From NCBI GenBank assembly GCA_965178125.1, contig OZ237772.1, positions 434,001 through 498,000 on the forward strand: DNA of 64,000 bases, given 5' to 3'. Positions 1 through 64,000 of this stretch are shown piece by piece. The stretch is from Bilabrum cf. latius. Taxonomy: Eukaryota. The position numbers and the translations under genes were made by a program. Each line of letters starts with the position of its first letter. Position 1 is the first letter of the stretch. The notes beneath the pieces were generated by a model. The model saw only the letters and a list, made by a program, of their open reading frames with translations. It did no database searches and was not told the origin of the DNA.

Positions 1-221
1 CCAATATGATCAAATACATCAAATTGGTTTGTCTGGGGTGCAGTGGTAGTGCTTGCAGGTACTTTGGGCAATGGACCTTTGTTTGAAGTTTCGTGCGACC
101 TCGATTTGCCCAGTGTGGACGGAATTTGAATTGGTCCTAGTCGCTCCACTTCGACCATTTAATGTATACCCTTCTCAATTTGTTGATCGATTTCGGCTTG
201 CACAATTGCGCAGCTGCAAAT

Positions 222-443
222 ATGTCTGGAGCTGCTGCTGGAGGCGCTGGTGATTCTGCACCCAAGGCTGGTGACAAGGCTGATGCCGCGAGCACTTACC
301 CCGCCCCCAAGCTTGGCGAGGGAGGTGATAAGATCATGAGCGAGCGAATGGCGGAGGTCCACGCGGTGAGAAATAGAATATTGCGTGGCTCCTCCGAAGC
401 AGAGGAACGTGGCAATGCCTTCGGCAGAGTATCTCCTCGCTGA
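222..443 (+). CDS. Small hypothetical protein (73 aa)
   Basis: ATG at 222 to TGA at 441-443; Ala/Gly-rich N-terminus similar to other genes here; no recognisable domain. Confidence 0.45.
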   Translation: MSGAAAGGAGDSAPKAGDKADAASTYPAPKLGEGGDKIMSERMAEVHAVRNRILRGSSEAEERGNAFGRVSPR

Positions 444-780
444 AATTGAAGCATCGTGGTACATTATTTGAGATTTGTTTAATGTTTTCTTCCGTGCCCT
501 GCAGGATCTGTTCAAGAGAATCGTTAGGTTCTTGTGATGTGGCCATTGCCTGAAGTCGATACATCTGTGATTCTGCAATTCTGCTTCAAATCCAGTTCAT
601 GCAAACGAATTCGTCGGGCATGAGTTTTCCTACTATCGGAAATGAAACGCATAGGCCAGTGGGAATGACCAGCACTGGTGCTACTCGATAAACTGCAGCA
701 CATTCTCGCGAAATATACTCCACGAGCAGCGTATCAAAGTGTCCACATGCGAAAATGTAAGAATTATCATCATGAGCATG

Positions 781-1877
781 TCACTCAGGTTCCCCTGAGC
801 CTCCGGCTCGCTCCTCTTCCTCGTGGGCCGGCACGCCCTCTTGGTCTAGATCTGCCCCACTCCTGGAAGTCCCTGCCAGCCTGAGTGCCCTGCTTGCAGC
901 TTCCAGTCGCTGCTGCCTGCGATGCATTGCAGCGGCAGCAGAAGGGGACATCGCATCTCCTCCATCCTCATCCCCGTCCCCTTGTCGCTATGCACTGCCT
1001 CCGAGTCTGTCCCCACTGGCAGTAGTACCGCCCCTCCCCTCTCCGCTGTGGATTCGCCTTGCGGGGCCTTCGAACCCCCCCTGTACCGCCCGCCCCGCGG
1101 TACCCGCAGAGGCGCCGCTATCGCCCAATTGAGCCTCGTGCAGTAGTCTAGCGCGCTCCGCGGCTGCCTGTTCCTCCACTGAGAGGGAGCCGTCCCCCGC
1201 GCCTCCCTGGCGAAATCCTCGAAAGTGGGAATCTATGTCAGATGCCTTGAGCGCCCCGATCATGTTGCGCCGCTGCTCGTCCGTCAGCTTTGAGTCGGCT
1301 TGATTTTCGGAATAGTCTAGCGTCATGAAAATAAACACGATGATTCCGACTAGCACAAGAGGAATTCGGAACATGCCTCCATAGTATGGGCCCAACAGCC
1401 ACCACGCAGCCCCGAATGCCCCAAGTACCAACGCGTTCTGCGAGTCAAAACAAGAAAAGGCAAGCTTTGAGTTCTAGCTGAGTGGCAAGCGTCTGTCCCT
1501 TTACCTCTGCGCAGTTGCACTTCGTACTGTGTTTCAGTTGAACAGGCACAGCTCACCAGCACGTTTATCCTGTTCCACAGAAAAGATTGTATAGCCTTCC
1601 AGTGCTGACCAAGATCGGACCACGCTCTGGACAGCTTCCTTTGCTTCTTCGCTTGCTTCTTGGCGGCTCTCGCAGATGCAACCGCTTCAATGCGTTCTTG
1701 CACCAGTGCCTACCTTTGCTCCTGCTCGCTTGGAGCATGCTATACGTTTCCCTCGATTTCAGCCTATCTTTTGGCAGCTTTCTCTTGCTACCTTCTTTTT
1801 CTAAGCTAAGCTAGCTCGCGCTTCAAGTTGCTATCTTTGTTCCGGACCGGCACGCCGTTCACGATTCTGGGAAACAT
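781..1877 (-). CDS. Hypothetical membrane protein, 2 exons (intron 1438-1556), with in-frame TAG=Gln
   Basis: ATG at 1877; a GTGAG...CGCAG intron joins the two frames; charged coiled-coil followed by two hydrophobic segments; several in-frame TAGs (e.g. 1806, 1788, 988); ends TGA at 781-783. Confidence 0.7.
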
Positions 1878-2007
1878 CTGCACCAAACAAGTCACAGCCC
1901 AGAAGTACAATCGCGTACTATATCGTATACTTGCTTAGCTTGCTGAAAATGAGCCTGACAACCATATTGTCAGGGCTTGGTTCTATCCGGATCCCCTTGC
2001 GACCATA

Positions 2008-4705
2008 GGGTGAAGGTTCGTCAATCCGGACTGGAGCCGCCGAACTTCGAGCGGGAAATCTGGCCGAGAACACCATGTCATATGTTTCCGTTTTTCTAGA
2101 TGAATTCTACACCGATTGAAGTTCCAAAAAGTGCATCTTGTTTCGGAAATCTTTGAGTATGTGACTAGTAACCTTGACGTGAAGTTAGTGCTCTGTGCAC
2201 CCCAAAAATCGGTGGCTCATCAATCCGGAACGCTGCAACTACACCACGAGCAATGAGTTCGGTATTTTGCCGCCGCGCACATGCTGTTGCTGAAGTGTTA
2301 GCTTTATGGTGTGGTAAATATCTTTCGATGGCTGGCATGCTAAGAACGGATATCATCGCGGAATGGCGAGTCCGGCCACGATTCGGACCGCTGTGCCGAA
2401 CTGCAACTTGTCGATTTACTCTCGGAAAAATTAGGTATAGGCAAAGAGAACCGCATGATTGGGATAAAACAAAGTTTTAAATCATGCTTCTAGTTGCTTG
2501 GAAAAAATAGCGAGCTCAGGAGCTTCCACCTGTGGCCTCATCTTCGATCTGCAGCGGGCGTGGCTTCTGCTCGCTGGCAGCTGCCCGGGCCTTCTCCAGT
2601 TCATCACATGCAGATGATGCGGTCGCCGAGACAGACTCCATCATGCTTATTTGGTCCGTCAGAGCCATGAAAGCGTTGTCATTATCTTCCTCGGTTGCAT
2701 CCTTGGAACTGGTGACCTCCATAAAGGTACCGAGAGCCCCAACGACCTTGCCAACTGAGGCAAGCACGGATCGCGTGGCTCCAATTGAAGTACCTGCAGC
2801 TGCAATCATAGCTGATACCTTTGTCTTTGCCCACGTGTCCAGCTGCTTTGAGTTCCAGTACACGCGCGTGTCCTGCGGTCGCCCTTGCCGCTCCTGCTCC
2901 AGGGGGTCTCGGCGGCCCCCCGGCTGGGTGGATCGCAGGCGTTTGGTAGCTCGCTCCACTGCATCGTTCTTGACCTTCTCGAACTGCTCCCCCGCATGTT
3001 TCTTTCCCCTCGACGACGCAATCAAAGTCTGCTTCCCGATGTCTGACCCATCCATGGCTTCTAGGACTTTTCCGCTCTCCTCCTCGCGTGCCTCCCAGTG
3101 CCTCTGCGCCGGCTGGCGCTTCCTCTTCCGACCCAGCTTCATGTGTTCTTCACGGCCCTTACACTCCGCAATGCGCTTCTTGATGTTAATTTCATGCAGA
3201 GGGGTGTCTGAATCGTAGTCCCACAGGCCGCAGTGCGCGAAGCCACTGTGTACGACATGCCCGGCGGGCTTGTCCCCACTTGGTCGCAAGATGTTGGCGA
3301 GGGCGTACGCCACTGCCCTTGGCGTCCAGTCCTTGTTCGTGTACGTGGTCACCAGCTTTCGAAACTCTGTCTTGAGCGGCTTGAATACCGAAACGTCCTC
3401 TACCTGCAGTTCTGCCTGCCGAGGAGTGAGGGGGGATCGTCACAATGATGAGGCGGTGGGCAAAGGCCCAGGCGATGGTGTCCAAGTCGTAATGTGCCGA
3501 GTGTCCGTCTGTGATTAGGATGGACCATTCGTTTGCCTACCGCCCCTAGTGGTTGTCAAGATTCCACACCAACTTCTCGATGAAGTCGCGCCAGAGCTTG
3601 CTGTTGATGAACGCCTTGGGTGACGAGCGGAGGAGGTCGCGCCCATGCCGGAGCACCTCCGGGTCCTTCTTGGAGATCTCGCTCACAGTGGGAGGGGGAA
3701 TGGCGTCACGGTGTTTGCCCTTTGTGATGTAGATGCTACACACATGCTTGCCGTCTGCATCCAACGCACACAGCAGCGTGGTGGTGTGCCTCGTTCCGTA
3801 CTCGACGGCGTTGCAATCCTTGGCAGTTGGCCTCCAAGCGCTAGCCTCGGGGTGATTTGATGCTCCCCCGGAAGCAGCCGAGCTACTGCTTGATGATGAT
3901 GAAGATGATGGAGCCCCTGTTGAGACAAGACCTGCTGTAACTGCAGCACAGCACTGGAACCCGGACTCATTGCACACGACCACTTGACGGCGCAGTTGGA
4001 TCTTGAACGTCTTGAATAGGCGGCGCAGGATGGCGAACAGCTCCCTGACGCTGCTAGCCCTAACTAGGAATCGTTCTGGCTAGTAGTTCTCATTACGCCG
4101 CGCAGAAATCTTGAACCGCTTCTTGAATCCCTTGAGCCAGCCACGACACAGCTTGTCGTACTTGCGACGGGGGAACGCTTTCTTCATATACAGGTCTTGC
4201 CAATAGTTAGCGAAAGAAATGATGAAGTCTGGATGTGGATGAACACCTGATCTATTCAGCTCCGAAATGAGAAGCTCCAGCTATTCCTCTGCTTCCCTAG
4301 GCAATGTCGGATTTGAACCGCCTCTCGCACCGACCGTTTGTCCGGCTGCTGCCTTCTTCACCCAGTCAGAGGCAGTCGAAGATGGAATGTCCAGACCCCG
4401 TGCTTTCAGATGGGATAGAGCATCCTATTGACTATTCATCTGGCTCAAAACCAGGATAAAAAGCTCGAATTTGGCGCTTTTTTGGGCGTCGCTTGGGAAC
4501 CACTTGGGGTTCCATCGCCACCTCGCACGCGCGTTTACGATATCTGCAATACACTCACATCGAGCCTTTTGTTTAAATGTTTCAAGAACTTTTTGCTGAG
4601 TGATTACTGTTCTCACTTAGCGAAAATTCGGCGAGCTACACGCGAATTGCAGTTTGAATGCCCATTCCGACTTGACGAGCCATCCGGATTGACGAACCTT
4701 CACCC
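2008..4705 (-). mobile_element. Inner pogo-like DNA transposon with 23-bp TIRs and TA target-site duplication
   Basis: GGGTGAAGGTTCGTCAATCCGGA at 2008-2030 and its perfect reverse complement at 4683-4705; TA at 2006-2007 and 4706-4707. Confidence 0.95.
2516..4439 (-). pseudogene. Pogo/CENP-B-like DDE_1 transposase, frameshifted
   Basis: HTH region GWLKGFKKRF; TDGHSAH...PPHSS[A]ELQVEDVSVFKPLK with DD35D spacing. A 4-bp duplication at about 3412-3419 shifts the frame, and the first catalytic motif reads NESGF instead of DE[ST]G. In-frame TAGs are read through. Confidence 0.85.
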
Positions 4706-4787
4706 TAACTGTCCCAACCAACTGCAACTGTCCCAAGATTCAAATGCGACCACTTCTTGAGCTCATACAGGTCTCAATTCTAGAGTT

Positions 4788-7139
4788 ATGCAAGCATCCT
4801 CCTCCAGTTCTAAAGAATCATCAATACTCGACGCAATTGACGACTCGGATACTCGGGCTATCCTTCAGGTGTCTGTGGATGACGTGAATCGTGTGCTCGC
4901 TTGGCGCACGGCCTTGGAGCAATCGGTAGAAGAATGCACAGCTGAGCAGCCTGAGATGCGACTATATGAAGCGCAGCAAGCAGATTATATAATTTACAAG
5001 CAAAAGCTTTAGGTGTGGAGGGAGAGAAATCCCGGTAAGGTTCAAAATGACAGTGAAATCTACCGAGAGATTCAAAATGAGGTGTACCCAGAAAAGACGT
5101 TTAGCGCTGTCCGGAAGCGATTCCAGCGAATCTAGCAACGATTAACGTGCCCCCTACAGGATTTGTGTTGGCGAACAGATTTGCCCTAGTATGTTGAACG
5201 GGCACTTGCGAAGCTGGTCATATTGCGAGAGGATGAGAAGGTGCCGTTCACGCTTGAAGGACTGCGCCGAACTGCAACAGGCCTTCGCAACGACTTTTGT
5301 GCTGGTTCACACAAGGATGGGGTGCCACTATCGCGTGTGTGGTCAACCAGATTTCTAAAGGCTCATAAACTGAAGGATTTGCAAGGTGAAGAGAAGACAA
5401 TCAATCGTAGCGTGGCGGAGAGCCACACGTGCTTGCTGGACTGGTTTGGCGAAGGAGCAGCAAAACGAGGCCTGGTACTCAATACTGAGCTTGGCGTCGT
5501 CGTGTCAGGGACGTGCATTTATCACGAACGATTGTAGTTAAACATAGATGAGACTGTGATCATACTGCATGCCCAGCCAGGGTAGGGCGCAAGGGTTGAC
5601 GGGGCGGACCGTCTGGTGGTCAGGGCCGAATCGCCCCGTGCTGCGCTTCGCGCGACGCATTTTTCCAATACAAACGTATCATTCGTTCCTGTTGTATCAG
5701 CGAAGGATGGAATTGTTGCTGGCCTTCTCGTTTTCCGCTACGATGGCAAGTCTCAAAAGGTCAAACGCGAGATCCAGCGCGAGCAGGAATATGTGGCAGC
5801 CCGGTTGCAACGTGCGCAAGCCCAGCGCGATGCGGGCAAGCTCGACGACGACGGCCTGAAGGCGGAGCTCGAGGATATTCTAGCTGAGGTAAGGCTATCT
5901 GGGAATGTTGTGGACCCCTCGTCTGTCCAGAAACTCTTCTTGGTGCTAGCCAAGACGGACATCGAGCTCCTCGACATCATCGTGTTCTGTGCGACCCCCT
6001 CCGGCTACAGCAACGTCGGGTCCTTGTCCCTGCTGCTTCCAAAGATCGTGGAGTACGCAGCTAGAGTGCGAAGGGAAGAGAGGCTCCCTCCCACAGCTAG
6101 AGTACTGCTCACGATGGACAACCACTCGACGCATGACCAGCGGAGCCTCAGGAAGTTCTGCGCTGCCAACAACATCGACATCGAGCTCCTCCTTCCAATG
6201 AGCACCCACTTCCTGCAGCCCCTGGACGTCGCGTGCATGTCGTCCTTCAAAGCAGAGCTTCGTGGTGTTAAGAAAGACTTCTGTGTCTATCTGAGCTAGC
6301 TTCATTTCATGGAAGCATTCATGGCGTCTGCCCCGGAGGCGAAGAAGTCGGCACTAGCGAAGGCGTCGTGTGACGCGATCGGGGAGGAGTGGATCGCACC
6401 GCTGGTCTTGACCTGTGCAAGCCACAGCTTTCGAGCTTCGAATGCTGCTAGTGGATTCAAGAAGTGCGGACTTCTCCCGTTCAACCCTTCCGTTGTAGTT
6501 GACATGGACAAAGTCAAGCAGCACAGGGCCACGCTGCAGAGGGCCCGGGAGGGGGCCAGTGGTAGTGAGCTGTCAGACGTAGCCAAAATACTGGAGAGTA
6601 TCCCGACAGAGTCAGGATCTTTCGTGAAGAGTACTACGGCTGCCAGTGGAGCAGGCGCATCTGAGCCGTAGTCATCATCCTCGTCTGCTGTGCTTGGGCC
6701 TGCCACGGCTGACAACCTCGGGGGACTGGCGAGCGCCCAGCGCGTGGTGAGCGCCCATGATGCCCTGGCGAAGAGACGCCCCAACACGGCTGCATTCCTG
6801 AGATTAGCAGGTTTGGGGCTTCAAGCAAAGATTGAAAGCGCAGCTCGGGCACAACAATCTCAGAAAAGGCGACCAAGGCTGAAGGGGCTGCAAGGCAACC
6901 GTGGGGCCATCGGGCCCCGGGGGGGCGGGGGTGACGCCGCTTAGCTGCGGAAAAATCAGATGCGCGACCGCCCACTCTAGGATCAGTCCACAGATGAGAT
7001 TATTGAGCAGCTTGAGGAGGCTAGAGTCAACCTGGACGCAATGAGAGCTCAGAATCAGGCCCTCAAGGCCAAGATCGCGAAGATCTAGGCTGCAAGCAAC
7101 AAGAGGGCCATGCCAGCTTCAAAGAAGCGTCGAACTTAA
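4788..7139 (+). CDS. Pogo/Fot1-like DD35D transposase, 783 aa, intact if TAG=Gln
   Basis: One frame with 10 in-frame TAGs (5010, 5133, 5187, 5535, 5583, 6297, 6669, 6942, 6978, 7086); motifs NIDET, MDNHSTH, QPLDV and GFKKCGLLPFNP; C-terminal KKRR; ends TAA. Confidence 0.9.
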
Positions 7140-7552
7140 TATTTTTATATATGATTATACTGCTATTATACTGGAAACCTGAAAAAAAAGTGTGAAATGC
7201 GAGATATTTAGGACTTTGAAGTTGGGACAGTTGTGATTTTTACCAGGCGCGATCATGCCGGCCGCCAAGGCCGCCATCTTTGGTCGGCCATAGCTTGAAG
7301 AGAACATGTCGTCCTGAAAATCTGGTTACAGTTTTGAAATCTCCTTGAAAACCTGCTTCATTACCGAAAAGGACAGGGCCATAGTTGGACATTATTGCTC
7401 CGAATTTTGCGACTGAAGTTGGGAATTTTGCCGTTCAGCTTGGGACAGTTATGGTCGCAAGGGGATACCATTTCAATCGTTATTTACGGACGACTTCGCG
7501 AAGCCAAGTACCTCATTCGCTATCAGTACCATTTCAAGTACGCTGTAGGCTT

Positions 7553-10500
7553 ATGTTGCGGCGTTCAGGGGTGCGTATATTTTCCCTGTCACAAGCGAGA
7601 AGGCTGCGATACAATGTCGGCAGTGCGACAGCTAGTGTCCGGTTGCATCGACGCGGTCCATTCTTCACAGCTGCCAGAAGCAGTGCCGTTGGCCGGTCGA
7701 CCGGGAACGGCACCAAACTTATTCATGTGTCTCGGTGGGAATCATCGCCAAGTGCGTGGTCTTGCCCAAATGTTAACCTCCTGACGACCGAGGCGACAAG
7801 AGGCGATTTTTCCCGTGGCAGGTCAGACCTTTCCGCCAACTGGCTGGCGAAGCTTGAGCAGTTCTGGGGTGAACCGTTCATCCAAATTCTCTTACCGGAG
7901 CTCAGGTTGACGCCCTTTCAGAAAGAAAGAGTCTCCCCGGGTGACCTGCATGAGGCAGTCGATGTGGTGCGACAGGCCAACGTGGACGCGCTGCGAGTTT
8001 GCTGCACGCTTGGCGATGATGTACAGGCGGTAATGGTAGCAGTTCAAGCTGCGAGAAATAAGCCAGGCCGCGATATTCGCGGGAAGCCCGGTGTTTCTGC
8101 TGCTCTGGAGCGTTTGCATTAGCAAGGTTTGCTAGGAGCTTTGCAGAGCGAGGTTCCAGTTGAGTACTTTCGCAGCTAGTAGGCAGCAGAAGATAACGCG
8201 ACGCTGATTTCATTCCTGGAGTCAGAAGCAGAAGCTGCGAAACTGGCTCGGGAAGAAGCGAAGCTGGCTCGGGAAGAAGCGAAGCTGGCTCGGGAAAAAG
8301 CGGAATCTGCGAGGCTGTCCAGGACTGGGATCCCGACGCTCTCCTAGCTGGACCAAACCCTACTGTCAGGTGTCATGCACACCCGGGAAGATGTGGAGCG
8401 CTGCTGCTCTGAGTGGGAGGAGCGAGGGCTCGCGCTCGGGGAGCCTGTCCCGCACTTTCTTCCGAGCGGGAGATCTTTACGCTCCTTTTTGCAGGAGTCC
8501 TGCTCGATCGAGGGCATCGAGGATATCGTGGGGAATATGCAGGCAACAATTGACAACGTGATAGAGGCGCTTGTGGTATACAACCAAGCAATGGAGTTAG
8601 TCGATATTTTATCAGCGGACGTCGTGTTCATAGCTACTGGGGAGGGCTCCTCGAGGGAACTAGTACTACGGGACGCGATACAAGTCTTGCTCTCGCGAAT
8701 GACCGGCTCGCTTATTGATTTTTCCTTACCGAACAGGATACTATCGGGCCCGAAAGGAATGGGGAAGACTTGCATCGTGAAAGCCATCGCCCAGGCTGGC
8801 GCCCTGCTCGAGTTTGCCAACCCAAGGTGGACCGTGTGTAGCGTATATGTCTCGGCCCCAAAACCTAGTGTACCAGTTGGTCCGATGGGGTATATTTCCA
8901 AAGCACTGCATGATAGGGGCCTGCTGTGCGATGCCGACGGGAAGCCGGCAACGTGGGCTGTCGAGCCGGCAGTAGATCGGGCGGCGCACATGTACAAGTG
9001 GTGTCAGGATAGGAATATAATTCCCGTGCTGTTGCTAGACGAAGCAGCGCGTGTCCAGAACAGGACTGACTCCGAGCTGGAGGTGTTCAAGACTGAGCTT
9101 GAAGAAATGTGCGAGGTGAAGAAGTCTCATGGCATGATCCGACTGACCGGGACGTGGTCGCAGCTGCCCAGGCTCATGTACTCTTCTACATTTGGCAAGA
9201 TCGGTATGCACCACCACAAGCTGGCTGAGGAGTCGCTCCGGAACGGGTTGATGCCAGCGGAGAGTGCGCTGATGGGGCTGTACATCGCGCCGTTGCCACA
9301 GAAGGACCGGGAAGCCCTCCGCGCTCTTCTGGCTAACCACATGCTGCAGGGTCAACCCCGGACTCTGTCGAGGACCGGGTTCCTGGATAAGAATGGAACC
9401 GAGCCCACAGGGAGGAGTGTGCACTTCTCGTTCCGCAATGCCGAGGAGTTGCGGTCCAATAGCGGTGGCGTATGGGATGAGCAGCTGGAGCGCGCCACGG
9501 CGACCGTATTGAGATTGCAATACTCTTCAGGTGGCATATCGCGACACTTCAATGACGCGAGCCACCCCACTGCAGTACTTAGTAAGATCCTGGAGGCGCT
9601 GCGGTACAACCGCGGGATTCGACATTTGGCGGACTGGCTAGTCGATGCGACTCTCAAGCTCTTCCCCAATGTACTGGCACTGCCGTTCGACGAGTTCATT
9701 ACAAAAGTAGTCAAGATGGACGCTGACGTGCTAGACGAGGCCGTCGCGTTAGTTAATCCTGGTTTCGATAAATTCGCCCCGGAGATGCGAGAGGCGGCCG
9801 CCAGCGAGCTGCTCGACTACGCGGTGACGATTAGCCTGATCCACATGGAGTCGATGGGAGTGAAGCAGTAGGATTATACTGCCGGCATTCGTTTCAGCAC
9901 GCCTCTCTTTCTATCAGTCACCAGGCAGGTACTGCTAAACGTGCATACGGTGCTTCCCTGGCTCGAGCAGATGGCCTTGACTTGGCCAGACGGAAGGTTT
10001 GGCAAGGACTTGGCGGAGGGGCTAATCGCGGAGGGACTGGCCTTGAATGGCCTCAAGCTGCTGCCTGACGGGGAGAAGCTGGTCGGAGGCCTTGCCTTCC
10101 GCAGGGTAGATGCAGATGTGTGGTACAGGTATCACACGGCTAAGCGAAAAGACGAGGACGCAGCTCGTGCCAGGCTGCAGCCTCTATATTTGCAAAAGAT
10201 TTCAGGCGACATCGAGGTGCCTCTCAACACGCTGCTGAAGGAGATGCCTGACGAGTATAAGGCGGACCTGATCGCAGTATGTCACGCCGCCGGGAGCAAG
10301 CGCGCCTACGTGCTGAGGGTGCAGGTGAAGCTAGGCGAGTCAAAGTCCGCGTGGGTGCACGACGCTACGGCTCTAAGGGAGTGGTCGGACGTGCGGGAGT
10401 TGCTGCGCAAGGCAAAGAACCTGCAAGATATCGAGCTCGTCCATGTGCCCGTGTGGATGGCTCCCCGTACCACAGAAAACCACGCCAGGCAGATCGAGAG

Positions 10501-10681
10501 CAAAGGAGTGCGCGTGGTGCGAGGGCAGGACTTCTGGGACATGTAGATCCCTCATGTCCAAGCGATTGCGTGGCTAATTCCGCAAACGGAGGCAACCCAG
10601 CCCGAGGAGGAGGAGATGCACACGTTTGTCCGTGTAAAGCGACCCAAGGAGCAGTATGTGGAGTCTGTCAGCCAGGCCTGA
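7553..10681 (+). CDS. Crinkler/RHS-like protein: P-loop NTPase plus C-terminal restriction-endonuclease-like domain (start uncertain)
   Basis: Continuous frame through TAGs (8120, 8177, 8180, 8345, 9869, 10544); Walker A GPKGMGKT; Walker B VLLLDEA; C-terminal ADLIAV...VQVKLG (PD-(D/E)XK-like); ends TGA. Confidence 0.7.
8243..8296 (+). repeat. 21-bp tandem repeat encoding (LAREEAK)n heptads
   Basis: CTGGCTCGGGAAGAAGCGAAG repeated about 2.5 times. Confidence 0.8.
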
Positions 10682-11186
10682 CGCAGGTCGTATAGCGGGG
10701 AAGCTTAGCTACTACTAGTAGCCTAGTCCATGAGGTGCCCGGGGGCCGCAGGAGGCAGAACCACCGCTGGATTTTGATGCCAAGTCGCTGGCGGCGGGGA
10801 TGGCCATATTTGCTTCTACCGTTGTGCTTCAAGAAGATGTATGTGGCTTGCACTTGTGTTGCAATCACCACGAACTGAAGCGGGTAAAGGTTCGCAGCTC
10901 TCCAACTGCAACTTGCGAGATGCAGCCTTTTTTTGTCTAATCCAGGATCTACTAGCCGTTCCATGCTAGCGCGCTGCTTGCATGAGGATATCATATCAAG
11001 CTCTGTGCCCAAACTCCAAAGAAATTTTAGCACGGTTTAGCTCTAGGTAGTTTGACATCGTCTACACGTAGGCCCTAACTCCGTCAATGACCGGTGGAGT
11101 AGCGACTGGAGCCTTGGCCCTTGTATGCCGGTCTTGCAGCGCTAGACCTATCACAACCCAAAGCCTTCTGGCAGATACTGTCCCTC

Positions 11187-12536
11187 TCACAGCTTGGCCT
11201 TCATGTAGATGCCGTCCTTCTTGAAGCCTGCCTTGCCGTACAGCCCCTCCAGCCGAGGGGAGCACACCAGGACCACCTTGTAGGCCCCGCTCTCGCGAGC
11301 CGCCGTGACGAGTGCCTTCGTGAGAGCGATTCCGAGTCCCTGACCCCTGTGCGCCTTGTCCACCACCACGTCCTCCACATGCGCCGCCACCGCACCCCCG
11401 TGCGTCAGTGTCCGCCTCAGCATCAGCTGGGCATACCCAACCGCCGCGCCTGTCGATGCCTCCTCTAGAATGAGGCATCTGCTAGATCGGAGCTGGTCCG
11501 CGAGCAGAACCCGCACGGCCTACGGTGACAGCGCTGGGCTATCTGTCAGCTGCTGCAGCAGACGAGGCAGCGTGACGAGTGTGCTATCGGCCTCGAAATG
11601 CGTCATCTCCCGGATCGCGTACAGGCCTCTCTCCACGCCGTTCAGCTTGCGACCAGAGACGGGATCCATTTGACCGGAACTAGAGTTCGAACTGGTGCTG
11701 GTGCTGGCGCTGGCGCTGCTAGCGGTGCTGCAACTGATGCCACAGCTGCTACCACTGCTGCTGCTCCCCCCGCTGCACGACACAGACAGCTGTGGGCTGG
11801 GCAAGGAAGGCCCCGCCGCAGCAGTGCAATGCACCTGCCCTGCTCCCCCCGTGCAGGGCGCCGCCACCCAGCCAGTGCCGCTTCGGCGGGCGAGGGACAC
11901 TGGCCTGGGCTCGGAGCCGGGCACCTTGGACGAAGAACGGCCCGCACTCGTCACACCATGACGCCGCATGCGGATGAGCTGCGTGCTTGTCACACCATGA
12001 TACGAATCCGATGCCCCGCCCATGCTCCCGGGCCCGAGCACCTGCTCCGTGCTCGCCTTGCCCGGCCCGTGCTCTCCCCCCTCCGGCCTCTCGCCATTGC
12101 CAGCGCCTTTCCCCCCTGCCGGTGCCCCTGGCTCTTCCCGCACGTGCTCTGCCCTGCGAGCGATGGGGCCCCCTTCCACCACCTCGCTTGTTCCCTAGCC
12201 ATCCCACGGTCCGTGCGGGCCCTGTGCCCGCCTCGCCAGCGAAGCGATGGATATGACGTCCTCGCTGAGAACGGCCCCGTCCCGGTCCAGGGCCAGCTGC
12301 TTGGAGTGGTCGAAGTGGGCCATGCTCGGGTGCATGTGGTAGTTGGCGCGCCCCATCCCCGTCCTGGAGTGGCTCGGGGGCGGCGGTTTGGACGCCCGCG
12401 CTGGGGCACAGGAGGCGGTCGCCCCGGCGGCCTCCGGGCTGTTTCCGTCCGTTGCTGTCGTGTCTGGTCCGTTGCTACTAGGCCCCATGAGAGAAAGTGT
12501 CGAGCGGTCCGATGCGAGTGTATTAGAATGGTCCAT
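11187..12536 (-). CDS. GNA1: Glucosamine-6-phosphate N-acetyltransferase (GNAT) domain with a long low-complexity N-terminal extension
   Basis: AHVEDVVVDKAHRGQGLG...AYKVVLVC...YGKAGF; frame continuous through TAGs at 12195 and 11520; ends TGA. The true start may be the ATG at about 11669 or an upstream exon. Confidence 0.8.
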
Positions 12537-13042
12537 TGCCTACCTGCAAAGACGGATGTATCATTAAAATGTATCGCACACGATCCGTCAGTGCTCCGCG
12601 CGCGACAGATCTGGTCGTGTCGTGAGGGCGGTGTTGTCCTCCAATTCCATCGAATTCGATTACTCTTAGCAGGCATGAAGATTTATCTAGACTACAATCA
12701 AGTACAAGGCCGGTGAAATTTGACTTTAAACTGCAGCATTCGAATAAGCTGCTGCACTCCATCTCGAGGGATCTACCCTAGCAATCCACGCTAACAATTG
12801 GGGTTCTTGCCAGTTTATTTTCGTCGTATCAACGCTTTTCTTATCGGAATGGCCAAAAGTTACAGCACATAGTATAATTTCAACGAAACTCACCCGCAAT
12901 CACGCGAGAATAGCTCGCGAATCGAGTGGTCGGGGTGACGAAGTGCCGGGTTGGATGGTGCGAAACCGAAAATGCGAGTTTCGTGAATGTACGGTGTTGG
13001 TTTGCAAGGAACGGCAACTCCTAGTTTAAACAGTGTCCCACT

Positions 13043-16000
13043 ATGTCCGAAGACGATTCGTTGTGGTTAGTTGTATTTCCAACAATAATATTAGGCCTTG
13101 GGGTGATCGCCGCGTTCATCTGGTCCGTTTATTTCGATGGGAACAGGGCGCAACCAGCAAGCACTTCAGCAGAACCACAGGAGCCGAAAACTGAGGCTTC
13201 AGCGCAAAATGCACCCGAAGAATCGCGACAACTGGATCAGCAAGTAACATCTCGTCCTACTCCGCTCCGCGTGCTGTATGCCACCACGACCGGAACAGCA
13301 GCGCGCATCGCGAAGCGCATCGCCCTGGAGGCACGCGCCCTCTCCGCCCTCACCTCTGAGCTAGAAGTGAGCCTCAGCAGCCTGGACGAGTACGATTAGG
13401 ACAACTTGGAGAAAGAAAGCATGGTCATCCTGGTCCTGCCCACCTGGGAGGGCGGCAAACCCCCGGCCACGGGCTCCGTGTTCTGCCACTGGCTGCAGGA
13501 CATGGCCCTCGATTTCCGAGTGGGCGCCACCTGGCTGGCAGATTCAAATGACGTGGCATTCGCGGTGTGCGGTCTCGGCCACAGCGACTTTGACGAGGAC
13601 TGGTGCCGTGCCGCACTGGAGGCGGACGCCGCGCTGGCCGGGACCGGTGCCCGTCGACTGGTCCCCGCCCTCAAGGGGGACTCAAAGTTGGACATGGAGT
13701 CCCAGGTGGAGGCATGGAAGGGCAAGCTGTGGCCGGTGCTATTGGCAGAAGCCAAGAGGAGGAAAGAGGTGGGTCTCGACCAGCAGGAGGAAGAAGAGGA
13801 GGAGGAGGATGTGCAGGGAGAGGTGGATCCAGCTGAGATCGCAAGGCTGGGTTTACTGGACAAAGCGGGCGTCCAGGAGCCCCGGGTGCATTCCTTGGCA
13901 GCGGCTGGAGCGGCAGCGGCAGCGGAAGGGGGGCAGATGGGCGCGGGTGAAGAAGAAGAAGAAGAGGACGAGGAGGAGACGGACGGGTTTCTCGCAGCTG
14001 CCATGGAAGTGCACGCTACTGCCACGGGTGCATCACGCGACAGTGCCGATGACATGCACGCGGCGTCGATGGCCATGACCGCTGGCATGGGGGCAGCGGG
14101 TGCAGGCGGGGTGCAGGAGGAGGAGGATGAGGAATAGAAGGAAGGTTACGGTGAAGAGGACGAGGATGGCATGGTGGTGGTGCCCCCTGGCATGCAGGTG
14201 GGTGACCCCATCATGGGGTCCAGGGCCCGGAGGAGGGCCCGGAGGGCAGCCCTGCGCAAGGACCGCCGCAAGCGGACCAAGGCGGCGCGCGGGGACGGGG
14301 TGTTGGAGCGGGTGGCGCTGGGGGCGCGGGTGGAGCTGGGGGGCTTAGACCAGGAGGGGCTGGAGATGGCCAGGGAACAAATGGGAGGGGGTGCTGGGGG
14401 CGAGGACGGGGAGCAGGGAGAGGGGCTGGGTGTGGTCAGTGGGGGGGACCTGCCTGCCAGCATGCGGGTGGCGCTGGCGTGGTGGCGCAGGGAACAACTC
14501 GGGGATGGTGTCCCCCTGGCGGGGGCGGGGGCCCAGGGGTCAGGCCTGGGTGGCAAGGGGGGCGTGCGGGCGGGCACAGCCGCCGTGCCCGAGGTCCAGA
14601 TCGAGTCAGCGGCGGATGCGGGTCTGCTGGCGGGCGAGGGCACTGACGCGCTGTCCATGCTGGGAGGGGCTGGGCTGGGGAACAAGGGAGGGGCTGGGCT
14701 GGGGAACAAGGGAGGGGCTGGGCTGGGGAACAAGGGAGGGGCTGGGCTGGGGAACAAGGGAGGGGCTGGGCTGGGGAACAAGGGAGGGGCTGGGCTGGGG
14801 AACAAGGGCGGCGGAGAGGACGACGAAGATGAATCAGGTGCTGGTGATGGGGGCACAACAGCACCAGGCCCAGATTCAGGGTCTGTCAAGTCGAATCCCT
14901 AGGCCCTAGAGGCTGCCAGGCGGGCTGGCGAGATCGCGCGCGCTGCCGACAGGAGGAGGAAGGAAGCTGCCAGGCGCAAGAGGGAGGAGGCCAAGAGGGC
15001 GGCCCTGTCCGCCGACACAGACGAAGACAGGCTCAACGCGCTGCTGATCGAGGCGCACGAGAAGCTGCATGCGGAGGGAGGGGAAGGTGCAGCATCAGCC
15101 GAGGGCCAGGAGGGGCAAGCAGAGTCAAAGGCCGAGGAGGGCCGGGAGAAGGGCCAGGAGCAGGGTGCAAGCAGCGGGGCTGGGTCAAGCAAGCCATCCG
15201 GTTCATCATCTTCTTCTGCTTCCGGCGGCGGGATCGTCGATTTGGAGGACGTGGGTGCTCACGTGGCGGCAGCGGCAGACGCAGCCAAGGTCGCCGAAGA
15301 GCGCGCCATGAAGCTTGGCCATGACTCCCGTCCTGAGATGGTGACGCCCTCCCAGCGGGCCGCTTTGACCAAGGAGGGCTACAAGCTGATCGGGAGCCAC
15401 TCTGCCGTGAAGCTCTGCCGGTGGACCAAGCACCACCTGAGGGGCAGGGGCGGGTGCTACAAGCACACTGCCTACGACATCAAGTCCTACCAGTGCATGG
15501 AGATGACCCCTTCCCTCTCCTGCGCCTCGATGTGCACGTTCTGTTGGAGGCACGGGAAGAATCCGGTGGGGAGGGAGTGGAGGTGGAAGACGGACGAGCC
15601 GAGTGATATCGTGGAGGACGCCATCAGGAAGCACGTGGACATGATCAAGGAGGCCAGGGGCATGCCCGGCATGAAGATGGACCGGTGGCACGAGGCGCAC
15701 ACTGTCAAGCACTGCGCACTGTCTCTCGTCGGTGAGCCCATCATGTACCCCAAGATCAACGAGCTGTGCGGCGAGCTGCACAAGAGGGGCATCAGCTCCT
15801 TCCTGGTGACCAACGCCTAGTTCCCCGAGGCCATCGCAAGGCTGCACCCAGTGACACAGCTGTACGTGTCCATCGACGCCTCCAACAAGGAGGCACTCAG
15901 GGCAGTGGACAGGCCCTTGTTCTCTGATTTCTGGGAGCGGTTCCTGGCGTGTCTCCGGCTCCTGAGAGAGAAGCACCAGAGGACCGTCTACCGCATGACG

Positions 16001-16756
16001 CTGGTGCGCAAGTGGAACATGGCCGATGCGGAGGGGTACTGTGAGCTGGTGAGGCTGGGCAAGCCGGACCTGATCGAGGTGAAAGGGGTGACGTACAGCG
16101 GCAAATCGGGGATCAGCAGCCTGACCATGAAGAACGTTCCTTTCCACGCCGAGGTTCGAGGCTTCTGCCGGGCGCTGTCGGAGCGGCTGGGGGGCGAGTA
16201 CGAGCTCGCCGTGGAGCACGAGCACAGCAACTTCGTGCTGCTTGCGCACAAGCGGTTCAAGATCGAGGGGAGGTGGCACACGTGGATCGACTACGGCAAG
16301 TTCCACGAGCTGTACGGGAGGTGGAAGGCCTCGGGGGGCGAGGCAACCTTCACCACGATGGACTACGTTGCCCCCACGGAGGGTTGGGCCCTGTACGGGG
16401 CCGAGGAGCAGGGGTTTGACCCCAAGGAGATCCGGTTCAGGAGGACCAAGGACGGGGGTGCCAAGAAGGAGAGGCTGCGGCTGGCGGCGGGGGCCACGGA
16501 GGAGGACGCGATGCAGAGGGCCTCCCGGGGAACAACGATCGAGGTGGGGGGCAGGGACGTGGAGAGGGCGGCGAGGCCCGCGATGCCGCTGCTGGAGGGG
16601 TACGGGTCTGCGGCATTCAGGGAACAAGGGGGGTCGCGGGAGGAGGAGGGGAAGCGAGGGGGGGCCGGGGCCGGGGCCGGGGCCGGGGCTGGTGCTGGCG
16701 TGGCATCTTCTTCGGCTACCCGCGGTCAGGAGTTGGAAGAGGTTGTGGATTTTTAA
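13043..16756 (+). CDS. TYW1: tRNA wybutosine-synthesis protein TYW1 (TM anchor, flavodoxin, radical SAM), 1237 aa
   Basis: N-terminal TM segment; flavodoxin motif YATTTGTA; GSHSAVKLCRWTK; CASMCTFC (CxxxCxxC); ALSLVGEP; TNA[TAG]FP. Four in-frame TAGs (13397, 14135, 14900, 15818); ends TAA TAA. Confidence 0.95.
14663..14806 (+). repeat. 24-bp tandem repeat x6 encoding GGAGLGNK in the TYW1 linker
   Basis: GGAGGGGCTGGGCTGGGGAACAAG x6, perfect. Confidence 0.95.
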
Positions 16757-17159
16757 TAATTTTGCGACACGAAGAAGCAAGATTGAATCATAGCGACAAA
16801 CCGTTCAATACTGGTGTTTGCTCGGAATTTCTCCGCAGTGCCGCATTGCGGAACATTTGATTGCGACGAGACATTTCCAAGGATCGATATGCCACCATAT
16901 CTTCAAGGGACCTGTCACATTCCGTAAAATGCAGGATGTCAAGGTATCTCATACAGCTCCATAGGAAGCATGCGCCAGGGTTGACCAAGCCTGTAGCAGC
17001 ACTGCTACTAGAGATGGCAGCGCAATCCATTTATGTGGCATACGCCGCCCGGACTGGAACCGAAGAGAATTTGATGGCTCAAAGACATCGACGCGCGAAG
17101 CCAGGGGAGATTCACTTCTACGCAAAAGAAACTCTTCAGTGGGACCGCCGTCGACAGTA

Positions 17160-17334
17160 TTTAGCAGGTCTGGGGTTACAACCAGTAAGACCGGAACTGT
17201 AGAAACTGGGATTGATTTGCGTGAAGCTCGACTCATCTTCCCGAGGGTACGCCGAGTACAGTGGTCTCGGCCGAGCTCAATAAGACACGTACTACAGGAT
17301 ATTGTAGTTCTGAGTCGGCTTGCAAAAAGTTTTC
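17160..17334 (+). repeat. Ngaro split direct repeat A1 (A2 at 23897-24071)
   Basis: The two copies appear identical by eye. Confidence 0.95.
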
Positions 17335-17364
17335 GGAAAAGTGCGCGTGACTTCACTGTGAAAT

Positions 17365-18554
17365 ATGGCCCAGGTGGAGCAGGGCACACAGGCTGCAGCG
17401 GCTCTATCGCATCTTCAAGGTTCCTAGCCGCACAAGGCATTGATTGCTATCGCAAAGCAAGAATCCGCAAATATTCTGGATAATTGCGTTGGTGAATCCT
17501 GGGAAGCATGGATGGAAACAGCAATGGGCGCCGGAGGTCATGCTGGGTTCATCGAGGCTATCAGCAACCAAGCAGCGGGCGACAAACCAATGGACACGGC
17601 AACAGCAAACGGTCTGGGTAATGACTTTAAGACCTTACTGTCGGTGGGAATGGACGACAACCAGAAGAAACGGGCAGTCCTGATGACGGCCACGGCATGG
17701 GTGATTTCACTGTACGTGAAATTACCTCATCGTCCTACCAAGGAGGAGCTGAAACGAGTTTTGCACGACTGCAAGCGTAACTTCCCTGCTTAGGAAGGAG
17801 CGCAGCTGTCAACAGGTGCAGCTGGATGGTTTGCGGTCCTCACAACGTCTGCGGGCGGTGGGCTCCTACATCAACTACTACGAGCTGCAGCAGTGTTGCA
17901 GTCCGCGTATGGTCCGCTGCGAGCGGCCAAACGGACATCTCTGCTGTCAATGACACGTTTCGCCTCTAATTGGGGGTGGCGACTTACGACTGAGAAGTTG
18001 GAATAGCAGGACAGCTACCCGGACCACGTGCTTGCGAAGGCGATCGCAGCCGTGGTAAACGAACAAAACGCGACACAGGCCCTGGGAGAAGAACAAGACG
18101 ATGCAGATGGGGAAGCTCCTGGAGAGGACCCCGATGACGTCGATGCAGAGGCTGACGAGGTCGAGCAGGTCCAGAAGCTCCCGCCAACAGCTTGGCCCAC
18201 GACCGACGACGCGGCGACCCAGTTCATCACGCAGGAGAAGGCGGCGTGGAGCGCAGCAGGTGATGTTCTACATCGTGCTAACGCCATTGTCGCATGGTGG
18301 GTTCCGCGGCTGGATGCCATGCGTGAGGAGTGCAAGACGGGGGACGGGCGCCAACGCACGGCTCGGATCTTAAAGACGCTCGCCGACGTTCTCCCGGACT
18401 AGAAGATAGGAATATTTCTAGCTGGTAAGGTGGATGACCTGTTCCAGTCGATTCTGCCAAAGGACGAGGAGCTCATGAAGGAAATCGGTAAAATGGCCGT
18501 GAGGGAACTCACGTCAACACTGATGAACCCTGCGGGAGCATCGTCAGGGGCAGC

Positions 18555-18594
<40 letters not shown>

Positions 18595-19935
18595 TTCTGG
18601 GGCGGGGCTGCGGGGAGCGCAGCGAGCGCACCTGAAAAAGCTTAGAGATGGCCTACGTACCGCCTGCAGGCGGTCGTCGCTCACGCCCTTCGTACGACCC
18701 TTCACGACTTGGGCGACAAGCTGAAAACTGCCCGTATGGATTTCGGACATCGGGTGCTGGCAGGCACACAGTACCAGCCTAAGGCAAGTGATACCGCGGT
18801 ACGCGCAGCTCACTCCAGTGTGACTCTCTGGCTGCCCCAGGGAATGAGCTGGGTGTTGGAGTAGCTTGTCGGTCCTATCAATTACCTCCTGCCGCTGTAT
18901 CTGGATGCGGACTCCCACACATATGTCTGGTCGGGCAAGACCACGACGATAACCGCCTACATCCACCGGTTGAGCGAGCGTACTTCAGGTGCGCTGAGGG
19001 CAGCAGGACACGCTGGAGATTGGGATCGGATCGTGAAGGCGGCCGATCGGTTGAACACTATCGTCACTCGTGCAGGAGTCCGGGGGCTGGACGATCTCCC
19101 ACCGTGGGATCGGGCACTGTGGCATGCGTACGCAGGACACCACGCAATGGTGCAGGAGGACGTCTCGGATTTGACATTGAGCAACCCGGAGTCCAAGGAT
19201 ATTACCGCCAGAGCCTTCATTCGATCGGTGCAGGGCGCAGCGGCCGCAGTAAAGGAGCGGTTTGCTCGGAGCGTCAGCATGCAAGGTGGACATTGTGGCT
19301 TGGGCCGCATGGTAGTCGAACTGATGCTCGCCACTAGGATCGGATTCTATCCAGATCTGTCTGCAGCCGATGCGGGGACGATGCAGCTGCTCTTGCGTAG
19401 CATCCCGTCAACTCTCCTCCCAGAGCCACCCAGGCGCGGCCAGGACACCATGGACCGGCAGAATCACCTGATGCCGCACTAGTTGGCAGTATGGCTGGCG
19501 CAATACTTCAACGTGAACACTGGGCCGCTCGGGAGCAGATACCCGGGCAGCGGAGTCCCGCCCACGTCATCGGCATCCAGCGCAACCAGCGGTTCGGGGA
19601 CATCAACGTCCGCCTCGCCAATGGGATCGTCAGCTGCAGCGGGTGCAGCAATGGCCATGCAGATTCACAGCAGCCCCACGAAGATGCATCCGGAGTCGGC
19701 CTTCGCGGCAATGGCAATGCAAGCAGCCAAGCGCGCTCACCACCAGGGCCAGCAGCGCCTGGGGTAGAAGCGCGGGCGGGGCAAGCGCGGGTAGAAGAAA
19801 AACGGGCCGAAGCACAAGCACCACCGGCACGGGAACACGGGACAAGACAATCGTGTCAAGGCAGGTCAAGGCGCGGCGTCTGGCGCAGGTGCGGACGACA
19901 GCGACGACGACGGCGATTCCCAGGCCAGCTCCTAA
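17365..19935 (+). CDS. Ngaro ORF1, putative gag-like protein (856 aa)
   Basis: ATG just downstream of A1; single frame through multiple TAGs; poly-Ser (AGC)n at about 18556-18594; basic C-terminus; ends TAA. The gag assignment is positional only. Confidence 0.75.
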
Positions 19936-22695
19936 AAGGAGGCGAGGGGAGTGGACGAAGTAAAAGCGCGGCTAATCAGCACAGGGGTGCTTTGGGATGA
20001 TTGTGTACAAAGAGGATTTCAATCGCTATCACCCAAACAGCAAGCAGCCAGCGTTCGTATACTCTCCTCATGGCTAGACCACCCCAGAGAGGGCCCCGAC
20101 CCAGACCTGATTGACCTTCTGCGGCTGTTCCCAACGGGACCCCGGGGCCACAAACATCAAGCGGAACGATTCTCGGCCAAGGACTGCAGAAAGCGCGCAA
20201 TCAGCGCCAGCTCACCACGAGTAGCCCAGTAGTGGCTCCGGGCGGCGCTTCGGCGAGATTTGGGATGCATGCGGGAGGCGGAGCATACGCCACCCCCCAG
20301 GCGAGCACGAGCCCTTGCAGAACATCTACTAGCGGCGCGACGACAGCACCCCCAGCGCGAGGCGCAGAAGGGCCAGGTCGAAGTGCAGCCGCGGTAGTAG
20401 GAAGCAGCACGAACATCAGCACCGACGTAGCAGCAGCAAGGCGGCAGAGTGCCTCCGACGTTCGCACTAGAAGGAGAGGTCCGACTAGGTCACGGCGAAG
20501 GGGGACTCATACTGCCTGTCAAATCCACGGGACCATCCCTTGATGCTAGAGTTAGCCTTGGGGGGACCCGGGAGGAGGCCTCGAGGAATTAGTCGTCCGC
20601 TGTAAAGCAGGCCACCCAGGAGCGAACTCTTGTAGCCCGTCAGGGAGCCAGAGCAGAGCACACCGAGAGGGCTATTGTGGAGCAACGTAGCGGCATGAAC
20701 TCGCAGAGCAGCGCACTGAGGAGCATGCAAGTGCACAGTGGGGACAAACTGTATTGGATGCATCTAGCTACATGCTCAGACTGCACCGCGCAGTTTTGTC
20801 CGGTGGCAGAGGTGTTGCACGTCTTAGGCAAGTATGGCGCGCCTTTCCACTGGTACCTCGAGCCTGACGCAGCGATCAAGGCTCCACGAGACGGTGGAGA
20901 CGTCGACTGGCACGAGGGTACCTTGACCCAATCAGCCCTGTCCACTGAGATTCGAAAGCAGGCAGAGGCAGGATTCATTCGAGTTACATCGGCACCGGCA
21001 ACATCAGATATGCCGAGAGCCTTTCTGGTCCGGAAATACGCTTGGAAGCTCACCCCCGGCGTGGGCATGCAGCGACGCACAGTACCAAGTGAGAAGGCCA
21101 GGCTCGTCGTGGATTTCTCGGGACTACGACCACATGCAGCATAGCTGCATTTTGGGCTAGATGGACCAGCAGAATTTGCAGCTCAATTGGATCCAGGGTC
21201 ATGGATATATAGTTGGGACGTGGCAAAAGCTTTCTATGCCTTCAAGGCTCACCCGGCTTCCTGGAACTTCACGTGGTTCAGCGCGAACGGCCTAGCGGCA
21301 CATTTTTTTCGCATGCCGATGGGAATGGTGCACTCGCCCATCCATCTACAGACAGCCACCGAGTCGTTGGCGGACATCATCCGAGCAAAGCGCTTCCTTC
21401 AGTCGGTATACATGGACGATTTCGCCGGGGGAGAACGACAAGCACCAGCGGCATGGGCGGGTATGTTCACCTCCGTCCTCACCGCACGACAGGCAGGTTT
21501 CAGCATGAGCATCAGCAAACTGACATTGCCAAGCCAAAAGATGCGTTTCCTGGGAATGGATATCTCGACGTCACCTACGATCGACGCGCGAGCCCCACCG
21601 GACAAGCAGAAGGATCTCGCAATCACGTTGAAGGCCACGATGCGGGCATCAAGGCAACGACTGCGCATTCCAGTTGACCTACTGGAACATCTGTAGGGGA
21701 AGGCGCTAGCGTATGCAGGAGGCAGTAGGGGCCAGATGGCCCGCAGTGCGGCACTCGTCGTTGTGGCAAACGAAGCCAAACGGAACGGCAGCAACGCATT
21801 CCTACGCCCAGATATAGCGCGAGCAGTACAAACTCTCCAGGGGATGCTAATGCGAGACGCAACTACGTCGATGTCAAAGCTCTTGGGTATAAATACTGAG
21901 CGGAGCGCTCCAGATCCCCAGGATGCCGCATGCGGACTCGGAGCCAAACCGGGATCGAAGTCTGGCGCCATTTCGATATTCGGCAGTTCAGACGCTAGTG
22001 TATCCACCGGAGCTATCAGTATTGGAAGGCCAATTTGTTCAGCCCTAGTGTTTCCACTTCCCCGAGATATTTGGGGAACGGAAGGTAGCACGGACCCGGA
22101 GAAGTCATCAACAGCCCGTGAGACCATAGTAGCAGCAACGGGAGCACTCAGAGCAGCTCTGCAGTGCAGACCAAGCACTCCGACTACAATATATTGGGAT
22201 TGTGATAACGCTGGAACTTGTGTCCAGTTGTGCACCTTCAGGGGCTCCACAGTTAGGACGCAAGCAACCCTGACGAGGCTAGCGGATATCCTGGATTCTA
22301 GGAAAATTACACTTGTTCCACGGCATCTACCACGCAGCAAGCCTTGGGTAGCTGCTAACGACGCACTTGGAAAGGCTGACCACGCCACAGCTCACACATT
22401 GTGGGGGCAAGCAGGAGTATCCACGGTGACGGTCACGTGTTGTGAGGAGACGATACTGTTGCATCCGTTGATCAAGGGAAAGGAGTGGCCTCCGTCGCAG
22501 CCAGAATTGCTCGCCGCCCTGCACCAAGCAGCAGATGGACACACGAGACGATCAGATTGCAGCAAAGGTATGCACCATGATGAAGAGCCTGACGGAGGCG
22601 ACCACACGGCCGCGGGTGGAGCACCGCCCTCCAGCCCGCTCGGCGGATCTGGCGGGAGCCATCGCCCTCAGCATGATCAAGACCAAGGAGACTGA
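19936..22695 (+). CDS. Ngaro reverse transcriptase/RNase H (first in-frame ATG at 20269)
   Basis: KARLVVDF, WDVAKAFY, RMPMGMVHSP, YMDDF, FLGMDI; RNase H motifs SDAS, STARE, DCDN, NDAL; TAGs at 21142 and 21694 lie inside the domains; ends TGA. Confidence 0.9.
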
Positions 22696-23668
22696 AGATA
22701 AGAAGCGGAAAAGCATCGCCAAGTTCAAGAAGTACGCCAGCGAGGCACGAGACGAGTCCCCCACACGCTGCTCTTCCATCCTGAGCTACCTGTACGTCAG
22801 GGTTAGGGACGACAAGGTCGGCGAGGGCACCATCAAGAGAGAATTTGGCCACTTGGTCGAGCATTTTTTGGAGATTGGCGCCCCGATTGCCGACGAAACA
22901 ATGCGGCTGGGTCGGAAATTACCGAAAGGGCGGGCCAAGTAGCTGCACCTACTCGGCAACCGCCGGAAGCGAGCACGAGTGATCCCAACCGAGGACGTGA
23001 TGTACGTCAATGATCAAGTCATCAAGATGGGTTCAGACAAGGAGCTCTGCGCTTGGGATGCGTTCATCCATGGCTGCATCATCCTTGGGCGATCCAAGGA
23101 AATCCTGAACCTGAAGCTAGGAGACTTGCAAGAGTATAAGTCCAAGGACAGTACATGGGTCGTGGCCAGCATGCGTCGCAAAACAACCAAGGACAGAGAT
23201 GAACCAGAGCAGGCCGTCATTCCGCTGGACGATGGTGGCCCATTTCGAGTTGCCGAGCTCGCAGCTCTGGGCATGCGCGCACGAGCGAGAGCGCTGACAG
23301 CGATGAGAGCCCGGAACCCGACGAATACGGCACTCACGAGCACGTCAGGAGCAAGTGGACTACGCTTCATCAACCCGGATGCGCGAAAGACTGGGAAATG
23401 GCATCCCAAGAGCTGGACAGCAACTATGCGGAGCATTCTTACCAAGTACCGGCGGCCAGGCACGCCAGTGATCAGGTTCACTACGCACTCAACGAGGCGA
23501 ACGGGAGCCACCATGGCGGCGGAAGGGGGCATTTCAATTGAGCAATTGATGCAACAAGCTGCGTGGCGGTCACCCGAGACAGCGAACTACTATCTGGGCA
23601 TGAGCACCAGATCGAGGGCAAGAGCGATGCTCGCGGCCTACCGGGGAGCAGTCACAGCAGCAAGTTAA
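22535..23668 (+). CDS. Ngaro tyrosine recombinase
   Basis: GRSKE, HSTRR, AAWRS and NYY match the R-HxxR-W-Y catalytic set; TAG at 22940 is read through; overlaps the 3' end of pol; ends TAA. Confidence 0.92.
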
Positions 23669-23743
23669 CGTGACCCACAGGTCAGTATGCGTAGGGCGGC
23701 AAGCCGCAGTGGCCACAGGTGGCCAAATCTGCGGGTCAGTACG

Positions 23744-23896
23744 GCGCAGGCTGCACCAGCAGCCGGGTCCCCTTGTGGCACCACGGGTGGTCAACCGCCC
23801 GAGGAGCCGGGACCCAGCGCGCCCTCGCATTTATCTAGCAACCCTAACCGGAGGTTCTAGAACTGATTCGATGTAACGTACAAATCAATGTCAGTT
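23744..23896 (+). repeat. Ngaro split direct repeat B1 (B2 at 24623-24775)
   Basis: The two 153-bp copies appear identical; B1 abuts A2. Confidence 0.95.
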
Positions 23897-26800
23897 TTTA
23901 GCAGGTCTGGGGTTACAACCAGTAAGACCGGAACTGTAGAAACTGGGATTGATTTGCGTGAAGCTCGACTCATCTTCCCGAGGGTACGCCGAGTACAGTG
24001 GTCTCGGCCGAGCTCAATAAGACACGTACTACAGGATATTGTAGTTCTGAGTCGGCTTGCAAAAAGTTTTCCCGCCCACCCGCAAAGTGTAGAGGAAGTA
24101 GAAGGATGAGGGTCATGACTCTGGGCCCGAGTTGGGAGCAGTGGACTACGCGGCACCACGACGGTTGGAGCGCGATGGACTGCCCAGGGCCAGCGAGGTG
24201 GCACACAGCGACAGCGCACCCGGCAGGGCAGAGGGCATGGCACACAATCAGGGACATGAGAGGCGCCACCGGACGCCGGCGGGCGGCACTCAGAAAGCGC
24301 GTGATCTTGGCGGCATCGACTCAGCCAGCAAGTCACTCGCGGACAGTCAGCAGAAAGAGGGGTCGTCATCTCACGGAGAGGGCGGCACCTAGGCGTGGAC
24401 GAGTTTCTACCGGAACAATTTGGGTCTTTCTAGTTCAGGCCATGCAGACACTCTGACGGATTTGGATGTAGGGGTCGTCACCTCACTGAGAGGGCGGCAC
24501 CGAGCTCGGGTGACTTTTCCCAGCCATAGGCTGGGTGTTTAGAACTTCGAGCGCATCTGCTTGCATTGTATGAATTGAATAATACCTCCGGTGGGTAGGC
24601 ACTTTGCTTACCCGCGTCAGGCGCGCAGGCTGCACCAGCAGCCGGGTCCCCTTGTGGCACCACGGGTGGTCAACCGCCCGAGGAGCCGGGACCCAGCGCG
24701 CCCTCGCATTTATCTAGCAACCCTAACCGGAGGTTCTAGAACTGATTCGATGTAACGTACAAATCAATGTCAGTTTAGACAAGAGGCGTATGCAGCGACA
24801 CTCGGGGAAAACCAGGCTTGGTCCTCGCTTCAAGCGTTCCCGCTGACGGAAGCACACGACTGTTTGCCCCTGTCTAGCATGGATGGAACCGCACATAGCA
24901 AGAGAGCAATTCACCCATGCTTTAGTAGGCCATGATGATCCCTGTGCCAGCGCTGCTGGCTCGGGTTTCGGCGAAACCCGAGCAAGCCAAGAGCAAGCAG
25001 TTCGTTGGAAAATCCAAGAGGGATTCGGTTGGTACGGTCATATAGGGTGTTGGACCTCTTGCAGTTCAGTCAAATGCGACTCTCCGACGGCACGACGCAT
25101 CGTAGCAAGGGGCGAGTAGCACCGTTGGGCTCGCCAAACTAGCAACCTAGTCCCTACTAGTATCTCCCCATGGTTGCTGCTCGATGCAGATTGCAGCCAC
25201 AAACATTAAGCCAGGAGGGGAAACACGTTCCCACGCGAGGCCAATCAGAAGGGCTGGCCGTGCAACAGTGCACAGAAACCGGCGTTGCGGCTCTGCAAGT
25301 ACAACTAGACTCTTCTAGTAGAGCTAGTACTGGTAGTACTTCGGAATAGACCCGGCTGGGATGCAGCTTGCACCGAACGGCGAAATGTTGCGCTTCACAA
25401 GAGGCCGAAAACGGTCTCGAAGTTACGAAACCAGTTACAGCAAGCCTTTTATGTCGGAAAAATAGGTGCCTACTAGTAGCACTGGCGACTGGCCGGCTTT
25501 GACTGCACATGGATGGCTGGATGCTCGCGAATCGGCTAGTGCAAGGGCGACCAAGTCAAGGCGAGTTGAAAATAGTCGAGCGGGGAAAGCCAAAGCGAGC
25601 ACATCCATGAACCGGTTGGCTGAATTGGCAAATGCTGCCGCTGCAGCGATTGGGCGAGCGCGCGTGCTCTCATCAACGGCTCAAACCCAAGAAGGACCAT
25701 CGGCTCAACCGTTTGGGGCGCTCAGCGATTGCACGCTTGCCGATCGAGCTCAGTTATGGCCCCCAAAGACCCCAAGCTCTCACTGGATGCAGCTGCGGGC
25801 CGCAGCGCAAGAAGTTCGGGCGGCTCTAGAAGCTGCCAGCAAATCTGGGTAGCACTCAGCCCCTGTGCCAACGCCGTCCGGCTGCTCGGCAGTACGGCCA
25901 CTGGCAGCTCACAGTGATGGAGCAAGTGTGCGCCCCATCAATGCTGGTATCCCTAGACGCACTGTCATGTGTAGTAGTCTCTATGCCGCAGGGGTTGCAA
26001 TGGATCGAGGCACCACCGGCATAAAGCTTCGCCCACCGCGACTTCACTCTGACGTCGACTGTAGTACGTTGCAAACCAACACCGCGTCGGCTATGTCGGC
26101 TATTGGTGCAGGCGCCAGTTCATGTACCGCTGCCTTTAGTACTAGCACCAGACCCAGCGTGATCATGAGCCCCAGCACCAGCCCCAGCACCAGCCCGAGC
26201 CCAGCACCAGCACCAGCACCACCAGCAGCACCAGCACCAGCACCAGCACCAGCACCACCAGCAGCACCAGCACCAGCATGAGCACCAGCACCACCAGCAG
26301 CACCAGCACCAGCATGAGCACCAGCCCCAGCACCAGCACCAGCACCCGCGTGAGCACCAGCATCAGCAGCCACGGTACCGGAGCTAAAACCAGGACCCGG
26401 TCCATGGACCCGGCCTCAGCGCTGATACGCGCGACCCGGGGCTGGGGCCAGACCCAACCCATAAAGCCCGTGGCGGCAGCTGAGATTGCTTGTGGTGCTG
26501 CTACGGCTCAACGGTGTGCCCCCTCGATTGAGGAACTACCGCGGGCTTTTCCACGTGTATCAAACGCGCACCGCTCGACTGCAGCGCGGGGATCATCAGG
26601 GGGTACAGTTTAGGCCATTCGCCCACTGACAGTGCCGCTGTGTGCTTATAGCCGCATGCATCGCTTCGTGCCTGCACAGGCCTGCATGGAGCAACAGGCC
26701 AAACACCAGATGCGGGGATGGCCAGTGATTCGCCAAGATTGGCACACTCTGACGGCCGATGCGCTTGGTCTGCCCCTATGTGGGGAAAGCCATTCAGAAT

Positions 26801-27335
26801 CGGATTCGTGCAGCTCTCTCAGCAACGGGACAGGGGAGGACGAAGAGGGGAGTGGCCCCAGCCCTCGATGGGACGAGGGCCGGTTCGATCCGAGCCAGTG
26901 GCAGGTTGGTGGTGAACCCACGGACGGAGGAAATCGCGAGTCCCAGTCCCTGGACTAAGCCACCCACGGGGGGGGGGGGCAGCCAAGGTTGCGTATGTTT
27001 CTCATTTATACTTGCTTGCAGGTTTTATTTCGATTCATATGGATCCCGGATCGGATGGCGTCTGACCTTGCTTTTTCCCAGACTTCGAGTCAGGTCACCG
27101 GCTTGCCCGCCCAGTTATAAATCATCAACCGGTAGCGGCACCGCCAAACACCGCCTCTGCCTAAGCTACCAGTGAACGATTTGCTGCCGGTTCCGCTTGC
27201 ACATTCCCTTCGGCATCCCTGCGACTCACTGCAATGCCAATCCTCGCCCCCTTGCCATCCCTGACGAAGCCGTGCTCATCGACCTGAGCAACGGCACGGT
27301 TGCCCTTCCCTAGCACCACGCTTGCTCGCTACAAG

Positions 27336-28706
27336 ATGATCGGGAGCCACTCTGCCGTGAAGCTCTGCCGGTGGACCAAGCACCACCTCAGGGGCAGGGG
27401 CGGGTGCTACAAGCACACTGCCTACGACATCAAGTCCTACCAGTGCATGGAGATGACCCCTTCCCTCTCCTGCGCCTCCATGTGCACGTTCTGCTGGAGG
27501 CACGGGAAGAACCCGGTGGGGAGGGAGTGGAGGTGGAAGACGGACGAGCCGAGTGATATCGTGGAGGACGCCATCAAGAAGCACGTGGACATGATCAAGG
27601 AGGCCAGGGGCATGCCCGGCATGAAGATGGACCGGTGGCACGAGGCCCACACTGTCAAGCACTGCGCACTGTCTCTCGTGGGTGAGCCCATCATGTACCC
27701 CAAGATCAACGAGCTGTGCGGCGAGCTGCACAAGAGGGGCATCAGCTCCTTCCTGGTGACCAACGCCCAGTTCCCCGAGGCCATCGCAAGGCTGCACCCC
27801 GTGACACAGCTGTACGTGTCCATCGACGCCTCCAACAAGGAGGCACTCAGGGCAGTGGACAGGCCCTTGTTCTCTGATTTCTGGGAGCGGTTCCTGGCGT
27901 GTCTCCGGCTCCTGAGAGAGAAGCACCAGAGGACCGTCTACCGCATGACGCTGGTGCGCAAGTGGAACATGGCCGATGCGGAGGGGTACTGTGAGCTGGT
28001 GAGGCTGGGCAAGCCGGACCTGATCGAGGTGAAAGGGGTGACGTACAGCGGCAAATCGGGGATCAGCAGCCTGACCATGAAGAACGTTCCTTTCCACGCC
28101 GAGGTTCGAGGCTTCTGCCGGGCGCTGTCGGAGCGGCTGGGGGGCGAGTACGAGCTCGCCGTGGAGCACGAGCACAGCAACTTCGTGCTGCTTGCGCACA
28201 AGCGGTTCAAGATCGAGGGGAGGTGGCACACGTGGATCGACTACGGCAAGTTCCACGAGCTGTACGGGAGGTGGAAGGCCTCGGGGGGCGAGGCAACCTT
28301 CACCACGATGGACTACGTTGCCCCCACGGAGGGTTGGGCCCTGTACGGGGCCGAGGAGCAGGGGTTTGACCCCAAGGAGATCCGGTTCAGGAGGACCAAG
28401 GACGGGGGTGCCAAGAAGGAGAGGCTGCGGCTGGCGGCGGGGGCCACGGAGGAGGACGCGATGCAGAGGGCCTCCCGGGGAACAACGATCGAGGTGGGGG
28501 GCAGGGACGTGGAGAGGGCGGCGAGGCCCGCGATGCCGCTGCTGGAGGGGTACGGGTCTGCGGCATTCAGGGAACAAGGGGGGTCGCGGGAGGAGGAGGG
28601 GAAGCGAGGGGGGGCCGGTGCCGGGGCCGGGGCCGGGGCTGGTGCTGGCGTGGCATCTTCTTCGGCTACCCGCGGTCAGGGGTTGGCGGAGGTTGCGGAT
28701 TTTTGA
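27336..28706 (+). CDS. TYW1: Truncated TYW1 duplicate, radical-SAM domain only (456 aa)
   Basis: Near-identical to 15386-16756; CTG->ATG at 27336 gives a start codon at the duplication junction; ends TGA. Expression is unknown. Confidence 0.65.
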   Translation: MIGSHSAVKLCRWTKHHLRGRGGCYKHTAYDIKSYQCMEMTPSLSCASMCTFCWRHGKNPVGREWRWKTDEPSDIVEDAIKKHVDMIKEARGMPGMKMDRWHEAHTVKHCALSLVGEPIMYPKINELCGELHKRGISSFLVTNAQFPEAIARLHPVTQLYVSIDASNKEALRAVDRPLFSDFWERFLACLRLLREKHQRTVYRMTLVRKWNMADAEGYCELVRLGKPDLIEVKGVTYSGKSGISSLTMKNVPFHAEVRGFCRALSERLGGEYELAVEHEHSNFVLLAHKRFKIEGRWHTWIDYGKFHELYGRWKASGGEATFTTMDYVAPTEGWALYGAEEQGFDPKEIRFRRTKDGGAKKERLRLAAGATEEDAMQRASRGTTIEVGGRDVERAARPAMPLLEGYGSAAFREQGGSREEEGKRGGAGAGAGAGAGAGVASSSATRGQGLAEVADF

Positions 28707-28880
28707 TAATTTTGCGACACGAAGATTCAAGAGTGAATCATATCGACAAACCGTTCGATGCTGGTGTTTGCTCGGAATTTTTCGGCACCATTCTAACCGG
28801 CAGAACATTTGATTGCGACGAGACATTTCCAAGGATCGGTATACAACCATATCTTCAAGGTACCTGTCACATTCCGTAAA

Positions 28881-31478
28881 ATGTAGGATATCAAGGTGTC
28901 TCATACAGCTCCATAGGAAGCATGCGCCAGGGCTGACCAAGCCCGTAGCAGCACTGCTACTAGAGATGGCAGCGCAATCCATTGTGGCACGCGCCCGGAC
29001 TGGCACCGAAGAGAATCTGGTGGCTCAAAGACATCGACGCGCGAAGCCAGGGGAGATTCACTTCTACGCAAAAGATACTCTTCAGTGCGACCGCCGTCGA
29101 CAGGGTAGACAAGAGGCGTATGCAGCGACACTCGGGGAAAACCAGGCTTGGTTCTCGCTTCAAGCCAAACTCCCCTTGTTTGCACTGCCAGTGGCATCGG
29201 AACCCAGACAAAATTGGCCGGGCAAGACGAACGCATTCTAGTCAACACGTTTAGTCAGAGCGCAGTTCCCAATAGCAGTCAACTACGCCGCACGGCGGTA
29301 AGTCGTGAGCCCAACACCGTTCCCGCTGACGGAAGCACACGACTGTTTGCCCCTGTCTAGCATGGATGGAACCGCACGTAGCATGAAAGCAATTCACCCA
29401 TGCTTTAGTAGGCCATGATGATCCCTGTGCCAGCGCTGCTGGCTCGCGTTTCGGCCGAGCAAGCCCAGAGCATGCGGTTCGGAGAAACCAAGAGGGATAC
29501 GGATGGTACGGTCATATAGGGTGTTGGGCCTCTTGCGGTTCAGCCAGACGTGCAAACATCTGAATCAGAATCGGTAATTTTCGGACAGAGCGACTCATTG
29601 TATCGTCGGATTTTGAGGGCGAGGAAGCAAATGGCGCGCAGCACTGTTGGGCTTGCAACCTAGTCCCCATTAGTATCTCCCCATGGTTGCTGCTCGCCGT
29701 GGAGTGCAGCAACAAATTTATAGCCAGTAGAGGACACACATTCCCACGCGAGGCCGATTGGGAGGGCTGGTCGTGCAGCGTGGCTAGGAAGTCGGCGTGA
29801 CGGCTCTATGGACCCGGGCATGCAGCCGAACGGCGAAACTCTGCGCTCCACAATATGCCGAAAACGGTCTCGAGGTTACAGCAAATCGAAGAGAAAGGTT
29901 CCTACAAGTGGTTCGCCGGCATTGCCTACACCTGGATGGCTGGATGCTAGCGAATCAGCTAGTGCAAGGGCGACCAAGTCAAGGCGAGTTGAAAATAGTC
30001 GAGCGGGGAAAGCAAAAGCGAGCACATCCATGAACGCGTTGACTGACTTGGCAAATGCTGCCGCTGCAGCGATTGGGCGAACGCGCTGGCTCTCATCAAC
30101 GGCTCAAACCCGAGAAGGACCATCGGCTCAACCGTTTGGGGCGCTCAGCGATTGCACGCTTGCCGATCGAGCTCAGTTACGGCCCTCAAAGTCCGCAAAC
30201 TCTCACTGGATGCAGCTGCGGGCCGCAGCGCAAGAAGTTCGGGCGGCTCTAGAAGCTGCCAGCAAATCTGGGTAGCACTCAGCCCCTGTGCTAACGCCGT
30301 CCGGCTGCTCGGCACTACTGCCACTGGCAGCCCACAGTGATCAATATAGCGTGCGCCTTATCAATGCTGGTATCCCTAGGCGCACTGACATTTGTAGTAG
30401 TCTCTATGCCGCAGGGGTTGTAACGAAGCGAGGCACCACCGGCGTGGAGCTTCGCCCGCCGCAATTTCACTCTGACGTCGACTGTTGTACGTTGCAAACC
30501 AGCACCCAGTCGGTTATGGCGGCTACTGGTACCGGTGTCAGACCATGTACCGCTGCCTCTGGTACTAGCACAAGGTCCAGCGTGAGCACCAGCACCAGCA
30601 CCAGCACCAGCACCAGCACCAGCACCAGCACCAGCACCAGCACCAGCACCAGCACCAGCACCAGCACCAGCACCAGCACCAGCACCAGCACCAGCACCAG
30701 CACCACCGCCAGCACCCGCGTGAGCACCAGCATCAGCAGCCACATTGCAGGAGCTGAAACCAGGACTCGGTCCATGGACCCGGCCTCAGCGCTGACACGC
30801 ACGACCCGGGGCTGGGGACAGATCCAGTCGATGGAGCCCGTTGCGGCAGCTGAGATTGCTTACGGTACTGCTACGGCTCAACGGGGTGCCCCCTCGATTG
30901 AGGAACTAGCGCGGGCTTTTCCACGTGTACCAAACGCGCACCACTCGACTGCAGCGCGGAGATCATCAGGGAGATTCAGTTCAGGCCATTCGCTCACCGA
31001 CAGTGCCGTTGTATGTGTGTAGCCGCATGCATCGCTTCGTGTTCGAATAGGCCTGCATGGAGCAGCAGGTCATATACCAGCTGCGGGGATGGCCAGTGAT
31101 TCGCCCAGATTGGCACACTCTGACGGCCGAATATCCGGCGTTAATACAGCTAGCGATACTTATGCGTTTAACTTGGGAGGGCTGGACATACAGTTGCCTT
31201 CCTTGACGCCAGCGGATGGGTCCGGCAGTACAGAGTCCGAGCTAGCAGCCCATCAGGTTGTCAAGCCCCTGCCACCGGATGCGCTTGGTCTGCCCCTATG
31301 TGGGGAAAGCCATTCAGAATCGGATTCGTGCAGCTCTCTCAGCAACGGGACAGGGGAGGACGAAGAGGGGAGTGGCTCCAGCCCTCGATGGGACGAGGGC
31401 CGGTTCGATCCGAGCCAGTGGCAGGTGGGTGGTGAACCCACGGACGATGGAAATCGTGAGTCCCAGCCACCAGACTGA
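28881..31478 (+). CDS. Gene X: hypothetical low-complexity protein with (Ser-Thr)n tract, 865 aa
   Basis: ATG TAG GAT...; the frame is free of TAA/TGA for 2.6 kb and contains many TAGs; ends TGA. Confidence 0.7.
30585..30705 (+). repeat. (AGCACC)n hexamer microsatellite, about 20 copies
   Basis: Seen directly; a degenerate counterpart lies at about 26165-26345. Confidence 0.95.
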
Positions 31479-31703
31479 GCCAAGGTTGATTTTGTTTCTT
31501 AATTAATACTACACTGGCTTGCAGGTTTTATTTCGATTCGTATGCCGGATCCTATTACAGGATCGGATGGCGCCTTGCGGGTTACCCTTACCCTTACTTG
31601 TCCTAGAGTTCAAGATCCGGATGGGTCACCCGCTTGCACACCAAGTTGTTGTGTGCCGATCGTGGTATTCAATTTTCCAGCATCCGGATAGGGTTATAAA
31701 TCA

Positions 31704-34700
31704 TCAACCGTTAGCGGCAGCGCTAAACACCGCCTCTGCCTAAGGAACCAGTGAACGTTTTGCTGCCGGTTCCGCACGCACGCTCCCTTCGGCATCCCTG
31801 CGACTCACTGCAATACCAATCCTCGCCCCCTTGCCATCCCTGACGAAGCCGTGCTCGTCAACCTGAGCAACGACACGATTGGCCTTCCCAAGCACCACGC
31901 CTGTTCGCAGGGCGTCTGCAGGCAGATATATGGCCGTGGACATAGCGGGTTGCTGCAGCTCCATGACCTCTTCGCGTCGCAGCTACGAGGCTGGCACCGC
32001 AGCTACAAACACAAAGCCGCTCTCCCTGGCGGCCTAAATTGCCCCCTTCAGCGCACGGGGTTGGTAGTTGCCCGAAGCCTGCCGTGACAGCCGCTAGATT
32101 AGCCCTATCGAGGCTTTTTCCACCCTCGCCTCGTTACTTAGCCTAGTGATCTCTGCCGTCTCTGCGCTCTGGAGATGGCGTAGCCACAGGTATCGTACCA
32201 GCACGCACAAGGCAACTGCTGCGAGCACACCGAGAACCACCATGGCTGGGATCCGAGAGTCAAATGGAGCATCGACAGCGTGCCAGTGTGCAACGTACCC
32301 GCTCCAGAGCGTCCCCACGTGCACGTCCACCGCAGCGATAGGATCATCGGCAGTCGCCTCAAACATGCCGGCAGCCACTGCCTGCCCGGCCTCAATCCCG
32401 TGGATCACGTTCCAGTCGAACGGCGGGCCAAGCATGAAATCGGCGTACAAAGAGGCCAATGGCATCCTGTGGATTGCAACAGGCGGTTGTGGTGGATCCC
32501 CGTTTGCCTGCGGGAATGTCAGCGTCTCGCCGTCCGCTCTTTGCGTCGTCCTGAACGGCGAGTATCGCGCTGATGCACGCGCCGCCTCCATCATTGGCCT
32601 AACTCTTACTGCAAAACAGACCGACGGCGGGGCACGCTGTCCATCTCCAAGCCCTAGCACGTTGTCCAGATGGGCGTGCTGTGTGGTGTAGTCACCTTGA
32701 TTTCGGCCTGAGGTGGCGATACTGGGTCCTTGCGCGTTGCTGGCACTGGACGTGATGGCGGCACCAAGGCTACGCAAGACGCCTTCCATTGATTCTCCAT
32801 GTAGCAGTTGTATGGCCCGATGGATCCACTGCAGCTGCCTTGCTCTACGCGCTGCGGGTGTCGTGTGGTCGCCTTGATGCAGCACACCCAGCCCAAAATG
32901 CCTAATCGCGTGGCTGGTGCTGCCGTTGGCATGCACAAGAAACTAGCTTGCGTGCCTTCTGGATGCCATTTGCGAGGAAGCGTGCGATTTGTTGCTGCTG
33001 CTGTGTGCTTTCAACCACTTTGCCACTGCATGGACGAGGAGTACGGCTTTCTGCTGCAAGTGCACGAGTCCTTGTGGCGGGACACCCCCAGCACCGACAG
33101 GATCACCCGGAGCATTTGCCTGCGAAGGCGCAGTTAGCCTATGCAGCACTGGCTACCCACCAGTATACATTCCAGCCTGTTCGAGCCTCTCAATGAGCTC
33201 GGCCAAGTCTGGTCGCTGCACCAAGCCGGTGGCGTTCGACATCTGCAGGATAGCAGCTGCTGCCATCTGACTCACGGGAAGGGACCCAAAGACTCTCCGC
33301 TTCTGGTGACTTTGTCCACTTCTTTGTGCCATGGGACTCCCCTCTCGCAATGCAGATAGAAGGGGTACTGGCCCAAGGTAGAACGAGCCCACCACCGTGC
33401 CACGATGCAAGAGCTGCTGATGCATGGCGGCCGGATCCCATGAATCTGGATTTGCAAGCATCGGGGACACCAGCTCGTGTAATCTGCGTTGCATTGAAAC
33501 CGACTCGCCCTCCAGCTCCGATCCAGTGCCTCTGGCGTGAACACCTACAGGACACGCCGATCCGAGGAGCCAGGCAGCAGATGCAGTGGACCCGCTTCGA
33601 GCCATCAGCGTGTGCGGGTATGGGCCGGGACCGCTTGCGTTTGTATCCCCCGGGATGGGTATGTCCCTCGGTAGGAACGCAACGAGGTCAGCCCTGGCCC
33701 CTTGGCTCCACCTCGGGTGTAGGCCGAGCCCAGTGCTTGCCCCGGTCGTGACGTTGATGGTAGGCACGTCCACGGCGAAGTCCACTGCAGCGACGGCGCG
33801 GCTGATCCAAGCATCGATCGCTCCAGCGCGACTCACCACATGGCTCAAGGGCATACCCATGGCAGCCACCTGCATCGCACTGCCGCTCACAGGTGGATGC
33901 CCCAGCTCATCCGCGGTGAGATGAGGTTTGTCCACCAGGCGAGACAGCTCCGGACCGTGAAGCCCCACACCTGCGATGGGCACCCACCGAGGGACTGGTG
34001 TATACCGACGCGCGTCTTGTAAAGGCTGTTGCTCGCTACCATGTTCTGTCCGCAATACCCATGCAGATTTCATCCCGGCGATACTCATGGGGGGCTTGCG
34101 CCCCTTCATGGCAGGTGAAGGCGCGAGCACTTTACCTCCCAAGCTCGGCGCCTGAAACCTGTATGCAGCTCGGGCGGCCAGACCAGGCGCTGATGTTCCA
34201 ATCCACGGGCCTCTGCTTGGAGATTGTAACACGGCCTCGTGGAAAACGGCGAGATGTGACGAGGGCAGGTGGCTGTATGGCTCCAGGATCGCATCCTGCA
34301 CTGCCTGGTCCAGCTGGGCACTTGCGTTGCCTTTCAACTGCCGAGCCGCTGCAAGCGCCGCGGTCGCGTTGAACACCCGCATGGATCCCTGAAGCTGGGC
34401 GAGAAGAATCTGCGCTTGGGGCTGGCACACGAATGCCCTGGCCAGGTCCTGCAACCGTGCGCTGCTTTGCTGTTGCAGCTCCGACTCGGGCTCTAGATCG
34501 GATACCATGGACTAGCCTGATGCTATTGACAGCGCGATGGCTCTTGGGTCTGATTCCCTTGCAGTGCGCGGCTCGCCTGCTTGCCCCCGGGCGTCCTCCG
34601 CCGACGTGTCGGGCCAAGTTCGCGTGCCTGCAGCAGCTAGAGCGACGGCCCTTGCGAACTGTAAGAGAGGGCTCAAATCTCCATCCATCCAGCGAATCAT

Positions 34701-35543
34701 ATTTTCAGATAGCAAGTCTCGCGGGGTGTTGCCGATACCAGGCCCGAGCAGGAACTGGTCGTCCAGGGGAGGCGAGCACTGGAGCACGTGCTCCCGAGCG
34801 TTCGCGTCGATCGGCCCCGTCCTCACCCGCACCATGGGCAGCGGTATTGAAACTTTCCGTGGCCACTGTAAATCAATATCGATCAGGGCGCTTCCAGACC
34901 AGCCAGACAGCACGATCGGATCAGCAGAGCCGCCGGCACGGTGCGTTCTGGCTGGGGTCGAGCGAGCAGCGAGCCGCAGAATGCCCAGGGTGGCGTTGCT
35001 GGCATTAGTATTCACGTCAGCATTACCAAATATACTTCGTATATCTTCATAAGCTGGCATTATGGGCATATCATACGGACCAAGTCTCTACGGCCTGTCT
35101 AGTATGTTGGCTTCGGTCTCCCATTGCGCCAACTCAATCCTCTGCATCTATGTTCCTCCGTTCGCCACGTGTGCCCCATACGGCTCCAAATACAGAACTA
35201 TTGTCAAATTGATAACAGCATGCTCCGAATGTGCGGGTCTATTCCTAGCTGATAGAACTACGAAGGCTTCTAGTGTTGCATTCTGGTGCTTCTCCGGAGT
35301 GTACCGGATGGCTGTATCAGCAGCTGCGGTAGCCTACCCACTCTGCACAGATGAAACATAGTTCTTAATGACAGGAGCATGCACTGGAGCGCATGCATTG
35401 TTCTGGCGAGACTGCTCGCTCCCACATATCCAAGCGTCTACTAACGATGGGGGTGCGAGCACCTGTGCACAAGCGCGCTGGTACGCTGCAACGAGAGCGA
35501 TCACGCTCCAAAGAATGGCTCGACCAGCGATGGCGAGAGTCAT
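31704..35543 (-). CDS. Large type-I membrane/secreted protein, 1279 aa
   Basis: Six same-frame ORFs joined by 10 TAGs; signal-peptide-like N-terminus (MTLAIAGRAILWSVIALVAA); TM helix IPAMVVLGVLAAVALCVLV near the C-terminus; ends TGA TGA. Confidence 0.85.
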
Positions 35544-35622
35544 TGCATGAGTGCTGTGATGCGCGGCCTGGATTTCGGCGTGGAATGTTGCGACCTTCCC
35601 AACCCAGCGACTTGCTCAGCTC

Positions 35623-38600
35623 ATGCTGTGCGACCTTGTTCCGTCGGCCGGCGCCGCGCCAAACAGCTATTCCGTTGCTCCCGAATCGCAGATACCGCCC
35701 ACGGGCGATTTGCTGCGCTTTATGTCAAATCAAGGCCCGCCAGGGTTTGCGCACGACTATATAGAGTAGGATGGAAACGCTCTTGCACAGGGGCTTGCGC
35801 GTCGAACGCTGGACGGTCCGCCCCGAGTCGTACCGACACCGTCTGATTCGACCCTTGCGGCAACCGAAGCCTGGGCGCGGGCCGTGCTCGCAGAATCTAA
35901 GGAACAGGCACATCGAGACCTTGTGCGCTAGGCCGGTGGAATCTCTGGTCCAATCGCGGACGAGGCCATACCGCCGAGCCTGCCGAAATCATCTGCGTCG
36001 ACCGAACGCGGACGCGCATCCACTCCGACGTACAAGACTCGTCATCGGACGCCTTCTACCGGCATTGGCTCTCGAGCATCTTCTTTGGCAGGACGCAGGA
36101 GTGCCGCCCGCACAGTGCTGCCTCGGTCTCGCCGGCAAGGCGGCGGCAGTGGCAGAGGTGCAACTGAAGGTCGCCCGCGCACTGTGGCATTCGTGAGAAG
36201 CAAGACAGAAGAGGAAAGTGGCCGCTCTACGTTCAAGTAGCGGGAATCGACTGCTGAGATGGCGCGGGGTGCTGTCGACCTGTCTGCGAGCCGGGCAAGT
36301 GCTCGGGGTTCGGTGAAGGCGAGCACGAGCCCCGGTCGCAACTTGAAGGTGCCGCTGGAAGACTCCGGGGCGGAGGCCGCGAGCCGCATGCTGTCGGAGC
36401 GCAACGTGGGCGGCACTCTGGACATGGACGAGCAGCTGCTCGCATCGACAGGAGGCAGGGACGCACTCAGGAGCAGGGCCATGGAGCGGGATGCGGGGGC
36501 GGGCTCATGGGTCCCGAGGGATGGGGATGGGGATGGGGATGAGGGCAGGGGGGGTGGGACTAGCACTGGCAGGGGGGGTCGCATGGGGGACAAGGAAGAA
36601 GAGGAAATTCGCCGTCTGGAGGAGGAGGAGGAGGGTGAGGGAGGGGGGATTGGCGGGGTTGTGTCTGATGACGAAGAGGAGCACGGAGCAGGTGCTCGGG
36701 TGGGGACTGGACGAGCGAGACGGGAGCTGGATGACGCGCTGGAGGGCGCATTCCCAGGTGCCATGCTTGCCTTGGAGAAGAGGCAGAAGAAGGCGGCCAG
36801 GCGGGTGGAGAGGGAGGAGGCGGAGGCAAGGGGGGCTGGCGGGGGCAGCGGGGGAAGTGCGCTGGTGGATCAGCGGGCGGGTGGTGGGGCAGGCGCCTCG
36901 TCTAGGTCCAAGCCCGGCCGCGGGGTGATGCAAGATCACCCTGTAGGGGCGGGTAGGGACCCCGAGGCGGACGCAGATGAGGCCGTAGCAACGCAGGCTG
37001 CAGCCCAGCGGGTGATGCGGGGGGAGTCGGATATAGCCGTTGAGCTGCGGCGGTGGGCGAGGAAGAGACCCAGGCAGCTGTACTCTCGGCTTGCAGACTC
37101 GGTTTGGCTGTCCAAGCTGGGCGAGCAGGACCTCAGGGCGGCTGTCCGGCAGCTGCTGGGTCTGGCCTGGCAGCGGGAGGCGCTGGTGAGCCTGCTCAAG
37201 GCGAGCTACCACAGAGATGTGTTCCGGCTTAGGGAGTTCCTGTTCCGCAGAAAAATGCGCGGCGCCACGCTGGCCGGCATGCGGGCCGCGCTAGCCCTCA
37301 GGGATGGCCCGGTGAAAGAGGGGGATGACGATGACGATGACGATGACGAGGGCGGTGAAGATGAGGGTGACGGTGACGGTGACGGTGACGGTGCTGGTGA
37401 GTCTGGCACTGGCGAGGGCAAAGAGGAGAATTGGGGGGGCGTTGGTGGGGGCAGCAGGGAGGGTGCAAGCCTTGGCACTGGAGCTGGGCCCGGGTTGCGC
37501 GTGGATACAAGTCCCCCGACCGGGGGCCGCACCCCCAGCGTGGGGTCACACCCCCAGGGGAATGTCCCCAGCGAGGCCGAGTTGCTTGCCATGGCCGAGG
37601 CCCAGGGGCTTGAGACCTGGTCCCCTGCGCTTGCCAAGGGCTTGCCCACCTCTGTGGAGCTGAGGCAGCTGATGCGGCTGTTCGGCCTCAGCTCCAGCGT
37701 GGTGCCAGTGAGATCAAGCGAGTACGAGAAGCTGCTCTTCACCCGGGACAGGTTCATCGAGCTGGCGGGGAGGCACGAGCAGCTCCTCGAGGAGGGGAGG
37801 AAGCTGGCCCGGAGGCACAGGGACCTGAGCGAGTCGGCTGCCAGGGTGGCCGCCGGTGTGGATGAGGCTGCGCATGGGGCGGACGAGGCGGTGGACCAGG
37901 CCAGGGTGTTCCGCAAGCGGCTCGAAGCCGCGCAGGACCGACTGAAGGAGGCTGCCGCCGCCGTGCTGCAGCTGCGGCAGCGGGTCAGGCAATCGGAGCA
38001 GGACGCGCGCACTGCGGCTGAGGCGGAGGCAGAGGCAGCCGAGGCCGCTGGGAAACTTCAGAGCGAGCGCGATGCTCTGCGCAAGGAGCTGTAGGACCTC
38101 AGGGAACAACTAGGCGCCAGGGAACAAGCAGCGAATGCGGCCGCGCAGCTGGCAGACAAGGAGGCAGACGAGGCGCGTGAGGAAGCGACAGAGGCGTCGA
38201 GAAGGGCCGATCGGGCCGAGGAAATAGCCAGGGAACAAGAGCAGAAAGCGGGTGGGATGGAGCAGCGTGCGCAAGGGCTGGAGGTTGAGCTGAAGGAGGC
38301 TCGCGGGTAGTTGAGGAGGGCGAGGGAGGATGCAGCACGGGTCCGGAAGCAGCTGGCCGCGGCTGTGGATGGCGCCACTGGTACGGGTACCGACAGCAGC
38401 AGCAGCAGCGGCGGTCGTGGCGGTGGTGGTGGTCATCCGGGGGAGTACACGGTGCCAGACACGCGGCACTAGTCGGTGGGCAGCAGTGCCGTGCGACAGC
38501 CGCACTCGTCATCCTCACTTGGTACGAGAAGGCCGCTGGGCCTCGTCGAAGAGAAGGGCTCGCAGACTGACCCGAGTAGCTGGGCAGCTGAAGGTGATGC

Positions 38601-41600
38601 GGATGGGGAGGGGGGTGGAGAGGGGGAGGGCCCCTCGTATGGCTCCCCTAGGGGATCTGTGGGCGATGGGAGACAAGGTGCAGCGCATGGTAGTGCCGTG
38701 CAGCCCGGCGTGCACTACGGGGGCGAGGGCGGCATGCAGTCGGCAGCGACGCCCGACGGTGTGGGGACCCGCCGCAGACTCGGAGGCAGGACACCGGGGA
38801 ACAATGGCCGCGGTAGGGAAAATGGGCCAGACAAAGGCGCAGCTGATGGTGGTAGCGGGGGTGGGACGAAGACCAGGCGTGGGTCCGGTGGGTCGGGGTT
38901 CCTGCGTGCAGGTGACATGGCAGGCATGCCCTCGCTCAGCGTGTTGGATGCATTGCAGCTGCTACTGGGCGGAACATCCATCCTGCAACGGTCGAAGGCC
39001 AGGACTGGGGAACACACGGGGACTTCTGGGGAACACACGGGGACTTCTGGGGAACACACGGGGACTTCTGGCCATGGGGGCCCGACGCCTGGGGAACAAA
39101 CAGACAGGAGTCGTGATGGCGAGTCACATGCGGCAGTGCAAGGCAGTGCACCTGGTGAGAATGGCAAGTAGTCCTCCGGGTCCAGCTCCAGCTCCCGCCC
39201 GCCCCCCTTGCTGCGTGTCCCCACAGCCAAACGGACACAGATCCGAGAGGCCTTGCTGGGCGAGGCGCGGCGAAGGAGGCTGGTGGAAGGCGCGCTGGGC
39301 ACCGGAGACGACGAGGCGGTAAAAAGGGAAAAAGGAGGCCGAGGAGGAGGTAGAGATGGGGATGGGGGTGGGGATGGGGACGGGTCTTTGCCGGATGCGA
39401 CTCGCCGCGCCAGGGCCAGGATCGGGTGGTCTGACCTGGTGGCGCTGTCCCGGGAGGTGCTGGTGGAGAGGGCGAGGATCGAGGAGGAGAGGGAGAAGAA
39501 ATTGATGGACAGGCAGCTGCACCAACTATCCGTTGAGTCCTCGGGGGAACAAGGGCAGGGGGGTGGTGGTGCGACGGAGGAGCGGGGTGAGGAGCAAGAG
39601 ACGGGGGTTCGGCTGGACCAGCCCTCTATCGTGTCGATGGATGGAGAGGTGGTGGGGCTGCATGAGAGCCTCCTAGATGAGCTTGATGCGCAGATGGGGG
39701 TGCATGCCGACGGAGACGGGGGCTCGGATGATAATCAGGTCCAGGACACCGTTGGCCCCGATGGCAAAGGCAAGAGCACAGGCAAAGGCAAGAGCACAGG
39801 CAAGAGCACAGGCAAAGGCAAGAGCACAGGCAAGAGCACAGGCAAGGGCAAGGGCAAGGGCAAGAGCCACAAAGATGGATCAGGGTCCATGGGTGGCGCA
39901 AAAGCGAAAGATGCCCCCAGCAGGAACAAGAACGAGAAAACAGATCCAGGGCCCGACACCGCCCGATCGCACTCGTCACACGGAAGCGGCGCTCACCCCC
40001 CCGACTCGGCCAGGAGCCTCCTCCCCGCCGTTCCCAAGGGACCCCCGCCCCTGGGTCTGGTCCTGGGGGCGGACCCTTTCGATGCCCGATCCACCGCTGG
40101 ATTGCGGAAGCATCCGGGGGACTCGGAGTCGGATTCTGAGGGCGAGGAGTCGGCGGCTCTCCGGTCCGCCCAATCGGCGCTGTACGGCGAGGGCAGCATC
40201 ATCATGCCTGCCGGCGCTCTGCGGGCGGTGCGGCGTGCGATCGAGCTGGCGATGAGGGAGCGGGCGACTCTGCTGCTGAGCGGGGGAGGAGGGGAAGCGG
40301 CGCAGGCGGCGGCAGCGAGGGCCAAGAGGATGCGGCGGGGGTCTGCAGCGGGCGGGGCTGCGGCCGGGATCCAGCTGGACGGGGACGAGGAGCCCACCGA
40401 CCCCAAGGCGAAGCAGTCCCTGATCGCACAGCTGAGGGAGAGGATGCGGGCGCTGGAGGAGGAGCTGGTGCACCTGAGCATGGGGTTCAGGCACGCTGAC
40501 CTGACTCTGAAGCAGCGGGATGTGGTCCGACTGGAGCTGCAGAAGGTCCGCAGGTCCGAGGCTAGGGCGGTGCAGGCACGGGACCAGGCTATGGAGGAGT
40601 GTGACGAGCTGGTGGCGGAGGTGGAGGGGGCCAAGGCGGCGGCAGCCAAGGCCAAGGCGGGGCAGTCTGCAGCGGAGAGGAAGGTGAAGGATGTGCTGGT
40701 GATCCTAGGGCTCACTGGGGCGCAGGTGGCTGGGCTCAGGGCTCGTCTGCAGAAGCAGGAGCAGGCCACGCAGGCGCAGGCTGACCTCGTGAAAGACTTA
40801 GAGGCAATGCAGGTGCAGGCGGCAAGCAGCCACGAGGAGGAGAAGGCTGGGATGAGGATGGCGCAGGCTAAGCTAGAGGGCGAGCTGGCCCAGGCTCAGG
40901 CCCGACTCGAGTACATGAACAACTACTCCAAGGGTGTTGCCAGGAAGTCTGCCTCCAAGGCGGTTGCAACCGTGATGGAGGCCCTGGGCCCCGCGGGGGC
41001 ACAGCTGGGCCGGGCCATAGGGCTGCTAGAGGAACACAGGGATCGGATCAAGGAGGGTGCGGGGGAGGCCGAGGCGGAGATGGAGGAGCTCAGGGAGCGC
41101 ATGCTTGCCGCCGCTGCGGGTGGGCGCCGCAAGGCAGCGGGGGCGGCGGAGGGGGCGGGGCAGGACCGGCCCCAGACGGCACCGGTCGCAGTCGGCTCCG
41201 AATCCGGTTCTCCAGGTGCCGGGCCGGGCGAGGCGGACGGAAGTAGGCCCACCTCTAGTCCGCCCCGAGCCAGGCCGGCGGTGGCATCGCACTCGTCACA
41301 CCGTCCTTCAAGCGGCAGGCCGGGATCAGGCAGCAGCAGCTCCAGCAGCAGCTCCAGCAAGGGTGGAGGCACCGGGGCCGTGAGGAGCGGCGACAGGGAT
41401 CCGGAGCCGGAAGAAATCGCGGCCGATGTGGCAGCCAGGGCAAAGCAGGTGCTGGGGCTGGCGGGGTTGCTGCCAAAGGTGCTGCAGCAGCTGTCCGTTG
41501 CGGAGGGGGAGCGGAGGGGCGCCGAGGCTGCTGCCGTGGCCGCCGAGGCAAAGGCGAAAGAGAAGGAGAAGCAAGAGGTGCTGGCGGCCACGGCGGTACG

Positions 41601-44600
41601 GCAACAGCAGGAGGAAATCGCCCGTCTGGAGGGCATCGTGAGCGCATTGAGCAGGCACAGGAGTAAGACGGAGGTGGAGGTGGAGAAGCTGAAGGCCAAG
41701 TTAGAGGAGGCCCAGGCCACTGCGACGGTGGCAGGTGACGAGGCAGCTAGGGCAGAGAGAGAGAAGCAAATAGCGCAGGAGAGAGCAGAGTAGGCTGCTG
41801 CGGCGGTTGCGACCGATGGTGCGTCCCCTCCGGGTGGGTCAATGGCGGGGTCCTCAGCATCACCCGGCAGTCAAACCGGGTCCGTGGCAGCTAGCAGTCG
41901 GCAGACTGGTAAGGTGGATCAGGTGGATCCGCGTGGTGAGACAAGTGGAGGACATGGGCCATCAGGTAAACAAGGGGCGGTTAGATCCAGTGCTGGTTCA
42001 ATCGGAGATGGTGACGGTGAGGCTATCAGCGGGGACCCAGCGGCCGCAGAAGTCGCTCGTCTGCGGTCACGGGTAAGCCAGCTCGAGGCAGAGCTTGGGC
42101 TCGGGAGTGAGAGTGCGGGTGAGGGTGCCGGTGCGGGCTAGAGGTAGAGCGGAGAGAGGGGGAGAGGGGAGCTGGGCGAGGCCGCTGGTGCCATGACGGC
42201 GGGGAGCACGAGTGCGTCAGTGGCTGGCACTGGACGTGGGTCAGCGGCGGGGTCACGGCAGGAAGGCGGGTCAGGACGAGGACGAGGGTATGGGCCAGGC
42301 CATGCCTCCGAAGCGCACTCGTCACACGCAAGCGACAGTGGAAGCGTTCACTCGTCACACATGGACGGCCGACCGCGGAGCGGGGGTCCGCGCGGGAATG
42401 GACAGGACCTGCCAGGTGGCTCGGCTACTGGCCCCGAGGGCGTGGGCATGGGGCACCGACGCGGCACTGGATTCCAGAGGAGACCGGGCTCGTCACACTC
42501 TGGCACCTCACGGGAGGGGTCACCCCTGGGAAGGGGAAGAGGCGGGGTGAGAGACCGACCCGGGACGGGCGGTAGGCTAGCAGGCCGAGGCCCAGGCGAG
42601 GCAGGCATGGCTGCGGGGAGCTGGAGCGGCCCCCAGGACGGTGGCCTGGATCTAGCTGGGGCTGGGGCCAGACCCGAGGTGCGTGTGGTGGTGGGGTACG
42701 AGAAGATGCGGGGGAGGGTGCCCTTCGTGCTCAAGGGGGGGCCTAATGACAAGCACGTGCAAACAGCGCACGACCCTCTGTTTGTTCTCCAGGGAACAAG
42801 CGGGCAGGGACAGGGGCGCCCCTGGTCCAAGGGCACCTCGCTTGGGTCCGACCTCGCACCCCTCCCCGGGATGGGCCCACTGTCCCCCACCGCGCTGCAG
42901 GGGTCCATGTCCCAGGGCCCCGGGGAGGGGGGGGGCGTGCATGGGGGTGGCAGGAGGCATCCATCGGTGGATTGGGACCTGGATGGGGAGGAGGTCAGGG
43001 GGTTGGGCAGCAGCGGGTATGCGAGTCGCAGCGGGTCTCGGATGTCGGGGCGCCGCGCATCGATAGGTGCGGTTCCGCAGGAGGGTATGGGCCAGTCTGC
43101 GAGAGGGGAGGGGCAGCGGCGGAGGCGGAGGAGCGTGGCATTCGAGGCCAGAGTGATGCCAACTGCAGTGCACGGTGGTGCAGCGGCGGGCAGGCCTCGT
43201 GGTCGCACCCCATTCGGGGGTCGTGCGGGCAGGGGGGTAGAACCACAGGGGGATAGAGGTGGCGGTGGCCGCGGCGGCATCACTCCCGTGTTTTCGTCCC
43301 ACCGACCCGCGTCCTCCAGCCGGGGCTCTAAGGGCTCGTAGTCGAACGAGACAGAGGGTCTGGGCCTAGGACCTGCGCATGCCTCCAGGAAGCCCGGCCC
43401 CGTGCCCGCCTCCTTCGCCGCGGGGGGGTCATCCTCCCCCTCGGTGGGGACTCAGGGGGGCGAGGCGCGAGATGGAAGCGCGGATTGTGACTCCGGATAC
43501 GCGGGAAGAGCCGCAACTGACGTCCACAGCGGGTCTGGAACTGGCACCGGCACCGGCACCGGCACCGGCACAGGGCTTGGAGTCAGTGCGGGTCGCGACC
43601 CCGCCGCAGGCCAGCTAGAACAGCAGACCGAAGGGCTTTCCAGGCACTCGTCACACCAACGTGCATCCACCGCCCCCGCGCACCGCTCCCGCAGCGACGA
43701 AATCGGCTCCGGATCCTTCGTGCGCCCCCCCCGCGGGTACATGGGCGGATCCGTGGACTTCGGGCAGGGGCCCGCTCTCGATCCGGAGCTGATTACCCAG
43801 ATGCAGCGCACTGCGGTTCAGGCGGCAGAGAAGCGCCTCAGTCGAGAGCACCGCATGCGGGTGCGCCGAGGATCCATGCCTCTGTCGCTTAAGGCCAGGC
43901 GGGAGGAGCTGGAGAGAGCCGCGGCTGAGACGAGGAGGGCGGCGGGGGTAGGGCGGGTGGGAGGAGTGCTGGGTGCGGCGGGTGTGGCGGGGGGTGGGCG
44001 GCAGTCGGCGGGGGGTGATGGGTTGCGGGCGCTGCGGCGGGGATCTGGTGTGACGAGTGCGGCCAGCCGCGGGTCCCAGGGCCACGTGGTGAGCCTGTCT
44101 TTGGCCGAGCAGGAGGACGCCGGTGGGGACATGCACGGTGTGACGAGTGATGGAATAAGTGGTGTGACAAGTGGCTGGGGCAAGGACGATGGTTAGCACG
44201 GTCTCGATAGGGCGAGTGCCTGGGGAGGAGGAGGGGGGGGGGGGGCAGGAGGGGGTAACAACACTGACGCCTGGCTGGTCAAATCCAGCATGTCATCTGC
44301 TGTGCATGCCCCGGGATGGGACGTTGACGTCGGGGATATTCACAGAGAGAGCGCGGATGGAGCTGGCAGGATGAGCCCAGAGACTGGGCTGCGGGCCGCC
44401 TCACGAGGGTCTCTGGGCCTGGGCCAGACACGCGTGGATGCAGGTCCATCGGCAGCTGGTGCGCGTGGCAGGCGGGGCTCCCTTCCCATGACGAGGGTGG
44501 AGCAGGAGGCCGCGAGACTGCTGGCACTGGCGCGGGCCAGGGAACAAGAGAGGGACAGCCCGTAGATACGTCAGGGTCAAGATCAGGGTCGAGATTCAGC

Positions 44601-47013
44601 ACTTGAGGGCAGCAAGCGGCAGGTTGCCATCGCCAGCCGGGCGCTGGCGGGGGGACAGCCAGGGAACAAAGCGACAGTGCTGCACCGCAATGAACTGCGC
44701 CTTGATGCTGATGCAGGGGTGGGCAAACAGGATCCGGATCTAGCCGGTGTCCGGCGCGGCGCGGCGCCCATGGTTCCGCAGCCCGGTGCCAGGACCCAAA
44801 GCTTGCGGAGGGCCCGCACGATGGCGCCTGCACCTGGGCTCGGTGTGACGAGTGCACTGGAGGACGGGCATGGAACCAGCGATGACGAGGGCAGTAGCAG
44901 GCCTGCAAGGGGAAAGGGAAAGGGAAAGGGAAAGGGCAAGGGCAATGGCAAGGGGCACGGGAGGGGGCGTACACTCAGGCGAGCAGCGTCCTCCCCTGGA
45001 ATGAGGGGGGTCTCGGGGAACAACGGGTCATCGGTGGGTATGCACGACGAGGCCAAGCAGACCCCCGTGCCCCGATCCGCCAAGGGAGCCGGCTTGCAGC
45101 CCACCACACGTCCCCGCTAGCCCAGGGGTAAGCTAGGGGCCCCAGGAGCCATGACTGCCAGTCCGTAGAGAGTGAATGCAGACACACAAGCAGGGGCACA
45201 GGCACTCGCCGGTGCAGTGGCAGTCACTCCGATGCGGACTGCTGCTGGTGGGTCTAGCTTCAGGGGGAGGAGTAGCCCAACGAGTAGCCCAGGGGGTTCA
45301 AGGGGTCGATCGAGAGGCACAGAGGTCCCCATCGTGGAGGACGAGGGGTGGGGGGCGTATCCAGGGGATTTCCCCGGGGGTTCAGCACCCCATGGCGGGG
45401 ACGGTACAGGTTCTTCCTCTGCATCCACGCGCCGAGTCCCCTCCTCCCCCTCCTTCGACACGATGCCTGCGAGGAGATCCAGGGAACAGCGGTCCGGGGG
45501 AGGTGGTGGTGGTGGTGGCCCGTTGCGGCAGCCATCCAGTCCTTTGGTGGCACCTGTTGTTCCCTCGGCCACCCAGGCCATGGTGGAAGGTAGAGCCAGC
45601 GTGGGTGGGCTGGTGCCTGCCGGTGCTGGCGCTGGCCGGGGGGTCCGCGGGGAGGAGAGAGTTGGTCATTTGTCAGTGACCCAGGCACTGCAGGAGGGTG
45701 ACCCACGGGTCACGATCCCGCAGGGTGGCAGGTCGCCCATGGCGCATGCGGCCCGAGCGGCGAGTCGTGCGGGTGCTGGTCGACTGGATCTGCTGGACCG
45801 AGGCAGGGGCATGTGGAGCCCTGGCGGGGATAGGAAAAGATAGCGGGAGCGGGAGCGGAGTAGGTCACGCAGCAAGAGTGGAAGCATGGATAGGAGCCTA
45901 GCGGATGCATCCGATGCAGCCGATGATGGAGGTCGCAGGGAAGTGGGGGGAAGGAACGGCAATGGAACCAAAGAGGCGCCGCGCAGCACGTCCAGGCCCA
46001 GCAGGGGCAGACCCCTCCCCCCAGCACCAGCACCATCATCCTCAGCGTCAGCGTCAGCGTCATCGTCAGCGTCAGCCCCCGGAGCCAATCCAGAGGTGAC
46101 CACGAAGCGCAGGGGTATCAATGCGCGGCGCCGCAGCGGAACCGGAGGTACGGACGGCGCCGCGCTCGAGGTGTGGGCCTCTGCTGCAGAGGAAGCGGCC
46201 CAGGCCAACGAGGCGAAGCGGGCTCGGCTGAGGAGGGCTCGGGCTCTGGCCAGCGGGGATGCGAGGCAGATAGCGGAGGACAGGGCGACTGGCATGTAGG
46301 GAGCTTCGGGCCGGAGAAGGCAGGCTCATGAGAGGGCGGGGAACAGCGGCAGGGGCAGGGGCAGGGGCAGGCTTGGGGCATCGCGATCGGCCGCTGCTCT
46401 GTCAGGGGCGGGGACCGCGCGGATCGAAGGTGCATCGCATGGTGGTGCGACCCAGGGTCTCATGCGCGGGTCAACGACCCGGAGCCGCATGATGAGGAGA
46501 GGCGGTGGTTTAGGCAGCGATGTGACGAGTGCGCTGGATCGCAGCGGGAGCGCCCGCCGACTCGGTGTGGGCCGCACTGGCACGACCACGAGCAGAGGCG
46601 CAGGAGGCTAGCGCGCGTGGGGGCCGGGGAGGGACGGCCAGGAGGAGCCTGGGCTGCCGCCCTTGTCTGACGACACGGGTGCCTATGCCACGTATGAGAG
46701 TCGGGGCGGGGGCACGCGAAATGCTGCAGGCGCCAGCAGCGGTGACAGTGTGTCGCGGCCTGCTTGGGCCCAGCGGCCCGGGCTGGATGACTCCAGGCGT
46801 GGGGCGCACCCGATGCTGCGGGCATTAGATCGGAGGGTGAGGCATGAGATCGGGGGCGAGGGCGGGACCTTGCTGCTGGGGTCTAGGTCCAGTGGAGCGA
46901 GTGAGGGTGCATCGCATGGTGGTGCATCGCGCGAGTCGGTGGGGGAGCAGGTGCCCGGGCCAGTGGGTCTGCACGAGTGGGTGAGGAGCGAGTCGGGCAA
47001 GCACTCGAGGTGA
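35623..47013 (+). CDS. Giant single-exon coiled-coil/disordered protein, about 3796 aa
   Basis: Eleven ORFs of the track share one frame and are linked only by TAGs (18 counted); no TAA/TGA over 11.4 kb; ends TGA. Alternative start at 35722. Confidence 0.85.
39006..39070 (+). repeat. 21-bp tandem repeat x3 (GEHTGTS)
   Basis: GGGGAACACACGGGGACTTCT x3. Confidence 0.85.
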
Positions 47014-47096
47014 TCTGATCGATTTAATTACATGTGTGGCTGAATAACATTCGTCCATCCATCCATCCATCCTTCTATCCATCCATGCTCACTCGC

Positions 47097-48191
47097 TCAC
47101 TGCCTGCCTGCCTCCTCCCTGGGCACGACCGCCTGCGAGCGGCCGTAGCTCGTATCCGGCTCCTGGTTGATGGCCCGCGCCTCTGCCTCCACAGCCCGCC
47201 GCTGCTCATCGGCAGCCAGCGCCAGCCGCCCACCGCGGGTCAGCACGCCGGCCCCCTCGAGCGCATCCCCCACGGCCTCGAGGTCGGCCCGCCGCCCGAA
47301 CCGAGCGCACGTCCCCGGGGTCTCCAGCTGCGCTGCGGCCCACAGTAGGAAGGAACGGGGAGCTGCGCCCGAGGCAGCAACCCCGGAGAGCATCCTAGCG
47401 AACGTTCGTCCGGATTCGTCGAGGTCGCCCCCCCTTGAGGCGGGACCCTCCCAATGGACGGCGAAGAACGCGGCGCACTCGGTGGCGAGTGCAGCGCACT
47501 GCACGCCCCGCTGCTCCAGCAGGTGCAGCGCATCCGCCATCTCCCCGGGGCCCAGCTCGCCCGCCCTGGAGGCGAGGTGCTCGGCCGCTGCCACGAAGGC
47601 CGCGTTCTCCCTGGCGCCGCCCTCATGCAGGAGGCCCAGCAGCTCGACGGCATCGCCTGCCTTGAACTCCGAGAGACGCGCGGCCACGTCTCGAGAGAGC
47701 GCGCCGAATACGTCAGCGCTGTTGCTGTCCGAGCCCCTCACGGCTCGCGCTAGAGCCAGGATCTCGCCAGAGTGAAACGCGGCCGTGGGCAGCTTGGAGC
47801 CCTCCTCGCTCTCCAAGTGGGCGTACAGGGATCTGTTCGTGGGGTCTTTGGCTGCGATGGGGCCTGGACCCGCGACAGACTCAACCAGCCCGCGGGTAAC
47901 CTCTGCAGGCGCTGGTGCCCCCGAAGGTAGCGACTGGAGCTCCTTCGCAAAGCCTCGAGCGCGATCCTGCACCTCCGGTCTGCTCGCGAGGTTCGATTTT
48001 CGAGTTTCATACACCTCCAATGCAATTGCCTGAAGGTGAGGCGAAGCAACAGACACGTCCGAGGAGGCGGCAGAGGCCATCGCAGACGAGCTACGAGCAG
48101 CCCCCTGCACTCCAATCACCCCCCACGACCGCAACGCACCTGCCAGCCTCAGGCTTGACGCAACACCTCGTACAATTCGACCAGATGCCAT
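47097..48191 (-). CDS. Hypothetical helical-repeat protein with a mitochondrial-presequence-like N-terminus (364 aa)
   Basis: Intact ORF; Arg/Ser/Ala-rich, acid-free N-terminus; amphipathic repeats reminiscent of organellar RNA-binding proteins (not confirmed). Confidence 0.7.
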   Translation of the reverse strand: MASGRIVRGVASSLRLAGALRSWGVIGVQGAARSSSAMASAASSDVSVASPHLQAIALEVYETRKSNLASRPEVQDRARGFAKELQSLPSGAPAPAEVTRGLVESVAGPGPIAAKDPTNRSLYAHLESEEGSKLPTAAFHSGEILALARAVRGSDSNSADVFGALSRDVAARLSEFKAGDAVELLGLLHEGGARENAAFVAAAEHLASRAGELGPGEMADALHLLEQRGVQCAALATECAAFFAVHWEGPASRGGDLDESGRTFARMLSGVAASGAAPRSFLLWAAAQLETPGTCARFGRRADLEAVGDALEGAGVLTRGGRLALAADEQRRAVEAEARAINQEPDTSYGRSQAVVPREEAGRQ

Positions 48192-48320
48192 AGTTCAGGC
48201 AATGCACCCGCTATGATCACAGTATTGCACCGATTGTGCATTTTAGGCTCGTGTTGCGATACCATTACGTTACAAACCGTGGAAAGTGATATTTTCGTGA
48301 ATTTCGGATTTACACTCAGA

Positions 48321-48941
48321 ATGCCGAAATTGGACAGAAATTAGAACAATAACGGGCTAGATACAGATGATACGGATGCATTATTTGGCGATGGTAGCGA
48401 GAGTGGCCCAGAATGGGCGATGGCTGCTGGTATGACTGCACTTTCAGTTGGAGCGGGTACCTTGGCAACTATGGGTTTCCCGCACGTTGCATGCATCGCA
48501 GCGTGTACTGCCGCTAGTTCTGGATTTTACTACACATAGTCAGTATATGGATCGCCTGACACTACGAGATAGCCATCGTATCTCTGGCCGTTGCATGATG
48601 CCATTGCTGCTGCCAGCCCTTCCACCGGTAGCTTGGTGCCTTAGTGGTTTCTGCGGCCGCGCACAGCCTATGAGAGGAGTGCTTCTGCAGATGTGATTGG
48701 TTTGTGCTCCTCGGCTACGTTGGCGGCTGGAAACGCGATCGCATTGGCTGCAGCCCGAGCCGCCCGTCGGCCGACGGGCGTGTTTACCCAGCTCGTGCTG
48801 GCTGGCGCCTTGTCGACTGCCTCCTTCGGGTACAGGACTGCGATTAGGGCGGCGGTGCTTGAATCGGAGGGTGCCGGCCCTGCGCGCGGGTCCGGGGGGA
48901 AGAGGGGCCAGGCCACCAGCGAGGCCGGGGGCAGGAGATAA
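48321..48941 (+). CDS. Small membrane protein (206 aa), visible only with TAG=Gln
   Basis: ATG at 48321; TAGs at 48342, 48537, 48570 and 48642; hydrophobic segments; ends TAA. Confidence 0.7.
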
Positions 48942-48948
48942 CGCGAGG

Positions 48949-49079
48949 AGGAGAACAATGAGGGGGCCTTATAGTAAAGCCAGGAGAACAATGAGGGGGT
49001 CTTATAGTAAAGCCAGGAGAACAATGAGGGGGTCTTATAGTAAAGCCAGGAGAACAATGAGGGGGTCTTATAGTAAAGC
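48949..49079 (+). repeat. 33-bp minisatellite x4 between convergent genes
   Basis: AGGAGAACAATGAGGGGGTCTTATAGTAAAGCC x4 with no spacers. Confidence 0.95.
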
Positions 49080-49200
49080 GAGCGAATAAATACGCCCTGG
49101 GATGTACAGGATCAGTGAGTTCGGTGCAGTTTCAGCATACACATGAGTCTAACGACAATCTATGCAATGCAACTCAAATCTGTCTTTGCACACGTGGGCA

Positions 49201-49264
49201 CCATGGTGAGGCCAGCAGCCCCATGGTGAGGCCAGCAGCCCCATGGTGAGGCCAGCAGCCCCAT
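49201..49264 (+). repeat. Short tandem repeat (CCATGGTGAGGCCAGCAGCC) x3
   Basis: Seen directly. Confidence 0.9.
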
Positions 49265-49292
49265 GAGGCAGCCCCGTTCACTGGACACCGCT

Positions 49293-50627
49293 TCAACCCA
49301 TCATGGGCATGCCCCCACCCATCATGGGCATGCCCCCGCCCATCATTGGCATGCCACCACCCATGGGCATGCCTCCCCCTGCACCCATCATGCCTCCCAT
49401 CTGCTGCATCTGCGCCTGCCTCTGCGCCTGCATCTGCTGCATCTGCTGGGCCTCCTTCATCGCTGCTTCCACGTCTACGCCAAGCATTTGCAGTGCAGCC
49501 ACGAGCTCAGCCTCCATCTGCTGGGCCGCGCTCTCAACCGCCCTGTTCACGCGCCCCTTCACCTCTGTCTCCAAGGGGCCACCCTTGGGCCCTGCCCCCC
49601 CTCCCCCCCCTAGGGCAGCCAGCATCTGGGGGGGCAGCCCGGGAGGCAGCTGCGGGCCTGCATCTCCCGCGCCCCCCTTGGCAGCCGCGGGATCGAATCC
49701 CTCTGCCTCGTCGATTCTTTTTGCCTCTCGCACCAGGCCGTTGAGTGCCATGCCCCACTGCTGCAGCAGCGCTGTCTCGGAGCACGTCTTCTTCACAGCC
49801 TTCTGCATGCGGTCCAGTCTGGTGCCCATGGCCTGCACCACCTCGAACCCGCCCATCTTGGGGAACTCGGCAGCCATCGCCTCCAGCTCGTCCACAGACC
49901 TTCGGACCTGCTTGCCCGTCTCCACCGCCGCTGCCATGTCGATGGTGTCCATGGCCGCCTCCAGCATCTTCTTGTCCATCAAAAAGGGCGCCAGCACCCG
50001 CCGCAACCGGAAGCCCGCAGCCACCACCTTCTGGGCCTGCGCACTCGTCACACCGTGCGGCAGGCTGGCGTCGTCTTCCTCGCCCTCCTCACCCTCCTCA
50101 CCCTCCCCCGACGGGTCATCCTCCTCGCCTGACGCGTGCCTTGCGACCTTGGCTGCGTGCGCCGCCTCGATCGCCTCCCAGGCGGCCTTCACCTGCTCCA
50201 GCTTGACCTGATGCGCCTTGAGGGCCTTCTGCTCCGCTTCGTGGAGCAGCTCCAGCACCTGCTTCGCTACGCCATCTCCAGCTGCGGCTGCCACATCTGG
50301 TTTTGTTTTTCGTAGGATTGCACGCGCAGCTGTGAGCATCTTTGTATTCCTTTCCATGTCTGCCGCAACGTCGGTTAGAAACGAGCTGACCTTGCCGGGT
50401 TGAACGTCTACCGTGGCTCGAGGAGTCAGTACCATTGATATTGTACTCCATTGGTAGTATGCCCAAGCTAGGGCTGCAACGGCTGCGGTGGCACCTGCAC
50501 CATACGTGACTGCTCGGCGACCAGGGTTGCTGTGCAGCATAGCACGCAGAGACGGCATCTTATCGGTCAGGCTGGCCACAGCGCCCCTTAATGTGTCGAT
50601 CGATGCGTACTCGAGAAGGCCGCTCAT
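49293..50627 (-). CDS. Hypothetical protein with N-terminal TM anchor, helical body and GGM-repeat tail
   Basis: ATG at 50627; hydrophobic segment AAVAALAWAYY; C-terminal (GGMPMM)n; ends TGA. Confidence 0.75.
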   Translation of the reverse strand: MSGLLEYASIDTLRGAVASLTDKMPSLRAMLHSNPGRRAVTYGAGATAAVAALAWAYYQWSTISMVLTPRATVDVQPGKVSSFLTDVAADMERNTKMLTAARAILRKTKPDVAAAAGDGVAKQVLELLHEAEQKALKAHQVKLEQVKAAWEAIEAAHAAKVARHASGEEDDPSGEGEEGEEGEEDDASLPHGVTSAQAQKVVAAGFRLRRVLAPFLMDKKMLEAAMDTIDMAAAVETGKQVRRSVDELEAMAAEFPKMGGFEVVQAMGTRLDRMQKAVKKTCSETALLQQWGMALNGLVREAKRIDEAEGFDPAAAKGGAGDAGPQLPPGLPPQMLAALGGGGGAGPKGGPLETEVKGRVNRAVESAAQQMEAELVAALQMLGVDVEAAMKEAQQMQQMQAQRQAQMQQMGGMMGAGGGMPMGGGMPMMGGGMPMMGGGMPMMG

Positions 50628-50737
50628 ACTGAATCGGGACGATGTAGTATTTGCACAGAGGGACAAGTTGTCCTTTGGTCCTGCGGAACCGTCTTTGCGT
50701 GGCGCCGTGCACGATCCTCGGATTTCACTAGGCTGCA

Positions 50738-51757
50738 ATGTCGTCTAAAGAGTTGGATTTGCGATGCGACTTGGATGATGCACAGTTTGGTGTAAGTTGG
50801 CGCTTCTTGCATTGCGGATGTGTCATTGTTGCACGTCATGATAGTATTTCACCATCGTTGCTGGTATTCGCATGCTCGCAGCAATTGCTCAAGATGTGTT
50901 TTCAGCGGTACATTGGTATGGATGACACAATATCAGATACTTCCATCGTTGGCAGCATTTATGGTGCCAGTGGGGAATCTAGCATGTCGCACTCCCCGAA
51001 GCGAAGTTCTGCAGACGTGAGCGGGGCCATTGGCGCAAGGTAGGCTACGATCGCAACAGCTTCTAGGCTAGTAGACGCAGCTAGTGTATTGCTAGGGGCT
51101 GCTGCTGCGAGCGATTGGGATGGCCCGGTCCTGTCTAGCGCATTGCGAGAAAAGGTAGACATCGAACCCAAGCATGCGGCTGTGGTAGAGGACTTTTGGA
51201 GGCAGGCCCGCAGCAAGGTGAGAGGATTACAAATCACCGTTTACGTTGCGTAATGAGCATGTTTGCCCGCATTCTGCCTGGTTGGTCCTGGTAGTGCACA
51301 CGGGCTCTTGCTCTGCTCATGTCGAGACCCTCGCCCGATGCACCGCGCCTCCTACAGATCCCTACACCATTAGCATGATGAACTATCCCACGCGCAGGCA
51401 AGAGCCATACTGGCTACTCGGACCATCTGGCATGACACTGCAGCCGGGCTGCGATGGAGGGTTGGTGTGACGACTGCCAGCCGGAAACCGCACGGTGCGG
51501 GTGCGGGGGAGGCATCGGCGACTGGTGAAGGGGAGGGGGAGGGGGAGGAGGGAGAAGAGGCCGAGCCGAAGGCGGTGCTGGAGCTGAGGAAGGGTGCCAG
51601 GGAACTCGGAGCCGATGCGGGCGGAGGCGGGGGTTCGTCAGCTCCTCTTCGGGTGGAGCTCAGTGCCGATGAGCTGGCTCGGCTAGTGGGGCGAGTGGAT
51701 GAGGCCATCGCCGCTGTGGAGCATGGGGGAGGAGGGGGCCAGGGGGGCGGGAAATAA
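50738..51757 (+). CDS. COMMD1: COMM-domain protein, COMMD1-like (introns 50792-50881, 51218-51397)
   Basis: The spliced product HAAVVEDFWRQARSKARAILATRTIWHDTAAGLRWRVG...AVLEL...VEL resembles COMMD1; TAG at 51041 is read through; ends TAA. Confidence 0.75.
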
Positions 51758-51957
51758 TGGACTTGATTATTAACTTGCTTGTGTGTCAATCAGCTGAATC
51801 GTGTTTGTTTGCAGTGGAGGGCTGTAGACCAGGTGCATGCGAATGCCAAGTGCATGCCCAGCTTAGTGGTGATACATTGTTGCATCAAGCACGCAGCCGC
51901 CTCGTTCTCCGCTCCCTTCCTCCCTCCCTTCCTACCTACCCCGCCCATGTCCGCACC

Positions 51958-54900
51958 TCAGTCACGCCCCCCCACGCTCACCTCTGTCCCCCCGCCCATC
52001 CGCCCTCCATCCCACTCCCGCACGCCCCACCAGTCCCCCCTCGGGGTCGCCTGCCCCCAGTCGGCAGGTAGCCCCCCCAGTTTGTGAAGGAACCCGCGCC
52101 CCCCCTGCTGCCACCCAACCGGCTGTCGGAACGATTTGCGACCATCTTCGAGCAGCATGCGGTGCCTGCCTCTACCAGCCGCAGACACACTCGTCACACC
52201 TGCCAGCCGGAGCCTCCGCAGCCATCCCTGCTCCGCATCGGCAGCCCCCTGTTCCCCGGCCCGGGCCTCCCGCCAGCTCAGTGTGGAAGGCAATCCACCG
52301 GTGGATCCGGCACTCGACCCAGCAGCTGCCCGTCCCGAGCCCCTCGGTGATCGAGCGGCACTGGCGCCGCGCACTCCCACGGGCGAGTCGTTCTTCATCT
52401 TTGTCGTCGTGCTCGTGCCCCGCACCTGCACCGAAACGAGAGAGCCTGATCCCCTGTCAGAGTCCGAGGGCTTCCCGACCGCTTCCCCGAGACTGGCAGG
52501 GGCAGGGCCAGCCAATGGCCGAGATGAAGATGAAGGCGTAGTACCGAGAGAACCACCCCTAGCCATTGACCTGCCACTGCCGCTGCCTCTGCCAGCGAGG
52601 GCCAGGGGGGGCACGCGGGCACCCATCCCCGACTTCCAGCTCCGAATCGGAGACTCGTCCGTGGCCCCGGAGCCAGAATAGTCCACGGCCCCCGGACTCA
52701 GCGTCCGTACAGCCACTGCCCCATCGGCCCCCGCGCTCACCACGGTGCTTCCCCCTGCTACCGCCAGGCCAGTCACTGCCCCCAGGTGTTCGTCCAGCAC
52801 ACCCGCGTGCAGCAGACCCCCATCTCGTCTTGAGGCCGCCCAGCACCGGACCCTGCAGTCTCCTCCTCCCGCCAGCACCCCCCTCCCCCCTGCGAAGAAA
52901 CTCGCCCGCTCCAGCCACCAGAACGACCGCTGGGCCGCTGCCAGGGGGGCATCGGCCATGCGGACATCGAACACCCGGGCAAACCCGTCCCCACCCGCAG
53001 TGACCACCCGCATGCCGTCCTGCGACCACTGCGCGTCATAGCACCGGTACCTGTGCCCCTCCAGAGCCAGGGAACAACGGGACGGAGAGACCCGTCCCGC
53101 CGGGCCTCGGGCCCGCCCCCCCCTGCTCCCCCCCTCTCCGCGTCCCCACGGTGACTCCCTCTCGTCCCAAATGCGGACTACTGGCTCGAAACCGCACGTT
53201 ACATACACACCCGGCGTGGTTGGATCCGCAGCCACTCTGTATGCCACACCTGATTGCGCCATCCAAGCGCGCCTCGTCTGCGCAGTGGCGGCGTCAACGA
53301 GCATGATGTGCCCGCCGTCTGTGACGCACGCCAGCGTGTCAAGCCCGGAGGGTGACCGGGCCAGCTGCAGGTGGTTTACTGGGTGACCCACAGAGGGGGA
53401 TAGGTCCATCGCCAACCGAGGTTCCGCAGCGGCGCCGCGCATTTGCCCCGCAGGACCATGGGAGTCTCCGGCAGCATCATCAGCTCTCCCCCTCCCCCTC
53501 GCTCTCCCCCTGCCAGTGGCTGGCAGCCCCTCCACGACCTCCCGTGCTCCCTCGCCCAGCACCGCCTCATGCACCCGCAAAGTGCACTCCATCCCCGCCC
53601 CCACCGCGCTTGACGCCACCAGAGATACTTCATCCCCGCCCGTGCCGCCGGCCTCTCTCCTGCACGGCACGTAGCACGCCCCCAGCACCATGGCATCTGG
53701 ATGTGCCGCGGGGATGCGCAGCGCCGGACACGCCTCCTCCCACTCAGGACCGGGCGAACTCGTCACACTGCATCGCCTAAGCCAGCGCACGGTGACACCA
53801 CCGTGCCGCTCCCCCATGCACACCCGCAGCACGTCCCCACTCGTCACATCACCAGCACGCACTCTCGATTGATGACCTGTGGCATCATCCTCTGCATCCC
53901 CGTTCTCCTCCCCAGTCGGCATCAGTGCACCCTCCATGTGTACGGCGGCGCCGCGCGCTGGATTGCGGAACCGCCTGCGCTCGGCTCCGTGTGCCGGCGC
54001 CCGGGCGCACCAATGCGCCTCCAGTGCCGTCACGCAGTTCGGCGCCGCGCTTGCGGAACCAATGCGGGGTCGTCTCCTCCCTGCCGTACCCCGCCGCCCC
54101 CCAGCCCCCCTGACCCCCCGCCCCCCAGCCCCCCTGATCCCCGAGGGAGTACCCCCTACTCCCCGATGGGGGTAGGCTGGCCGGGGTGAGGGCCGGGACA
54201 ATTCTCCTGCACGACCACGACCACGACCAGCTGGACCCGCCACAGTGCCCTGCACCCCTCCAGCAGCGCCTCCACTTCTTGCAGTCTCCCTTCCCCACTT
54301 TCGCAAGCCTGGACTGGGAGCCACCCCCGGGGCAGGGAACAAGCTGCCCCTGAATCCACCCGCACCCCAGACGTACGGAGAAAGCAGTGCCAGCCTGACC
54401 CTGCGCCTGGCCGGCATGTGAGAGCCTGCAGCACCATGCAGTGCACCTGGGCAGTACACTGACTCGATCGCCTACCACGCAGCATCGTGGCGTGCTGCCT
54501 CCGCAAGTGCAGCGCACGATCGTGCAGCCCTTGCAACACCTTTGAGCCCCAGCATCCCGATGCTCCGTGCGAGCAGCTCCACCGGGAGCCTGGCGAGGCC
54601 CAGGCCCAGGGGCTGCGGCTACGAAGCAATGGCATCGCCACCCCCCACAGTGTTTGGAGGTGACTGCATGCTGCCAGTTGCATTGGTGGCTCGAGTAAAG
54701 GGGCGGGATGTGCCAGGGGGATGCTTGCCACTGTCACTGGCAGCATGAGCTCGTGGTGTGGCGCCTTTTCGCTTCCTGGAGGAGACTGAGCGCTTGAGTC
54801 TTGCCCGCTTTGTACGCTGCTTTGCCGAACCCATTGATATTGATACTGCGTCTGCAGCTGCGGGTGATCCCAAATCAGCCGGTTCCTCTTCACTGCCACC

Positions 54901-55152
54901 GGCAGAAGAGGGTGCATCGTCAGAGTCGGCCTCAGCACCGCTGGAACCTGACAACGCCTATCCTTTGGGATCTCTCTCCTCTTGCCTACGCTCCTTGGCT
55001 TCCTAGTGGAGTTGCTTGTACGTAATACCCCTGGGAAGCAGTCTCACTGGCTCCAATTTGCCGCGCAGGCGGTCTTGGGCTAGTTGCTCAAATCCACCTC
55101 GGAAGGATGCCTCCGTGGATTGTTGCTGCCTGCATCGAGGTCTAAAGCTCAT
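51958..55152 (-). CDS. F-box/WD40-repeat protein, 1064 aa
   Basis: F-box LARLPVELLARSIGML...HDAAW[TAG]AI; WD repeats (VRIWD, GH...VTAGGDGFARVFD); frame continuous through TAGs; ends TGA. Confidence 0.85.
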
Positions 55153-55294
55153 ATCTAGTATACAAAGACCATGCTGACCTTACCAATGCATCCAGCCTCT
55201 CTCGTTCTTGCGACTGTTGCTGTTGCAGTTCTTGCTGGCCCGGGGTGTGATGACTGCTGCTTCCTGCCACAATTGATGCGAGCAAAACAGCAAA

Positions 55295-56290
55295 ATGGCT
55301 GGCATTGGTCCGCAATCAGCTGCAAAAGGCCCCATAGTTGCAGTTGTAACGGCGTCAAGCAACTCGGGGGCAGCATGCGTGCGAGAGCTTCTTTCCGAAA
55401 AGCTTGTCGGCAAAGTAGGAGGCATTCGGGCTGCATTTCGATCTGAAGAGAAGGCATCGGCACTAAGCAAAGCTACGGATGGCATTACAAAGGTTCAAAT
55501 TAGCACTGGGATCGATGCATTCAAGCCTGACACCCTCGCTTCGGTGTTTGATGGCGCCGACGTGGCAGTCATTGTCACACCGCTTGACCACTCTAGAGGG
55601 TTTGCGGATGATTCCAAGCTGACAATCAACATGATCGACGCTGCCTATAAGGCTGGATGCAAGCACGTGGTGTACGTGGGCTCCTGGACGGTGCATTTCC
55701 AGGAGGAGGGCGGGGTGCCACTGCTGGCTGCTCGCTTCGCACCCGCCGAGGCAAGGCTTGCAAAACTAGCCGAGGGAGAAGGCACAGCGGCGCCCATGGG
55801 GCACACCATCTTACGCAGCGGCTACTTCATGCAGAATTTCCTAGCCGCCTTTGGATCTCTCAAGGAGGGCGCCGGGGAGGAGCTCCGTTTCATCGAAGCA
55901 GCCTTTCCCCCCGTCGATGTGCGAGACGTGGGGCGGCTGGCGGCGCATGCGGCGGTGGACCCAGGGGCGGGGAGGGGGGCGCGGGTGGTGCACGAGGTGA
56001 GCGGTCCCGAGATGCTGAGCACGGGGGAGATCGCGGCCGTGTTTGCCGAGGGGTTGGGGCGGGGAGTGAGGCACGTCAAGGTGGAGGCGGGTGCGATGGC
56101 GGGGGTGCTGCCCCCCGCTCTAGGGGAGCTGATGACGCACATGGAGGGCAAGGGCAAGGAGGCGATCCCTTTCAGTGACGTGGTGCAGGAGGTGACGGGG
56201 AGCGCCACGTCACTGGAGCAGTGGGTCCGGGAGAACAGGGGGGCCTTCGAGGTGGTTGGGAAGAAGGAGGGGGAAGAGGAGGTGGAGTGA
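55295..56290 (+). CDS. NmrA-like NAD(P)-binding atypical SDR
   Basis: VVTASSNSG, AAYKAGCKHVVYVGS, TILRSGYFMQN, VDVRDVG, EVSGPE. Confidence 0.88.
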   Translation: MAGIGPQSAAKGPIVAVVTASSNSGAACVRELLSEKLVGKVGGIRAAFRSEEKASALSKATDGITKVQISTGIDAFKPDTLASVFDGADVAVIVTPLDHSRGFADDSKLTINMIDAAYKAGCKHVVYVGSWTVHFQEEGGVPLLAARFAPAEARLAKLAEGEGTAAPMGHTILRSGYFMQNFLAAFGSLKEGAGEELRFIEAAFPPVDVRDVGRLAAHAAVDPGAGRGARVVHEVSGPEMLSTGEIAAVFAEGLGRGVRHVKVEAGAMAGVLPPALGELMTHMEGKGKEAIPFSDVVQEVTGSATSLEQWVRENRGAFEVVGKKEGEEEVE

Positions 56291-56564
56291 GTCTAAGTGA
56301 TGCAAGAGTGGCCTCGTTGCAAGAGTGGCCTCGTTGCTCGTGTTGTTTGGTATGCGTCGGATTCGGAAGCGAAAGATTGGTTGGTGGACCAATTTGAGCT
56401 TGACATACTCACATGCCTCACAAGAATGCTTTCAAACTTGCAGTCTGACAATCATACTCATGCCACGAACGATCGATGGCGCAGGTACTGGAATCTTTCT
56501 AGACCCTAGGCGAAGCCGTGTTGCCATTAATCGCTCCATCGACCGTTCCATCCATCCGGCTGGC

Positions 56565-57585
56565 TCACGACCCTCCGTCCATGGGAGTGGACCCATCGGC
56601 CCCCTCGCCCCCCTTGGCCCCCTCGTCCTTCGCCCCGCCTGCAGCGTGCTTGTCCTGCGCCTCCTTCAGCAGACGGTACATCTCGCTGCCGTCAGCAGCC
56701 ACCTCCCAGGCGAGCTGCTTGCCGTCGTTCGTGAGCGTGGGGTCAGCCCCCGCATCGAGCAGCACCTTGGCGACCTCGATGGCCTTGGCATCGCGCTGGC
56801 GCTCCAGCTCCACGTTCTGCATGTTCCCCGGGCGACTCATGCGCCCGAAGGAGAGCGCCACTCTGTGGAGGGGGGAGTTCCCCGTGCGGTCCCTCTTGTT
56901 GATGTCGGCACCGCACTCGAGGAGGATGCGCACGCTGTCCGGCTTGCAGAATGACGAGGCCACATGCAGGGCCGTGGATCCAAAGCGACCGCACCTGCGA
57001 GCAAAATTGAAACGCTGGTAATGTGCTCGGGTGATGTAGAGGGGGCACATGGGCGGAGGCTCGCCTGTCCAAGCCGGTTCGGGCGCTCATGCAAGTTCTA
57101 GGTGGACAAAACGCCGGGCAAATAGTTCCAGTTGGAAATCAAAAATTACGATACCGCCTCCGAGCGCGCATCAAGGCTAATTTCTGGGGCAAATCATTGT
57201 TTGACTGGGCGACAAACCGATAAATAGCTAGAACCCTTTGGTGAGCGGGAAGAGGCACCACCTGGTATACACTGGCAGCCAAGAATTAAACCAAAATACG
57301 GATATGGTGCATATGACCGTTAAAAACCCAGCGTTCCAGGAAGGATCGGTACGCAAACTGGTCCAGTCTCCGACGGAAACTACACTTCATACCAGCACAT
57401 CAACATCCTCACATGGCGTTCGGGTCGTGCTGTTTTTCCAGATCTTTTCTTCCAGCCTTAGAGTGTCTCAGCAAGAATCTAAGGGCACCAGTCCAGCTAT
57501 TCCGTGCAGCAGCATGCAAGGTTGTCAGCTTCTGAGGAGCCTCGGTGGGCGCACCGGCGGGAGCAGCAGCAGGAGCACCAGCCAT
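56565..57585 (-). CDS. Ankyrin-repeat protein (intron 56995-57412)
   Basis: Exon 1 TTLHAAARN; exon 2 GSTALHVA...GADIN...GNSPLH; GTGAG...GCAG splice is in frame; ends TGA. Confidence 0.85.
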
Positions 57586-57983
57586 TCTACAATAATTTGC
57601 TACACAGAACTTGATCCGGGTTAAATTGGCAGATACTAGCTCGAATGAACCAAGATCTCGGCAACTGCAGCGAGAGCCAAGCCGATCACAAGTTTCGAGA
57701 GCGATTTACACAGTACACGCTACTTACTCGTCAGGAAAGCTTGAGGTCCGAATGCCCCCGGTTGGACCGCAATAGACTGAGAAATCTCTCCATCAGTTCA
57801 ATAATAATAGCTTGTCAAACGCGCATGGCATGCGATGCTGTGCATGGGGGGATCCCCAGGCCCTGAGGATGTCTTCGGCCGACGCTGCTTCCACGGGCCA
57901 TAGCCCAGCCTGGTGCGCGTCACCCGATACGCAACGGCTCAGCAAGCACCCATTCACACACCGTGGACGTATGACCCCCTAGC

Positions 57984-58804
57984 TCACTAGTCCTTGCTCG
58001 CGCCCTTCGATTTGACCCACTCGTTGTACTCGGCCTCGCTCTTGCACCCGCTCGCCTCGAACACCTCAACCCAGTCGTCGCGCTCCTCCGATTTGACGCT
58101 GAAAAACTCGAATGTTCGGGCTTTGGTCCCGTCCATCGTGGGCACCAGCCCGTCTTCCACTTCGCCCATTGGTTCCAATCGAATCATGCTCTTGTCGCCC
58201 TTGTCGGCGATCGCCGCATATAAGCTCAGCCGAATGCTCCGTTTCTTGATGGGGTCTGACCCCAAGTCATAATCCTTCTCATTCTTGTAGTAGCACAACT
58301 GGCCGCTATCAATAACGATGAATCTTTCCTTCGTGGAAGCCATCTGCGCGAATGTACCGAGACTAAGTCGGAGAAGCTGTACAAGTGTGCGCCTCCACGG
58401 CGGCAAGACGATCCGAGCGCAACGCGCACGTTTCGATAGTAAAAACTGTACAATACTCAATTAAATTAGTACTAAGGTAGTTTAAGAGCCTCATATCTCC
58501 ATACGGATGAGATCGAACGGCAATGGGTCGCAGCATGCGGTCGCGGGCCTATTCAGCGTATGCCAGGACTGTCTCGAGCGACATACGCATCGAAAGCACA
58601 AGAAAGCTGAGACAAAGCCACTACATGCTGCAATGCGCACTCAAAGGTTTCTGCATGCCGTAAATCACCCCAGGATATTGTCCCGGAATCTGATCCTAGA
58701 GATCGACTTACCCAGCCCTCTCCCTTCTTCTTGAGGATACCAACAACTACCTGGTCTTCTGTGCCTTCGTCTGCACGAGACGCATCTCCTGTGGCCCCAG
58801 CCAT
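57984..58804 (-). CDS. Single PH-domain protein (intron 58344-58711)
   Basis: GILKKKGEGW|MASTKERFIVI...LCYYK...EERDDWVEVF; ends GAC TAG TGA. Confidence 0.85.
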
Positions 58805-59179
58805 CGCTAGAGTCTAGCTGGAAACAGGTGCCGATTCACGATTATCGAGAACCGATATATTTGTAACGAGTATTTTGACGAAACTTTTAATGGGGATTAA
58901 TACACTGCAATGCTTCGTATAGGATACTAAGAACAACTTCAGCATGGTTCACATGCGATCACTTATCAGCAGTTTGCCCCCAGCCACCAACCGTGGTCAG
59001 TGTGCCCCCTCCCCTCCACTTCCCCCTCTTGAAGGCTCCAGAGCCCAACATCGAAGCGAGGGGTAGGCCCCGTCAGGTGGTTGCCGCAAGGCATTACACA
59101 CAGGTTCTACGCGACTTCAAGAGCAGAAGCGGTATCCCGCAGCAGAGGTCAGCCTCGCCTGACGCCACATGCCTCGGTG

Positions 59180-59782
59180 TTATCTGCTCCTGCTAGAATG
59201 GGCAGGCTCCCCCTCCGACACGACGTCTCCAAGAGTCATGGCGCGGTGATGCCTCGACCCATCGACCCTTTCAATTCCTACTTGTCCGTCTTTCAGCTGA
59301 CTACCCACCTCGCTGCCGCTGCGAGAGCCGAGGGCTACAGCAGCGGCTGCGCCCTGACCGGTTCCTGGCAATGTGACATGGCTGTCGCTGCTATCAGCAT
59401 TGTCCGGCTCCGGGGTGTAGCCTGCAAACCGTGACAAGAATCTGAATGCCCGTCCAGCAAATTTTGACGCTACCCCACTATCCGTCCGTTCACCATCCAT
59501 TTTCGCACTAGCGTGCTCCTCGCCGATCGACTGCACCTTAGTCGAATGCGAATGGTGGGGCATGCTATTCATACTATGGTCAAAATCAGTCGACCTAGGA
59601 CCGCTAGCGCTCAAAGTATCTGAATGTTCGCCGCTGCCAAGTGATCGATGCTGCCTGTGTTTACTCGAGTGGTGCTTCGCTGATACGTCCAAACGGTGGG
59701 CCCCAGCGTCCGAATGACGAATTCCAACTGTTCGAGATGTTAAAATTGCGAGAAAGAGGACCGCACAAGCCATCAGCCGCAT
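59180..59782 (-). CDS. Putative secreted His/Ser-rich protein (200 aa)
   Basis: Signal-peptide-like MRLMACAVLFLAIL; ends TAA; no domain recognised. Confidence 0.5.
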   Translation of the reverse strand: MRLMACAVLFLAILTSRTVGIRHSDAGAHRLDVSAKHHSSKHRQHRSLGSGEHSDTLSASGPRSTDFDHSMNSMPHHSHSTKVQSIGEEHASAKMDGERTDSGVASKFAGRAFRFLSRFAGYTPEPDNADSSDSHVTLPGTGQGAAAAVALGSRSGSEVGSQLKDGQVGIERVDGSRHHRAMTLGDVVSEGEPAHSSRSR

Positions 59783-60058
59783 GGTAATCTTTGGAAAGCC
59801 AGCTCTGGCTTCCTTGCGGTTGCAACCGCCTTGCACTTTCAAGAAGAAGATTAAAACCTAGTAGATACGGTCGCGCTCAAGCCACTGTTACACGCATGAT
59901 TGGAATCAATAAACACGAGTGCGCCCGAGCAGCATGCCGCGGTTGGAGTGGGTGAACTCCAGGCACACCGTCAGGAGCAGCGGCTCCATCCATGCAGGCA
60001 GGCAGGCAGCCTGCAGCCAGCCCAGGGCCAGCACGAACCAACTCGTCGCACCTGCCCC

Positions 60059-62315
60059 TCACTTCCCCTCTGCACTGGCCCCTCCCGCCGCCGCCTCAGC
60101 CCCCTCCCCTTTCTCCGTCCCCTTTTCCTCCCCGTCCTCTAGCTCGGCCCCCTGCTGCCTCATGGCGCTCACCCACGTGTCGCGGTCCGCCTCGCTGTCG
60201 GCGGTCAGCACCCAGGTGCGCTTGGCGCTGGTGCCCGGCTTGGGCTTCAGCACGATGGCGAGCTCCTCTTTCTCCTTGCCCTTGGCTCCCTCCGCCGCTT
60301 TGCCCACATGCACTACATGGTCAGACATGCCCACTTTCTGGTTCTTGATCGGAGTCTCCCCCGCCTCCATCGACTCCCTTGTCTTGTAGTAGCACAGCGA
60401 ACCCGCTTCCAGCACGAAGAACCTTCGCTTGGCAGAGCCGGAGAACACGCCAGCCTCGGGCTGCTTGAGCAGGAATCCCGTCACCTTGGAAGAGGCCGTG
60501 ATCGAGGACCCGGAGCCGGAAGCAGGAGCCACCCCTGCATCCGCTGCTGCATCTCCCTCTGCCTATGGCTCTGCCTCTGCCTATGGCTCTGCCTCTTTCT
60601 CCTTGGTACCTCCCTCTGCCGCTGGAGCCCCCTCAGACTCCTTCTCCTTCTCTTTTCCACTGCTGGCCTCCTCTTTCTCCTTCCCAGCTGCTGCTGCTGC
60701 CTCACCCACGGCATCCCCCGCTTCCTGCTTCTCCGTAGACGACGACCCTTCTCCTTCTGCTTCTCCTTCTCCAGCTCCACCGGCAGCCGCCGCGCCACCA
60801 CTGCCATCTTCCGGCTCCGAATCCCCGGCCAGCGCCCCCGCCAGTTCCCCCGCGCTGAGCGCCCCCGCCGCCTCGAACACCCCCACCCATGCGTCTCTCT
60901 CCTCCACGCTGGCCGCCCGCAGCTGGAACTGGCGCAGCCCCCGGCCATCAGCTGTGGACACGGTGCCCTCGGGGGCTGGCTGCCCGGGCTTGGGCAGGTT
61001 TACCGCCGGGACCAGCCGGAAGGCCTTTCCATCCCTGGGGTCGGGCACGACCGCGAACTTGGTGAGGTGCAGAGCCCTCCCCTTGATGGGGTCAGCCCCC
61101 GCCTTGTGGTCCTTCTCGCTCTTGTAATACCGGAACACCTGGTTGTCCAGCACCACGAACCGAGTGACCCACCCCGCCAGTGTCCCCTCCCCCCTCTTCT
61201 CCAGCTCGCCCACCATTACAGGGTGCGGCTTGGACCCTGCAGCTCCCCCCCCCTCCATCTCTTCGTGGGCCGCAGCAAGGTGCACGGGCTTGGCCCCCTC
61301 CTCCTGCCCCGCGACAGCTCCAGGCACGCCCGCGGGTGCCTGCCCCTGCGCCAGCGAATCCAGCGCCTCCTGCCCCCGGGCCCCGTGCGCCTGCAGCACG
61401 TGCACCCAGTCATCCCTGGCCTTCTTGTTGGGAGCACGGAACACAAAGGTCCGGAGGCTCTTCCCATCCGCCGATACCACCACCCCGGGGGTGACGGACC
61501 CGTCCGCCGCAGGGGGAGGCACGGCCGGCACCAGGCGCAGGGTCCAACCCGAGCTCTCATCCAAGGGCTCCACGTCGCCGACGGCCGCGTGCCGGTCCAG
61601 CTGCAGGACACGGTCCTTGACAGGCGGTGCGCCGGCCTCGTATGCAGCCTCGTTGGCGAAGTACCTGAATTCCCGGCCTCCGACCACGACGTAGCGCATG
61701 GTCCACCTGGCATTGGCGCCCTCGCCCTGCTTCTCGAGCTTGCCCGCCATCACCCGGTCGCTCTCGGGATCCACGGACTTGCCAACCTGAACTCGCTCGG
61801 TTTCAGTCCCATTTGCAGATGCATCAGCCTCCGTATTCGGGGCTTCTTCTGGTGCATCGTTGCCGCCTGCGTTCGCGGGTCTGCCCTTGTCATCGCTGGC
61901 CTGCCCTGTGGCGCCCGCCCCACTCGCTGCGTGCGGTTTGTCAGAGCTTGCATTTGCATTAATATTTTTAGTAGGTTCCGTAGTCGTTGTGCTGTCCTTT
62001 GAGCTAGTAGCCTTCGGCTCGGGTGGAAACGACTGCGCTCGCGCGGCGGCAGGCGCCGGAGCTGGCGCCTCTACCTGCGATGGGTTGGAAAAGGATCCGA
62101 ATCGTCAAGTGTGACATTGAATCGGTACAGTTATATGCAGCGAAACATGCATGCATGCCGGTGGCTTGAAGTTTCAGCTCGTCGCTCGCCGGTGGTGAAC
62201 GGTTCAGAGCGTGAGGCCGCAAGTCGCATCAAAAAGGCGCTATCAATCGACACAGCCTCACCGACTTTGCAGTCTCAATATCATCGTTCGATAAGTTAGA
62301 TGCACCGCAACCCAT
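60059..62315 (-). CDS. Triple PH-domain protein with an N-acylation motif (intron 62075-62261)
   Basis: Starts MGCGAS; three PH repeats (G.L.K...RxxV...W); TAGs at 60581 and 60563 in the linker; ends TGA. Confidence 0.88.
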
Positions 62316-62585
62316 GATTAGCGGTCCTACAGGTTTGGGCTCGAAATGCGCACGCTGATTGGCACCGAAGAACCGCCGGAGCGAACCGAAAAGGGGATCG
62401 GCACCGTGACGAACCACAGGCAACGGTGGATGCAAGCACCATGCAAGGCTTTGCCCCCGCATGGTCCAGCGAGAACCTGAGATATTGCTGGTGTAGTAAC
62501 AAGTAGGACCGTGCAAGGCGCACCACGTGACTGGAATTGAAAATCGCTGCTCTCAGCGCAAAGCAGCCAACACGCCTGCTTAAAA

Positions 62586-64000
62586 TCAGAACGGCCTCGC
62601 CCCTCTCTTGCCCTTGCCCCCGCGCTTGCCCTTGCCCTTGGCACCGCCCCGGTACATCCCCACGCGATTCGCGCTCTGCCACTGCCTCCTCCCGCTGGCC
62701 CCTGCCGCATCCGCAAGCCCTGCCCCCGCCCTCGCCTTGTCGCTCAGGCCCCCGTACCCGACGGCCGCCACTGCCTCATACTGCCGGCCCACCGCCCCGC
62801 TTCCGCTCCCCGTCTGCGCCTCTGCCGCGGCCACCTGGCGAGCGTTGTTCGCGAACGACCGCAGCGGATCTGCACCGCCCATCCCCCCCCTGGCCCCCGC
62901 CCCAGGGGCCATCTGCCTCCGCCTCTTGCGCTCCCGGCGACTGCCCCCCTGGTCCAGTCCGCCACCCGCCGCCTCCGCCGCGGCCTTGATCGAATCCGGA
63001 ATCAAATAGTCCGGCAGCTTGCCCAGGTGCGCCCGCACGGCAGCCCCCGCCCCCCTGGCTCCCTGCCTCAGTTTCTGCGCGAGGGCCTCCTTGTCCCTCG
63101 GGTTGGCCTCGAAGTGCGCCTGCAGCCTGGCCGAGTTGAGCATCTCCCTCCGGAGATCTTCCGCGCGGGCATGCCGCACCTTGGTCCTTGTTATGCTCTG
63201 CAGCACGTCGTCCACTCTGTACCTGAAGCCCTCCACCTCTCTCGCGTCGAAGGGCAGGGGCGCGGGCTGGGGCCCACCGTCCTCCCCCGGTGCCTGCGAG
63301 GCCCTCAGCTCCTCCAGCAGCGACTGCTCCGCCTTGTTCAGCGTTGTGACGAGTGAGACGGCGGCTCCGCTGGCTCCCCCGCGAGCCACCCTCCCGATCC
63401 TGTGCCTGTATGCCCGCGCGTCGGCCGGCATGTCCACGTTCACGACAGTGCCCACCCCCCTAAGGTCGATTCCACGGGCAATGCCGTATTCCGCGTCGGT
63501 GCCTGGACCCCTGCCCCCGCTGCTCTTGCCGTTGCCCCTGCTCCTGCTTGGCCCGAATCGCTCTTTCTTCTCCTCGTCCTCCTCTAACTCAGCGCGGGGC
63601 CTCTTGCGGCCAGCCGATGCCTTGGGAGCCCCGGACTTGCCGCCCCCCTCCCCCTCCCCCTCCCCCTCCTCATCGTCATCGTCATCCTCATCATCGTCGT
63701 CATCATCCTCCTCATCGTCATCGCCAGCATCCTCCTCATCGTCGTCTCCCTCGCTTCCACTCTGTTCCCCCCCATCGCCTTTCGCGCCGACAGCCTCCTC
63801 CTACTCCTCCTCTTCGTCGCTTTCACTTTCACCTTCACTTTCACTTTCGCTATCACTTTCACTTTCGCTATCACTTTCGCTGTCGCTGTCCTCCTCTGCC
63901 CCTCCCAGCGCCCCATCGGTGGCCACAAGGTAATCGAACATGCCCCGCTCAAACTCGCGGAGCACACGAAGCCTAGAGTTGGCAGGAAGTTCGCCGTGGA
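62586..64000 (-). CDS. DDX56: DEAD-box RNA helicase DDX56/DBP9, C-terminal part (5' end outside the window)
   Basis: ELPANSR, LVATD, EYGIARGID, YRHRIGRVAR, FRYR, EMLNS...HFEANPRD; acidic insertion contains an in-frame TAG; ends TGA. Confidence 0.92.

What the first reader, a model, noticed from the sequence alone, without database searches (positions are those of the whole stretch)
15818..31478. Internal control for the code: duplicate copies swap TAG<->CAG at Gln sites and TAA<->TGA at stops
Seen: the conserved TYW1 motif TNAQFP uses TAG at 15818-20 in the full-length gene and CAG at 27768-70 in the duplicate. Codon 2 of gene X is CAG at 16932-34 and TAG at 28884-86 in the intact copy. Stops swap TAA (16754) <-> TGA (28704) and TAA (26956) <-> TGA (31476). 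In both Gln swaps the apparently functional copy carries the TAG, so it behaves as a synonymous Gln codon.
Basis: seen in the sequence. Interest (0 to 1): 0.85.

Follow-up and report, generated by a model that had tools for sequence, protein, structure and literature searches.

The report
TAG read as glutamine, duplicate-gene control
This stretch comes from an unidentified GC-rich, intron-poor eukaryote that reads the stop codon TAG as glutamine while TAA and TGA still end genes, a rare genetic code, and a tandem gene duplication in the window shows TAG and CAG being exchanged like synonymous codons.

Summary
All eight coordinates are correct. The region is a tandem duplication, 15378-27329 and 27328-31908. 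The unit holds the 3' half of TYW1, an unknown gene X and the tail of the next gene. Copy 1 of gene X is split by a 7.6-kb retroelement.

The full-length TYW1 has TAG where 120 of 120 eukaryotic homologues have Gln. A metagenomic relative, L001, has CAG there and TAG at a second column that is Gln in 120 of 120. From first ATGs, 14 of 19 ORFs carry 89 in-frame TAG. Their stops are 14 TGA and 5 TAA.

The TYW1 swap is a good control. Between the copies, 8 of 10 unambiguous differences in the conserved part are synonymous. The outgroup makes TAG the derived state in the full-length gene. The gene X swap is not diagnostic, because that pair diverges about neutrally and also swaps TAG with AAG.

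The code type is already known from Iotanema spirale and two ciliates. The lineage here is unplaced. No tRNA, eRF1 or protein evidence was available.

The parts
12926..16756 (+). Full-length TYW1 ORF (first ATG at 13043): flavodoxin, radical SAM and wyosine-formation domains, with a long low-complexity linker. It has 5 in-frame TAG in the ORF, 4 of them after the first ATG.
   Evidence: Pfam gives Flavodoxin_1 at 116-264, Radical_SAM at 863-1041 and Wyosine_form at 1045-1108.
15818..15820 (+). TAG codon (residue 965) in the motif TNAQFP
   Evidence: The column is Gln in 120 of 120 homologues. The T is confirmed in contigs of X2, X5 and X8. It is the derived state relative to L001.
16754..16759 (+). 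TAA TAA double stop of full-length TYW1
   Evidence: L001 also ends TAA TAA.
15378..27329 (.). Copy 1 of the tandem duplication unit: TYW1 3' half, gene X with the retroelement, and a duplicated 216-nt tail of the next gene at 27114-27329
15851..16668 (+). 818-nt tract identical between the two TYW1 copies, probably recent gene conversion
   Evidence: P=3e-8 for zero differences at the rate of the neighbouring 473 nt.
27328..31908 (.). Copy 2 of the tandem duplication unit
   Evidence: The contig depth of the shared TYW1 part (85) is about 1.8 times that of the flanks (48-56) in X2.
27336..28706 (+). Truncated TYW1 paralogue without the flavodoxin domain. Its ATG at 27336 arose from CTG, 8 nt inside the duplication boundary. 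It has no TAG and stops at TGA TAA.
27768..27770 (+). CAG codon at the TNAQFP glutamine in the short copy
   Evidence: It is the same state as the relative L001.
16929..17157 (+). Gene X copy 1, 5' part (ATG CAG...), cut by the retroelement after 17157
17158..24776 (+). 7619-bp retroelement with a tyrosine-recombinase ORF (DIRS/Ngaro/PAT-like). ORFs: gag-like 17365-19935, RT 19951-22695, recombinase 22535-23668. Split direct repeats: 17155-17334 = 23892-24071 and 23744-23897 = 24623-24776. It is multicopy.
   Evidence: (joint 17157 to 24776, depth 3-15 times that of unique DNA)
24777..26958 (+). Gene X copy 1, remainder. It is frameshifted (ORFs 24767-26281 and 26122-26958 lie in different frames) and ends in TAA at 26956-26958.
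28881..31478 (+). Gene X copy 2: intact 865-codon ORF of no known family, with 12 in-frame TAG (the first at 28884-28886) and a TGA stop at 31476-31478
   Evidence: The chance of such an open frame is 6e-8.
31704..35543 (-). 1279-codon membrane-protein gene with 10 in-frame TAG. Its last 205 nt lie inside the duplicated unit. Its orthologue directly follows TYW1 in L001.

Best explanation
The window is nuclear DNA of a compact, intron-poor, GC-rich eukaryote whose cytoplasmic translation reads UAG as glutamine and keeps UAA and UGA as terminators. Inside it, a roughly 4.5-kb segment was duplicated in tandem. The segment runs from the middle of TYW1, through the lineage-specific gene X, to the tail of the next gene. 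The upstream copy kept the full-length TYW1, but its gene X was later split by a retroelement and frameshifted. The downstream copy kept an intact gene X and a flavodoxin-less TYW1 that gained its own ATG. Because CAG and TAG are synonymous in this organism, a C-to-T transition at the invariant glutamine of TNAQFP was fixed in the full-length TYW1, while the short copy and a related species keep CAG. At the two stop positions, TAA and TGA were exchanged by single A/G transitions without loss of termination. Shown here: the anatomy, the glutamine meaning of TAG at conserved columns, the stop usage, and the constraint on both TYW1 copies. Inferred only: a tRNA-Gln with anticodon CUA and an eRF1 that has lost UAG recognition.
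For: 1. TAG=Q reading opens frames of 3796, 1279, 1276 and 1098 codons. The standard code gives at most 873.
2. From first ATGs there are 89 TAG, 403 CAG and 157 CAA in 15,208 codons. TAG occurs in 14 of 19 ORFs. The stops are 14 TGA, 5 TAA and 0 TAG.
3. TAG965 and TAG158 lie inside the Pfam radical-SAM and flavodoxin alignments.
4. Column 965 is Gln in 120 of 120 homologues. Column 158 is Gln in 47 of 96 non-gap rows.
5. The relative L001 (83% amino-acid identity) has CAG at 965 and its only TAG in the TYW1 match at column 978, which is also Gln in 120 of 120. Only 3 of 162 columns that are at least 95% conserved are Gln, so the chance of both hits is 3.4e-4.
6. The two TYW1 copies over 15378-16668 show 8 synonymous differences, 2 conservative nonsynonymous ones and the TAG/CAG swap. 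P=7e-4 under neutrality and 0.0045 if only one copy were constrained.
7. The outgroup makes TAG derived in copy 1 and the TGA stop derived in copy 2.
8. TAA follows the stop within 2 codons in 5 of 20 genes (P=3.5e-7), and no TAG occurs within 8 codons.
9. No host gene is split by a single TAA.
10. Public gene calls for near-identical copies of the DDE transposase end exactly before TAG75 and TAG250.
11. The T at 15818 is present in contigs of three studies.
Against: No tRNA gene lies in the window, and no genome was available to look for tRNA-Gln(CUA) or eRF1. There is no transcript or peptide evidence.

Only two invariant Gln columns, one per species, carry TAG. The other TAG positions fall in variable regions or in poorly aligned proteins, where TAG pairs with S, N, E, R and H as well as CAA. 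In the transposase alignment TAG504 sits in a column with K 13, Q 11 of 51.

One small gene (57984-58460, minus strand) has TAG as its last codon before TGA, so residual termination at TAG cannot be excluded.

Stops cannot be TAG by the way the ORFs were defined.

The copy-2 letters, including C 27768, were not seen in any laid run.
Confidence: 0.9

Rival explanations
1. The code is ambiguous. UAG is read as glutamine in most contexts but still terminates some genes, or is a leaky stop read through at useful frequency, as in context-dependent codes.
For: The PH-domain gene at 57984-58460 ends ...GAC TAG TGA. ORF calling cannot show a TAG terminator. No C-terminus that is conserved among homologues could be examined in the window.
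Against: TAG makes up 13.7% (89 of 649) of TAG+CAG+CAA codons and lies within catalytic domains. In 20 genes, none has TAG within 8 codons after its stop, whereas TAA and TGA backups are common. 18 TAG sit in one 3796-codon frame.
Confidence: 0.07
2. TAG is a sense codon for an amino acid other than glutamine (Leu, Glu, Lys, Tyr, Trp or pyrrolysine).
For: UAG=Leu exists in a rhizarian and in some ciliates (abstracts of PMC5304391 and PMC11687900). TAG pairs with AAG twice in gene X and once in a retroelement variant. In the transposase, the TAG504 column has K 13 against Q 11.
Against: Both TAG codons that fall on highly conserved TYW1 columns fall on two of the three Gln columns. The paralogue and the orthologue have CAG or CAA at these sites and at two further sites. 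The TAG/AAG cases are in sequences that diverge about neutrally.
Confidence: 0.02
3. The TAGs are not translated as such. They would be assembly errors, mutations in pseudogenes, intron sequence, or sites of U-to-C RNA editing that restores CAG.
For: No RNA or protein data could be tied to these genes. A C/T difference is the commonest kind of error or mutation.
Against: The T at 15818 recurs in contigs of three studies. A related contig from another collection has 7 in-frame TAG in two genes. Frames of up to 3796 codons are free of TAA and TGA. TAG965 lies in a gapless conserved motif, so it is not in an intron. Two of the runs with T at 15818 are guessed, not shown, to be RNA.
Confidence: 0.02
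4. The stretch belongs to a giant DNA virus that reads TAG as glutamine, like those noted earlier in this scan, and not to a cellular genome.
For: Genes are dense and intronless, with intergenic gaps of 80-270 bp. There are ankyrin, F-box-like/WD40 and orphan genes. Earlier notes describe giant viruses with the same code.
Against: A multicopy retroelement with reverse transcriptase, at 3-15 times unique depth, is inserted here. TYW1 is 69% identical to cellular homologues. There is a nucleolar-type DEAD-box helicase tail and PH-domain genes, and no viral hallmark gene in the Pfam scans.
Confidence: 0.03

Closest known systems
Nuclear code of Iotanema spirale (Fornicata): UAG=Gln, UAA and UGA stops (PMC5304391; abstract and section 7 read)
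   Same: The codon assignments are the same. UAG is decoupled from UAA. In-frame UAG lies at conserved glutamine positions. No UAG terminators were seen.
   Different: I. spirale ends 104 of 119 examined genes with UAA and 15 with UGA. Here the stops are 14 TGA and 5 TAA, and the DNA is 51-70% GC in 2-kb windows. The TYW1 tree did not place the window near any named taxon. Fornicate sequences were not knowingly in that tree.
Phyllopharyngean ciliates Hartmannula sinica and Trochilia petrani: UAG=Gln (PMC11687900; abstract and introduction read)
   Same: UAG alone is reassigned to glutamine, and UAA is kept as a stop.
   Different: The paper reports UAA as the preferred stop in those ciliates. 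This window has long gene-dense DNA with a retroelement, TGA as the main stop and high GC. No ciliate affinity was seen among the TYW1 hits.
UAR=Gln codes (many ciliates, hexamitin diplomonads, some ulvophyte green algae; as summarised in PMC11687900 and PMC2984419, introduction and listing abstract seen). Aphelids are recalled from memory only.
   Same: A stop codon is captured by glutamine through a single-step C/T relation to CAG.
   Different: There, UAA is also glutamine. Here TAA ends 5 of 19 genes, serves as a backup stop and never splits a host gene.
TAG=Gln in viruses: gut phages (PMC9523058, listing abstract only) and giant viruses noted earlier in this scan (e1-5306704, e1-5483507, e1-5483497)
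   Same: The assignment is the same: TAG=Gln with TAA and TGA as stops.
   Different: Those are viral genomes whose hosts use another code or are unknown. This is most likely a cellular genome. No link between them was tested.
Trypanosoma brucei TYW1S, a flavodoxin-less TYW1 paralogue that arose by duplication (PMC4417183; passages read)
   Same: A eukaryote keeps a long TYW1 with a flavodoxin domain and a short radical-SAM-only paralogue, like archaeal Taw1.
   Different: TbTYW1S is old, mitochondrial and experimentally shown to work. The short copy here is a recent tandem duplicate (dS about 0.07-0.08) with no presequence, and no expression data could be tied to it.

Membership tests
Nuclear code UAG=Gln with UAA/UGA stops (Iotanema type; old NCBI table 15) | In-frame TAG inside conserved coding sequence | tested here: met
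   There are 89 TAG in 14 of 19 ORFs. TAG158 and TAG965 lie inside the Pfam flavodoxin and radical-SAM alignments.
Nuclear code UAG=Gln with UAA/UGA stops (Iotanema type; old NCBI table 15) | TAG corresponds to conserved glutamine | tested here: met
   Column 965 is Gln in 120 of 120. The relative's TAG is at column 978, Gln in 120 of 120. Column 158 is Gln in 47 of 96. The paralogue and the orthologue have CAG. Only two hyperconserved sites were available.
Nuclear code UAG=Gln with UAA/UGA stops (Iotanema type; old NCBI table 15) | UAA is kept as a terminator and is not sense | tested here: met
   5 of 19 stops are TAA. TAA and TGA are exchanged at two orthologous stop positions. There is a TAA backup within 2 codons in 5 of 20 genes. 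The only same-frame ORF pair of at least 150 codons each that is split by one TAA among annotated genes is the retroelement gag/RT pair.
Nuclear code UAG=Gln with UAA/UGA stops (Iotanema type; old NCBI table 15) | UAG is never used as a terminator | tested here: inconclusive
   ORF definition hides TAG stops. One gene ends TAG TGA. No conserved C-terminus could be examined.
Nuclear code UAG=Gln with UAA/UGA stops (Iotanema type; old NCBI table 15) | Cognate tRNA-Gln(CUA) and an eRF1 altered in UAG recognition | not testable with these tools
   No tRNA lies in the window and no genome is held. The GTS-motif change of I. spirale eRF1 is described in PMC9161772 (passage read).
TYW1 (tRNA 4-demethylwyosine synthase) | Radical-SAM core with a CxxxCxxC cluster motif and a wyosine-formation domain, plus an N-terminal flavodoxin domain in eukaryotes | tested here: met
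   Pfam finds PF00258, PF04055 and PF08608, all above their cut-offs. CASMCTFC is seen in the translation. The match to archaeal structure 2YX0 has E=4e-62. The short copy lacks only the flavodoxin part.
Tyrosine-recombinase retrotransposons (DIRS/Ngaro/PAT-like) | Reverse transcriptase plus tyrosine recombinase, split direct repeats with an internal end-to-start junction, and no target-site duplication | tested here: inconclusive
   RVT_1 scores 28.1 bits (cut-off 29.6) and Phage_integrase 21.2 bits (cut-off 27.1), both below cut-off. The split direct repeats and the junction at about 23890 are present, and there is no duplication at the ends. No homologue was found by the word-based search.

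The most novel reading that the evidence does not exclude
This is a previously unreported, independent origin of the UAG-only glutamine code in a GC-rich, compact-genome eukaryotic lineage that is neither a ciliate nor a fornicate. At least one environmental relative (L001) shares the code. TGA rather than TAA is the main stop. CAG/TAG exchange is still going on at invariant sites. Such a lineage would also be a candidate host group for the giant viruses that this scan found reading TAG as glutamine.
Probability: 0.4. Interest if true: 0.8.

Novelty: new member of a known kind. Interest (0 to 1): 0.62.

Why it matters
Codes in which UAG and UAA have different meanings are rare. The papers read here list one fornicate, one rhizarian and a few ciliates. 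Each new case tests the idea that the two codons are mechanistically coupled.

A GC-rich organism that ends most genes with UGA would be a contrasting background to the UAA-terminating cases. It apparently grows well enough to give deep coverage in a sequencing run, which would make it a usable system for studying how eRF1 and a CUA-anticodon tRNA separate UAG from UAA.

There is also a practical consequence. Standard-code gene calling shatters these genes. Public protein fragments of the transposase in this window end exactly at TAG, so annotation of this genome and its relatives needs the variant table.

The duplicate pair gives a clean within-genome demonstration: TAG arose from CAG at an invariant catalytic-domain glutamine while both paralogues stayed under purifying selection.

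Tried and rejected
- **Whole genome.** None is held for this window, so tRNA-Gln(CUA), eRF1 and rRNA could not be sought.
- **RNA genes in the window.** ARAGORN and Rfam found nothing.
- **Earlier scan notes.** There were none for this genome or for its retroelement.
- **RNA runs.** No RNA holder is listed.
- **First read-laying request.** The tool proposed asking for the parts beside it, and 12900-26160 was laid instead.
- **Limits of that lay.** X5, X7 and X8 gave no cover on 24861-26160. No run showed copy-2 letters at the ten variant places of TYW1. So CAG 27768 and expression of either copy remain unverified.
- **Summed ORF length by code.** This does not single out TAG, because removing TGA also opens many frames in GC-rich DNA. 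Only the longest frames and homology are diagnostic.
- **Retroelement variant.** A variant in the contigs differs at 28 codons (10 synonymous, 18 nonsynonymous) and includes AAG to TAG. This was uninformative.
- **RT ORF homologues.** The word-based search (residues 300-860) found none.
- **DDE transposase profile-free search.** It gave 416 hits, but the TAG columns are variable: TAG266 has Q in 4 of 6, and TAG504 has K 13, Q 11 of 51.
- **Lineage.** The TYW1 tree (53 rows chosen from 122 proteins, quick method) groups the window (SH-aLRT 95) only with unnamed sequences. One of their clusters holds a protein labelled Symbiodinium sp. KB8. Named dinoflagellate, oomycete, chytrid and animal sequences lie elsewhere. 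No lineage is claimed.
- **TAA also sense (UAR=Gln).** Rejected.
- **Literature.** Five searches found no report of this code in a GC-rich eukaryote that is neither a ciliate nor a fornicate. Subscription journals and all supplementary tables were not visible and may hold one.

Full report
**Observation.**
Every coordinate in the finding is right. The full-length gene reads ACC AAC GCC TAG TTC CCC at 15809-15826, and the duplicate reads ACC AAC GCC CAG TTC CCC at 27759-27776. Gene X starts ATG CAG at 16929 in the first copy and ATG TAG at 28881 in the second. The TYW1 frames end TAA (16754) and TGA (28704), each followed by TAA. The gene X frames end TAA (26956) and TGA (31476).

**Anatomy.**
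- Self-comparison shows a tandem duplication. Copy 1 is 15378-27329 and copy 2 is 27328-31908.
- The unit starts in the middle of TYW1, contains gene X, and ends 205 nt inside the 3' end of the minus-strand gene 31704-35543. The tail of that gene is therefore present twice (27114-27329 and 31693-31908, 91% identical).
- Copy 1 keeps the full-length TYW1: ORF 12926-16756, first ATG 13043, with flavodoxin, radical-SAM and wyosine-formation domains.
- Gene X of copy 1 is interrupted after 17157 by a 7619-bp element (17158-24776). The element carries a gag-like ORF, a reverse-transcriptase ORF, a tyrosine-recombinase ORF and split direct repeats. Further on, gene X of copy 1 is frameshifted.
- Copy 2 has an intact 865-codon gene X. 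It also has a TYW1 that begins at a new ATG (27336, CTG in copy 1), 8 nt inside the duplication boundary, and lacks the flavodoxin domain.
- Contigs of run X2 cover the shared TYW1 part at depth 85, against 48-56 on the unique flanks. A contig in X2 and one in X8 join 17157 to 24776 with GG between, which is the empty-site form of copy 2. Both results fit a real duplication better than two alleles.

**The code.**
- Reading TAG as sense opens frames of 3796, 1279, 1276 and 1098 codons. The longest standard-code frame has 873.
- Counting from first ATGs, 19 ORFs hold 89 TAG, 403 CAG and 157 CAA in 15,208 codons. 14 of the 19 have at least one TAG. 14 end in TGA and 5 in TAA.
- TAG158 and TAG965 of TYW1 lie inside the Pfam flavodoxin and radical-SAM alignments.
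- In a MAFFT alignment with the 120 listed homologues, column 965 is Gln in 120 of 120. Column 158 is Gln in 47 of 96 non-gap rows, with Pro in 29. The other three TAG fall in lineage-specific insertions.
- In archaeal structures the 965 position is Thr or Ile, so this glutamine is a eukaryotic invariant.

**A relative.**
- One metagenome contig, L001 (3270 bp), encodes a TYW1 that is 83% identical. It is directly followed by the orthologue of the 31704-35543 gene, with no gene X between them.
- L001 has CAG at column 965. Its only in-frame TAG within the TYW1 match is at column 978, in TQLYVSID. There both window copies have CAG, and 120 of 120 homologues have Gln.
- Only 3 of the 162 columns that are at least 95% conserved are Gln. 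The chance that two TAG on such columns both hit Gln columns is 3.4e-4.
- The second L001 gene has 6 further TAG. The alignment to the window orthologue is poor (34% identity). There TAG pairs with CAA twice and with S, N, E, R and H elsewhere.
- L001's TYW1 ends TAA TAA, like copy 1. The code is therefore shared by at least two species.

**TAA and TGA.**
- TAA is a stop, not a second glutamine codon. It ends 5 of 19 genes.
- It is exchanged with TGA at both duplicated stop positions.
- It follows the stop within two codons in 5 of 20 genes. About 0.14 would be expected from its frequency (P=3.5e-7).
- No TAG occurs within 8 codons after any stop.
- Among annotated genes, only the retroelement's gag and RT ORFs form a pair of long same-frame ORFs separated by a single TAA.

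**How good is the internal control?**
- Over 15378-16668 the copies differ at 11 places: 8 plainly synonymous, 2 conservative replacements (L/M at the new start, R/K) and the TAG/CAG swap.
- Eight synonymous of ten has P=1e-4 if both copies were neutral, and P=0.0045 if one were neutral and the other fully constrained.
- In the first 473 nt, seven synonymous differences over 98.7 synonymous sites give dS of about 0.07. That is close to the 9-10% divergence of the non-TYW1 parts. dN is 0.005.
- An 818-nt tract (15851-16668) is identical (P=3e-8), which suggests recent gene conversion.
- Both copies therefore seem to have stayed under purifying selection, and the swap behaves like the other synonymous changes.
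- With L001 as outgroup, the T at 15818 is derived in the full-length copy, and the TGA stop is derived in copy 2. L001 is 75% identical at the nucleotide level, so homoplasy is possible.
- A flavodoxin-less TYW1 paralogue has a precedent in Trypanosoma brucei TYW1S (PMC4417183, passages read).

For gene X the control is weak.
- Of 866 codons of copy 2, 556 are identical in copy 1, 42 differ synonymously, 144 differ nonsynonymously and 124 are gapped. That is roughly neutral divergence.
- Of the 12 TAG in copy 2, 9 are TAG in copy 1, one is CAG, one is AAG and one is in a gap. One AAG of copy 2 is TAG in copy 1.
- The intact frame is real (chance 6e-8), but a swap in it proves little.

**Independent reads.**
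Contigs of X2, X5 and X8 (three studies) carry T at 15818 with no other difference over at least 1265 nt. The copy-2 letters were not displayed in any run. Contigs may drop them, so C 27768 rests on the window.

**Who is it?**
- The best TYW1 matches are oomycetes at 69% identity.
- In a tree of 53 rows, the window groups (SH-aLRT 95) with unnamed sequences only and lies outside the oomycetes. One neighbouring cluster holds a protein labelled Symbiodinium sp. KB8, whereas another dinoflagellate sequence lies elsewhere.
- The DNA is 51-70% GC. The conserved genes show no intron, and intergenic gaps are 80-270 bp. I leave the lineage open.

**Comparison with what is known.**
- UAG=Gln with UAA kept as a stop is described for Iotanema spirale (PMC5304391, abstract and section 7). 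It is also described for Hartmannula sinica and Trochilia petrani (PMC11687900, abstract and introduction).
- I. spirale terminates mostly with UAA (104 of 119). This window terminates mostly with TGA.
- Five literature searches found no report for an organism like this one. Supplements were closed, and subscription journals are not covered.
- Earlier notes of this scan describe giant viruses that read TAG as Gln and have unknown hosts. That is a lead only.

**Verdict.**
The code type is known, so this is a new member of a known kind, provided the lineage is indeed unreported. The mechanism (a tRNA-Gln with anticodon CUA and a changed eRF1) is inferred, not shown.

Noticed in passing
window 17158-24776: An apparently intact 7619-bp retroelement with tyrosine recombinase and split direct repeats (17155-17334 = 23892-24071; 23744-23897 = 24623-24776). 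It has no target duplication. Its depth is 3-15 times that of unique DNA in four runs. A word-based search found no protein homologues.
   Followed up: partly
window 19933-19935: The gag-like ORF (17365-19935) and the RT ORF (19951-22695) are in the same frame and are separated by a single TAA. This suggests gag-pol expression by TAA readthrough in an organism where TAG is already sense. The recombinase ORF is in the +1 frame and overlaps the RT end by about 160 nt.
   Followed up: partly
L001 1-3270 compared with window 12926-35543: In the relative, TYW1 is followed after about 270 bp by the membrane-protein gene. Gene X and the duplication are absent, so gene X was gained in the window's lineage or lost in the relative's.
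   Followed up: partly
window 27336-28706: The short TYW1 copy has a new ATG just inside the duplication boundary and differs from the long copy mostly at synonymous sites. It may be a young functional flavodoxin-less paralogue.
   Followed up: partly
window 15851-16668 and 27801-28618: An 818-nt tract is identical between the copies, next to segments with about 2% differences. This is probably recent gene conversion.
   Followed up: partly
window 57984-58460 (minus strand): A small PH-domain gene ends with TAG immediately followed by TGA. It is the only place in the window where TAG could still act as a terminator.
   Followed up: no
window 3192-4616 (minus) and 4788-7139 (plus): Two divergently oriented transposase-like genes (the second matches DDE_1) carry 5 and 10 in-frame TAG. 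Public protein fragments 95-99% identical to the second one end exactly before TAG75 and TAG250, so standard-code gene calling has split this family.
   Followed up: partly
window 14662-14808: A perfect 24-bp tandem repeat (6.1 copies) encodes (GLGNKGGA)n in a roughly 560-residue low-complexity linker between the flavodoxin and radical-SAM domains of TYW1. The homologues listed in the search table are 378-781 residues long.
   Followed up: no
window 35623-47013: A 3796-codon ORF of low-complexity and coiled-coil sequence has no Pfam match and 18 in-frame TAG. It starts only 80 bp from the divergent gene 31704-35543.
   Followed up: no
window 26168-26368 and 30585-30738: (AGCACC)n microsatellites inside gene X encode Ser/Thr runs. 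Their length differs between the copies, and the frameshift of copy 1 lies here.
   Followed up: no
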